Assembly (NCBI RefSeq): GCF_001949145.1
Contig: NW_019091362.1
Coordinates: forward strand, 1,185,838-1,249,837
DNA length: 64,000 bases
Direction: 5' to 3'
Origin: Acanthaster planci
Lineage: Eukaryota
Below are positions 1-64,000 of the stretch, one piece after another. Position 1 is the stretch's first letter; every line of letters starts with the position of its first letter. The translations under genes were made by a program, and so were the position numbers. The notes below the pieces were generated by a model. That model worked only from the letters and a program-made list of their open reading frames with translations, had not been told where the DNA came from and searched no databases.

Positions 1-1068
1 TGATAGATAATTTAAAAACGAAAAAGTCCTGTTGGATCGATACTGAATATGTATCAGATTCCTCAGAGCAGGAAACTTTCGCATGTTACACACACAAGTA
101 GAGTGATTGCACCCACTAAGTCACGTAACCTATAGTGGGTATCAAACATCAGTAAATATACCGGTACTCCCATAGCAAAGTGTGCCATAAGTGTCATTAT
201 CAAAAAATGAAGCCAACAGTCGGTAAGATACTGACTACAAACATGTTGAGTGCTATACCGAAAATCGGCAAAACCTAAAACACACTTTGCTAGGACGCCA
301 TGTTCGTTGATGTTTGATGCCGGTACCCATTATAGGTACGTGACTTCGTGGGCGAAATCGCTCAACTATAATTGCTCCATTGTTTTCGCTTGGTTAGCGC
401 GTGCAGTGGCGGCCGCATACACGCAAATTCGACATTTTTCGTACTGTTCATCTGGAGCATAAAAACTCAAAATGAAAAAGGGGTTTCCGATCCAACTACC
501 CACCACTGTTAATAAATAAGGCTTTGAAGGCAAATTGCAAACGTTCAAATCCTGACGATAAATTCACGATTTTGGGAACCTGACTTACGTAACAGCTTCA
601 GCATCATGGGGTCGTAGGAACAAAAGAAGGAGAAACGAACTGGTATGTGAAGTATAATGTCTATTTCCAGTTTGAAAAGGTCACTTTTTAAAGGATACTA
701 AATTTACCCAAATTTGTAGCATCAAAGTTGGTTTTATTTAAAGGAAAAAACGCTTACTCAAACTAACTTGAGCCTCACGTATGAGCATGGTACCTCATAT
801 TACATCTTGGGATAATATATTACCAGCACCCTTCTAAATGTGGCAAGTATTTCTTTAAAAGTCCCATGGGTAGTTAGATCGGATGATGGGGAGACCTTTT
901 CAGACAAGGCCTTGTACGTCAAAGTAACGTCAATTTTTCTTCCTCAGCATTTTGGCTTCCATATATTGAATGGGATCACCATTTGTTATTTTGTGATCTC
1001 TGCTATTTTCTGTTGCTTTCCTTTTTTTGGTTTTTTTTTTTTTGGGGGGACTGCTTTTTTCACCTTAC

Positions 1069-4000
1069 CTTTTCAGGAAAATGTGAAGCTGTAGCCAGGG
1101 CAAACTGGGCTCCAGTCGAAACACCAACCATACTGACACCTCCTGCTTTCACAAAGGGTTGATCACTCAACCAGTCGATGGCCTCCTACATTTAAAATAA
1201 AATGACAGACAAAGATCCCCAAAATACCATGAACGACAAAAAGGGAAAACTTTTCTCAATTTTCAACAGCCAAGGAAAGTAACCAAAAGTTGCTTTTGGG
1301 TGGAGCGCGTATACTGTACACAGTTGCACATGTACCTATATTTGATAGCCGAAAGAGCGTGCTCTTGCTCTGCACTAGAGTATCCTCTGTGCTTAAAGAT
1401 ACGATGGACAGTTTGCCTCCTCTGATTGGTCCAAGGCCCGCCACGTCACCGGTGTTAAAAATGCACTTAAGACGGGATTTGGACACATAATAAGCAGATA
1501 AGAGTTGAAGCTATGCATGGTGGAAGTACTGAATTAGGTTAGGCTTGCGGTACCACCATGTACAAGAAAATATCTCTTTTATGAGTGTTTGGTTCTGAGA
1601 AGTACCGATGGTGAACACTCGACGTTCCGGACAGTATGTTCTGTTCGTCTTCAGAAGGGTGACTGGTTGCCTGGCTCTGAGGATGCTGGTTTTAAGCACT
1701 GGAGAGGATGTTGAGGGTGCACTGGAGCAGACGGAACGGCTTGCTTGATGGTGGATTTGATGGTGGATCACTGATGTGTGCCAGTGGGGCATTGGGTGTA
1801 GCGAAAGGAGGAATTAGTGACCGTGGGTATAGATGGCCCATTGGTCTGGGAGGGTAATATGGAGTACCAGATGCTGCTGGTGTGGAAGCCAACGTCTTTG
1901 GGGACTGTGTGCTCCTGTGGCCACCGCTACAGTTACGCCAGCATGGTTCAAGGAGGCACAGTGTACAACTAAGTCTGTTGACATCGTCAGCCCTGCTGAC
2001 TGGATCTGTAAAATGTATTGAAAGTTCCCAGACGAGCGATTTGACCTACGCCAAGACGAGTCCATCCACATCCTGCCAGCAGACAAAGGTAATGCAACAG
2101 TAGTCATGGATAAGGCCGACTATGTCAGTAAGGTCACTGACATGCTCTCCACCCCTACTTACTGCACCCTGCAGAAAGACCCCACTCCGTCTGTTAAACA
2201 GAAGATCGCCAGCAAGTTGTTGGCACTCCACCGCTCCGATGCCATCCCCTACAAGCTTTACAGACAGCTCAGACCGTCCAGCTCCACCTGCCCCAGGTTC
2301 TATGCTTAGCCGAAGATACACAAACCTGTCACCTCACTCCGTCCCATTGTTACCTCAAGAGGAGGCCGCACCTACAACACCGCCAAGCATCTTACCACAA
2401 TTCTCTAACCCTTGGTGGGTAAATCCCCGCATCACGTCACGAAAATCTGATCAGTTTGTTCAGATGATCAAGCAAGTTGAACTCAGCCCTGACGACATTA
2501 TAATCAGCTTTGATGTCGTTTCCCTCTTCACCACCGTCCCCACAGGCGAGGCCTGCCTCATTGCCAAAGAACGTCTAGAGCGAGACCTCACTCTCTGTGC
2601 GCGCACAGCCCTATCCCTGGACCAAATCCATGACCTGTTGCTAACCTGCGTCTCGTCATCCAGCTTCAGATGGAGGGACAAGTTCTTCTAACAGTCATCT
2701 GGGACCTCCATGGGATCTCCTCTATCTCCGGTCCTGGTTTACATGTTCATGGACGTCTTCGAGAATACAACGCTTGACACAGCAGATCACCTCCCAAGCA
2801 CTTGGCTATGCGCTGGACGACACCTTCGCCATTTGGCCGCATGCCCCCCAGCACCTGCTAGCGTTCCCGGATCACCTCAACGACCTGCATCCCAACATAG
2901 AGGGATCCCTGGGGCATGCCGTCTACCACAAGCCAGACTGGTACCTGAGCAGCGCATCATTCCATCATCTCAGCATCAAGTCTTCAGTCAACCGTGCCCT
3001 GGTGCAGCGAGTCTACAAGATCTGCCATTAAGAAGACATCCAAGAAGAACTCAAGCACATCTCAAGAGCCCTCAAGCGCAACGGTTACCGCCAAGATCAA
3101 GAACCCAAGATCACTGACTGTCGGGTCCCCTATTCCTAGAGTCAACCACCTTCTTACAAGGCAACAGTGATCTTACCATACATAGGAAACGCATCCCACA
3201 AGATCCGACGCATCCTCCACCAAGCCAACATCTGAGTATTCCACGCTGCAGCCAAGAAACTTCAAGCCACCCTGCAGACCCACAAGGACAAGCAAGACCA
3301 TCAAACGAAAGCTGGTGTCGGAAGGACCCCCTACGAATGTAGGAAGGCGTACATCGGCAAGACTGGTCGGGACTTGCCCACCAGACCCAAAGAACACATC
3401 GCCCAGGGATGCAGAGGTGACTACGATAAATCAGCAATTGTCAAGCACTCACACATCAAGGATCACGTCATCAACTGGCAAGCAGCTCAACTTATCGCTC
3501 CGGTCAACAAGTGGTACCCATGACGCGTCAGGGAAGCAATCGAGATCTTCAGGCACGACACAGTCCTTCAAGCCGTTGGTCTCCACATCAGCAACATCTG
3601 GCACTCCGTGTTACCCTCCCAGACCAATGGGTCATCCATACCCACGGTCACTAGTTCCTCCTTTCACTACACCCGATGCCCCACTGCCACGCATCAGCAT
3701 CTGTGAGCGCACTCAGTAGTCTTTCAGTCCAGCGGATCCACCACCAAGCAAGCCATTCTACTGCAGTGCACCCTCAGCATCCTTTCCAGCGCTTAAAACC
3801 AGCATCCTCAGAGCCAGGCAACCAGTCACCCTCCTGAAGACGAACAGAGCATACTGTTCAGAACGTCGAGTGTTCACCATCGGTACTTCTCAGAACCACA
3901 CTCAAAAAAGAGATATTTTCTTGTACATGGCGTAACCGCAAGCCTAACATAATAAGCAGTAATATTCAACACAAACTTTTTATGAACACAAATGAAACCG

Positions 4001-7000
4001 ACCTTTCCTCAAATGTTTATTCACAGGGCAAATCCACGTTGGGCCTATCATGTACGAATATGTAGTGTTTTGAATATTTTCAACAGAAATTTATAATTTA
4101 GAGATGAAAGTGTGATGGAATGGTTTTAGACAACATGTACACGTAGTACATTTTAAAGCGACTAGGGCTAGCTGCCAATATTGGATCTTGCGTGAGGTTC
4201 GATGTATGATCAACGCTTTTGTTACCCATTCGCTATTTCTGAAATATGTACCTTGAAATATTCCAAATCTATGTTTCCCTTTGAGGGTAGATCCTCATAC
4301 AGGGAGTGCGGTAGAGCGAAGCAGACCAGCCCACGGGAAGCCAGCATAGCTGCGCGGAACTCCACCAAACCTCCAACAGCTCCAAACATGTCGATCACAC
4401 CTGGAAACGGTCCTGCCCCTGCACAAGGAGAACCGATCTGATTCAAGATTGTCAAGTGGCAGGTCCATGTAGGCTAATCATAGAGGAAGGACACAGAAAA
4501 GGAGTTGCAACTATGGACCTTCTTTGTATAATCTTTCCAATTTTTTGACATTTTTTCTATTATCCATGCAAAGATTGTAATTTTATTCGCCCTCTCTAAT
4601 ACATCAGTTTTCAAAGACTTGGTACCGATTCAACAAGATGTCGACCACTGCTGAAATGCTTAGTACATAAGGAACAAAGTGCGCAAGGAGTGACCATGAA
4701 ATCTCGTAGAATACACTATTGTGCAGATGCTGTAATAAAATGATCAAAACAAACACAAAATCTTGTAAACTACGGGGCTCTTTATTCCCAATTGATAAAT
4801 CCAGAAGAAAGTATGGGCTGCACTTGTACATTTAGGGCACACGGCGTAATGCAAGCAAAATGCTTAAGCATTTTGATGTTTTGAGATCATACCAAGCACC
4901 AACAAATGCGTGAATATTCAACTTCCTATACCTCAGTACACAAAGTTTTAAGGATGCAGATAACTAGCGAAACAATTGCTGCAGCGATCATAGGGTAGAA
5001 AGGCGTTCGCTGCCTCGCTAAGGGTATACCAGGAATGCCAGAAAGCGGTAATTGGCCAGATGTTATATAGCCCTGGCAGTTCAAACACCTTCTGTATCCT
5101 TCCTCTGTGGTTTAATAAAAACCGGCTTAGCCTTGTTTCCGGCACAATGACTCTGAGCCTAATGTGTCGTAAAAATACAAAGTGGAAAAGCCGGGGGTGA
5201 CGGTCAATTACTGCCCCACAACTTTTGCTAACAAACACGTTACTTGTAAGCCCGACGTCATTTTAAAAAGTCTGATTTTTTTTTCAATTCAATTCATTCA
5301 ATTCAGTTCAACAGCAACATTTATTTCCATAATGCCATGTATGGAATATGACGAAAATACATGTGGAAAATTATGACAACAAAATAAATTCAAGGAGAAA
5401 AGATGCAAAAATAAAGCAGACAAAAATGGAGGCATTTAATATCAGGCAGACTTGATCTTATGTAGACATGCCTTGAACAAAACAGGACAAAACGAGACAA
5501 TCGGACGGGACAAAACAACGGACAATACATTCTGTACGTAGGGCCTATGCGCAATAAAAGTAGGTCAGTACTTATTGTGTTGTTGAACGTGCCTTGGCCT
5601 GGGCTCTCGTATGCAATGAAGCAACCGGCGGCCATTTACGGTGCCAAATACAATTGGGCAATTCACAATTGTGCGCCTCCAAGAGTTTGCAACGAGTTGG
5701 TCAATCACGATGCGCGAAATATGTCGACCCAATGCGCATTTGGAAAGTGTCGACAGATTTCGCGCATTGTAATTGGCCAAACGCACTGCAAACTCTTGGA
5801 GGCGCAATATTGTGAATTGCCCGTATTATGATCATTGGCTCACTTGATTTTTTCCATGAACGATGTGGTCAACAATGATGAGCCTTTTTATTACCAAAGG
5901 CTCAGCTATGTAGGATGATTAAGGGCATTGCGATTCCAGACTTTTTATTTGACGTCTGTGTGGTAAAGGGCTAATCTCTTTCACAAAGGAAGGGCAGGTG
6001 TCGCAATGCATTGTGGGTGGGATATGGCCTCAACTGTGGATTTCATTGTGTACAGGTGTTATGCAAATCGAATTGAATCGAATCGAAAAAAAGAAATCGT
6101 AGGGGAATAAAATCTTCATCCAAATCCAAAATGGGCCTAAACACAGCTGATAATAGCCGATCTTGAACATAAAAGCACCTTTTGGTTTGAATAATGCCCC
6201 CCTAAGGCGCCCGCTGTGGACCCTGATCCTTTCCACGTTCTTGCTCATGTACCATCTCTCGGAAGTCGCAGTAGCCTCCGGTTCAGCCGTTTGCAATGCA
6301 TCGGTGTCCAGATGTCCATAGTGCAAAGAGAGATTTACCGTCACTGGCTTCGTGACGTCTTTAACGAAGAAACGAGTGCCGAGTTTCTGACCTCGGAAAG
6401 GCTGCATGCTCCAGAACAGCCCCATTGATTCAGAACCTACTCGGAAAAAAATGAGGGGAGGGTCAAACCGTGTAATTAAAATAGTCTCCGTAAACGTGCA
6501 CCGAGGTTCGATTCGAGTGATTTTCATTCAAGAATTGTCTGAAATATTGAGCAGGGGAAAGAGTGCATGTTATTCCCAAATAGTTTCCTGTGTCGGGGAC
6601 AGAGATTTGAGACATTATAGACAGTAATCGTCGGTTAATACGTACATCAACAAAATGTCTATTTTTATATTATCTTTTAAAAGTTTCACATGTTATTCAT
6701 TTCTAATGAAATTTAGGTACCTCTTGAGAGATCGTTGCTTTACAAAAGAAGCAGAAAGACATTTACCAGAAATTAGTTATTAGTTTGAGCAACCCAAGGC
6801 CTGTCTTAAGACCGGATGACTTGTAATAAGTTTACAGGGGCTGGTGATGGACCAGACTACAATACTGTTCACAAGAAAATAATAGGAGAAAGTTCATATC
6901 TTCGGGAGAAAGTCAATAAATATTTGCCATACCAGTGTACGTTCCGCCTAAGGAAGACTGCTTAGGGACCGAAACAACTCCGTCATCGTCGACTATGTAA

Positions 7001-10000
7001 TGACCGTAACCTTCAAACATCACTTTTCTAAAGCGGGTTTCCACCTCAGAGACAGATCTGGTTGAACACAAACAGACAGGATCAAACTCTCTGAAGGAAT
7101 ATTATCGTCAGAACCATCAATAAATATCTAAGATCATTTGAATTTTCGATTGCGAAACAAACTGATGTTTTTCCTTTTTTTCCCTCTCTGCTAGGAGTTT
7201 TCATTTGATTGCAGGGAATAACTTCATTCCAAATCAGCAATGCAACACTGCGAAGAGAGAGTGGATTGATGTCGGGTATTAATTTTCGACGGAAACTTAT
7301 TGATGTTCTGCAGGCTATAGGTACAATTGCTCCATAGGGTTGAGTGTATAAAACTAAACCACTTGTCATCTTATTTCGTAATTGAAAAATGGAAAGCAAA
7401 GCCAAGGCCATATTGACGACACAGTACAAGTACTTATGGATGCACTTATTAAATAAACATGAATATGGCCAGATGAAACAATGCATGCAACTGCAAATTA
7501 AAACGAAGCCTGGCATTATGCGGTTCAAATAAGGTGACTCGTACCGCAAGTTAATACATTAATGCCATTTTTAAAATTGCTCTGTAAGTTGATAGAGACA
7601 TAAGAAAATGTCATAAAATATCATTCTTATATTTATCTTCATTTTTCATATAGTTGGCCCGTGCATTTAAAAATTATGCTATGGAAACGAAAATTGCGTT
7701 CTGTTACAATAACTACAACTGAATGCGTGCATGTATGAAAAAATACGTCCGTAACCCCACGAAGCGATCTTCACCGATTACAGAGAAACTTGAGGCCTAC
7801 CATCTCGCAAAATCAAAAACTTGAATATTCCAGACCATGGTGTTTTTTTTCATATAGTTCAACTCTATTTCCACGGTGACCAAAGTATCCCTTTCGTTGC
7901 TCTTCCGCGGCAGGTGCATTTAGAATTGGCATTCATCGGTTAAATCAATTAACATCAGTAAGTTTCGTCATTTTCAAATTGTATTGGATGTTAAAAAATA
8001 TTTTTTCAGAGCTTTTTTTTATTGCCCTAAGCCATTTGTGTTATACTTTACATTATACAGTATGCTATTTGGTTTATTTTTATGCACAAGGCAAGTATGA
8101 AGCTGCACGAAGGAAAAAGCACATGAACAATGGACAAATATATGAATACCATGCATGCATGCAGACGTCGACTCCATCGACCTTATAATGTAATTAAAAT
8201 GTTACTGTCATTAATACACTTCGTTAAGTATGTAGAAAAGCAGATACTGAAGTATGGTTCATAAGCAGAATATTTTCAAATTAACATTGACCTTTTAAAT
8301 CTATTCTGTAGAGCAAAAGAGCGTTTTAATTAAGCAAACATCATTCCCTTATTAGTTTGATTGTGAAGCGGAAATTAGTTTACTTTCCGGCGAGTTCCTA
8401 CGTCATGCTGTTTGCTTTTATAATATATATATATTAACGAATGTCAGCAGAATGTGAGAGGCCTCCGGGAGGTCCTTTATCGCGGTGCCTCGTTATCTAG
8501 TGCGCCTCCGGAGGTCTCCTTCAGTTTGGGCGGCGCCTCAAATACAGAGTTCCCCCGGGGAAATAAAAGCATGAATGGAAAGTTTATTTTTTAGCATAGT
8601 TTAGGTATGCAGAAAACCCTATAGGGTCTGTTGCAAACAGAAATAGAACGTCTTGGGGTTTTTTCAGTACGGAGCGTAGGCCTACAAACCTTACTCCATG
8701 GAAGGTAGTGTTGCGCACCCGCAAATCTTGGAATTCTAGCGCCCCGTAGTTTTACTCGTTCTCGGTCCTTGCATTTGTCAGGGTCTCTTATTTAGCTCAG
8801 CTATGCATTGTGGAAATGTAGTAGAGACGCTAATTTTGTATTACGTTATTCATGCTGTACTGGCGTGATGGCGTGTTCCTTCACTCCTTTGTCCTTGTGT
8901 TTTCTCTGCTCAGTTTTGGCATGTCAAAATTCCCCTCCATGTGGCTGCATGCGTGGTTGGGCATGGTAAGGTTCCCTGGAATACTAATGTCCAGAAACCT
9001 CAAACTTTGTAATTGTCAATCATTCGCCACAGATGACCGGGTAAGCACTTTCACGCACCCGGCTCTACACTTTGTACACGTGACTTCTTATTCTGTATTT
9101 TACCTTTTTACACACGACACTTAGATTCTTGCACACGACTCTAGCAGGAAGTCATGTGACCCTTTGAAATGGAAGATTTTCATTGGTTGAGCTGTTCAGC
9201 GACGCTCATATTTTATTAATTCCTAAGCCTCTAGAATCCTATAAATAGAGCAGATTTTCCTCAGTTTGTCGGGTTCGTTGTTGCGAGAGCGGAACCTAAC
9301 GTAGTGCGGCAGTTGGACCCTTTCCGAGAGAAGTGCGATAGTAACCATTCTTATGGCGAAGAAATGTAACCATATGAATGGCCAGCTTAGCTTGGACCAA
9401 TGCGAGAGCGGTACGAATTAGCCCAGGGTGCTAGTGAGAGTCGTAGCGGCCCGTCACCGCTACGTCCGAACCGACTGCCGGGCGAGACACCCCGCGTGTC
9501 CCTCGCCACCCTTGTCCTGCTAACTAGCCCTGTCCTCCCCGTCTCTACGCTGAGCCAATGGTACATAGTGCGGCGATCTTATCATTGCGCTCATCACGTT
9601 GCTGTCTGAGCGGCAGTGTGGTCGGTACATACCGGCGCTGGCCCCATCCAGCCCTTGCTAGTCACCTTGGTGGTCCGGGACAGCTCCCACCACGGCCCGG
9701 CCCGATGAGTGTAGCCTAGCTGTGTGATGCTACACACACGTACCGTACCCACCCCGTCTGACTTGCATTCCCAATGGTCCTGCCAAACTGTAGTTTAGTT
9801 ACACTCGTATATAACTTCGCCTCTCTATAACTTTGCCTTTTGTGTGTTGTATTATGTTAAGCTACACCTTCTTCAAACCCACATTGAACTTTGATGAAGA
9901 GAAGTGAGAGCAATAAACCAACCATACAGTTTGACTGTCACCTAAACCCCTTGTTTCATGTCCACCTTTTAACAAATTGTTGACCCCAAATATCACATCC

Positions 10001-11984
10001 CGTAGACACTAATGAAGTCCATGCTACCATCGACTTGATATTTAGGGAACGCAACAATATTAATGGGGCCTTGGGGGATCTGTGTACGCATAATCATCAG
10101 ACAAAGGTTACTTCGCCCGTTGTCTCCTGATAAAATAATACACAGCAGTGTAGCAAGTGCTGTTCCTGTCCTACCTCAGCCGTCTGTCCAGTGCTGCTTT
10201 TTTCAGCAGATGTCACCAGATGGTACGGCCGAAGTTGGCCATGCGTAATAATAATAAATCATCTTTTCTAATTCCACTCTTCATGAGGTAGTCCATGAAA
10301 TAGACAGAATACGGTGAGCAACGGGTGGCAGTGGACTACACTGTAAAATACCGTTAAAATGAGCAGTATGTACTGTATTTTTGTAACATTTATCTACTGT
10401 CAACTTCGTTTATGTACACGTATTTACTGTGCTTTTGTGAATGCGGAACATTACTGTACATTTATCAGTAATGTTTTACGGTGTAAGCTTTGACCTCAAT
10501 TTGCATATCGACACAAATGGGGCTTGCTACTTTTGCCGACTACTTTTGTGGTTTCCATTCTTTACGCAAGTATTTGAGATTAGTCTGACAAAATGTTTGT
10601 GCTTTTTGGATGTAGTTTTACACGTAAATGCGTACGAATGCCTAACAGATAAATCGAACGTGAAAATGAAAAATCTTACTTTTTCATGTTCCAACCACGA
10701 GAGCACTTCCTCACCGTAGCCACGATGATTGGCATCCAGTCGTGCGCGAAGTGATCTCATTAATTTGCGCATTTTAGAAAGCCCGGTCATTTTGGTTTTC
10801 ACGAACTGACACCAATCTTAACGTCACCACTAAAAACGACTTTTCATTGAAATTTTATGCATGCATCTACGGATGGACTAAATTCTTGTCAAACTTGTCG
10901 AAGTATTGTTTTAAACGTTGTACTGTTTTAACGAGAGTGGGTGCCACTTCGTGAAAACGAAAATCAGTCAGTTTCGCGTCAGCGTCCAATATGTGCGCGT
11001 ACCACCGGGTGTTAGTTCGTGGAACCGAAATTGTTGATAACGCGGTTATCACGAACTGACATGCACCCACTTGCAGGTTATTGTCAGTTCGTGGTGTCGG
11101 CGCATACCATGTCAGTGCACATTAAGAATGTATATAAAGTTCTGCCGTGGTCAAGGCTTCTGAAGACGACGTATGTGTATTTTATACGTAATTATATTTG
11201 AGCTGTTAAAGATTAACATGAATTAGAGAATCCATTATCAACAGAACGTATATCTAAATACGCATGCACTATGTAGAATGAACCCGTATTGAATGAAAAG
11301 GGCAACGTGCTTTGTCTAATGTCTCCATGACATTAATGTAAATAATTGACTTAAGTCACTGTTGATTTTACGGTTAATTACTGTCCAACTCAATGACGGC
11401 GCTTTACCGTAAAAAAAATTACTTTAAATCATTAACAGTACACTACTGGCGCCCGTGCTGTCAGTAAAGTACTGTGAGAATTTACAGTGAAAAAACTACA
11501 GTGTAGCCTACTTTGGAGGGGGAGGGGTCCAGCAAAATGTACCCTTTGGAAACTTGTGAAAAAAAGAACAGAAAAGAAGAAAGGATGGCCTGTCGGCTGG
11601 CAAACTATCATACCTAAACATGACTGGTCATGAAAACAGATTACTTGTCAGTTACAACAGACCAATGTAGTACAGGCACCAGCCAGTGAAATTCAATATT
11701 CCACAAGTTTACGAAATATCGCCTCAAAAAGGCAAACACCCTGAATCAGCCAGAAGGGATGATAGAAAACAATGGTACCTCATGTCACACCAATCTAATC
11801 TCCCATTTGAAGATAAAGGAAAATATTGCTGGTGTACAAGTGAGGCCGGAGTGTATGTTCCTTACCTGATAGTCACTGGGCTATAAGTCTTCAGTCCGGT
11901 CGCTTGGATTGCCACTTTGGTATCAATCAAGGATGTAGAAGGGGTGACGATCAAACGTGCCAGTTTACTGACTTTTGATATCAT
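1069..11984 (-). CDS. Acyl-CoA thioesterase / bile acid-CoA:amino acid N-acyltransferase family protein (ACOT/BAAT-like), 5 coding exons found, 3' part not located
   Basis: Phase-consistent GT-AG exons: 11984-11866 ([40 protein letters not shown]), 7057-6933 (..[29 protein letters not shown]), 6436-6179 ([39 protein letters not shown]), 4418-4252 ([41 protein letters not shown]), 1185-1069 ([30 protein letters not shown].., GxSxG nucleophile). Motifs are typical of type I ACOT/BAAT. Confidence 0.92.
1498..3946 (+). mobile_element. Penelope-like retroelement (RT + GIY-YIG), decayed, with inverted pseudo-LTR, in ACOT intron 4
   Basis: Broken ORF ~2037-3560 with [47 protein letters not shown], a frameshifted (Y)xDDTFAIW, YIGKTGR and REAIEI. 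1535-1910 is an inverted, diverged copy of ~3558-3948. ACATAATAAGCAG is directly repeated at 1485-1497 and 3947-3959 (TSD). Several stops and frameshifts. Confidence 0.93.
3826..3877 (+). ncRNA. Hammerhead-ribozyme-like motif in the Penelope pLTR (non-canonical core); inverted copy at 1611-1663
   Basis: ctc-CTGAAGA-c-GAACAG-agcata-CTGTTC-agaa-CGTC-gag: CUGANGA box, 6-bp stem II, ACGT palindrome and a short ctc/gag stem I. The GAAA box reads AGAA here and GGAA in the other copy. Confidence 0.65.
4479..5109. mobile_element. Non-autonomous TIR DNA transposon, copy 1 (TIR CATAGAGGAAGGACACAG)
   Basis: TIR at 4479 and its inverse (CTGTATCCTTCCTCTGTG) ending at 5109. The interior aligns by eye with 17104-18381. 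Confidence 0.75.
5656..5822. mobile_element. Palindromic MITE (GGGCAATTCACAAT..ATTGTGAATTGCCC); related copies at 14762-14835 (half) and 50731-50875
   Basis: Near-perfect foldback over ~165 bp, with three dispersed copies in the window. Confidence 0.85.
8810..10000 (+). mobile_element. Putative solo-LTR-like insertion, ends uncertain
   Basis: TATAAATA at ~9240 is followed by a CpG-rich block and AATAAA at ~9912. The layout resembles the LTR at 15274-16239. No TSD found. Confidence 0.35.
10339..11503. mobile_element. Non-autonomous CACTA/EnSpm-like element
   Basis: Starts CACTGTAAAA and ends CTACAGTG, flanked by TA on both sides. Many TTTACTGT/TTACGGT/ACAGTA subterminal repeats at both ends. 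Confidence 0.65.
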
Positions 11985-12115
11985 CTTAACTTTAGATGGG
12001 GCAGAGGGACGCAAAGTGTATGAAGTCTGTATGGTATCGCAGGTCGCCAGTGGAGATGCTCGTGGTGTGATTATCACACTAATCAACTGCAGCTTCAGGT
12101 GCGACTGGTTCGGCT

Positions 12116-12123
12116 CTTTTATA
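12116..12123 (-). promoter_or_regulatory. Candidate TATA box of the ACOT gene
   Basis: TATAAAAG on the minus strand, ~35 nt upstream of an Inr-like GCAGTT and ~135 nt upstream of the ATG at 11984. An in-frame stop lies upstream of that ATG. Confidence 0.45.
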
Positions 12124-12687
12124 CGTCAAATGCCACTCTGCTTCTGGGAGGTTGCGTACGCATAAAGGGAAAATTATAATTTTGCACGTATGCAAATAAT
12201 GCAAAAGATGCAAGCCGTCCTCTGAAAATGAACATAAACAGGGGTTTTGTATTTCAGCAGGTTTTTTTAAATAAATACATTTCGATTTTCGTATAGGATA
12301 CGCAGTTTGTGTACCAGGGAATGTAAGCCGTTTTATTGGAGCGAGGTGTTTAAATTGTAGTTGCAAAATTCACTTGTCACTTGTTCAACGTAACTGATGA
12401 GTCATTTTATTGGGTGCCACCCGGTCACTCTTATGTATCGCTGAAATAAATCTTTATTTCTTGCTTTCCATCCTTCTTTCTCAATTTGTTTCTCAGACAT
12501 GCCCTGCAGCTTTTCTCCTTAACTTTGAAGATAAATTGGCCATGATCCCAAACGGTGTATAACTCTGACGTCATCATGACAACATCGGGGGTCAAATTAC
12601 AATCAATTGAAATCTGATATTTTCTAATCTTTAAAAATCCCTATTAGGCCGTCATTTTGTCCTGAACGTACAACCACTCACTCTTAA

Positions 12688-13620
12688 TGTGGCGGTTTTT
12701 GCCCACCCAACAATATTTATTATCCTCCCACGGGTTCGAGGGGCTATAAACGTAGGAGGGGGAACTATCACGAACGGGGAACTGTTATTCACCTGCCCGT
12801 TTGTCGGCAGTATACAGATGGGCAAGCATTAGACAGTTCTCTGCCTAACACAAGTTACTGAAGCGAAGGGGGACACCCAAGTGCAATAAACAACTCCCAG
12901 CTGGTTTATACTGGTCCTCTCTTTCAATAGGCACAACACAAATAATGAGAAAGGTTCACTAATAAACACACCAGTATCAAGTGCCCCGAAGCTTACTAAA
13001 GGTTCATTACTCTTGAGGGCGAGGGTTACTTCGGCACCTTTATGCAAATTACCTAAGCCTCTCTCAATACCAACCCAATACGTGTAGCGCACCTCACAGC
13101 GGAGAATTATCAACAGTCTCAGCATGTCCACTGTATAAACCGCAATTATTATCGCACATTACTATAATTATGTGACCACAGGTTAGTTATTTTCTCTACT
13201 AACATATCTTATGGATCGACAAGGTCAAGGAGCTCTCTGTAAACCTCTTTGATCATAGACAATAGATCACGCAGACTAAACCTCGCTATGCCGTTACCGA
13301 ATTACCGGCCGGTTGAACAATATCGCCCGTCTGATTACTGATCTCTCAGCCTAATACGACCCAACATACATGAGAAACACTCAACTCGATTCTAATAAAA
13401 TCCCGAGCACTATATGTTTCACTTTGGCTCAGCAAAGAAGACTTTACCCTCACGGTAAATTTCTTCCGAAGGCTCCTCTTTACACACCAGCCAGCCTGCC
13501 CCCGTTCAGTAGGCCTAGTAGAACGAGTACACTTTGGCTCCCCAAACCAAAGCCAACAACTACTAAGCTAATCTCATAACCTCCCTACTCGGACGGAGGT
13601 TTTACGGTTCAAGAGTATAA
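12688..13620 (-). mobile_element. Putative LTR fragment in reverse orientation
   Basis: Begins TGTGGCG, the reverse complement of the CGCCACA end of the 15274-16239 LTR. Composition is similar. The other end and a TSD were not found. Confidence 0.35.
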
Positions 13621-13888
13621 CCCTCTCATCAATGGAACCCACGTCGCTTAATTACCTTGCCAAACTTCCACAGCGTTGTGTATGTTTGACGTCTAAAGCC
13701 CTTTTCGCACGACGCCCAAAAATCGCAAGGCTTGAGACACAATTTCGGGGCGGGAATTGTTTTCTTTACAAACCGCGACCATATCCTTTCACACGGCACC
13801 GTGTAACATTTTGCAAGCATTCCTTGAGACGCGAACGCTTAGAATGTTATTAGACTCACCGCCCCTAACGGCTTGTTCCATCATATTC

Positions 13889-14726
13889 ATAGAGCCCGAA
13901 AGTAAAAAGTCACGCAGCGAGCTTCTGGAACCCTTGCGCGGTCCTCCTATGGGGATTTTACGTTGGGCCGTCCTATCACGTTCGATAATTTTTGGAAGAA
14001 CAATTCCCAACTGAAACTACCCCATGAAACATTCATGTTGGAATTTTAACTTTGTCTTCCTCAAGTAATATTTAGGAAAAGTTACATTGAGATATGTAAA
14101 AACGAATTTTCTTAACGACCTTTCACTTCCAGCGATATCGTGCCCATGGTTTCCATGTTCGTGCACGTTTGTTTTCACTGCTTGTGCTCACGTGAAAACG
14201 AAATTGCACAACGTTGCAAAAATTTACCTACTTGCAGTCGATGGGTTCCAGATTCCGTTGAGTTGACTTCATGCAGTTGTTGTCAGCAAAGGTTAGATAA
14301 AAGATTAGAATCTTTCGTAATTGAAGTAGAATATTGCTTTAGGTTTACTACTTATAAATTATAAGACTGTTTTAGATATTTTGATGTGTTTTTATTTCAG
14401 TTTTTACCGACGGAGTACCATAAAATTTCAAACCGTAAATGTTAAACTAGTGTCCGAGACTGACGCATTACACTGTTTTCATGTATTTTAAATTTTCGGA
14501 ACTAACGGGTACATTTTTGGCAGGATATTTCTCTTTTAGGTCAGGTGATTTTTTAGTTGCTATAAATTGATATACTAGCAAATATTTTCCAAAGCCCCTT
14601 TTCCAAGTGGGATTTTTAAGAAGTAACCGAACGAAAACAATTACAAATTCTAAAATCTTTGCACATTATTTTTCCTATCCAAGGGTTCCGGAAGCGCGCC
14701 ATCAGAGGTCAACTTTCAGGCTCTAT
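13889..14726. mobile_element. Non-autonomous TIR element
   Basis: Left ATAGAGCCCGAAAGT..GCTTCTGGAACCCTTG matches the reverse complement of right CAAGGGTTCCGGAAGC..ACTTTCAGGCTCTAT. Confidence 0.65.
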
Positions 14727-15273
14727 TCAAGTTGAAACCGAAAATGCATGATAATACGATAATACGGGCATTTCACAATAGTGCGCCTCCACGAGTTTGC
14801 AGCGCGTTGGTCAATTACAATGCGCGAAATATGTCAGGTGACCACAAACCAACTAAAACGTCTAAAAATTTATTAATAACACACTACAAGCTAGAACTGT
14901 TTTAGTTAAGTTCCTAGGTTCTTGAGGATTACAAAATGTACTTTTACATATAGGCCTACTGTCTTTAGCTCTCCTCCCAACGGCCATGGAAAATAGTTTG
15001 AAAATACCAGAAACATTCCTTTTTGTTGTGTACACTTATATTTAGAATGTGTCTGGTTATTTTACATTTCCCTTCCATTTTGTTTATTTCACCATTTTCC
15101 GTAATTTTACTCGTTTGTATTCGTATGTTAAATGTATAAATTTGATTGGTTTCCTTTTGGAAATTCGCATTCAGCCAATTTACTCTCGTTTTATGTTAAA
15201 AAATAACTAGAGCGATGGCAATTTATGTACATTACAGAACAGATTGGTAGCTCAGAAACGCACCTATCAATAC

Positions 15274-16239
15274 TGTAACGAAACAGGGGTAGGCATGGAT
15301 ACCAGTCTAATTCATAAATTATTGATTCATGCATGGACCAATCAGTGGTGCGTTGAGCACTGGGTCTGGGCGCTTGCGGCGTGCTTCGGGCTCGCTTTTC
15401 TAGTTCATTGAAAGGTCGTGTTGTGGAAGCATCTTGCGCGGAGAACGCTGTGTACCGTCCTGTGCTGTGACTGAGGTGGCGTGGGCGCTGGACCGTGAGC
15501 ACTGCGTGTGGATACACTGTAGCTGGTAGATGTAGTAGTAAGGTGCATTGTGTCTAGCTTAGTTGATGGTAGAGCTGAGTGTACGTGGTGAACCAGGGCT
15601 GTGAGCTAGTGGTCTTTGCTGTCAACTTGAAGTTGCTTGTCGTCTGTAAGCACTGGTAGTGGAGTGACGGCTGGAAGCAATCCTGTTATCATTGTGCTAA
15701 CTGGCCTTGGGGTTAACTCTTACCTTTTAGTTAAATCGCCCCTGACTTGCGTGACACTCTGTGTTATTCGCGTGAGGGCTATAGTAGTGAGGCATCCCTT
15801 GGGTTATAAATTGGCTGTGCTAAAGTTGGTCGGGTAGTTAGGTTTACCTCGTGAGGCACATTAAATTGCCTGTTCAGGTGTATTGTGTAAATAAACCTTG
15901 TGTTATTTATACACCTCATTGATTTGTACTTGTAATAAACCAATTACTTGGTTATTGTCCTTAGGAATCCTGTATCACTGTGAGCTAATTAAGGTTTCCC
16001 TGTATTTCCTTGCTCTGATACCAGTATTGATCCTGTCTTTCCGAAGTGGTGGTAAATTTCCACCAAACGAACTGCTCCAAGGCTGTTCGTCAGCTGATAT
16101 CCCCCCTTGTGTCAGGGTAGCCGCTCATCCTTGCGCAAGGTTAATAAATATGTTTGTGGGGTCAGGCCGGGTCAATTCCCGGCATCTTCGATCAGGCCAG
16201 TCTACTGGGTCTGCCACAGGTGTCAGTTGTCTCGCCACA
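15274..16239 (+). mobile_element. Solo LTR (Gypsy-like, 4-bp TSD)
   Basis: TGTAACG...CGCCACA termini flanked by ATAC direct repeats (15270-15273 and 16240-16243). Internal AATAAA at ~15890 and ~15934. No coding region. Confidence 0.7.
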
Positions 16240-17103
16240 ATACATGTACATCCCAGATGATATTCCAAATGCACGTATTTTCCAATTGACCTTCCGTGAC
16301 TGGGGGATTCTAATCAGTCAGCACATAATTCCAAAGTTGTAAACCGACGTGGTCCTCATTCCTGGCTCTCAAATTAGCCGCTGGCCAAACTTGCTTGTTG
16401 AGCTCTGTAGAGGTATATCAATAGCACTTGATAACTTAACTTGGTGTATTTCCTCAACTAACTTATGAAAACTTGTAAAACAATGAAGACTGAGTGTACA
16501 AGTCAGAGAAATGACGAAAAAAAGGTGGAGTATTCTTTGAATCAAAGAATCCGCTTTTTCGTCGTGTATCCTCAACATAGGCCAATAACCAATCATTAGC
16601 TAGTAGTGCCTGTCACGGATTTTCGTTGCACAGCGGTTCGCCATTTGTTGGGACGTCATACATCTCTAGGAAATCAGGTTCATCCCAGGCCCCGTGGAAA
16701 TATACCAGGCAAGACATGGGACGAAGGGGTACCCCCCCTTACCTGTCTAATCCCTATACACACTCTAGACTATTGTTACTTAACACATCCCCCCTAGAAG
16801 TCTGTAAAGAATTTCTGAGATTCCGATCAAACAATGACCAACACAAAGGCCNGGGGGGGGTTCTCTCCGTCCTATATCTTGCTTCAAATGTGTAGAAAGG
16901 GGGGCGTGCAGTGGGTGACGGGATTTTATCATACACTTATTATGGAGACCAGTTCTGCTAACACCTGCCCTCGTGTTCAAATGAGGATGTATGCTAATAA
17001 GATTCAAGCTAGCGTATCAGTCGCAAAACCAGTCTCGAGTAACAGGGTGAAGAATGATAAAAGAATCCGTTTCTTGCTACACCATGAAGAAGCCCATGTA
17101 TTA

Positions 17104-18381
17104 CCATAGAGGAAGGGCACAGGAGTTGCAACTCACGCACCTCAAAGTGTTCAATGATAGTCGCCGCCGGATCAGACGAATAATAGAAAACATTCCGAAC
17201 ATGCCTGATTACTGCCTACATCTTAGCCAGACAAGCGGGGCCAGTAATATCCTGGCAATACATATAGTTCTTGCCTGCAATTAAATACAAACTATCGCTG
17301 TGACCAGGACATAGAGAAAGAAGAATCCCTGATATTAGACCTACTTTTGCCATCGTAAATGAAATTTTTAAATGTTGATACACTGTTCATTATCCATGAA
17401 AAGTTTGTAATTTTATTCTCCTCTGTCCAATACATTAGTGTTCAAAGACACGGTACGAATTAGGCTAAGACTGGCCAGCAAAATAATAATTATAAATAAT
17501 TTATTCATTTATAAAGCGCAAATTTCATATAGATATGTTAAAATGCTGTGTACAATGAAGACATTAAGCGTGGAACAATAAATACATCTAATCATGGTTG
17601 AGCCGATGGCACACAAGGGCGCCTCAGGCAGCCGCCAAACGACCCAACAGTAAAGGGAGACAGTAAGAAGCAGTTACAGTTTTAGAGGTAGGAGGAAAAC
17701 CCCAGAGGAATAATTCTGGGTAAAACCCACAGAGTCGGGTAGGGAATGAAAACCCAATCCATATGTGGACCGGGCCGGGAATCGAACCTGGGACCACAGA
17801 GGTAGAAGGCAAGGAAAGAACTACGTTGCCAACCTTGCCAAATGTTCACTACTACTGGAAAGCTGAGTTCATTAGAAACAAAATGCACTATTTCATCACA
17901 GGGAGTGATCGTGAAATCTCATAAAATACGCTTTTGTACAAATACCATAACAAAAATGATTCAAACAAAACACAAAATCTTGTATACAACCGGGCAATTT
18001 ATTCCCAAAATAACTCCAGAAGAAAGAGCTCATTAAGGGCAATGACTGCACATATAGATTTAGGGCACACAGCATAATGCAACCAACTGCGCAAGCATTA
18101 AATTTGATGTTGTCATGAGATTATACCAAGCGCCAACAAATTGCATGAATATTCAATTTCCTATACCTCAGTACACGAAGTTTTAAGGATGCAGATTACC
18201 ATCCACAAATTGCGGCGGCGATCACAGGGTACAAAGGGATTTCGTGGGTGTGAAACAGATGGTGCGTAGCAAGCGTCCGCTGCGCTCTGGCTATGGACAT
18301 GCCAGGCATGCCAGAAAGCGGTAATTGGCCAGATGTTACAGCCCGGACAGTTCAAAATTCCTCTGTGTCCTTCCTCTATGG
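17104..18381. mobile_element. Non-autonomous TIR DNA transposon, copy 2, carrying a SINE insertion
   Basis: CCATAGAGGAAGGGCACAG ... CTGTGTCCTTCCTCTATGG, flanked by TA/TA. Interior is homologous to 4479-5109. Confidence 0.75.
17481..17839 (-). mobile_element. tRNA-derived SINE
   Basis: Minus strand has a B-box (GGTTCGATTCC), a central GGGTTTT..CCTCC domain and an AT-rich 3' tail. A second copy lies at 57712-57852. Confidence 0.8.
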
Positions 18382-19345
18382 TATTTATGTAAGTTAAAGT
18401 TCAGAATTGAAGTCTTCGTATAGATTTTCTGATAGTCCTCAGGGGTCTCAATAACACTGACTTTGCACCAACGCACACCTAGGACATAAAGAACATCTAT
18501 AAATTGTAACGGAGACGGGGGGGGGGCTTTTTCCGCCACAATTTCTATCTCCTGATATCACAGAGAGGCAGGTGTTTTATTTTTCCCACCATGGATCCAA
18601 TCAAACCAGGATCACCGCAATGACTTGATCAGTTTCAAGTGATCAATGACTAGGGGTGAACAAATATGATAATGCCTGGGGATGATAAGGGAGATCCCCT
18701 ACATTACACTTAATTTTAAAAAAGGAAAGATGACCCCACCCTTTTATATACTGAAGCGGATAAAACACATTTTCCATCACAAAAACTGACATTTTCTTCA
18801 GTTGTTTCCTAATGAAAACTATAATACAAATATACAAAAATACACTCCTCTTAAATGCAACCAATTTAGATAACAAAATAGAATTATTGGGAAGGTACAG
18901 TGCATATGCTCCACACCTCTACAAGTTGGCGATGTGTTATCTGATCCCCATTCACAATGCTAAAACTTCTTTACATAAATTTGAATATTCAGTCTTCCTT
19001 CTCTGTCAATATTGTTGTCATAGGCTGTCATATAGCTACACTCTATTACTGTACTGCGCTTGGTGGGTGTGGTTTTTTTTTTTTTTGGTTTAGCCTAGAG
19101 GTGGTCCAAACGCTTGCTTGTCCAAAGTTTGCTGGCGTAAATGTTTACTGTGTATGAAACCGCTGTATAAATAAAATTTATCCACATGAGACTTTTAGAT
19201 CCTTACTTTACACAATGCAATTTCTTTTGATCGACTGTGTCATGCCACTCAGTTTGGTTCAGAATGATGATCACAAAGGCATTCCCCTTTCACTGTGAAA
19301 TCCCTGTTACTTTAATCCTGGTATCAACTTGAAATAACTCTGGAG

Positions 19346-19503
19346 CAGAGCTGGTGACTCAAGTCATGTGACTTGAACTCGAGTTGCTATTTTTGTGAAT
19401 TGACTTGTAAATACCTGCTTTGACTTGTGATTTGACTTGGACTTGCAAAAATTGACTTGTGACTTGACTTGGACTTGCAAAATATGACTTGCTGCCACCT
19501 CTG
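19346..19503. mobile_element. hAT-type MITE with 8-bp TSD
   Basis: CTCTGGAG is directly repeated at 19338-19345 and 19504-19511. Termini are CAGAGCTGG / CCACCTCTG, with internal GACTTG repeats. Confidence 0.85.
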
Positions 19504-20114
19504 CTCTGGAGTGGCTTTGTATTGACTAAACCCTAGGTCTGACTTTATTGTGGCCTTTTTCCGCAATTCTGCCAAAAAAACCAAACCCAGAAACACAATG
19601 TAACTTTTGCTGTGAAATTTGACCACCTTGAAGTTTATCAAAGTCATCAGAGGTTAATGACACGATGTTGAAAATACAAATAGCTTAAATGGGAAGTACT
19701 TTTAAGCAGGACTTAAAGTAGAGACTCTTAATTTGAGAACAAAGTCTGGATTCTTTTTCACAGTTTTTTTTTAACTCTTTGGCTAATAGGAAGTATAAAA
19801 CTACAGCCTGAACATGGCAAAAGTTATTAAATACCACATATTAGGGGAAATGCTATATTTGCTCGGTATTTTATTTATGGAAACTGGGGTTGTACCTAGT
19901 GTGATGTTATCTGCTCTGGCTAGAAGTACATCATAAACCTACAGCCCACAACCATACTTCAGTCACTGTTGCTGAAGTACCCAATGGAATGATAAAAATA
20001 TTGTACAGAGAATAATAATTTCAATTTTGTGAATGTACCAGTGATTATGAATACAGCATTGAGACAAAACAAACCTGAGGCTTGCTTCCCTATTACATCT
20101 CAGGGTCAAACGGT

Positions 20115-23100
20115 TCACTCAGTGAGAGGTCTGGCTGTCTCTGATGTATACCTAGCGTGAGTGTCTCCCATATTGGAGGGCAGGGGCGTATTGGGCTGTG
20201 ACATATGGGTGGGGCTGCTCCGAGCACTCATCTGGGACCAGTCTCCGCCCCCTCCAACCGCACGCTGCTCAAAGTTCTTACGGATGTCAAACAGGTTGAT
20301 CACTGACACCCTCTGTGCAAATCAAGTTAGGGAACTCTGGCTTTAAAATCTATATTAAACTTTTCAAATTTGTTTGAACAGCACCTTTTTGAATACCAGT
20401 TTTCTTTTTTTGTCACTATTGTACAAGCGTGTTGATTACATATGCCATCCGCATAATTGACATGATCTTTTTCTACGAAAAACATTCACAGAGTAAACTT
20501 ACTTTGCCTCTAAAGTCAGAAGTGTCAACAATGGAGAAAAAACATTTAGGAGGAGGAACCAAAAAAAGATTAAAAAACAACACAAGCTGGAACAACTCTG
20601 AAATTCTGAGCTTTTTTTTTTAAATCAAAAATCCCAAACTGAATAAAAACTGATTGCAGTATCAATAGACCAATCACAGACAAGGATACATTTTTATTTG
20701 GTAATGGAGGCAGCTGGAACATAGATGGTGGTTGGGTAAGACGCAGCTGTCCTAAAGATCCTGGATTGAAAAAAAATTATACCTGTGTTATATCATGGAA
20801 AATGATTATATCATATAAATTGGAAAACAATCCACAACCTGAATATCTGTTTCAAACAAACAAGACGAGCAATAAAAACTGAGTCTTAACTGAGTCTGAA
20901 ATTATTTGTCAGCAATTCTTGGTTAAATTTGTTGGTGACTTAAATGCTGTGCTCATTTGCAAAGATTTTAGCCAATATATGAAGGGGGATTATTTAAAAA
21001 TAAACAGCCCTAAGCATGGTATAATTCTAGCAGAAAACAATTTATTAAAGGTAAAATATCAGCTATAAACCAGCTAAATTATAAAAATCAACTGAAATGT
21101 CAAAAATAATGACTCTTAAACTTTATCTGAACAATGTTGCTTGTTAGTCCTCATGGTAACTGCAATTTTGCAATTACTCCGCAGCTCGAAAAAAGGATCA
21201 GCCAGAATCATGTTCATTACAAGCTCATTTCCAAGAGCTTGTGTGCATATATACAAAGCAAAATGAGAAATCCGACAGTTTGACCCATCATCTGCCACTG
21301 TCAATATACTATGCCATAGTGAATTAACATGCTGTCTGTACCATCACAGAAAATCTGTTATCAGTTTAATTACGCGTCTTCTGGAGTAAGCTGGTTAACA
21401 CAAAATGGAAATTGTTCAGAAATCAGTACAAGGAAATCACAATGAATTATGTTTTTGCCGAACAAAAGACGTGTAGGCTCACCAGTCGGATGGAAGTAGG
21501 AATGAGCCCTTGGATTGTAAAGTTGACCTGTTTTGGTGGGCATAAAGATGGCTGGAAGACACACTTCTGTGTAAGAATTAAATTAACAAGGTGTGACATA
21601 CTCACAAAAGACACGAACTTGATGTGCTAAGAGTATAGATTCTCAAAGAACATTTTGACACCACAAAGCAAATCTATGTTAGTGGTGGGCAGGGACCTTG
21701 AAGTAATCACTTTGGGTGACTGATAGTAAGGTTTTATGATGTTTAGATGAGGTTGGAATTACACCCTCCAAGCTAGCGCATTATATTTTAGCTATATGAT
21801 GCCGGGTTTAAAGAGCAACTCTAGGGAAAACATGTTTTCTCTGATTTTATCTGTTCAAATAAATTGGAAACATCCATATCAAACCCACTGTCGTTTGTTT
21901 TCAGAGCTCAACTATAACAAGCTAAAAAGGGCTTTTTTTTCTGTTCATGCCAAGATGCGAATTCTGAACATGCTGAATGTAGATTGCATCATTCTGAGAA
22001 GACAGAGAAAACGAGGGGAACCCTCACCTTGTATTTGTAGTGGATAATTCTCTTGTGCACATCAAACAATGGCCAAGGGTTTATCCACTATGAACACAGG
22101 GCAAGGGTTCCCCTTGTTTTCTCTGTTTGCTCAGAATGACGCAATCTACATTCAGAATTCGCATCTTGGCATGAACAGAAAAAAGCCCTTTTTAGCTTGT
22201 TATAGTTGAGCTCTGAAGACAAATGACACTGCATTCGATTTCTATGCTTCCATATTTATTTGAACAAGTAGATTAAAAGAAAACATGTTTTCCTTTGAGT
22301 TGCTCTTTAATTTGAAGTTGCATGACGTATTCCCTGGGGATTTTCAAGATTTCTGTTTTCAAAATTCTTCAAAAATTCAAAACTTCATTTACTGGACGTT
22401 TACACCCACATGAATGACTGTCTGGTGGCTACGTTAATCTGACAGACAACATCTATTGATGCCCGAGTATTTCAGCCAAGCCTGCTGCCTTGTAAAGAGA
22501 GCCCAGATCGTGCGGTGTTACATAATTTTCTTTTGTTCCCGAAACTGGCCCAGTGCACTGCTGGCGTCTTTTCAAATGCAGACCAGATTTGCGTGCAGCG
22601 GTATTGTATCGCCCATCCCTGGAGTGCTGGAGCACTTTTGTCCCCGGTGGTAATCCACTCGTGTTGAATGCAACAAACAGTGGTATAATCATTCAAAACA
22701 ATAACAGGTTTCGTTCGCTATTGACAACTGAAATAATGTTGGCAATTCCCAGCAGCCCAGTCTTTTGTTCCAAGTACGGTCTTTTGTTACAAGACTAAGC
22801 TCCTTTGTCTGATTTCGAGCACCCCGGATATGCATACAAACCTAAGGTACCCGGTACCGGGCACCCCGGTGCAAAGTTGTTCATAGCCCAAACTGTGCTC
22901 AGCACACCTAACTTATTGTTGCAAGTAACCATCCCAACTGTTTTGTCATTTTCTCTTTTGATTTCTCCAGCTAGTGAAGTATGAAAACTGAAACCTGGCA
23001 GTTTCCCAAATTTAATTCTTATAACTTTAAACAGAACATTATGTACACAAGTGGAAGTATCATTAATTTTTTAGAAATCCTAGATCTTCATTGGACTTGC

Positions 23101-26100
23101 TCTATATCATTTAAAACTTTTACCAAGCAGTGTTGCAATTTATCTAAAATAGTAACTTTCAAATCACAAAACACATTTAATCTTTTTCCTGGCAAACTGT
23201 GTATTAAGGATTTACCTTTGCTAGCGTCAGCGTTGCTCTCATTTTGCAGATTTATCCTGTACTGGCCGGCTAGCTGCTTAACGATACGATCCTCCATATC
23301 GCTCTTTGTTCTCTCGATCAGCTGTCTTCGTCTGATCTCACTTTCCTCTGAGAATAACTTCAGGCGCTCAAAGAACTAGGTACAATAAAATGACAAATTG
23401 CCGACAAATTACAGCTACAAGTGAGTAATAATACCAGAGCACAGCCCAAGCACAACAGAAAACTTGATGTTGGCCGACTCTACTTACATCTTTGGGCAAG
23501 TCACTGCCCCAGTTGGGTAGATTGGCAGGTCGCCTACCTCTACTCTTGACCGCTCTGCTTAAAACAAAAAAGAAAGGAATATTAAAATGAGACAAGACAA
23601 AACTGGACAGCAGAGACAAAGCACTAAGCAGCGGCAAAGTGACAAACAACAGAGGAACAGGGATCACTTCTAAGGTATTCTCAGGCGATTTCTATCCCGT
23701 CTCCTCCTTTTGCTCACTTCTTTTACTTCCTTTTTTCCCCATTATTCTATTTTTCTGGGGGGAGGGGAAACGCCCCTTCTTGTTCAATACCCCCCTCCCG
23801 GCGACGCCCATGTAGACCTACCTCTGGCTCTTGCATTTAAAAGTAAAGCAGCATCCCAACAGTTCCTGCCTAGAGCTCGTGGAAGTTTGCCTTCTTCCGA
23901 CCCATTTTACATTCTATTAGCCCTAAAAAAAGTCAGGATATGTTGGACCATTTCATGCTGGGGGGGTTCTACCCTTCCCCTCCCCCAAGAATTCAGCTGT
24001 CCCATGCTCATTTTGTAAAAACTTGGCATGCATGTAAAGACACTCCTTATCAGAACAAATATGAAGTTTCAACTCAATCTGACACATGGTGTTTTTTTGA
24101 CGGCCATTTGAAGTTCAAGGCCATACACATGAGCATGGGAATGGTAAAATATACAATTTTGGCAGACCGGTCTCAGGAAAATGGGGCCTGTGCTGGAACG
24201 GTAGTTTCAATTTTCACAAATGTGATGTTAAAACAACCGGAAAGAGTTACGGGAAAAATTCTAAAGGCTCAGTTAACGAAATAAAAGCACTGCTGCTCTT
24301 TTAACCCTGCAGTGAGATGGATGTACCTATAGAAAACTGGCCACACAAACTCTATGCTACAAAATGTACGTGTAGTTGAAAAACCAGAGTTGGAAAACCT
24401 TGCCCCATGATTTTTACTTTCTTTGCTATACCTGAGCTCTTTAGCGGATGTTGACTTGGTGATCCTGCTGTCGGTTGTCCAACCAGCAAGGGGTGAGGTC
24501 ATGTTGCGACGGTGACCTGCAAAAGGAAGATAGTGTTATTATGGGTAGATTGACGTTTACTGCATTTTGAAATTTTTTGTCCACATGAATCTTTAACCAC
24601 TTCTGCTTCAGCTGGCTACTGTACAATCGCCAAAATTCTGGCTGTCCTGTACAGATGACGCCGCAAGGGATCTGGTTGCAACTAAAAGAATTAATTTGTA
24701 AAATGAACTTGTTGGGACAGAACAGCAAGATCAGTTCTGTCAATATTGGTCTTGAAAGCGCCAAGAGTCGCAGAACATCTGACGTGGTTTGGTACAATGA
24801 GTGAAGATAGCTATTTTTGTTTGCCCGGATACGGTTGTAGATAAGGTCACCATGATGATGTCTTGCTGCCCCCCGGGTGGATTTTTCTTGAGCAAGACAA
24901 GATGCTGGGTCCTTTTCAAGATTTTCCGTTTTCAAAATTCTCCAAAAATTCATCATTTTATTTAATGGCCATTTGTACCCACATGGAGGACTCTTTGGGC
25001 ACTACTCTAAAGCTGACAGTTAACCTTCATTGACTTTTGAATATTTCAGCCAGGCCTTGGAAAAAGAGCTCAGATTGTGCAGTGTTACGTAAGATTCCTT
25101 TGTTCCCGAAACCGGCACAGTGCACTGCTGACCTCTTTTCAATAGGGGCCAGATTAGCATGCAGCGGTGCTGTGTGGCTCATCACTGCGGTGGTGGAGAG
25201 CTTTTGTCCCCGGTGGTAATCCGCTTGCTCTAAATGCCTCAAACCGCGGTATACTGTTTCAAAACAAGGCTGGATTATTTCCATTATTGAGAGCGAAAAA
25301 ATGTCGGTAATGCCCAACAGCTCAGTCTTTTGTGCTGAGCACGGTGTTTTGTTATAAGGTCCAACTCTTTTGTCCCAGTTCCGGGCTCCCGGGAGTTCTG
25401 CATCTAAAGCCTATGTACTCGAAAACGGGTCGCCCGGCAGAAAGTGGTTAAGGCACAGGTACACAAATAAAATGAACGATTTGCAATAAACGTGTATAAG
25501 CCAGTTCAATTATCTAAATTTCTAGCCAACTCTTACAAGTAATTTTTGAAATGACCATTTCCCTTGACAAAGGTATATACCAACGCAAGAAAGTCAGTCG
25601 CAGTAATGATGGTTTTTTAATGCAATTTCTATAAAGATACAACAGAATGACTACGTACCATCAGTGGATTTCTGAGGATTTAACAAAGAGTTGAGCTGTT
25701 CATTCTGAAGCTGCTCAAGGTTCCTGGCCAACTCATTCAATCTTTGCCTGTCAAGCCACAGTAAGAAGGGCATTTATAAAACAAATTCAGGCAGAAGAAT
25801 GAGGCCGTGTCCGAAATGGGCTTCCGGAGCTACGGCTAGGTCTATTGTCTACGCTTCTCCACGCATTTCTAATGGAGTGAAGACCTAGACTCGCTCTAGA
25901 CAAGAGATTCGGATGCAGCCTGATATTGACTGTTAGCATGTACAGGGAAACTCCATGTTTTTTACAAGCATTCGAAGCCACAGTTAAATGTCTTAACGCA
26001 CAACTTCCAATTTAATTCTCACAACTTAAATCTCACAGTTGCAACTACAAACAGACTGGAAACCTGAATTCTGTGTGCTACTATGTGGTACACCACTATG

Positions 26101-29100
26101 TTGAAGTTGCACTTTGCAGAAATCCGTTCTTTTCCATCAACAGAAAAGGGGAAATTATCAGTTGTAAATGGGTAAAAATGAAACAACATACTCATATTCG
26201 TCCTGTATAAGGGTCAGTTCTTGATTGTGCTGTTCAACAAGGATGTCTACTTCAGCTCTGGGAACCATCTCCTGCAATGCACAGTGGCAAGACAGAGTTT
26301 TACAGAGAATTCTTAGTCCTCTAATAACTTTGCAGCTCCAAACTCCCAACACTAATACTCCAACATTCTAACCACCACTGCTGCTGCTGTCACTGGTTCA
26401 CTGCACTCAGCGGTTACTTACAAGGTTTCAACAAGTTTCTCTTCAGGTGTAATGCGCCATCCCCAAATAAGCCTTTTGCGAGTTCAATTTGAATCAAATC
26501 TTATACACTGAGTTATCCAATTGCACGTAAACATAACAATTTGAATTCCCAGACTAAAGACACTGTTGCTACACCTTGTGATTCGGGGCAAGCTTTCTGC
26601 ATAGCGACCACCATCTCTGGAATGGACTGGTTCCTTTGTGCCCTTCTTATCCACTGAAGAAGGTGTATTGTTGCAAGGCGTCTCTTATGCAACTAAGCAA
26701 AAGCTTGCCCCGAATCACCAGGTTTGCCAACAGTGGTTTTAGTATGGAGAATTCCAACTTTTATGTTCACGTGAATTTTAAGAACTCAGTGTACCAGATT
26801 TTGTTCAAATTTAACTTGCAAAAGGCTTACTGACTGAGAGTTCTTCAGCGAATCGTCTGCATTCTAGTCTGTCAGTCTGTTCTTATCAAGGATGGCAAGA
26901 GTCAGTGGACTGGACAGTTAAGAGTTACATTTTTTGAAGGAGTCAAGCATTGTACTGTAGGTACATCACAGCAGGTTCTGCCTTTCTAAGGATTCCAACG
27001 AACAGGTTGGTGAAGGGTATACAGCACTCTAGCTAGGCAGACTGATTACGTGTACACAGCATAGATCTTTCTGAAGACAATGCACCTCGGGGTCCATGTG
27101 TGTCCCTCGGGTTTTCAAAACATATCCCACATCACAACAGTAAATAATTGCTTTGTCATATCTCTGTCTTGATGATGTCATTCACTTGTTTTGCTGAGGG
27201 AAATTATGGGCGACAAGGGAATCTTTGAACATGAGAGATATGTGATGCCTGCATTATCCTGTACACTGGGGGTGCATGTATGCATGCGTACTTGTGATGT
27301 CATAAAACACTGGCTAATGCGATGTCTTATGGTGAGGGTGTCATGCGGTAATGTGGCACTGTCATGTGATTGGGCTAATGAAAAAACAGTAGGCATGAGA
27401 AGTCACACTCTGGCTGATTTGCATCCAGATCAGACCTCTCTAATCGATACATGTGGCACATTTCTAAGCAGAGGAGGGTTTCTGAGTCGATTTATTTCAT
27501 GAATAAATAACTTACAGAGGAATTGTCGGAGTAAAACTGGCACTGTGTTTCATCTTAAATGCAGTGACAACTGTCGTTTTCATTTTGGCCCTTTTCAACC
27601 AACATACACTTTGACATATTCACGCTATTAAATGGGGGTATATTATGCCTAGGAAACACGGCCGATAGAATTTTTGAGAATGAGATGTCCCAATATCGCA
27701 ATGCATACAAACTCATTGGTCAATTACTGGTTTTTCCGAGGACACACTGGAAACGATCGACAGAGCTGACAGACATCTCTCCTCGTAGCTTTTGTTGATT
27801 GACAAGTCTTCTTTCTTCATCTTCCTCAGGTCCACGCCGGTGAGATCCAGCACAATGTCAGTTACTGACTCCGACTCTGAACCGAAAAGAAAAAAGCTGA
27901 CAAATCACAATCTCCTTTCCAACAGTCAACCTATGAGGTGATACAGGTAAAGTCAGACACAATTATTCTTCACAAGACGACGCAGCGCATTCTTTAGGCT
28001 CTTAAATTACTGCTCCTTGATGACCAACATTTGAAAACAAGTGTACAGCGTGTAAAGTGTGGCATAAGTGAACCTTGCAGAAGTCAAAATGCTCAGCACA
28101 TCCTGAGCCAAAGGCACATGAACCTTCTGCACACGCACACCGAGGGCTCCCACCAAAAGACTGTCTCTACTATGTACAAACACACCCTCTCTTGCTCCCG
28201 CTCGGGATAGGCGACATTTGTAAAGGACTACCAGTTCTTCGTGCAGCACTGGTAATTTCACCTGTTTGGCCTCATGGGCAAGTACGCCAGTCAACAACTT
28301 TACTGGAGCATACCTACCTGTTTCTTTATCATGTACGAATGGTCGATGGACCCTGGTGTAGTAGAAAGCAATGGGGATGTTACCACAGGATACAGGGGCA
28401 CTCCCTCGGTCCTTGTGACTTGTACTGATCGGGTAGAGAGGGAAAGAGGAAGGCCGAAGATCCTTCAACTTGTCAGCCTCTTCAATGATTTCAATTTCCT
28501 ATGACAAACAAGAAGTAACACGTTAACCCTGTTGTCACCATGCCGTCCAACACAAATCAGTACAATCATAGTACTGAACAATCCTGCACAGGTTTTTTAT
28601 GGGACAGGTGCAGCCCATTTATAACAGCAAAGCAACACTTCTCTTGAGCACTTGCTCACAGTCTGTGTGCATGGTCTGTAGTCTGGGGTACACCTACCTG
28701 ATTTCCACAGAATGTGCACAAATTGATTTTTTGCTTAAGAGGAATGCGGTCAAGTGACAGAAAAACCTTAAATAACAGTGAGGATTCTGAAGAAACCTCT
28801 AGAGGCCCCTGCTACACAGAGATTTTGCAGTGACATTCTGAATGACAACCATGGAGACTCTAGCTAGAAAGGGAGATTTTAAACAGAATGTACAGAGGTT
28901 TTTAGTTTCTATGGTATAACGCGCATTCTATTCAAAACAATTTTTGGCCTCTTATGATTAGCGTATTGGTTTCTGTAAACTGATGTGAGTTTGGTTACAA
29001 AGGGCAATACGCCTGTTTAATCCTTTAACACTGGGATACTTTTGACCGCGACTGCTGGGCTGCGGTATGCCCAGTATTCAAAGCCCTGTCCAGCAGCAGG

Positions 29101-32100
29101 CCCACGTTGAAACCGCAGGTGCATGATGAATAGAATGTATGTGTGGTATGCACTAATCCTCACACAAAGCCGTGGCTGTCGACGTCTCCCGGTGTGAAGG
29201 GGTTAAACATGAGAGTCCTGAAATGATTGAGTGACTGTTCCACCCAACGGGCCAAACATGATAACTGTACTGATTCTTAGTTTGAATTCTCTTTGGAGGA
29301 AGCTTTATACATGTACGTGCAACCTTAAAAATCATTACATTAAGAAAGTACTTTACAAAATTTGGATAACAGGTAATGGATATTACCATGCTGTGGAGGT
29401 CCTCCATACCAACTGATCCCATGGCAACCATATCTTCCAGTATCCCAGAATGCACTGCAATCCTCATTGGTTCCTCTGCTGATGAGACTGGCCGTGATTG
29501 GCTAGAGCTTGCTGGTGTGGCTGTGCCTGCGTCAGACTTTTCTGCTGCCTCCTGGCCCAACTCCTCTCCTTGCTTTTTCAGCTCAGTGTCATGTCGTATT
29601 GGCTGGTCGCCAATGGGAATGGCAACGTCATGAAAGTTTGTATCTGGGGGTGCTTTTGTCTTGTCCCCGTCACCTCCATTAGCACTGGAATCTTTTCTGC
29701 TGGCTGCCGATGATCCTTTGGAACCAATCATGGATTTAGGTTTCAGTGCTGACTTCAAGGGTGCTGCATTGAGATAAGTAGACAAGCAATCTTGAATCAA
29801 CTCCTGGTACTGTGATTTACTCAGGAAATACCAGGTTTTGTCTCAAACTTTCACATCTTAAGAGAGGATACCATGGTTTTCCCCAAATGTCACTTAAGTA
29901 TGACAAAGCTGTTATGGGGATAGTCCTCATGGCAATTAGTGCACCATAGTTACAGCTCAGCCACACTCACGTGACTAATAAATGTAATGCATGGGAAATA
30001 ATGCGTATGTGTATACAAAGCAGGAATGTTCATCATGGTTACATGCCTGAGTCCAGACTGCGTGTTAAACATGGTGTCAGAAGTGGGATTCCAACCCATG
30101 ACACAAGTTTATGAAGGGGAGCTGGGTCATTCCATGAGATCGGGGCATAATTTGTGACGGTGTCCATTTTTACATGGGTTCCTTAAAAATGAACAGCTAT
30201 TTCCCTGCCCGTAGATTCCAAATTCTACATCTTGCAAGGCTAAATACAGAGGAGTGTGTTATTTCTACAGAGTAAATGACCTACTCTACAGGTCATGACA
30301 GATGGGAAAAGTTACCCATGTAAAAAGACCACCGTCATAAATTGTGCCCCAACCTCATGGAACGACCCAGCTTGTAATTGCAATGGCTCACTGTTTCTTT
30401 ACAGTTGTCTTTTACACCTAAACTCATTTTTGAGAGGTTCCCTCTTTCTGAGTTTCCTGTGTATGCCAAATATTAAAGCCAAGTTGGTGTTGCAGTGAGG
30501 CAAGGCTATCTGGGATAAATACACCTGGTGTCATGCCAGCTAGAACATGTTCAGAGCCTGTGAGACAGCCAAACAGATACAGTAATCTCATGCTTGAGAA
30601 GAGATCACATAAAATGTTCTATGAAAAGCTCCAATTAATTGCACGTTCAGTTGGACTACCAAATTGACTTACATTACTGAAAAGTCCTGAAATGAAATCC
30701 CAACAATGCGATGTCAAAATATCAAAAATTTCAACCTAAGACTCGATCTCCCAAATGTTTGATGTCTAACGTACATTTTCCACTGCCTCCATTTTTGTCA
30801 TCAAAGACTTCCGTCCTCAGGAACTTCTTCATGAAGTTGACGCTGCACTTGAGATCCTTGTGATCCAGTCCAGTTGGCTTGTACAGTCTGATGTTGAGAG
30901 TGTAGTCATACTCTGGCTCATGTGTCCAGACAACCTGAGCACCCATGAGAATGAATGATCACTTCTGTCTTGCTTTTCGATGTTACGAATAGTCTTAGCT
31001 ACATTCAATTTTTGGCAACATTTGTGCTCAAACTACTACAATTGACACAGAAGTTTCTTTCCAAAACGGGTTCAGAACGGAGCAAGAGTGCAACTAGAAA
31101 GTAAATTTGATGTGATAACACATCTGAAACATAACTTGGCGGAGTTGAAATGCATTTTGCTTTGGCGGTGGAATATTGTACAGGTTCTTTCAATGGGGCA
31201 TCCCAAAACTTTGGTGGATTTGCACTGAGAGGTCTGCTGTGATGTCACAATTTCGTACTTTATTTGCGCTCAAGCTGAGTAAAAATTGACTGTGTTATGA
31301 TATAATTTTTTTCTTGTGAATGTGAAACTTTTCATTGGAACAGGAATACAGTAATACCTGAAACATCCTTACAACAGCAGCAGAAGAAGTAAGGTAAAGT
31401 GGGACATAAGGGTACATTTTGAAGAATTTTGTTCATATGGACTGTGTGTTTAACAAGGCCGGCAATCTAGAAATGGGAACAGATCCCACAAAATGAGCCT
31501 TCGGGAACTCTCTTCAGTAATCTTGTTTTAGTTAGCATAATAGAAGCACACTGAGGCCTTTGTTGTGCTGTAATAGTCCAGCATTCTGATGTCAGACTGG
31601 AATTATGTTGGTAAAAAAAAGAGACTAAGGGCTTGTATTGATTTACACTGTGCAATATTCCTTAAAAGGTCTTTGACTTATAAGGTCAACAATCCTAGCC
31701 AAATCTCATTTGGTCCCCAAGTCCCCACTCTCAATGTTGGGTCTCACTGACAATTATCCCAAGAATTTTGGCCAGGATTGTAGATGGGTGACCAATGCAT
31801 CTGATTACCTTGTCTGCTGAGGGAGGTTTGGGTGCCGGTACCTCTATATAGACTGTCTGTGGTTCAACTATCGTTGCTGGTGGGACTATTTCTTGTTTGG
31901 TCCCCTTCTCTCCCTCCTCTCCACTCAACCCTTGCTTGGACCTTCTCCGGAACTTCACTTTCTGATTGTACGAAACAAAATCAGCAAAGCCGTTTGCTCT
32001 GTCAATATCAGGTTTTTTTTTTCAATTTTAACTCAACTGAAGAGCCAATACCCCACAAAAAATTTTGATGTAGGCTCGCCTGATATGTAATTTTACAATA

Positions 32101-35100
32101 CGTAAGTTTGGAGTCTGTAACATTGACAGAGATACTGGTTTTTGAACTTGTTCAGAGATGTTGGAAATCTGTTGAAGTTTGTTTTGCCTCACAGGAAATC
32201 TTTATCCTCCAAACCCAAATGTTGAGAAGTAGAAATTTCATAGAGAGTGTTATGATGGGTGGAGGAAACTTACCTTTTTTAAGCTACCTCACCTCTCAAG
32301 CCTACTTTGAATAATGTAAGTTTGTTCGAGCGAGGACCATTTGTCAACCACGGGTTGAGTTTGCCTGGTAAACCAAGACATATCGTGTGCACAGGTTACC
32401 AGGGAAAATCAACCCAAGGTGATGAGCAAGAAACTGATAACCCCCTGCTCCACCACTGAAATGTTCAGTTTCATTGACAGGCCTCCTGAGGGAAATCTAT
32501 AAGGAGGCGGGGGGGGGGCAGGTGGGCTAACCTTGCTGGCTGGTGTGACCATGTCACTATCGATGTCTTGCTGGGTGTGGCCAGTCTGCGCTGTTGCTCT
32601 CGCTGTGCTTGCATCCTCCTCTTCATCTTCGGAATCCTCCTCAGTGAACTCCAGCTCATCAGACTGCCATCAATCGAAACACACTATTTTATAGCAACTG
32701 TAAGCAAGGAAGGGGGCTGCAGGTACCTAGGAACTTATCACATTGCCTCATCAGGTGCAATTACCAGTAAATAAATAGATTTTGTCACCAGCTGCGTAAC
32801 CACCTCTGTGCCTTTATTTGTACTAATATATTTTCAGCAAACAGTGTACAGACACTAACTGTCCGTTAATGTTGCAATAATGATTGAAAAAACAACTTGA
32901 AGCAGCCAAATTTCTTTAAAAAGGGTACAACAGGCCTNNNNNNNNNNNNNNNNNNNNNNNNNNNNNNNNNNNNNNNNNNNNNNNNNNNNNNNNNNNNNNN
33001 NNNNNNNNNNNNNNNNNNNNNNNNNNNNNNNNNNNNNNNNNNNNNNNNNNNNNNNNNNNNNNNNNNNNNNNNNNNNNNNNNNNNNNNNNNNNNNNNNNNN
33101 NNNNNNNNNNNNNNNNNNNNNNNNNNNNNNNNNNNNNNNNNNNNNNNNNNNNNNNNNNNNNNNNNNNNNNNNNNNNNNNNNNNNNNNNNNNNNNNNNNNN
33201 NNNNNNNNNNNNNNNNNNNNNNNNNNNNNNNNNNNNNNNNNNNNNNNNNNNNNNNNNNNNNNNNNNNNNNNNNNNNNNNNNNNNNNNNNNNNNNNNNNNN
33301 NNNNNNNNNNNNNNNNNNNNNNNNNNNNNNNNNNNNNNNNNNNNNNNNNNNNNNNNNNNNNNNNNNNNNNNNNNNNNNNNNNNNNNNNNNNNNNNNNNNN
33401 NNNNNNNNNNNNNNNNNNNNNNNNNNNNNNNNNNNNNNNNNNNNNNNNNNNNNATTAAGACAATAGTATTAGTACCATTCTTATGTTCTCATGTTTTTAA
33501 TTTTAGCCTTTCCTCAATTTATTACGGTAGTTCTGTCATTTCAAGCAGACGTTATTGTAACTACATCACTACAAGTCTATTAAATCAATTAAAAATCGGG
33601 ATTTTTCCTGTGCGCACGAGATTGCCGTTTCTAAGTATGGCCCCTTCCATCATAAGTAGTATAAATTGCATCGTTAGTGTTCTTGGAGCCAACCTATACA
33701 CTTGTAAACACGTACTGATGTTCAATGTACATGTAGCATACATACATAGCTTACCATTGAACCTGGTCATAGCTTGGAGTAATATTGAAAGAAACGGTAG
33801 GCACTTGTTGGGGCTATTTCAACAAATTCTGTCTTTCTGAGACATTTCAGGTCAGATCGTTTGTAATAAGGCTTACACAAAACATTTCTGAAAGAGTGAA
33901 GCTGGCAAATAAGTAGTGCTGGAAAAGACAAAGCCTCTTTGTAAATAATACTGGGGTGGATGGTACCTAGAAGGAATAAGTATCTTTATTATAAAACAGC
34001 ACGGAAGGAGACCAGCTTAGATACAGCAATCTCGTGCGAAAATGAAAAATCACGATTATAAGGTCTTTTTACAGAGCACAAAAATCCCACTTAGATTAGA
34101 AATTAATAGCAAAACAATTTAACGGGATTTTCTGAAGAAAAAAAATCAACAAAGCCAGAAAACCTGAGAGAAATGAACATCAACGTCGCACCCCTGTACT
34201 TTTTCAATGGCCCGCTCACACTTCTTACCGCCAAGGTCATTTGTGCGCATACGTGCATAATCATGAATTTAGAAGTGAACCGGTGAACAAGTAAGATGTA
34301 CTTGTGATTAGACTGCAACAAAGCTACTTAATGGATTGAGATGGACTTGTGACCGGCCTCGTTTCAGCCCTAGCATATGGCCCCACCTGTTTGTTTGGAC
34401 TTACCGAGCTGATGTCAAACTCGTTGCCGGAGGTGTGGCTGATGGAATCATCCTTCTTCCCGTCTTCCTCATCTTCATTGTCTGAATCCTCTTCTCGGTC
34501 AAGTTCATCGATGTAGGCATGTAGATGCTCCATTCTGTCCCCAGAAACAACGTGTCATGTAAGACAAGTCTCCTCACAAACCAAGATCTGACTGGTTTTT
34601 TCAGTTTTGCCTGATTTTGTGCTTCATGAAATCATGTGCCATTAATACGGTTATCCGGCCAGATCATAACCTTTTAGAAAACCCAATAGTGAAAAAAAAA
34701 ACTTTACTTGAAGACTGCAAAAGAATTCATATACGTGTACAGAAAGGTTGTTCTAAAGTTGGATTCCGTGCAAAAACTAAAAGCACATCATTATTTACCG
34801 TCTAACGAGCCAGTTCAATGTTTCAACTGTGCATTCTCAAAATTAAGCGCACTGTAAGTTATTTGAAAATGCTGAAGCACACATGCAAAGTTGGCCCCAT
34901 CACCATGGCCACAAGCCAACCCATCGGCGCCAAACATGTTCAACCTGGCGTGATATGTTGCTGTAAAATTTGCCATAACCCAATCTGCAGGAGCGGCATA
35001 GGAAATGATTTTAACCAACTGGACGTGAGACACTGATTTTTATTTTCACACAAACTGATACTGCTGGACATAAGTGGCCTCACCCAAGTCTGGCTTTCTG

Positions 35101-38100
35101 CTTGAAGTTGTCGATGAGAAAGCGCCAGCGTCGTCCATGGCCACGGCTGCTCGTCAGTTTGGCAAACAGTTTCTCCCAGTTCATGATACGCTTCTCATGT
35201 TCGATGCGCTTGGCCTGATTGAAACAAAAAGTACACCAAGAAACCACCTGAAATTTGGCCAAAGCCCAACATTACTGGTGCTCTGTATCTTTGTCAATTT
35301 TTTTTTCGGTCCCATAACCCCCAATACAAGCCATAAGATTCTCCATCTGATTATACCTGAGCAATCAGTTACACCTGCTTAACAGCTTGCAGAATTTTTT
35401 ATCTTTTTTTCTTGAAAAATTCAACTTGTGAAAATACCAAGATAGTTTTATTTAGTCTTTTCTTCTTAATACAAGAAACCACAAAGATAATGTACATGTA
35501 ACTCTAGACACGAGAATGGAAGAGACCATATAGCCCCATTGGTGTCCCACTTTTAAACCACAGGCATACGCCTCAAATACTGACCAGAGAATCACTGCAC
35601 AATATTTGTACCATATTTCTGACCACAATCTCTGACTCAAGAAGAGATAACGATTTCAAATGCAGCTTGCCAGAGAGGTCTGAAGGGGTTCTAGTTTGTG
35701 GAATCTTGACTTCTTCTGTATGTACAGTACATGGATGCTGTTCTGAAGTATCAGTGGTATCCAAGTGAGTAACAACAGGACGCCAGACTACTCTGTCCGA
35801 TGTATCAAATCCTGTGACCCGTTTGGACACATCAATGGTCCACCTTTGCTCCTTTGGCCATATTTGGGATCCAGTTTATCGGCTTCACAACAGGTTCATT
35901 CTCGGTCCTTGTGAGCAGTGGCCAGCAAACCTGATTCTTATTTGGCAAATATTCTCGTGGGAAATGAATAAACAAGTGAAAAAGCTTTAGTAGACTAAAC
36001 TCACCTGTGCATCAGCCAGCTGTAACCTCCTGATGGCGATATTCAGCTGCTTATGTTTGCTTTCATAGTCAGCATGAAGCTTCTTCAAGGCCAGACTCTT
36101 CTCTTCCCAGGAACCAGAGTAGACACGGACCAGCCGCACTAGCTCTGAGGTGGGTGTGTACAGGTCGGTGGTACTAAAGGGGTCCCAAACATTTACATGG
36201 ACTACATGTGAAAAATGTGCAAATGCAAATTTCATGCTGATCCTCTGCACTATCCCACTCCCTCTACACAAGTTGAACAGTTGACCCTGGGCCTGGCTGT
36301 CTTTTGTCTGAAGCAACATAACCTTTTATGAGTAGTTTTGTGAAAATGGATTTCATGTTAACTTAAAAAACTTATTCTATAAATGTGAATGCGTACACAG
36401 CTTCCGTGATCGTACAATCAAGATGCTTCTGAAAGCGAAACTGTTGCTTAGCAAGTTTACGTGCTGAATACAAATAAGCTGGCAATCATTCATACTTAAG
36501 AAATGTAAGAACGCGTCATAACCTTCAGCAAATTATGTTATGATTTTAGTATTTTTTGTGGAATTCTATGCTAAGTGAGGCCAAGTGCGGGCTGAAGTAC
36601 CTTCTGAATAGTCTTCCAGCTATCATGGTGAGTCTGGCCATCAAGGACGGAGGCAGAGCATGGAGAAGCAGCTCATCCTTCAGATTTAGGAACTACGAGG
36701 AAGCAAACATCCAAATCCTGAACTGAGACCGCATATGAATGTTATGGCTTATGAGGAAGTAACATGTGAGCCTTAGCCACTTTCTAGAAGCTGCAACTGT
36801 TTCCCATAGACAAGTGTTCAACTGCAATCCTCAGCCAGTGGATTTAGACAAAGCCTTAACCCTTAGAATAGTCCTCAACAGTGCATTGAAGGCATTTATC
36901 CACTTGTTATGTCGCATTCACTTTTTCATTTCAATATACTAGATTCTGCCATACATGTACTATCATTTCCATATTACAATGTGGGAAAATGTTACAGCCA
37001 ACAAGCCTCTGTTTAAAAACAAAATCAAAAGTTTCATCAATCAAATCCTAGAATACATGAGAAAGCAACGCACTAGGTTTGAAAGATGCTGTATTCAAGG
37101 TTTGAAAAAGTGTGCTTTTAACAGAAATCATTATACCCTGTCAGGACCTGCATGCATTAAATTGACACAATGACACTTGTTACGAACCTCTGCCAAGGCT
37201 GCCTGGACCAGTGCAATGGAGTTGAGTACCCCATCACACAGCATCTCAAATTTGTTTGTCTCTGCTTGAGCGGCGGCCTTTGCAGCTGCAAACTCATCTT
37301 CACTCTGTCAACCAATACAACAGAAACAGTCTAATTGATCAAAGGGTCCAAGTGATGAGGTTTGGTTAAATGTAGATACTGCGCCACTTCCTACTCCTCA
37401 CAACCACTTCACACTGCATGACATATGTCAATATGAAAGGATTTCCTGTGTCGCAACACCGAGGATCAAAGATCATATTGCGCCGCACCAGATGTCGAAC
37501 TTCACCGTGAATACACGTAAAACGTTGTAAATCGCATAGGCGCCATTTGAGCAAGCGATACACCTGCGCAATGCACATTAATGCGCAGGCGCCGCGGCAG
37601 GCACGTGCACCTGGTGAGCCTGCGCCTAAGCATTACCGTAAACTGCGCAGTTCAAATGGCACCCACAGTGATTCCACCTTTTATTGGGCAGAGTTATCCA
37701 TCTTGCACCTTCGGCGCTGAGGATGTTTAAATGTGTTTCAGCAAATTCTGTATGTAGTGCAGGGTGACATCTACACTTGACCTCATGCTTGAGAGATTCT
37801 AATTGAGTTTGTACACAAACACAAACACTTGAAATATTCTGCAGAGGTAGTGTGGTAGAGCGAGTGTGGGGCCCTCAGGTGGCCATGGGCCATATCGCCA
37901 GGCGTTGCAGCAAAGCAGCATATACCACCCTGTGGCAAAGTTTAAGAGCTTTAAAAAAGAGGATGCAGAAAAAAATATGGCATGAATATTGAAAAAGTGA
38001 CAACAAAGGATCAACATATTTATATATTTAATTCTGTATTAAAGACTTTGGTTGCGGTATCTTGTAGTTTTCCAAAGTTGGTATCTTCAGCCCAAAATAA

Positions 38101-39861
38101 AATCATGCCTAAGATAAGGGCATTATAAAATAACGCTGTCTGCAAGTGGCGAAATATACGGAAATTATATGGCATCCCTTCTCTGTACTGAAAACTTGAC
38201 TTTTGCATATGTAGCTCGTTCGAGGTTTTATGTAAATTGTATAGATTCTTGTTAGTTTATAGGGTTAAACATTTGAAATTTTCCATGCTTTTCTGGACAA
38301 CTGAGGGCACTGTTGCCACGATGCAATTGTTGGAGGACATTGTTAGTTCCAGAATTTCCCTATTCAATTTGCAAACAAAAGATATGCCCAATGAAAACAC
38401 ATGTGATTAAACATTGTTTATTGGCTTAAGTCACACGACAGTGAACGACCAAAAAAAACATTATGACTGGAAAATATCATGTCTTTTACCATTTATTTTG
38501 TGTTCTTGTTACATAAATTTTATAGCTTAACATTGAGATTTATGCCCAGAATGGTATCAAAGACCTGTTCATGCATATGGACCCCAATTAAGTGGAAATA
38601 ACCCAAATTAAGTGGAAATATGCATACCCACCTCACTATCAGAGCCTCCATCTTCTTCACCCAATGGGTCAAGGGTCGTGACCTTCTTTCCAGACCCTAT
38701 GATGGAAAGGATTAAAACTTAATGTTCTGTGAAGAGATCTCTTACTTCTTGCAGAAAGCTGTGCATGAATATAGAATAGAAACTCACACCATAATGTGCA
38801 AAATGTTAATAAAATGCAAAATTGAGAAAGACTTCTACTGCCAGCCAAAAAAGTTTAAACTGCATAGTTAAATAAATACTCCAAATCCAGTCACGGTAGG
38901 GCCAACTAGGACCACTTTTGAACTTTCGGCTTTGTAGTGACCGCAAACATATTCCACATTGGCACTTAAGTTGACACCGTATGAAAAGTTACATGTACTT
39001 TCATAGTGAAGAGAGTGACTGGGTTTGTTTAAATTGGCTGGCATCTTGTCCACAAAGCTCAAAGCAACACACAAATACGTGCTAATCATTCTTTTAAGCG
39101 CATCATTTATCAGACAGGAGATTTTGTTCACCACATAGGCTTTCAAAAGGTTACACACTTTTTCTGGGAAAGTGGAAGGGTGGTTGATTGTGAGTTATTC
39201 TGAGGATTTTTTCAAAGTTTGGCTCAGGCTTTGTCTCTCACTTCAAAACTGCATGGTGACCTACATGTAGAGCCTACCTGANNNNNNNNNNNNNNNNNNN
39301 NNNNNNNNNNNNNNNNNNNNNNNNNNNNNNNNNNNNNNNNNNNNNNNNNNNNNNNNNNNNNNNNNNNNNNNNNNNNNNNNNNNNNNNNNNNNNNNNNNNN
39401 NNNNNNNNNNNNNNNNNNNNNNNNNNNNNNNNNNNNNNNNNNNNNNNNNNNNNNNNNNNNNNNNNNNNNNNNNNNNNNNNNNNNNNNNNNNNNNNNNNNN
39501 NNNNNNNNNNNNNNNNNNNNNNNNNNNNNNNNNNNNNNNNNNNNNCTTGAGAAAAAGGGGTCCAGCATGTTCAGTTCATTGGAGGGACACATTTAACAAT
39601 GGCCCACGTTCATGTTAGCCTACACTAAAACTTGGCTGCCAAGGCCTACAAAGTGACTATGTCTCGGAGCATCGGAGTAACGTCAGCACAAACGCAGGAC
39701 TACGGTCCGAATACTGGCCAACTCCATAAAGCATTCAGCTGACATGGCTAAACACCGAAATTCAAGCTGATAGTAATTAAATTAAACGTCAATGCATCAT
39801 AAACACCTGAACCATCTGATCCGTTATTCCTGAATGAGCCAGCCCGAGGTGAATCTCCCAT
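20115..39861 (-). CDS. Uncharacterised multi-exon protein: coiled coils, acidic tracts, putative split C2-like domain
   Basis: Mostly phase-consistent exons: 39861-39807, 38696-38632, 37304-37188, 36692-36601, 36173-36005, 35214-35084, 34534-34405, 32663-32532, 31961-31809, 30934-30775, 29763-29387, 28498-28318, 27876-~27730 (donor uncertain), 26271-26192, 25747-25659, 24516-24432, 23554-23488, 23375-23216, 21566-21483, 20760-20690, 20312-20115 (TGA). The two N gaps could hide further exons. Conserved-looking blocks include NWEKLFAKL..GRRWRFL and CLPAIFMPTKTGQLYNPRAHSYFHPTGSLGQLRLTQPPSMFQLP. Confidence 0.85.
21812..22306. mobile_element. Foldback MITE with TTAA TSD (Kolobok-like AG..CT ends)
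   Basis: TTAA|AGAGCAACTC...GAGTTGCTCT|TTAA. The arms are inverted over ~220 bp. Confidence 0.85.
24597..25447. mobile_element. piggyBac-like non-autonomous element; partial copy at ~22330-22880
   Basis: TTAA|CCACTTCTGC ... GCAGAAAGTGG|TTAA. 24910-25445 aligns by eye with 22340-22880. Confidence 0.75.
26468..26829. mobile_element. Palindromic MITE
   Basis: TAAGCCTTTTGCGAGTT..AACTTGCAAAAGGCTTA outer arms and GTGATTCGGGGCAAGCTTT..AAAGCTTGCCCCGAATCAC inner arms. Confidence 0.75.
29021..29202. mobile_element. piggyBac-like MITE (TTAA-flanked); a similar type lies at 50195-50608
   Basis: TTAA|TCCTTTAACACTGGGA..TCCCGGTGTGAAGGGG|TTAA. The 50195 element reads TTAA|CCCCTC..GAAGGGG|TTAA. Confidence 0.6.
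30120..30372. mobile_element. Palindromic MITE
   Basis: AGCTGGGTCATTCCATGAG..TTTTTACATGGG is inverted to CCCATGTAAAAA..CTCATGGAACGACCCAGCT. Confidence 0.8.
32938..33453. other. Assembly gap (N run)
   Basis: Run of N. Confidence 1.
39282..39545. other. Assembly gap (N run)
   Basis: Run of N. Confidence 1.
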
Positions 39862-40149
39862 CTTTGAAACGCAGATCACAAACTCCTGAAATTTGGCGCA
39901 GCGTAACGTTGCTATGTTACCCACATTTATAACGTTGAGGGCGCGCGCAGTTAAAATCAACAGCCGTCGGTTTAACCTGGAACTCGGAAGTTTTCTTTTG
40001 TTAGTAACACATAGATGGTTGTTCGTTTTTATTATCAGAATCTTTCACGATAAACCATGCCTAAGTAAATGTTGCCGTATACATATACTACAAAGGTTTA
40101 AATGCACACATAAGCTGGTTATTTATCGTCTTTCTTTGAAAATAACGTC

Positions 40150-40380
40150 AACCTAATACCATCAACTACATGGCGTTTACAATATAGACGATGAGGTCAT
40201 ATATCTAAACAAAAATAAATCTAACCTCCCGTGACCGTGAGTGTGTACGGTGAATATTCGTCACTACCTCCATGGTTAGACTGTATTATTGTTTTCCTGC
40301 CTTCTTGGTCACAGTATCTTCATTGATAACAACTTCGTAAAAGTCTGAAGACCGTATTAGTTAATTCCCGTGGTAAGTTC
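40150..40380. promoter_or_regulatory. Putative bidirectional promoter / non-coding first exons of the unknown gene and CHMP2A
   Basis: Plus-strand donor GTG|GTAAGT at ~40372 pairs with acceptor CCAG| at 42370 just before the CHMP2A ATG. Minus-strand donor GAG|GTTAG at ~40225 and acceptor TTTCAG| at 39886 lie before the unknown gene's ATG. CpGs are locally retained. Confidence 0.45.
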
Positions 40381-40522
40381 AGCTATAGAGCAAAGTGTTC
40401 AATGTATACGAGCAAAGTTACGAGATTAATTTAACCACAGGGAGTGGAGACCAGGGCCACCCCAGCATACACTTGATGCTTTATGCACAAACCTATGAGA
40501 CTTGTCAGAAAAAAAAAACAAC

Positions 40523-40898
40523 TTAGGCCTAGGCTAAGTGTTTTTTAAGTAGATGCTTTGGGATTTTCTAAATTAAACATTACTTTTAGGACACATTGTG
40601 GAAAGAGTTCCATATATGGACGCCACTTGACACCCCGAGCACAAACCCTGTGAGCTAGATCTGAAAACTTCGAAGTCAACCTGGAATGGTTCAAGTGTTT
40701 TTTCAGTAAACCACTTCGTATTTTCCCTCCTAAATTGAACTTTTCTAGACGTGTTTATGCTTTTTGATGGCTAATAGGTGACTGTAGGGAATAATCACTG
40801 GTGTCCATATATGGAACTCTTCCCAAGGCGATCACTTTTTGATGGCTGTTGTAGCATTTTAAGGGAAAATTAGTGTTGGCCGCACTAGCCTAGGCCTA
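40523..40898. mobile_element. Palindromic MITE
   Basis: TAGGCCTAGGCTA..GAAAGAGTTCCATATATGGACGCCA is inverted to TGGTGTCCATATATGGAACTCTTC..TAGCCTAGGCCTA. Confidence 0.7.
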
Positions 40899-41774
40899 CC
40901 CCTAAAACTGTGGAGTCTGACGTCTGATCGCTCCATCAGATCCCACAGTTCTGGGGGTATTGTCCGTAAATGTCTGTGTAAAATATAGAATTGTTTCCTG
41001 CCCTAAACTAAGCCTTAGATTCAATTTCAGTTTTTCCTTTTTTACACAAACACAAACGGGAATGCATTTATATTCACCTCAAATGCATCTTGAGTTCGAT
41101 GATGGTCGCACACTGCATACATGTGCAGCTCTTGTCCTTTGAAAGCCTTAAAAGGAAGGCTGCCAAGCTTGTATTTGATGCGGTATGCGCTGCCTGTGCC
41201 TGCATGTCTTTACAGTCGTCGAACGACAACCAGAGTTCCAGCAGTGGCACGCGCACAGCATGTAAGTATTGCACCGCGCAGTGAACTTTCTGAACACGTA
41301 TTTCAGGTGAGTTGATTTGTGCAGGCGTATGCAGGCAGTTAGCGTGCTGAGCACATAAGCCTTGTATTCAAGACTATCATGTCAGTCAATGGTTCCCTAT
41401 TGCAGAGATTGTATGAATAGGTTTATTTTACGTAACAAGCCGGAAACCAACTACATCATGGTTGTGCAACCATGATTGTTTTCACAGGATAAGCTGTTGA
41501 TCAATGTGTACAATGTATTGTGCACGGTTTGGAGTAAAAAAATCTCATACATCATGCTACATATGTACAGATTTTGTCAAAACATGGAAATATTTAAAAT
41601 GGCGGAAAAAACGGACAACTTAAAAGTCATTGAATGAAAGGTGCAGAATAAGTGGAACTAGATATGGCTGCAAGCGAAGAGAACCCCGGTCATTATGTGC
41701 TTCGGTCACTTCACTTGGTGGTTGCACTCGATGCTATTTGCCACAATTACAAAAGTTCCAGTTCTCTGGTTGTA

Positions 41775-41900
41775 GTCAAGACCAGGCAGTCCGAGACCAA
41801 GACTGAGACCAAGACAAACAGTCCAAGAATAAGACTAGACCCGAAAGCGTAATCCAAGACCACAACCAAGACCGATAGTCTGAGACAAAGACCAAGACCG
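41775..41900. repeat. CAAGAC/GAGAC short tandem array (transposon subterminal-type repeats)
   Basis: About 12 degenerate CAAGAC(C)/GAGAC units. Confidence 0.6.
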
Positions 41901-42410
41901 AAATTATCTCTGTGTGTTGACCAAATACAGTGAGCATTAAGCCTGGGTATGGGGTACCTGAAGAACTCCAAGTCACTTCCCCGTACGACTTTGAGCCGTT
42001 GTTTACATGGGGTTGTAACGCTATGTACATGTATTTGTTTTTAATTGAGCTCTTGAGGTAAATGATCTGGTTACACAGATTCCACTTTAACATTCAAATT
42101 TCCTGGTAACACCAACCTTGAGGCACCTGTAGCTCTTGAAAATGGTGTACCAGAGGTTTCAGACCATGAGACTAAACTTTGTATTTTTTGAAAAGTCTGA
42201 CACTTTTACTCACCAATCTCTTGTTTCACCCGACGATGATTGCACCGGTTGTGTTTACCACGTTTCATTCTCCTTTTTCATTTTTTTTTTAGTGAATATG
42301 ATGTTTGTGGAGAGCTAATGATACGTTTTTAGACATAACCATAATACTCTTATTTGATTTCCCCCTCCAGGATTGTTTTACGTAATTGTCACCCTCATCC
42401 GCTTCCAACA

Positions 42411-45400
42411 ATGTCATTCCTTTTCGGAAAAAAGAAGACACCAGCAGAAATGCTGAAGCAAAACCAGAGGGCCTTAAATAGAGCCATGAGGGAGCTGGAT
42501 AGGGAACGGACGAGGATGGAAGGCCAGGAGAAAAAGGTCATCGCAGATATCAAGAAGATGGCCAAGCAAGGACAGATGGTAAGCAAGCTTTTGGGATAGC
42601 AAAATAACACAATTCAGCTATTTTTTTGGAATTATCTACAGCAGAGCCTGATTTCCCTCGCAATGCAACGCAGGACTAAGCTGCTTTGGTTGGCATGTTT
42701 TGTGGTACACTGCCCCAAGTAACTGAGTCAGACTTGAGTGTCAAATCAAACGCTGTCGCAGTTGCAGGACTGAGTTGAGGGAGGCATACATGTTAAATTG
42801 TATGCACTGACAGTATAGGTCAGTACAACTGACCATTGCAAGAAAATACCAATTATGTTTATTTCACAAGCAATACCCTGATATGGCCAGGTACCTGTGA
42901 CGTATATTCCCAATCCCTCAAATGTCTTTGAAATGGAACAATTTCTGAAAATTTTGTTCACCGAGGACAGGATTAAACATTCTTTGCCATGTCCTGGAGG
43001 CTGTCACTTGAGGGCAGTTGACTAATCACAGCACATTTAAATTTCATCAGAATGCTTGTTGGCTGATCTGCTCAGGAAGCAGTTGTATGAAAATATTTTA
43101 CCGTTTATGTGCATGGAGGAAGATGTGTGGAATAGTTTGATGAATTAGTAAATGGATTGTTAATTAAGCTACCCAAGTTAGTGAATGGAATGTAATGGGT
43201 AATGGATTGTATTCATGTGTCAGCCATCTTGAACTCAAAGGGAAATCAACTTTTCATTTTTGGAACCGAGAGCAAATAACAGCAATAGAATAAAAGTTCA
43301 TTACAATTCATGCCAGTTTACGTTTGGAATAATGTAAATTTTGTGATGAATTATATCTAAATTATATTAGAATATATTATATTTGAGAGTTTTAAGCCAC
43401 ATTCAAAACACTGAAAGGGAGACTTGGAACCCAACATGGTCTGGCACCAACCCTATTTAACAGATTACATTATATACTGTATGATAGATTCAGGGAACAG
43501 GATCACAAATGGCTTCCCTGTGAATAAATGGCTTCACCTAATGAGGTGACATTTGCCAGTTTGAATGACCAGTTCGTTGCAAACATTGAACTTCATTTAT
43601 GTCTTTTGTTCTTCCAAGGACGCAGTCAAGGTAATGGCTAAAGACTTGGTCAGGACTCGAAGATACGTCAAGAAGTTCATCATGATGCGAGCCAACATCC
43701 AGGCCGTCTCCTTGAAGATCCAAACCCTGAGATCCAACCAGGCCATGACTGATGCCATGAAGGGGGTGACAAAGGCTATGCAGGCCATGAACAGACAGGT
43801 GGGTGGGTAAGAGCCAGGCTAGCTTTGATTGCTGCAGGATTGCAGTAGTCAGTGGTCACCATTCACTTTGGTTTAACCCTCCTGTGGTTTAACAGCACAG
43901 ATATGCACGAATGCCAACAGTCACTCTTGTGCATGTGTTGTCTTTATGGAACACACACATGCACAGGTTCAATGTGCATACGGTTGGTTGCTGGCACAAA
44001 ATGACCAGGGTCTTTTGTGCCGTCCTCTTCACTGCAGTTGGTTTACTGCACAATGATGCACATGAAACAGTGAAGCACAGTTGTTGGGTAGCACAAAAGT
44101 GCAATCTGATATTCCTGTGAGGGATAGTTGGTGCAGTGCACATCATGACACAGCTGTGCATCTTTGTGCAGCTTACCAACTCACCCAAATTATGACTTCA
44201 GCATAGTTTAAGGAATTGTCCAAAGTTCTACTGCGTGTCTTCTATGTTAAGTCAAAGTGTAATCTCCATAAGAACCCCTTCAAACTACCTAAATACACCA
44301 GTTTTGCCTTCCAGTGGTCCAGTAAAGTCTTTGTTCAAGATCTGCACACTATAATAACATACTGCTCAAATTCTTCCACATCTCTACGTTGTATGCCAAG
44401 TGAAAGGCCCAAAAGTTCTAAACAGCATTCACTCCATGGAGGAACAAGAAATAACATGCTTTTAAATGTAGACTGTAGTGATGATCCTTACTTGAAAACC
44501 GCATGTTTATGCACATTTGCACATGTGCGCCGAGCACATGAATCATCCTGGGTTGGAAAATTTCCCATGAGCCAGTCTCTTCCTCGGTGGTGAGGGAGTG
44601 CTTCAGGCAGGGGCGGAACTTAACCAGAGGGGAAATTACAGCCAGACAGCTGTCACTTTCTGACTGTTTATCTTCACATGAACCCATCTGACCTTTGTAC
44701 ATGGCAGACTAATACCTGATGAGGTCGAAAACGTTTCGTTGTTACATTGAATTCATTCGGGTTTTTTCAGCAGCAATTAAAAAGGAAATCAATACGGCCA
44801 TAAGGTGGATGTTGACGGAATTAGAACACTACAGCTTCCATGACCAATAAGGTTCTGTCTCTTCTCACTTGAAACAGTTGAAGCTACCACAAATTCAGAA
44901 GATCATGATGGAATTTGAGAAGCAGTCTGAGATTCTGGACATGAAGGAGGAGATGATGAATGATGCGGTTGACGATGCTCTTGGCGATGAGGAAGATGAG
45001 GAAGAAACGTGAGAGAAACTCAAAACCGCCACCTTTGCTAAATGCCATTAACCCATCTAGGGTTTAACAGCACAGATATGCATGAATGCTAACAGTCACT
45101 CTTGTGCATGTGTTTTTACATGGAACACAAATATGCACGGGTTCAATGAGCATACGGTTGGTTGCCGGCACAAAATATCACAGGGTCTTTTGTGCCGTCC
45201 TCTTCACTGCAGTTGGTTTACTGCACAATTATGCACATGAAACAGTGAAGCACAGTTGTTGGGCAGCACAAAAGTGTAATCTGATATTCCTGTGAGGGAC
45301 TGTTGGTGCAGTGCACAGCATGACACAGCTGTACATCTTTGTGCAGCTTTCTAATTGACCCAAAGAGCGACTTCAGCAGAGGCAGGTTAAAGGTGCAAAG

Positions 45401-46945
45401 CACTGTAATGGCCATTATAAAGAGGAACATGCACATGTACCATGTGGTTTGGTTTCTTTTAGTTCTTCATGTTTCTGTTACCAGGATTTCATGGTGTTTG
45501 TAACTGTCAACCAGTGCCACCCCCGGCAGAAGTCCATGCCCCTCCCACAGCCCAGAAGTCCATGCCCCTCCCCCAGTTCCTCCCTTTCCCTTTGAAATTT
45601 TGAAGCTATACTGTACAGGCTGCACTTCGTCTGCTTTCAGTGCCCCGTTGAAAAAATGTGTGCCCCCCCCCCGAAAAAAAAATCCTGTGACACTACTGCT
45701 GACAACCTGTTATCAGGGTTGACTCCACACAAAAATCATAGATGGTTTGATCACTCATAAAAACTGGTTTGAATGAGACATTGTGTGACGTGAGATGTAC
45801 TGAACTGGTTTTCATTTGAATGTGTACAAACTCATTGCTTCTTTTCTAGAGCCCTGGGTGCACACAGGAATTGGTGTTCCATTTCAGACCTGTTTCTCTC
45901 TGCCGTCACTAATAGGGGAATGGAAATGTATATTTGCGTGGTGATTTCTTGCTCTTTTAGAATTCGCTTGGCTCATCACAGAAGCAGTCGCAAAGGAAAG
46001 CCAAAATTATTCAGTGTGACTATGCATTCATTTCTCACTGCATCATTTGTCTCCTTTTAGCGATGCCGTCGTGTCTCAAGTCCTGGATGAGCTTGGCCTT
46101 GTGCTCACTGATGAACTCACCGGTAAGTTGTTTGCACTAGTATGTTATCTTTTCATGTTCATTTAAAACGCACAGAGGTTGTCAAGGGATGGAAATGGTT
46201 TATACACTGCACATTACAATGACACAAGGGCAGAGAATGTGTGCAGTTAAATCTTAATGCTCGTTAGATTTCGGTGCCCAAAATTGACGATCTCGTATTC
46301 AAAACAGTTTATAGTTTACATGCAGTCGAAGCCCTTAATATTGCTGAAATTGTATTGGCTGTAGTTTGTTTTGATAGAGCTGCCCTCCTTGTCGCATCAA
46401 TTTAGTTCTCACAAGTACATGTGCATAACCACATAAATGATTTGAAGACTGGGTCAGATCAGAGGCCGTGATGTCAACAGACTGGCCATCCTCGGAGGCT
46501 AGACTTTCCACTTTAATTTATACAAACTAGGCTCCGCCTGGCCAAAATGTTTGTTATAACTTTGTGGTACGTGGAGTGCCTGTCTCATTCGTTTCAATCA
46601 CACGTAAAGCACACTTTAGAACAGGGCTTTATGTGTCGGTATGAGCAAGAGTCAGCTATGTCCAGAGAGAGAGAATGCCGCTGTAAGAGACAAGAGAATG
46701 GAACGGTATTGCTTGTGTCCTTGAGCAAGCCATGCAGACGTTTACAGCTTTATTCCAAATTGGAACAAGATGCGCAGTTCATTTGGATTTTAGAAGAGAG
46801 ATCTGTTTCTTTTTTGCCAACAGCGATTCCAGGAACGGGTGGTGCGCTGACACAGAAGGCGGAGCCAGCGAAGCAAGCCGTAGCAGAGGGAGGGGGAGAG
46901 GACGATGACCTTCAGGCCAGATTAGATAATCTCAGAAGAGAGTGA
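42411..46945 (+). CDS. CHMP2A: Charged multivesicular body protein 2a (ESCRT-III, Vps2)
   Basis: Exons 42411-42578 (MSFLFGKKKTPAEMLKQNQRALNRAMRELDRER..KMAKQGQM), 43619-43798 (DAVKVMAKDLVRTRRYVKKFIMMRANIQAVSLKIQTL..), 44878-45008 (LKLPQIQKIMMEFEKQSEILDMKEEMMNDAVDD..), 46061-46122, 46824-46945 (..DDDLQARLDNLRRE*, MIM1 motif). All GT-AG and in phase. Confidence 0.97.
43877..44207. mobile_element. TTAA-CCC piggyBac-like MITE; second direct copy at 45052-45386
   Basis: About 330 bp, highly similar copies in CHMP2A introns on either side of coding exon 3, both starting TTAA|CCC. Confidence 0.8.
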
Positions 46946-49900
46946 GTCTTGATCTCCCCCCCCTCGCATTAAACCCCATCCTCTGTTCTCCTACGTAAGT
47001 CCTTCCCTCCCTAGCCCAAAAACCTGTGGGTAGTAAAGATTAGTTTATATCTTATGAGATGTTGAGAGCAAATAAAAATTGCCATGGTAACCATGCACTT
47101 CTCAGATTTTTATCGTAACGTTTTCTTTGGTCTTAAATTGACCTGAACTTTGAATTACTTAACTCACAACTTCGCTAAGCCAAAAACGGGTTACCGGTTC
47201 AAAATGCTGTGTGACGCACATGCATGTGCATGTGAAACTAGTTCTCAGCTCTAAATGTGGGGTAAATTTGCTATCTATCTAGCAAAATTTTGTCCTACAA
47301 CCGTTTGGAATTATGCTCCAGACTTGTTCAAGCTGTAATTGTATATCACAGTGCTCATGCAGACGTCTTTTTGAGTTGTACAATGTAGATAAAAATGACT
47401 TGTTTATGCATCGGATGCTGTAACTTTTACACAGATTCATTGGCTTAAATACTGCCCTCTTTTGATGGCAGGTGGATTTAGTGGCATGCTAGTAAGAGTG
47501 TAAGCAGTTTATTTTAAATTATTTTTGAAAAAGAGAAGTAATCATTTTCTGTCGCAGTTTCATTTTTAACCAGAGGGGAGGCAAGCTGCCTTACAAATTT
47601 GGTAAAATAGAATTAATTTATTGGGGATGATGGAAAATGCAGTCTGATGTCATTAATAAGCAAATTGAGGGGACACACTTTGGGTCACCTTAGGGTTTTT
47701 GCTGTAGTAATGGGACACTTGTTTTAAACAATACAAAGCTGTAAAATCTATGAATAATTACTGTTTCCCTCGAGGAGAGACTCGCCTCAAGTTTGGAATG
47801 TACATTGCCTTGAACAGAACATTGAAGGAGTCCGCAAAAGAACTCTTTAGTCAGAGCTCTTTTATCATTTGAAATTGTTCACAGAAATTGCATCCCCTGT
47901 TCATCTCATTTGTTCTCTGCTTTGACTTATTGTAAATATGAGACAGATTTCATTTATGAATTGAAAGCTAGAGTTGGCATTGAGTCAGTCTTGAGTCGCC
48001 ATAAGTCACCCGAAGTCGGTCAAAAGTCATTCAAAGTCAACTCACAAGCTGTTTCAATGAACTTGGACAAAAGCAACCCTTTCTCATTGCTAATTTCTTT
48101 AGTTCTAACTTGATTTGGGAACTGACTTGTGGACTGACATGATTTCAACTCTGACCAAAGCCAACGCAATGTAACATGCATCAAATGTAGCTACATCCGA
48201 ATTTTATCAGTTTTCATGTCAACTTGTCAAGTATTTTGTGAATCAGAAAATAAAGTAAACTTTTGTAAATAGCAACCCGTCTCCAGTTTGATTTACACTG
48301 TACAAAATACAGACAACACTTTTTCCTAATATTCATAGTATTTTATTTTTCCGTAGCAAATGCCGTACAAAAGAGCACATTCTCTGGCCATTAATCCAAA
48401 AGTATAAAAACCTATATGGCAGAGCAGCAAGAGCTCCCATTCAAAATTCAACAATTCTAACCACTGTAACTGCACAAAAAGTGCTTTTGCATGAACCTCC
48501 ACCGTCGCAACATTTAGCCGTGCTTTAACCTCGTTACCTCACGCATTGTACCTGAAAAAAGATAAACACTGCACTGGTTTTTTACATGTAAAGTTTGGCA
48601 CATTCAAAATATGTCTGTGGTGTTTGATTTTTTTGAACCTGCCCATTTCCAACCCCACGATCCAGTTACAGATGACCACAGGTGCACTGACTTGGTGGGA
48701 GAAAAAGCTAGTGAGAACAAGGGGCAGACATCAATTGGACTCCAACCCTGTAGTTCCTGCCCAACCACCCACCAAGCTTGGATAAGAAGGCTATTTCATA
48801 TTTGACATAGCTACTGGGTGCCACAATGAACACGGTGTATTTTCATGCCAATCCAAAATGGAGATGTTTAACTGCAGTAGGGTTCTACCATCAGTTAATC
48901 TTGTGTGATGTGGGCAGTACAATCGGTCCCACTCAAATGACCATAGTCTTAGCATGACAAAGTCCAACTGGTGCTTGCATACTTCACTGATTACAAATGG
49001 TGCCATTTCACGCAGTTATTTTGTCAGTCGTTCCCTGTGTATTTCATGACAAAACGGGGCTCAGACAGGGCAAGTTCAATGACATCCATTTGTCAACTAC
49101 TGGTCGAGTTTGCCTGGTACCCAGAATGTAGGCTACCAGGGAAACTCAGTGGTTAACAAATGGTTGTCGCTTCAACTTGCATTCTAGTTCTAAATAGTTA
49201 ACTAGAAAGTTCAACCATGCAGTGTAGTAAAACAATTAGCCAAGCTGCAGTTAGATACAGGTAATTATGCCTACACCACAATAAACTTTGGGAACGCACG
49301 TCACATGCTTTAAAATACTACCCTTTCGCTGTGATTTTTGCTGTTCATGTTGGGTTAAGAAATGTCGCAATCCCTTCAACACACACAAATTCAATACTTT
49401 CATATGCCACATCCTTCATATCGTAGTGGAACCATCCTGTCACTAGCCTGCTTTTGTACATGTAATTATTTATATCATGTTTACAAGCCAAATTTACAGC
49501 TCCAGAGTAAAACACCACTTACAAACTCTTTGCCAGCTAGAGACCTACACGTTACATGAACTTTTCCACTTGGCCCACCAACCTGACAAATGTCGCTTCA
49601 TGAAATTAAACCTTTAAACCATTATTGCACAGTTACAACACCATACCATCTCTACCAAAAATTTCTCCACAATAAAATGGTCAACTTTTCCTTTTCTGCC
49701 GTCTTGCCATTTCACAGCGTCCTCGTACTTGGTTCAGGATTAAATCACCTGACCAAAATAACCTGTATTTTTGCAAGTGATAACGTTCCTAGTCAGTAGT
49801 GGTCTCTCCTATGCTATATCAATAATGGTTTATGATTCAGTTACTGTTTTAACATGAATTGCCAAATATATGAAGGCATATGCAGTCATTAAAGAACGCC

Positions 49901-52771
49901 TCATATCTGCCTTAAATATGTACTACTGATATATTTAAAATTGATAAAAAATGGCTAGGTCAATAATAATGGTCCCTTTACATGCAACACCATTTCATCC
50001 TGACAATGGTGGATTAAGGAAAGGCCACATCTGCCTTTCCCCAAATGTACTTGTTTTAATTTTTATTTTTCAGTTGATATAAATACTTCTATTTGGGCAC
50101 GGCTAGGTACATGTACATTGTTTACAGAGAGCAGCAGCATTTTGTAACTCTACTTTTCAGCCAGGCTTGTTTAGTTCTCCGACTTTCTTCTTAACCCCTC
50201 GATGACGGGAACTTTTTTCTGAAAGCCAACTCCGAGAATTCCAGCCTCGCTTGGCCACGAAGGCCACCTGCCAAACTGCAAATTCTCGGTTTGTGGCCTG
50301 TGTTCTCTGCACGCTTTGAATTACACAGTGAAAAGGCTCATTGTTCAGTGGCATGCAGCTCTACTCACGCTTCCACATTCCCATTGCCTCTTTTTAAAGT
50401 GGGATTATTGTGAAGCTGGTGATTATGATGCAAATTCGGTCTTTTCATTTCTTGGCAACACACAAAGGCCAATCACCATATATACAAGAGCCAGGGTATG
50501 CCTTCTTTCACTGTGTTCGCTCGAGCGTGGGCCAAGATTAATCGCTGAAAAGCGGGCTGAGGATCTCAATTTTTACGGCAGCTCTTACCGTCATCCGTCG
50601 TGAAGGGGTTAATTCAAGTTCAAGATCCCTCTTTCCCAGATAACAATCTTTACAGGACTGCAGGATCCCTTATTGGCTTTACGTGGTTTAGTGTTCCGTT
50701 ACCTTTATCTTTTTTTCTGGTAGCAAAACAATACGGGCGATTCACAAATCACAATCACGATGCACAAAATCTGTCGACCCAATGTGCGTTTGGAACAGAT
50801 CGACAGATTTTGCACACTGTGATTGGCCAACGCGTTGGAAACTCTTGGAGGCACACTATTGCAAATCGCCAGTATGACGGTCCTCAAAACTCCTTCACAT
50901 TTACAGGTACATGTAACTTGCAGCTGTCAGCACCTCAAGAATTTAATCATTAAAAAAGAAAGAATGTGGTAGAAACAGAAAGCAGGTAATATTTTATAGG
51001 GCACGGGGATTTAACTGCCTGCTGGCAATAAACCACATTTTGGCAGGTAAAAGTCCTTTCTTCAATGCATATACATGTACTTAATAAACTAGGCAAATAG
51101 TTCCCTTTTACTTAATGTAAACCATATTTCATAAACAAATGTATATTTAAAATGGTACACTGGTACTAAAAACTCTGCAGTGTAGTAAAAGCTAGGTACA
51201 CAGAACAAAATTAGATTTCTTCAAAGGACGCTGACATTTTGGCAGTTATAAATTGTTACATAAAGGTTCACTCTTAAGTTGAAAGATTTAAAAAGATGTA
51301 CGTACATGTTACCACGATGCTGTCATCCGTGAAAAGCGTTATTGTTGGCAATAGAAAATTTGGTCGACTTCAAGGAAGACCAGTCTTGGATGTAAAAAAG
51401 AGGTTAATGCCACAAAAGTGACGTTACAAAATGAATTGAGAGAAGCTATGGATTTGATCTGTGCATGCACTAAACAACGGCACTGTGCAGGCCAATAATG
51501 ACCATATCTGAATTACTTGTCTATAAACAGAAAAAAAACCGTGTTACTTCCAGTCATTAGCCAAATGACTTGGGTGAAGTCAATGCGAGAGAGTAGAGGA
51601 CACTTGCATTTAGACTGAAATCCTGACTTCCTATCACACAATACACATGCATACCGGGATAGGCAACAGCCTCAAAGGTTTTGAAATTGTATACATGTAG
51701 GTCTTTGCACATTGACAGATGGCCTAGTTCTGACCTAAATGTACATGTCGTTTTCACAAACGCTTACACATCGAATGCCCATGAGTTGATCCCACCTCAG
51801 GGGTCATATGAATGTCATGCTACTCATTCTCATAATGTCTCTATTGATCTCAAGGCTCTGCTGAAACATACATACGTGTCTTTACATTTGGGAATCCCTG
51901 TCTGCATATCAGAGAAGTCAAGATTTCTGAGAAGTCGCCAGTTATGTTCTGCAACTGTACCACAGAGCCAGGGGCAGGCCTTCATGTACATGTACACAAA
52001 CATACATGTATTATATTGTCTAATACTGAACGGCAGTTTGATAGGTATTACTTTTCTCATAAGCACCATCATATCCATGCCCCTCAGACAAAGTTAAATT
52101 TTCCAGTCACCAATATGATATTTCAAAGGTTCCGATTTGAATTTATATATACCACAATGACGGAAACAACTCCAAATTAGCACATCAAAATTGTCAACAG
52201 GCACGGCATGCAGACGGCATGTTACTTGCGTACTACTACGGGGCACAATGATGTCCTACTATATTGACACACTTGTGGGCACGCACTATTGCCCAGACTT
52301 TCACTGCATTTGAGACAATTTCTCTTGTCAGGAAAGTTGAGACCCAGTTAAGTTGTGAGGACATTAAGTGTCCCTTCAATGTTTTTGGCCCTTACAAATG
52401 TCTGTTTATCACCTGTGTAGTCCCTCAACGGCAGAACAAGTACATGTATGTGAGTATATTTCCTGATCTAATACAGATAAGGTTAAATCCCCTTGGGTCT
52501 GTAATTGGGTGTCATGCGCAAAACACAAGGGGCAACCATCAAAGTTTGACCCAGCACCTCTTCCCACGGACACAGATTGCCCAGGAAAGCCCACTCATCA
52601 CATGCTTTATGTACCTGTACATGTACACAAATCACAATCCATCATTATGACAGCACTGTGGTCAAGTCCGTCACCAGTCCCTGGAAGTCCATCAAAGGTT
52701 GTCCTGACTTTAGCCCCAAATGATTCAATTGAATTGTGACAAAAGTATTCCTTTGTCATTAATTCACCCTG

Positions 52772-52822
52772 CTACTCATGGCTGGGACCTACTCATGGCT
52801 GGGACCTACTCATGGCTGGGAC
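52772..52822. repeat. 17-bp tandem repeat x3 (TACTCATGGCTGGGACC)
   Basis: Read directly from the sequence. Confidence 0.9.
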
Positions 52823-54309
52823 TTGTGAAAAGAGTTGTGGTAGAAACACCACTGATTCATGATACTATGTTCAAAGCCCAAGATCTCAGGAAAAAACCTA
52901 CATATTACACACTTTCAGAGAGCGATTTGGATCCCTAGAAACCTTTTTTTTACAAAAATGTACAGCACAATTTGTTTTTACATTGCACATATTTACTCAA
53001 GCACAAATTGCACAGCCTAACATTTAACTTTTTAACCAATGACAAAATGTGATAAAATATGAAACACAAAGGATGAAATTCTATGTCAGACAAAACCAAA
53101 AATATACCAATGTATATTTACCTAATTCTTTTCAAATAGTATTTATACCTTTAGTACAATCACGCTTTTAAGACCTGTTACGTACATGTAAATACCAGGC
53201 TCTAACAAAAGTTGCCCTTGTTTGAAAATTAATATACGTTTTGATGTACTCACAACAAATGTAATTACAAAAATTGCACAAAGCATGACGTAATAACCCA
53301 AACTTCTGAAAACTATCGAGGAACCTTCCTTTATCTTCAAAAACACCTTACTCTGCAGAAGATGAAAAGCATGTTTTCTGTACCTTATCTTGCAGGAGGA
53401 TCAAGGAACATGTACTAGTGGTTAGGCTCTACCTTCCTCAATCCTACAAAATCCTCCAAAACCTTGTCAAGATTGGAAGGTTAATGGAAACGAGTTTTCC
53501 ACACTCTTTGTAATATTAGACTTGAGTTACGACAATAAATCTCTTGGACATTCAAATCACTGCACAATCATGAAACAACTTTGCTGAAGGTACTCAATAC
53601 TTAGTCAAGACTGATGTTCTGTCTGAAAGAGAAGTGTAGCAATTTTCAAAGAAAAAAAAAGAGAATTACTTTTCCCAAAGGAGGTAGAACAAATAAAAAT
53701 TCGACAACAGCCTTCATTTTGGCGCAGTTCAAAAATAATTGACTTCATAACACTGATGACAGTGTCACATCAGCATAAAATATACATTTCACAGAAAATA
53801 AAATTTGTAGTTTTCATAGTTTTTCTCTCTTCCTGAAATGAAGTGGATTTGTTTCCTCCTTGAAGTTCTCTAACCTCACCAAATAAAACATTTCAGCTGG
53901 TAATTCTTTCATATTAAAATATGTATGAAATAAATTAATCCCATGGCTGGCTTTTAAGAACTCAAAAGAAAAGAGGATTTAAACGGAACACTATCAAGAT
54001 GCTATAACATGAACATATCGATGGATATCATATTATTTGATAAACTAGAAAATAGACGAGGGAGTTATAATTTCACAGCGATTTGTAACAATGTAAGGCT
54101 TCATATATTTACTTTACAAAATGTCGTTAATACTGCAAAACAATTGTCAAGTTTATTCCTCTGGTATAAAGCTTGCAGTTCTGTCTGCTCTGTGCACGGA
54201 TGTGGAGGCTAAAGGCAGGATAAATTTTTTTACAGAGTGTGACAAACAGCTACTACTGTCTAGCAAGGACAAAGTTGTTTTACAGACGACAAAACAGTGA
54301 CAGCCCTAA

Positions 54310-55020
54310 GTCCTCATCATGTCGCGCCATCATGCCGCAGCATCGTGCCATCGTACTGTCGGCATTGCGTCATGCCATCTCATGCCGTCACGTTGTGCGT
54401 TCAACCTGTTATGCTGTACCATCGACCCATCAAGTCGTGCCCTTTAGCTGTTGCATCGTGCCATCGCATCGTGCTGTCACATCGTACTCTCACCGTTGCC
54501 TCATTACTGGTGGAAATAGAGGGCGTCTTAAGAGATGGAAGGCAGTTCCAATACCATACCAAAAGATACCATCACATGATCACATCTTGTAGAACCCTAT
54601 GCACCATGTGCACCCACACTTTTTTTCCCCATGACTTGTGACATACGCCCTTTATTGGGTGTGATAATCATCAGCCCTTTTTTAAACACAGTAAGGTACG
54701 GTGGCACAATACGACAGATGACACGATGTGACAGCACGACACAACAGTGTAATGACATGACGCGATGGTATGACATCAGGACACGACAACATGATGGCAG
54801 GACATGACGGCCTAACCCACAACGATACAATAACAGGTGATGCGACATTGCAACGGTATGAGGGCAAGACGCGACAGCATCAAGAAACAGTACGATGCCA
54901 CAACGCAATGCCACAACACAACACAAAAAACAGCATAAAAGTAACAACAAAAGAAGCAACGCAATGGCACCGCTCAATGGAACCATCGTAGCATAGCGGG
55001 TCGGCACAACGCAACACAAT
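54310..55020. repeat. Degenerate inverted pentamer arrays (CATCG/CGTGC vs CGATG/GCACG)
   Basis: 54310-54500 is rich in catcgtgc-like units. 54700-55020 is rich in the reverse-complement acgatg/cacga units. Confidence 0.6.
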
Positions 55021-57370
55021 TTTTTCATCGAAAGAACACCGTATTAAGAGGACTGAGTTGTGGAGAATTTTTACTTCATTACTCTCATAAGCTCCCAATA
55101 CTACCCATCAAGCATGTGTGCAGTATGATGTGAATTTAAACCAGGTTTACACATGTACCAGTTAGGTTACTTGCAAAAAGAGAAGCAATCATAAATGAGT
55201 TTTTAATGAGATACATGTACCCAATGGTGAATCTATTCATAGCTCATTGCCTCTAAGGTAGTCTTGTTTCAAGTTATCACTGAGTGCATTCACAAAACTG
55301 GGAATTCACAAGTATCAAAATCCAGCACGTCAAACAAGCTGAGTTTTTTCAGTGTTCTCCAAAAAGTCCATGCATGTGCATGTGTTTCACTAATAGAGAG
55401 GCAAGGTACAAAAAGCAATGTACACCATGGCAGTCATGAACTGTGGCTGATATACATATAGATGCACATCTAAACTCTAGGTTCACAGTTTCACTGAGAT
55501 GAGCTGCTTTTGTATGGTACATGATGGCCTAAAAATGGTTAATAATGACCAATGACTTGATGTGGGCTGTTTGCACTGTCAACGGACGAACATGTATTGC
55601 ACTCTATAAAAAAAGGAGAAGCCTTAATTGCGAGTAATATTTAGTTTTAAAGTTTTCAGGAGTGCTTTGAACACATTAATTGTACTATCAAACATGTCTG
55701 CACCAATGATATATGGTCAACAGATTTGGGCAAGGTTAAAATGTCATTTTGTATGACACCATTTCTGCTGGTAATGATCAAAGAATGTGACCACCAGAAA
55801 ATGTACTCTGCAGAGGTCATCTGAATTTGACAGAACTTGCTCTCTCAATGAAAATCCAAAGGATGACCCTTGTCAACCCAATTCTAAATTGTAATCAACA
55901 CTCCGTGACTTCACACCACGCAATATTTCATGCACAGCTTTCTTGTTAAACATCTAGGTACTTGATCAAGTTATCTGGAAGCAACTTGGAGTAATACTTT
56001 CCAAATCTGTGTTTCTCTGAAAAAATACAAAAGTTGTAAAATAGTAGCAGTATAAAACATCACCACAGCTACAAAACAACAAAACAAGAATGTACAAAAA
56101 GTCCTTTGACAGTATCTGCATCACCAACCAATGAATGTCTGCAAAACATTTTCCACACACTACTTTCAACAGCGAACAGTATTTTAGATTAAAACCCTCC
56201 TTTTGCTGTAACCGTCAAAAACAGTCAAAAATTCCTTCCACTTGATTTCCCCCAGTACACAGACACATATGGGAAATTTGACTCGTTTTGACTGATAGGA
56301 CAACTGTGTCAAGAATGTGTCTTTGCATCTGAAAGTTCAGGAATAGGAGCATTCCATAAAATTCAGAAAGTGTCAGTAGAAACCAGTAGTTGAGAGCCCA
56401 TCCTCGGTTTCACCTGCTAGAACAGATGTGACCCGAAGGTAAGAGGTATCAGGGTTTAACAGAGACAACAGTTCAAATATCCTAATTTTGCTAATGTGCT
56501 GCATGCTGTTGCAGAAACAATTGCTTTCTCGATTCTGCACGGTTCAAATCGTATCCAAATGGCTTTGTAGCAACGTTTAATTTCATCTGCAATTGAAGAT
56601 TTTACAGTGCTTTTACATGTGTGTACTTTTTAATGGCTATCATTTCAATGTCTTTGATAACTCTGAAGAACAAACTTTTATAAAAAAAGTATTAAAAAAC
56701 GTTTTGAAAAAGTCACAGGCATATACGGCCAAAAAGGGAGTCAAATTCAACCCACCAATTTCGGCACTTCAAATACATTTGTCCAATAATGTTCCCTAAA
56801 GTAGCGCTATTTCATCTGTGCACTGACGCTAATACAAAAAGTCATAATCAATACCTCATTACCTCTCGCACAGCATGCTGAAACATCACTGAGCTTGCCT
56901 TTATTGCCTAAAACATTTTGGCCCCCTTTTTTTGTTTGGTTGAACAAATCTGATCGTAGCACGGTTTCTCATAAAAGTATTAAGAAACTAGTACAAATAT
57001 TGGTAACAAAAAACCACTTTACTGTTGCCTGACAACATGGGTTAGAAAATTAGCAATGCTTACTAGCAACGAGATGGTACAGCTTGCATATTTACGTTTA
57101 ATTAGTCTATGCAAGTCACATGACTTGCCTCCACATAAATAATTATAAAACCAGACCAAATTGTAAAGATCGTGCAATACAGGCCCCTAATGTAATCAGC
57201 TACTTTTTTCAAGATTTAAACCATCTATTAACTTTACATCATCTATTAACAATACAAAGGATTTGCAACAGACCCTATTGATCATAATCTCAAAGGTCAC
57301 AGAACCTGAGGTCAGACAAGGGTCAATAAAATGACGTACATGTAACTCTGCCTCAACAGAGGTGAAAAGG

Positions 57371-60300
57371 TTAAACTGATGTCTCTGCCTCCATGTTGGG
57401 GACCTTTGGTGTAGGGAGATCAAACACGATGGGCTTGTTGGAGGGGCTGTAGTTAACTGTGCAGATGGAGGCGTTAATAAACGTGGTTTTGTTGTCGGTG
57501 GTGACACCGTAGCCTTCGTGGATGTGTCCGAAGATATGGTACTTGGGCTTGACCCGGCGCTGGATAGTAGTGAGGAGTTCCACGCAGCCCGCTCGCTCTT
57601 TGGATGTGGTCAAATCCCCATGACCTGTGCAGACATGGAAAAAGCTGCTTCATATGCATTGCGCATGTACAATGACCAATCAAATTCACAGATCTAGTAA
57701 TTTACACACGTGCAGCCTGGGTTCAATCCCAGCCCGGTCCACATGTGGATTAGGTTTTCAGCCCCTACCTGATCCCGTGGGTTTTACCCAGAATATTCCT
57801 CTGGGGTTTTTATCCCACCTCTAAAACCGTAACTGCTTCTTACTGTCTCCTCTCGTGCTACAGTGCCTAGGGGTGCTCTGAGGAATCCTTGGATTAATTT
57901 TAATTAATTTTGGTTTGATTACCAGATATATTTACTACCACTGAAAGCAATAGCTCTATATGTACAGTAGATCTGTTGGCTTGATTTGTCAGGCAGGATA
58001 TGCCAGCGTGCCTCACTATGCTGCTCTTTCGCCGTAGTTGAGTCGTAGTCTAAATCCAGACAAAGCTGTATTCAAAAGTTACGGCTGTGGCTGGAAGTGC
58101 TACATGTATGTATGCCAATGGAAGCCACTTACTAAAAAGCTGCAGCTGTTTCCATAGACGTAAATGTTACTCCTAGCCACAGCCTGTTTATTTAGACAGG
58201 GCCTTTAAGATGCACTCTCATCAAACCATAATAATCTCGTTGGTACTACCCTCAAGTAAAGGTCAACACACCAATGTTTATCAATCAGGGAGGAGATAGC
58301 ATAATTACTCCTGGGACTCCAAAAGCAGCAGGGTTTCCATTTAAACAACGATGGAGTCCTGGATGGCCCAATAGACTGTATCCGCGGCGTCCCCAATTTC
58401 AGTCATATTCCTTAACATACAGTACAAATTTTAAATCCATAAGGGGGTTGGTACCAGGTGATTTGGGGGGGTCAGAATGAAATCGTAGAATATAGTCTAG
58501 TTCCTTGAATTTAACATTTTCCAATAAATACACTACCTTGGGGAATATGACTGAAATTGGGAACGCCGTGAATATGGTCTATTTGGAAAAGGTACATTGA
58601 TCAAACCTACAATACTGTGTCTTGAAACTAACATCCAGACTCAGCAAATCTAAATTCACGATATTGAATTGAAAATTAATTACTATTATGACGTTAATAT
58701 AAGCATTTCAGAATGCAAAATCAAGTATACACAAGAACCAGCTTAGACAATTTCACAGTGCTACTGAGAAACAAAGATCACCAGCATTCTGTATTTATTG
58801 TAACTGGTTCCCAGCTAATTTTTGCTCAACACTTAATGCATAAGTTTGTCGAACATTATTTCTCACTTGTGAGTAAAGCGAGTCTACATGTATAAAACCA
58901 GGTTGAGATTTAAGTCAGGTCCAGTTTTGAGCTGCTTTGTTTTTTACTCTCCTGGACTCCAAGTCTACTTCATGCTACTTAGAGGGAACCCGCCACTCAT
59001 TACAATGTTCAGCTACATGTACTGGGTCCTTGCAGAGGCTTCTGAAAGAGCTGCACCAAGACTGGATACTTGTCCTAATTGACTGAAGCCATCAAAGCTT
59101 CTAGACTGCTGTGTGCTGCGATGATTCTGTGGTTTGTTGTCCCTCTCATCTTACCGACTTCATTTTCTGGTAAGCTTTGAAGTGAAACACGATGCCTATG
59201 TATGCTCATCCACTGCCACGGTTGATCATGGCAAAAGAGCTATCCTGATTGCTGTCAGTCTCTGACTATATCAGAGAGATCACGGTAGTATCCAGACCAT
59301 AGCAGCGCTCAATGTATTCTTTATACGCACAATGTCAATGTAACAGCAAGGCCGGGGGGCAGGGGATTAGACAGACAAGTGGTACTTTACCTAATGGTGG
59401 TCCATGCGTGACTAGCACATCAATGCCCGCTGGAATAAGGTTCCATTTGTCAAGTAGCGGCTGACCTCTTGGCAAATTGAAAGCCCAGTCACAGAACTCT
59501 GGTTGCCTATGAATGGAAAGACACAGAAGACAGTTCGCCTCAACGGGTGCTGTCTACACAAGCATGTACCATAATGCTTGTGTCCCTGAGCGATCTATTT
59601 TACCAAGATTCCTTCAACATTACGCAATGTTTAACTGTACAATGAAACGGCCAAATTCAAACGCACTCAACACTTTGTCAACAGTGTCTGATACATTCAT
59701 GAATCAACCGATCTAAGTACTACCAATCAAAAAAATTATCAAAATAACATGAAAATTCCCTCAGGATTTCGAATTATTACAAATTTGAAAATTCATCATA
59801 GGTGTGAAAATTAGTATTTGTAGTCACCAAATTCATAAGGAGGTTCTATATTTAAGACTTGTGATCACAATTGGAAAAAAATCAATAGATATACATGTAG
59901 TTACCATGGCGACCCGTAGATACGGAATCCCATAATGTTGACCTCGGCATCTTCTAGGTAGGTGCAGTTGGTAAGCAACGAGGGGATGTGCTTCCAATCT
60001 TCTTGTTTGACTTCTTGCAGCGCCGTGGCAAAGCTCATAAAGACGTGGCTGCTCTGCTCTGTCATTAGCTGCCGGTCAAAGGTCACTTCGTGGTTGCCGG
60101 CAATGACAACCTTGTGCCTGTGAGGCAACTGACCTGGGGGAAGGAAAGCAAATGCATGTGTTTCCTTTTAAACTTTTAAAACTTCAAATTTGATTTCCAA
60201 CTTACAGTTTAATAATCAACATTTAACAGCAACTCCATTAATGACCTCTGCAAAGTTTCCTAAGAACATTTGAAATGGTGCATGTTCAGGAGAGGTTCCG

Positions 60301-63300
60301 GTACAGTAATGGACGTGTTCAAGCTTTTTTGCACAGGACATCATGACATTAAATCTTCACACAACAAAATAAAACGAAGGCCTGTTTTTGATACAGGTCT
60401 GGAATATACTGTAGGGTCTTTCAAGTTTCAGCTTAACATAAATATGGATTAAATTCTCAATTGTCAATTTTTACTCTCAAAAGCAAAAGAGACTATTAAT
60501 GGTGCGCCATCCCATATTCTACATATTCTAAAATACCATAGTTTTGACTTACCCTACTGTGGGTTAGGAAAAGTCACTGGTTACAAGTACATTTGAATTA
60601 TACATAACTATTTTCATGGTAAATGTAATTTCTTCAGTCAAAATGGAGGATTCCAACTGTTAGGGCTAAGGCTGCTGGCAATCCAAAACTGTACACAACT
60701 TGAAGAACTAGGGGCCTACCTACTCTGAACAATTTCTTTTTTAGTAAGACCTAAAAATATTGTAAATGGTATTGAACACACCTCAGCTGTCATCAGCTCT
60801 TAAACAAAGAGCAACTAATACATGCAGGACATCTTCAACTTTCTCATCATATTTTCGACAACTGTGACAAGATCGACGTGTACTCAGCTCACCCAGAAAT
60901 GCATTGAAGGCTACAACCTCCCTAGGCAGACCAATGTTGCTGAAATTGCCGGCATGGATCAAGATATCACCTTCTGGTATCTTGGCCATGTGACTTGTCC
61001 TCGAAAACGTGTCCGAGATGCAGACAAACCTGGTGTAACCTGCGTAGTGACAGACACACATGAACAAAAAAATAAACCAGGAGGGAGGCAAGACTCACCC
61101 AAGAATTCGTTGAATCTCTTTATTTCCCTGGGGCGACCAATGTTGGTGAAGTCGCCCGCATGAATAAGGATGTCACCGTCGGGTATTGTCGGGAGAAGAC
61201 GGGCGGCTTGGTTGTGTGTGTCAGAAATACAAACAAAGCGTACGGCCCCTGAACAGTGCAACACAAAGACGGATACCATGCAAAAAATCAGGGTAAAGCT
61301 GAAATGAGGTGAAGGCATGCAGGATGGAAACCGAACAAGCAAAATTAAAACTAAGTGTGCTCAAAAGAAAAACACAAAGAACACCTTAATATTAATCATG
61401 AATACATGTACAATGTACTTAAACATTTACCCTGATGTTAAATTCTGTAAATAAGATTAAGTAGCTGCACCGCAAAATGCTTATGGACTGCAGTGGGAAG
61501 GCCTTCCCCGTGTTAAGGGGGGCAATTTCTATTGTTAAGAAAGACAGAACAGCAATATGGGAGCAGATTTCGTCCCCATAATAATTTTGGTCTCTATAAC
61601 ATCTACATTATGTACATGCATATTTCAAGAATCTTCATTTAACCCAGTAAGAAGGAAGCTCCTGTGTAAACTTAACGATTAAAACTCGAAAAAGTGAAAT
61701 TTGTCTCTTATTAGAATCTCTGAGAAAGATTTTGTTTTGAAGTAAAAAAAAAATCTGTTCAGCTTGTACCGGTAACTTTGGGCCCTCTTATTTTGACATA
61801 TGTAAGAATTTGCCAGCATTTGTGGATTTCAAAATAAATTCAAAATAAAAACTTGAAAACAAATCAAAACATGGCACTTTTCTTGCAAGACTTGATGAAC
61901 AAACTGAACAGACGTATTTCCAGGTTTTGAAGCAAAGAAAAAGGAAATGATAAAGTTGAAGAATAAGTCAGGGTACTAGCCAATACAGCACAGAATACAT
62001 GCATGGATAAAAAGTAAACATTCAGGCAAAACAATGTGCATGTATACAGGTATGGAAAGTGCTCTAGCATGGGCATGTACTCTGATACACATACGTGTAT
62101 ACAAGAAAGTGTGGACAGCAGAATATGCAAACATGGCTGGGGCATCGTCAGTATTTGGCCTGCCATCTGTCAAGGTCACATGACCCGTCATGTGCAGGGT
62201 GTCATCCACTTTTGTTCAGGCATATCCGGTTCGTAAGTGACTTTGTCACAAAGGCAGACGGGCCATGATTCACAGGCTCCCATTGGACGATCACAGAAGT
62301 TGCGCATTAACTTCTGGTTTCATGGTTCCATGTAACCCTATGTGCAGTGCACGTACATGTATGCAGTGGCCGTGGTTTAAACTGAAGTGACGTCACACTT
62401 GCGAACCGGATTGGGATGAGGTCAGAAAATATGCAGGGTCAAAAGGATATTTCATCCTCTGCTCAGTAGATGCAAACAACCTAAAATAAAAAAAGAAAAA
62501 AAATTTGTCTTTGCTTATATGTGTCAGTTTATCTGTTGGTCCTTTTGTCTTAAATTCTGTCAACACACATGAATGTGATTCATAACTGTGGCTTGGAAAT
62601 CAAAGATAAAGTGTAAGAAACCATACTTCAAAGTTGCCATTTGACAACAAGTGCACATATACATGTATATGTTTATGGACGATCTCCCAACAAGAAAATG
62701 TATCAATCAATTTACAATGTATTTACATATGCAAAAGTTGTGACTGCTTTACTTCTGCAAAATTAATTCTTTATTTAGGAATTAGAGCCTTGCTGTCAGG
62801 TTTTGAGGTTTCTGTTTGGAAAATGATTCTTAAAAAGTAAATTCAATTAATTCCTGCATTACTGGATTTTTGAAGATAGCAAGGTACCAGCAGAATCAGT
62901 GATAAATATTCTTCCAACAATGTGATGCATCTTGACTGCTGTAAGTCCTCCCTGTGTTTCCCCGATATTTCTTACTGCTTCATAAACATGTTTCAGCCCA
63001 AATCCCGTACAACTATAAGGCACAAGTTAATAGTGATGCAGCACTGATTACAGGAGGCTACTTTCTGCATGTGAAAGTTGAATTATGAGACCACACAGTG
63101 CAAGTTTGTTAACAAGAGCAACACTCATGCACATGTACATGTATGTACGGACACAAGTACAGTATACAGACACATGTAGATACATGTATACCCATAAACT
63201 ACATGTACATGTATGACTCAGAGTCTCTGGACCGTTTTCACTTTCATAACCCTTGTGCTGCCATTTCTGGATGAAACCATTTTCTTTTTTTAACTCTTGG

Positions 63301-63690
63301 GAAGTTTTAAGAAATTGATGGTGAAACAGCAGTACATGAAGTGAACAAGGCCCGGGTACATCTATTCTCCATCTGGGCAGACTTCTTATTCACGCATCCT
63401 GCATATTGTGCACGTACTTATGTACTCTTGTACCAAGGCGCGTTGAACATGATGTTGTATTAATGACACTCTTGGCATCATTGTACCAACCTTCGGGTAT
63501 GGGAATGTCTGGATTGATGGGCTGGACCACTCTACAGACCGTGGAGGACCGGTTCTTCATGGCATCCCAGACACATGTAGGCTTGTGGCTCTCCGGGTGA
63601 ACCGTGACCTCCCCGGCGCATTCATCCTCAATGTCCTCATCCCGAGGTTTGGCAGACAAGCTGCGACTTCCTGTGGCGCGTAGGAAGCGT
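57371..63690 (-). CDS. MPPED1: Metallophosphoesterase domain-containing protein (MPPED1/MPPED2, 239AB/239FB family), 5' end not found in window
   Basis: Exons 63690-63491, [61248-61099 or 61039-60893], 60133-59905 (KVVIAGNHEVTFD..YLED..IYGSPW), 59506-59391 (QPEFCDWAFNLPRGQPLLDKWNLIPAGIDVLVTHGPPLG), 57624-57371 (GCVELLTTIQRRVKPKYHIFGHIHEGYGV..*). All five MPE motifs (DxH, GD, GNH, H, GHxH) are present via the first alternative exon. The symbol is family-level; it is probably a co-ortholog of MPPED1/2. Confidence 0.93.
57712..57852 (+). mobile_element. tRNA-derived SINE fragment (same family as 17481-17839)
   Basis: GGTTCAATCCC B-box, then CCGGTCCACATGTGGATT..GGGTTTTACCCAGAAT..CCTCTAAAACCGTAACTGCTTCTTACTGTCTCC, matching the first copy. 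Confidence 0.8.
58369..58584. mobile_element. Palindromic MITE
   Basis: AATAGAC..CGGCGTCCCCAATTTCAGTCATATTCC is inverted to GGAATATGACTGAAATTGGGAACGCCG..GTCTATT. Confidence 0.75.
60893..61039 (-). CDS. MPPED alternative exon B (147 nt, phase 1-1), metal ligands substituted
   Basis: cag|GT TAC..CTG G|gtgagc. Encodes GYTRFVCISDTFSRTSHMAKIPEGDILIHAGNFSNIGLPREVVAFNAFLG with no stops. Confidence 0.75.
61099..61248 (-). CDS. MPPED alternative exon A (150 nt, phase 1-1), canonical DxH and GD motifs
   Basis: cag|GG GCC..TTG G|gtgagt. Encodes GAVRFVCISDTHNQAARLLPTIPDGDILIHAGDFTNIGRPREIKRFNEFLG. Confidence 0.9.
62224..62411. mobile_element. Small TIR element / MITE
   Basis: ATCCGGTTCGTAAGTG ... CACTTGCGAACCGGAT terminal inverted repeat. 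Confidence 0.7.
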
Positions 63691-64000
63691 CTGCAGCCAA
63701 GAGAAACCCAACAGAAGATAACCACACTAATTAGGAGGGGTAAACTAAGCAGTACACTATCTCCAGTAGTGTTGGGAGAAGGGAGGCAGGCAACATGGGG
63801 ATTCATTCAGCAATGATTGTCAAACGTGTTATCATACTGTTTCAAATTCTAAAGTGTTGGCACTCTCAATTCCTTAAAAAATTCCACTTCATCCCAAGGG
63901 GACAACTTGGCCCATCCCTTCCCTCCCTCAAGATGGCAGTTCATGTACATGTACCGGTACGACTGACTGACCAGAACATCAAAGCAAATTCTACATGTAC

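What the first reader, a model, noticed from the sequence alone, without database searches (positions are those of the whole stretch)
60893..61248. Tandemly duplicated catalytic exon in MPPED: candidate mutually exclusive enzyme / pseudo-enzyme splicing switch
Seen in sequence: two paralogous exons (A 61248-61099, B 61039-60893), both phase 1-1, both with CAG acceptors and GTGAG donors, both stop-free. They share RFVCISDT, IP.GDILIHAG.F.NIG.PRE and FN.FLG, while many synonymous codons differ, which points to an old duplication with selection on both. Exon B differs at two metal-ligand positions: motif I DxH becomes DTF and motif II GD becomes GN. Established knowledge: in calcineurin-like metallophosphoesterases these His and Asp residues bind the dinuclear metal centre, and the motif II Asp bridges both metals. 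Inference: exon choice gives either an active phosphodiesterase or a folded but catalytically dead or altered isoform (scaffold, decoy or substrate trap) from one gene. I know of no description of this for MPPED, but I cannot search the literature.
Basis: partly seen in the sequence, partly recalled or inferred. Interest (0 to 1): 0.9.

Follow-up and report, generated by a model that had tools for sequence, protein, structure and literature searches.

The report
Starfish enzyme with a dead twin exon
In starfish and sea urchins one phosphodiesterase gene carries two copies of its metal-binding exon, one intact and one conserved but lacking two metal-binding residues, so splicing likely yields either a working enzyme or a predicted inactive form, and the sea cucumber proteins found carry only the second copy.

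Summary
The window is Acanthaster planci MPPED.

Exon B lacks the rat-MPPED2 ligands H67 and D86, which are nearly invariant in 222 non-echinoderm motif units. B is not a pseudo-exon. It is present with both ligands lost in starfish, sea urchins and sea cucumbers, its copies group together (93/91), and it is more conserved than A in 18 of 21 species pairs. The sea cucumber proteins found are B-only and have lost further ligands.

Strict mutual exclusivity is not supported. A+B models exist in 8 species and B-only models in 2 of those 8. In 8 RNA runs, A>E4 (2 runs) and B>E4 (3) were seen; E1>B and spliced A>B were not. One contig carries A, the unspliced 59-nt intron and B, which frameshifts.

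Best reading: an ancient, leaky enzyme/pseudoenzyme exon switch, with A-B joining probably hindered by the very short intron. Activity is untested. No paper describing it was found.

The parts
63491..63690 (-). Coding exon before the pair (E1 here; the ATG lies in an upstream exon outside the window); donor phase 1
   Evidence: spliced to A in RNA; matches P0084/P0005/P0001
61099..61248 (-). Exon A: beta1-alpha1-beta2-alpha2 unit with D65, H67, D86 intact
   Evidence: (PF00149 above cutoff); E1>A in 5 of 8 runs, A>E4 in 2 of 8
61040..61098 (-). 59-nt A-B intron; branch-point-like adenines about 39 and 52 nt from A's donor (predicted); retained in RNA contigs
   Evidence: run X3 record 9 and run X1 records 4, 5
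60893..61039 (-). Exon B: paralogous unit with H67F and D86N; D65 kept
   Evidence: B>E4 in 3 of 8 runs
60959..60961 (-). Premature stop reached when the 59-nt intron is retained; 66 nt before B's donor
59905..60133 (-). Shared exon E4 with GNHE motif
59391..59506 (-). Shared exon E5 with THGPP motif
57371..57624 (-). Last coding exon E6 with GHIHE motif and stop

Best explanation
The Acanthaster MPPED gene has two tandem copies of the exon that carries three of the metal ligands; copy A is intact and spliced into mRNA, while copy B is a conserved copy lacking H67 and D86, so exon choice likely switches between an active Mn-dependent phosphodiesterase (A-only) and a predicted folded but inactive, scaffold-like protein (B-only). 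The duplication and ligand loss likely happened once, before starfish, sea urchins and sea cucumbers split. In starfish the 59-nt (39-nt in one contig) intron probably hinders A-to-B joining, as in OGDH 4a/4b. The exclusion is leaky: transcripts that take both exons either stall with the intron retained (frameshift, likely decay, so a third 'off' outcome) or are spliced to an in-frame A+B protein. SHOWN: anatomy, ligand loss, conservation, E1>A, A>E4, B>E4, intron retention. INFERRED: B-only protein in Acanthaster, loss of activity, steric mechanism, NMD, scaffold role.
For: B lacks residues found as His in 217 of 222 non-echinoderm motif units (3 of the 5 exceptions are pattern mis-starts) and as Asp in 221 of 222. 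B is more identical than A in 18 of 21 species pairs, e.g. 92-96% vs 73-84% among starfish and 98 vs 83% Lytechinus-Strongylocentrotus (pairs not independent). B copies from three classes group at 93/91. RefSeq has A-only, B-only and A+B proteins in A. planci and Patiria. The sea cucumber proteins found are B-only with further ligand loss (GHIP; GHHE in Apostichopus), yet fall in one 90% cluster across Holothuria and Apostichopus, so a B-built protein is viable and under constraint. Both donors are used in run X4; A>E4 alone is seen in X5 and B>E4 alone in X1 and X3. A short spacer recurs: 59 nt here, 39 nt implied by P0002, near or below the roughly 50-nt steric limit cited in PMC7969005. A preprint reports that inactive Drosophila MPPED D49A rescues lifespan.
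Against: E1>B was seen in 0 of 8 runs. A+B models occur in 8 species and B-only in just 2 of those 8, with none found for urchins or Asterias. The best-covered B transcript (X3, depth 10.3) retains the intron and cannot encode B. The published fly paper has 0 occurrences of 'inactive' or 'D49A' in its main text, so the catalysis-independence result is preprint-only. No dN/dS, no branch-point mapping, no assay. The tree has 49 columns; the B node is below the tool's star threshold and the A copies do not form one supported clade.
Confidence: 0.55

Rival explanations
1. B is mainly a cassette added to A. The A+B protein uses A's strands and ligands in the core and B as a roughly 49-residue insert that also supplies helix alpha2, giving an active enzyme with an extra interaction or swapped module.
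For: A+B models in 8 species; the Diadema models carry no isoform label and S. purpuratus A+B is X1. A+B is in frame. The GLP helix-start motif is kept in B but drifts in A (GRP, GSL, SRR, SGP). AF2 places A's strands in an MPPED2-like core (TM 0.95-0.96 to 3RL3-5) with residues 108-153 at low confidence.
Against: Spliced A>B was seen in 0 of 8 runs. The AF2 result mirrors where MAFFT put the gap, and the unbiased 8-sequence control failed (pLDDT 38). B's core strands are strongly conserved and B alone builds the sea cucumber protein. A 39-nt intron would be hard to splice.
Confidence: 0.24
2. In Acanthaster B works mostly as a poison extension: using B's donor with the intron retained sends transcripts to decay or nuclear detention and lowers enzyme level; B-coded protein is minor.
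For: X3 and X1 show A-intron-B spliced to E4, with zero depth over most of the flanking long introns in X3; the stop lies 66 nt upstream of the next junction.
Against: It does not explain amino-acid conservation of B in its own frame across three classes; a 39-nt retention would stay in frame; B-only genes exist in sea cucumbers.
Confidence: 0.12
3. B-containing enzyme is not dead but altered: one-metal, or a nucleotide-binding sensor with different substrates.
For: D65, GNH, THG and GHIH are intact in starfish and urchin B forms; Asn or Ser at 86 could still contact a metal.
Against: Phe or Leu at 67 cannot bind metal; the bridging Asp is 221 of 222 invariant; sea cucumbers lost further ligands once only B remained.
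Confidence: 0.08
4. B is a decaying pseudo-exon or an assembly artefact.
For: No E1>B junction was seen.
Against: Conserved in three echinoderm classes, 58% nucleotide identity to A, contiguous with A in RNA contigs, donor used in 3 of 8 runs.
Confidence: 0.01

Closest known systems
MPPED1/MPPED2 (rat MPPED2, PDB 3RL3/3RL4/3RL5; Drosophila dMpped), class III calcineurin-like metallophosphodiesterases
   Same: Sequence, motifs and fold; the A-only isoform has all motifs, including GHIH as in MPPED1 and the fly enzyme.
   Different: Crinoid, hemichordate, amphioxus and vertebrate proteins retrieved have one such unit with DTH/GD; the duplicated exon with a ligand-less copy was found only in starfish, urchins and (B alone) sea cucumbers.
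OGDH mutually exclusive exons 4a/4b (PMC7969005)
   Same: Ancient tandem exon duplication; one copy has and one lacks a metal-binding motif; exclusion by a short 5' splice site to branch point distance.
   Different: OGDH switches an allosteric Ca2+ site and both forms are enzymes, whereas here catalytic-centre ligands are lost. OGDH 4a+4b is out of frame; here A+B is in frame and is modelled in 8 species.
PKM1/PKM2 and PFKP mutually exclusive exons (bioRxiv 10.1101/292813)
   Same: Paralogous exon choice tunes an enzyme.
   Different: [quoted passage not shown]
Pseudoenzymes arising from whole-gene duplication (general class, recalled); P0036 is an unnamed separate MPPED-like protein with DTY/GN and further decay
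   Same: Loss of catalytic residues with a conserved fold.
   Different: Here enzyme and predicted pseudoenzyme share one gene and all other exons; sea cucumbers appear to have fixed the pseudoenzyme by losing A.

Membership tests
MPPED family | Sequence and fold similarity to MPPED1/2, PF00149 | tested here: met
Active dinuclear metallophosphoesterase (A-only isoform) | DxH, GD, GNH, H, GHxH motifs all intact | tested here: met
   P0084
Active dinuclear metallophosphoesterase (B-only isoform) | DxH and GD motifs intact | tested here: not met
   DTF and GN
Active dinuclear metallophosphoesterase (A-only isoform) | Metal-dependent phosphodiesterase activity | not testable with these tools
   no assay
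Mutually exclusive exons from tandem duplication | Adjacent paralogous exons of same phase and similar length | tested here: met
   150 and 147 nt, phase 1-1
Mutually exclusive exons from tandem duplication | Each exon is spliced alone between the flanking exons | tested here: inconclusive
   A: E1>A and A>E4 seen. B: B>E4 in 3 of 8 runs, E1>B in 0 of 8 at low depth; B-only RefSeq models in 2 species
Mutually exclusive exons from tandem duplication | The two exons are not carried together | tested here: not met
   A+B models in 8 species; A-intron-B-E4 contig in X3; spliced A>B itself not seen
Mutually exclusive exons from tandem duplication | An enforcing mechanism (steric distance, frame incongruity, RNA pairing) | tested here: inconclusive
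   Predicted branch point 39-52 nt from the donor fits steric hindrance; frame incongruity absent; no convincing pairing from a 9-mer scan
Pseudoenzyme | Loss of near-invariant catalytic or metal residues | tested here: met
Pseudoenzyme | Maintained by selection | tested here: met
   amino-acid conservation only; dN/dS not computed
Pseudoenzyme | Retains the fold | not tested
   B-only was not modelled; both fold jobs went to A+B
Pseudoenzyme | No or residual activity, with a non-catalytic function | not testable with these tools
   no assay

The most novel reading that the evidence does not exclude
One echinoderm gene has kept, since before the starfish/urchin/sea cucumber split, a regulated splice switch that swaps its own catalytic exon for a ligand-less twin, making enzyme and pseudoenzyme from one locus. 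Sea cucumbers then dropped the enzyme exon and fixed the pseudoenzyme, a natural separation of MPPED's catalytic and non-catalytic roles.
Probability: 0.5. Interest if true: 0.82.

Novelty: new variant of a known kind. Interest (0 to 1): 0.68.

Why it matters
Whether MPPED proteins (neurodevelopment, WAGR region, tumour suppression) act through catalysis or as scaffolds is open: a preprint claims catalysis-independence, and the published version only suggests scaffolding. Echinoderms provide an evolved separation-of-function series: crinoid (single intact exon), starfish and urchin (both copies), sea cucumber (B only, further decayed). Residues conserved in B and in the sea cucumber protein point to the non-catalytic surface. 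It is also an unusual case of paralogous-exon splicing that swaps core active-site ligands rather than surface or allosteric residues.

Tried and rejected
No genome is held for the window. The metagenome scan gave 7 loci, best 63% identity; I did not examine them further, and none looked like an echinoderm A/B locus, so there was no orthologous DNA and no dN/dS.

The run search listed no holder on record as RNA. 8 of 24 listed runs were laid. Raw runs X10, X13 and X14 were read at 18-20% with exon depth about 1, too low to count isoforms. X2 gave only unspliced pieces and is uninformative. Missing E1>B and A>B joints are weak evidence: listing thresholds apply, contigs drop rare variants, and 254 and 153 piece rows were not shown.

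AF2 with only the 8 A+B orthologues failed (pLDDT 38). A 9-mer inverted-repeat scan gave no convincing docking/selector pairing. Tandem units in P0101 (identical copies, likely an artefact), P0085 and P0107 (fused gene copies, both intact) were rejected as parallels.

My first guess of amphioxus, from TACATGTA repeats, was wrong. Tyagi 2009 and Dermol 2011 are not held. No supplements were read. No earlier scan findings. No complex prediction was run.

Full report
OBSERVATION. Both exons are at the stated coordinates, with CAG/GTGAG sites, phase 1-1 and open frames. A scores above the PF00149 cutoff and B alone does not. Both hit only rat MPPED2 in the PDB. In rat numbering B has H67F and D86N and keeps D65. 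The downstream motifs GNHE, THGPP and GHIHE are intact in the shared exons; their roles as ligands are recalled family knowledge. Among 245 non-echinoderm relatives, 219 gave 222 motif units: His at 67 in 217 (3 of the 5 exceptions are pattern mis-starts) and Asp at 86 in 221. A and B are 58% identical in DNA, and 16 of 29 shared residues use different codons. The intron between them is 59 nt and A+B is in frame.

IDENTITY AND ANNOTATED FORMS. Exon B matches Acanthaster planci proteins at 100%. RefSeq names three isoforms: A-only XP_022111965.1, B-only XP_022111967.1 and A+B XP_022111968.1. Patiria has the same three. Full-length A+B models were found in 8 species (Acanthaster, Patiria, two Asterias, Lytechinus variegatus, Strongylocentrotus, two Diadema) plus a partial one in L. 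pictus. B-only models were found in 2 of those 8. A-only was found in four starfish and in two unnamed urchin-type Logan proteins. These are gene models whose read support I could not inspect.

EVOLUTION. Every B copy has lost both ligands: DTF/GN in starfish and sea cucumbers, DTF or DTL with GS in urchins. B is more identical than A in 18 of 21 species pairs, equal in 1 and lower in 2 (pairs share history). In a 26-row, 49-column tree the 10 B rows group at 93/91 with the single intact crinoid exon as sister (90/79); the A copies are not resolved as one clade. The two crinoids, the hemichordates, amphioxus and vertebrates retrieved have one intact unit. The sea cucumber proteins (Apostichopus RefSeq and GenBank, a Holothuria fragment without the N-terminal part, three Logan records) are B-only where the region is present. 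They have GHIP for GHIH, and Apostichopus and one Logan record have GHHE for GNHE. The Apostichopus protein no longer hits Pfam at E 0.01. Whether sea cucumbers keep exon A unannotated or have another intact MPPED was not testable. P0002, a genomic read-through identical in both exons to Asterias, implies a 39-nt spacer.

RNA. Eight of 24 listed runs were laid. E1>A appeared in 5 of 8 (X1, X4, X5 contigs; 3 reads from one start in X10; 2 reads in X14). A>E4 appeared in 2 of 8 (X4, X5) and B>E4 in 3 of 8 (X1, X3, X4). E1>B and spliced A>B appeared in 0 of 8. In X3 one 1940-nt contig (depth 10.3) runs from inside A through the unspliced 59-nt intron and B and is then spliced to E4 and E5, while most bins of the flanking long introns have no depth. 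X1 shows the same in two pieces. Retention shifts the frame to a stop at 60961, 66 nt before the next junction, which by the recalled 50-55 nt rule would invite NMD. X1 and X3-X5 share one study code, so they are not independent studies. Contigs show presence only. What differs between samples is donor choice (A's or B's); tissue is unknown.

STRUCTURE. AF2 on A+B with 55 sequences gave an MPPED2-like core (TM 0.95-0.96) that uses A's strands, with residues 108-153 at low confidence and B's last helix in the core. This copies MAFFT's gap placement, and the 8-sequence control failed, so which copy occupies the core in A+B is unresolved.

MECHANISM. Best reading (0.55): a leaky enzyme/pseudoenzyme exon switch. 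A-only is predicted active and B-only predicted inactive. In starfish the short intron puts any branch point about 39-52 nt from A's donor, near the roughly 50-nt steric limit cited for OGDH. This would slow A>B joining and explain the retained form. Rivals are cassette co-inclusion (0.24, strongest for urchins), a poison extension (0.12), altered activity (0.08) and a dead exon (0.01). The narrower claim that B is a selected, translated, ligand-less module is much firmer, about 0.9.

KNOWN WORK. Seen as passages: bioRxiv 10.1101/2020.05.08.084137 (MPPED2 D65A and fly D49A inactive; D49A rescues lifespan). PMC10547211 section 6 and passages (D49 and H51/H67 as conserved residues, Mn-dependent phosphodiesterase, scaffolding only suggested; no 'inactive' or 'D49A' in the main text). 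PMC7969005 passages (OGDH 4a/4b). bioRxiv 10.1101/292813 passages. The primary MPPED2 biochemistry and structure papers are not held, and no supplements were read.

NOVELTY. Searches for MPPED with 'mutually exclusive exon' (0 papers), MPPED with echinoderm (4 unrelated), MPPED with echinoderm names (0 occurrences in the 10 listed of 2,751), and MXE with pseudoenzyme or inactive isoform (listings only) found no description. The library lacks most subscription journals. The isoforms sit in RefSeq under a generic name.

VERDICT. Real, ancient and under selection. It works like an OGDH-type paralogous exon switch but fails the strict 'never together' test. New variant of a known kind, interest 0.68.

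Noticed in passing
P0092, P0094-P0098 (sea cucumber cluster): B-only MPPED with further loss of metal ligands (GHIP; GHHE in Apostichopus): a predicted dedicated pseudoenzyme gene conserved across two genera.
   Followed up: partly
P0036 (unnamed Logan protein): A separate MPPED-like protein with DTY/GN, GPNE and GNNY: an apparently independent decay starting at the same two ligands.
   Followed up: no
P0002 (ENA contig): Implied 39-nt GT-AG spacer between A and B, in frame if retained, although Asterias RefSeq models splice it.
   Followed up: partly
window 42345-46942 (+): Snf7-family (CHMP2/Vps2-like, subfamily name recalled) gene; two exons hit PF03357.
   Followed up: partly
window 4225-6527 (-): Acyl-CoA thioesterase/BAAT-like exons; one hits PF04775.
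   Followed up: partly
window 2022-3716 (+): Broken retroelement-like reading frames by eye; the one fragment scanned had no Pfam hit.
   Followed up: no
window 62223-62411, 57725-57854, 58377-58575: Interspersed repeats inside MPPED introns with very high read and contig depth and many loose ends.
   Followed up: no
P0101, P0085, P0107: Other MPPED models with two motif I-II units: identical copies in Pangasius (likely artefact), fused gene copies in a pseudoscorpion and a nematode; all ligands intact.
   Followed up: partly
window 57371-55200 (-): Run X3's 1940-nt and X1's 850-nt contigs extend past the laid stretch, suggesting a long 3' UTR; not mapped.
   Followed up: no

What the first reader, a model, noticed from the sequence alone, without database searches (positions are those of the whole stretch)
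61040..61098. 59-nt intron between the duplicated exons suggests a steric-hindrance exclusion mechanism
Seen: the intron reads gtgagtcttgcctccctcctggtttatttttt-gttcatgtgtgtctgtcactacgcag. It is 59 nt, against 112 nt for the shortest other intron I defined here (23376-23487). Its pyrimidine-rich part sits directly after exon A's donor. Both exons are multiples of 3, so NMD could not remove double-inclusion products. Established: a branch point too close to the upstream donor blocks joint U1/U2 assembly, as in alpha-tropomyosin exons 2/3. Inference: this geometry enforces mutual exclusivity.
Basis: partly seen in the sequence, partly recalled or inferred. Interest (0 to 1): 0.7.

Follow-up and report, generated by a model that had tools for sequence, protein, structure and literature searches.

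The report
Splice switch making enzyme or pseudoenzyme
In the crown-of-thorns starfish gene MPPED2, two duplicated exons only 59 bases apart are each found spliced in alone, the tiny intron likely keeps them apart, and because one exon lacks two metal-binding residues the gene likely makes both a working enzyme and an inactive twin.

Summary
The 59-nt GT-AG intron is real. It lies between tandem-duplicated exons A and B of the Acanthaster planci MPPED2-like gene. It is very short for a starfish: in Asterias rubens 90% of introns are 318 nt or longer. An Asterias-identical genomic ORF implies a 39-nt spacer. In 8 RNA data sets, A-only and B-only junctions appear, and 2 of 3 contig sets (one study) keep the intron while long introns nearby are removed. 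No A-B junction is listed, but depth is low. Against strict exclusion: RefSeq holds spliced A+B models in 9 of 9 starfish and urchin species seen, one urchin spacer appears longer than 120 nt, and flies splice this geometry well. Steric exclusion is therefore likely but leaky and unproven; the mechanism is known. The more interesting point is the exons. B has lost the motif I His and motif II Asp, yet is better conserved than A (96% and 92% against 84% and 82%). It is shared with urchins, and it is the only form found in sea cucumbers. This is a likely ancient enzyme/pseudoenzyme splice switch.

The parts
63491..63690 (-). Upstream constitutive exon U of MPPED2-like (donor GTTGGT, phase 1)
   Evidence: U-B junction reads; U-A contig loose end
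61099..61248 (-). Exon A, 150 nt, intact motif I (DTH) and motif II (GD)
   Evidence: A-D junction in 4 reads; P0004
61214..61216 (-). His codon of motif I in exon A (equivalent to H67 of rat MPPED2)
   Evidence: sequence; alignment to 3rl3/3rl4
61040..61098 (-). 59-nt A-B intron, GT..AG; no AG between nt 6 and the acceptor
   Evidence: retained in RNA contigs of X1 and X2
61073..61073 (-). Branch-point candidate A (yUnAy), intron nt 26, 33 nt before the acceptor; predicted only
61061..61061 (-). Branch-point candidate A (yUnAy), intron nt 38, 21 nt before the acceptor; predicted only
60893..61039 (-). Exon B, 147 nt, duplicate of A with motif I His->Phe and motif II Asp->Asn
   Evidence: U-B and B-D junctions; P0123
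61005..61007 (-). Phe codon in exon B at the position of MPPED2 H67
   Evidence: sequence; alignment to 3rl5 (Arg here)
60945..60947 (-). Asn codon in exon B at the motif II Asp position
   Evidence: sequence
60959..60961 (-). Premature stop reached when the 59-nt intron is retained, 66 nt upstream of the B-D junction
59905..60133 (-). Downstream constitutive exon D (motif III GNHE)
59391..59506 (-). Exon E
   Evidence: D-E junction in 9 reads
57371..57624 (-). Last coding exon F to the stop (motif V GHIHE)

Best explanation
Exons A and B of the starfish MPPED2-like gene are tandem duplicates that are each spliced in alone, and the 59-nt intron between them is likely too short for efficient direct A-to-B splicing, so the gene likely switches between an active phosphodiesterase (A) and a predicted inactive twin (B). 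Shown: A-only and B-only junctions, and intron-retained A-intron-B contigs. Inferred: U1 at A's donor and U2 at a branch point 26-38 nt away hinder each other. The spliceosome then joins A to D or U to B, or reads A-intron-B as one 356-nt exon whose frameshift stop would send it to NMD. The block is probably leaky, and which exon is chosen probably depends on splicing factors that I did not identify.
For: Intron length 59 nt against A. rubens Q10 318 and median 763 nt, Lytechinus Q10 398; Drosophila Q10 is 56 and median 69. Branch candidates at nt 26 and 38 against the ~50-nt threshold, OGDH 25-41, Tpm1 41. Raw reads in 4 runs list U-B 9 and A-D 4, with no A-B row. The X1 contig (depth 10.3) runs unbroken 61182-60891 through the intron and then splices B-D; X2 has a contig 61024-61216 across the intron plus U-A and B-D; the bins inside the flanking long introns have zero depth in all 4 runs. 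P0002, identical to Asterias in both exon peptides, has 13 extra codons (39 nt) compatible with GT..AG ends. Both donors are U2-type, and folding z-scores are -1.29 and +0.70. Exon B is 96% and 92% identical to Patiria and Asterias against 84% and 82% for A. The H67R form of mammalian MPPED2 is described as inactive (preprint section).
Against: RefSeq-named spliced A+B proteins exist for 4 of 4 starfish and 5 of 5 sea-urchin species seen, including A. planci isoform X3; I could not see their read support. Junction rows need 3 reads from 2 starts in one run, and one search also lacked B-D and U-A rows, which exist, so 'no A-B row' is weak; 0 of 4 listed A-donor reads has probability 0.41 if A-B were 20%. 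Contigs drop rare variants, and X1 and X2 are one study. In flies 60-70-nt introns splice fastest and the minima are ~35 and ~15 nt, which nt 38 satisfies. An urchin ORF (P0126) has 41 open codons before exon B with no hidden exon-A end, so the spacer there appears longer than 120 nt. Rarity of short introns in Asterias is not a measured minimum, and no A. planci distribution was seen. No enzyme assay of either isoform exists.
Confidence: 0.6

Rival explanations
1. The 59-nt intron is spliced at a meaningful rate, so A and B are two cassette exons and A+B is a real third isoform, as RefSeq models it.
For: A+B models in 9 of 9 starfish and urchin species seen. The nt-38 branch candidate fits fly-type geometry. 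An AlphaFold2 model of A+B keeps a confident core (mean pLDDT 81.3) from A's strands and B's last helix, with residues ~111-152 looped out, so folding need not forbid it; that model is biased by how single-exon homologs aligned.
Against: No A-B joint is listed in 8 data sets, while the retained form is assembled in 2. In Asterias the model needs removal of a 39-nt intron. The four NCBI deuterostome annotations in the rows I saw all bottom out at exactly 30 nt, which looks like a pipeline floor. A+B is the last-numbered isoform seen in 5 species although it is the longest (weak).
Confidence: 0.2
2. Exclusivity comes mainly from regulated repression of one exon by RNA-binding proteins on the U- and UG-rich intron; the intron shrank later in starfish and length is secondary.
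For: The duplication is shared with urchins, where an A-only transcript-type protein exists (P0197, P0307) although the spacer appears longer than 120 nt. The intron is U- and UG-rich. In OGDH, lengthening the donor-branch distance did not always release the donor.
Against: The spacer is extremely short in two starfish orders (59 and 39 nt). Selective retention points to a local splicing defect. No factor or conserved motif was identified.
Confidence: 0.15
3. Competing RNA base pairings (docking and selector sites) hide one exon at a time.
For: Inverted repeats exist: intron nt 32-46 with exon A (15 nt, 80%), and 60832-60847 with two upstream sites.
Against: There are 58 inverted pairs in 3.8 kb. 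Folding is no better than shuffles (z -1.29 and +0.70). The upstream pairings would loop out both exons. The Asterias-type spacer peptide has no Cys or Val, so it cannot hold the UGUGUG arm.
Confidence: 0.05

Closest known systems
Steric-hindrance MXE pairs: alpha-tropomyosin (Tpm1) exons 2/3 and OGDH exons 4a/4b
   Same: Two duplicated in-frame exons; the branch point of the second is predicted within 50 nt of the first exon's donor (Tpm1 41 nt, OGDH 25-41 nt).
   Different: Those use distant branch points in a longer intron; here the whole intron is only 59 nt. Their branch points are mapped, this one is predicted. A+B models are annotated here.
Short-intervening-intron MXE class in humans (57 cases among 629 clusters, Hatje et al. 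preprint 10.1101/133215); Drosophila Dscam exon 17 (title only)
   Same: Exclusion attributed to a short donor-to-branch distance.
   Different: I found no described echinoderm case; the echinoderm minimum distance is unmeasured.
Tandem duplicated exon substitutions that remove ligand binding (ACTN1, ACTN4, ACAN; OGDH calcium site)
   Same: One exon copy keeps ligand-binding residues and the other loses them.
   Different: Those lose regulatory or structural calcium sites. Here two catalytic metal ligands are lost, and the ligand-less copy is the better conserved one. In the human set 80.6% of ligand residues are kept and only three genes lose most of them.
MPPED1/MPPED2 class III metallophosphoesterases (PDB 3rl3, 3rl4, 3rl5)
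   Same: E about 1e-100 to rat MPPED2 for both isoforms; Pfam Metallophos.
   Different: Vertebrate, crinoid and hemichordate proteins seen carry one intact copy of this exon; the inactive mammalian form is a point variant (H67R), not a splice isoform.

Membership tests
Mutually exclusive tandem-duplicated exons | Adjacent homologous exons of similar length and the same phase | tested here: met
   150 and 147 nt, phase 1, 91 of 150 bases identical, 59% amino-acid identity
Mutually exclusive tandem-duplicated exons | Each exon is spliced in while the other is skipped | tested here: met
   U-B 9 reads, A-D 4 reads; U-A and B-D
Mutually exclusive tandem-duplicated exons | The two exons are not spliced to each other | tested here: inconclusive
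   No A-B joint listed in 8 data sets, but depth is low and rows are thresholded; RefSeq A+B models exist
Mutually exclusive tandem-duplicated exons | The two are not both skipped | tested here: inconclusive
   No U-D row, under the same threshold
Steric-hindrance MXE | Branch point closer to the upstream donor than the species minimum | tested here: inconclusive
   Predicted at nt 26 or 38: below the vertebrate ~50, nt 38 above the fly ~35; echinoderm minimum unknown
Steric-hindrance MXE | Intron length atypical for the genome | tested here: met
   Proxy species A. rubens: Q10 318 nt; other introns of this gene 398-2242 nt; no A. planci distribution seen
Steric-hindrance MXE | A spacer restores joint splicing | not testable with these tools
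   needs a minigene
NMD-enforced MXE | The spliced double-inclusion product is frameshifted | tested here: not met
   A+B stays in frame; only the intron-retained form has a premature stop
U2/U12 incompatibility MXE | One exon flanked by U12-type sites | tested here: not met
   Donors GTTGGT, GTGAGT, GTGAGC; U12 consensus recalled
Active calcineurin-like metallophosphoesterase (isoform A) | DxH, GD, GNH, H and GHxH motifs intact | tested here: met
   activity not assayed
Active calcineurin-like metallophosphoesterase (isoform B) | Motif I His and motif II Asp present | tested here: not met
   Phe and Asn in starfish and sea cucumbers, Phe/Leu and Ser in urchins
Pseudoenzyme (isoform B) | No catalytic activity but a retained function | not testable with these tools
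   Inferred from lost ligands and strong conservation

The most novel reading that the evidence does not exclude
Since the common ancestor of starfish, sea urchins and sea cucumbers, one MPPED gene has toggled by splicing between an active phosphodiesterase and a conserved metal-free pseudoenzyme. Starfish lock the choice with a 39-59-nt intron too short to splice, and sea cucumbers kept only the dead form and lost further active-site residues. This gives a natural experiment on the proposed non-catalytic role of MPPED proteins.
Probability: 0.45. Interest if true: 0.72.

Novelty: new variant of a known kind. Interest (0 to 1): 0.52.

Why it matters
Steric exclusion itself is known, so the intron alone is a new example in an unstudied phylum, useful for measuring the minimum donor-to-branch distance in echinoderms. 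The exon pair matters more. Duplicated exons usually keep ligand-binding residues (80.6% in the human set). Here the copy without two catalytic metal ligands is the better conserved one and is the only form found in sea cucumbers. Whether MPPED1/2 act as enzymes or as scaffolds is open. A fly preprint reports rescue by inactive mutants, while the published version shows no 'inactive' or 'D49A' in its main text and only suggests scaffolding. Natural active and dead isoforms from one gene make that question directly testable.

Tried and rejected
No whole genome was held, so no A. planci intron distribution could be computed; the A. rubens row of a published table was used as proxy. The representative-protein search never ran because the queue was full, so introns of the neighbouring genes were not mapped. 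The run search listed no holder on record as RNA; 8 of the 24 listed runs were laid. One search was swamped by a repeat at about 62220-62411. X20 had only 7 reads on the stretch, and X3's two short contigs overrun splice sites on both sides of exon A and may be unspliced precursor, so X3 was not counted as retention evidence. A metagenome scan with an exon-B alignment gave 25 loci, best 63% identity; none showed two tandem copies (19 had one motif match, 6 none). Competing RNA structure and U12 incompatibility were rejected. A decaying exon B was rejected: it is spliced in reads and more conserved than A. The single-sequence fold of A+B was useless (pLDDT 36.3). The 49-column exon tree groups the 11 B rows (88/86) but does not resolve the timing against crinoids (79/79). 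The Dscam exon 17 paper and Kennedy and Berget 1997 were not held, so only their titles were seen. No earlier scan finding bore on this locus.

Full report
What is there. Both exon peptides match proteins named Acanthaster planci metallophosphoesterase MPPED2-like at 100%. RefSeq names three isoforms: X1 319 aa (A only), X2 318 aa (B only) and X3 368 aa (A+B). The gene is on the minus strand: U 63690-63491, A 61248-61099, B 61039-60893, D 60133-59905, E 59506-59391, F 57624-57371. These exons reproduce all three proteins from residue 6. The introns are 2242, 59, 759, 398 and 1766 nt, all GT..AG.

Is 59 nt unusual? No A. planci genome was held. A supplementary table of PMC13644364 (I saw passages of the text and six table rows) gives A. 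rubens Q10 318, Q25 484 and median 763 nt over 134,445 introns, and Lytechinus Q10 398. Drosophila has Q10 56 and median 69, C. elegans 45 and 63. So fewer than one in ten Asterias introns is under 318 nt, whereas in flies 59 nt is ordinary. This is a proxy species and a percentile, not a measured minimum. The only yUnAy adenosines are at intron nt 26 and 38. PMC7969005 (passages) gives a ~50-nt steric threshold, OGDH branch points at 25-41 nt and Tpm1 at 41 nt, and notes that lengthening did not always release the donor. PMC5762160 (passages) gives fly minima of ~35 and ~15 nt and fastest splicing at 60-70 nt. The nt-38 candidate therefore fails the vertebrate limit and passes the fly limit.

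What the RNA shows. I laid 8 of the 24 listed runs. Four raw runs (18-24% of each read) list U-B in 9 reads, A-D in 4 and D-E in 9. No A-B row appears, but B-D and U-A rows are also missing there, because rows need 3 reads from 2 starts in one run. In the second lay the only joint listed is B-D. X1 has one contig (depth 10.3) that runs without gaps from 61182 in exon A through the intron and exon B and then splices to D and E. X2 has a contig across the whole intron (61024-61216, depth 2), a U-A end and B-D. The bins inside the neighbouring long introns have zero depth, so this is selective retention and not DNA. X1 and X2 are one study and are only guessed to be RNA, and contigs drop rare variants. 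X3 and X20 are uninformative. With only 4 listed reads leaving A's donor, a 20% A-B share would be missed with probability 0.41. The retained form shifts frame and stops at 60961, 66 nt before the B-D junction; by the recalled 50-55-nt rule it is an NMD target.

Relatives. P0002, an unnamed genomic ORF whose exon peptides are identical to Asterias proteins, reads through the spacer with 13 extra codons. That is 39 nt, compatible with a GGTRAGT donor and a YAG acceptor. There the retained form would be in frame and escape NMD. An urchin ORF (P0126) has 41 open codons before exon B and cannot hide an exon-A end in any frame tested, so that spacer appears longer than 120 nt, if exon A lies upstream as in other urchins. 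Spliced A+B models are named for Acanthaster, Patiria, two Asterias, two Lytechinus, Strongylocentrotus and two Diadema species, 9 of 9 seen. This is the main evidence against strict exclusion. I could not see their support. In Asterias the model needs a 39-nt intron, close to the 30-nt floor seen in four annotations.

The exons differ in the active site. Against rat MPPED2 structures (E about 1e-100), exon B has Phe at the His that is Arg in chain 3rl5 (H67) and Asn at the motif II Asp; the metal-bridging role of that Asp is recalled family knowledge. Of 314 stored proteins, 258 matched my motif pattern and 56 did not. Of the 258, 234 have one intact copy and 19 carry a B-type copy (Phe or Leu with Asn or Ser), all named echinoderm or closest to echinoderm proteins; 3 have two intact copies and 2 have other single changes. 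B is 96% and 92% identical to Patiria and Asterias against 84% and 82% for A, and 75% and 71% identical to the single intact crinoid exon against 61% for A. The five full-length sea-cucumber-cluster proteins have only the B type, plus GHIHE to GHIPE and, in three, GNH to GHH; one has no Pfam match at E 0.001. Whether sea cucumbers keep an unannotated exon A or an active paralog was not testable, and no brittle-star protein was seen. The fly preprint 10.1101/2020.05.08.084137 (passages and section 10) calls H67R and D65A inactive and reports lifespan rescue by inactive forms. The published version PMC10547211 (passages) has no occurrence of 'inactive' or 'D49A' in its main text; I did not see its supplements.

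Mechanism. Shown: duplicated in-frame exons, each used alone; a very short intervening intron; its retention in spliced transcripts; loss of two ligands in a conserved exon B. Inferred: steric conflict between U1 and U2, NMD of the retained form, and inactivity of isoform B. U12 incompatibility does not apply. RNA folding is no better than shuffles and the inverted repeats are not persuasive. An AlphaFold2 model of A+B built on 100 sequences keeps a core and loops out about 40 residues, but it follows the alignment. I put the leaky steric model at 0.6, real frequent A+B splicing at 0.2, factor-driven exclusion at 0.15 and RNA structure at 0.05.

Comparison and novelty. Short donor-to-branch distance is a listed MXE mechanism (57 cases among 629 human clusters; preprint 10.1101/133215, passages; PMC6071210, passages). 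PMC9741552 (section 10) finds ligand residues mostly kept between duplicated exons, with ACTN1, ACTN4 and ACAN as exceptions. Other papers opened as passages added little: PMC9438311 (vertebrate peak at 76 nt), PMC3460201, PMC4675715, PMC7404189 and PMC5896119. I found no description of this exon pair. Searches listed 20 and 15 papers with zero MPPED occurrences; searches listed MPPED papers on mammals and flies by title; one search listed none on it. These were loose searches of an open-access library, with only the top listings seen. Verdict: the mechanism is a new member of a known kind and is not proven; the enzyme/pseudoenzyme exon pair is a new variant of a known kind.

Noticed in passing
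window 62223-62411: Repeat in the U-A intron with 16-nt terminal inverted repeats (62224-62239 and 62396-62411). Hundreds of RNA reads from other copies end at these borders. It looks like a MITE-type element (label inferred).
   Followed up: no
window about 2022-3716 (+): Fragmented ORFs with PADKG, GSPLSP and YIGKTGR-like motifs, suggesting a broken Penelope-like retroelement (motif assignment recalled; no Pfam hit for two fragments).
   Followed up: partly
window 42345-43807 (+) and 4225-6527 (-): Neighbouring genes: a Snf7/CHMP2-like gene and an acyl-CoA thioesterase/BAAT-like gene.
   Followed up: partly
window about 23200-37330 (-): A large multi-exon gene with no Pfam hit in two ORFs tested; it contains the 112-nt intron 23487-23376.
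   Followed up: no
P0199, P0303-P0306: Sea-cucumber MPPED proteins carry only the B-type exon and extra active-site changes (GHIPE; GHHE in three), so they look like whole-gene pseudoenzymes.
   Followed up: partly
P0150: An unnamed 267-aa MPPED with Tyr and Asn at the same two positions and degenerate later motifs, apparently an independent pseudoenzyme.
   Followed up: no
P0214, P0003: Other MPPED proteins with two intact motif-I copies (a catfish near-exact repeat, a pseudoscorpion permuted model); possibly assembly or annotation artefacts.
   Followed up: no
window 61080: One RNA contig (depth 2) has a substitution inside the 59-nt intron; no length variant was seen.
   Followed up: no
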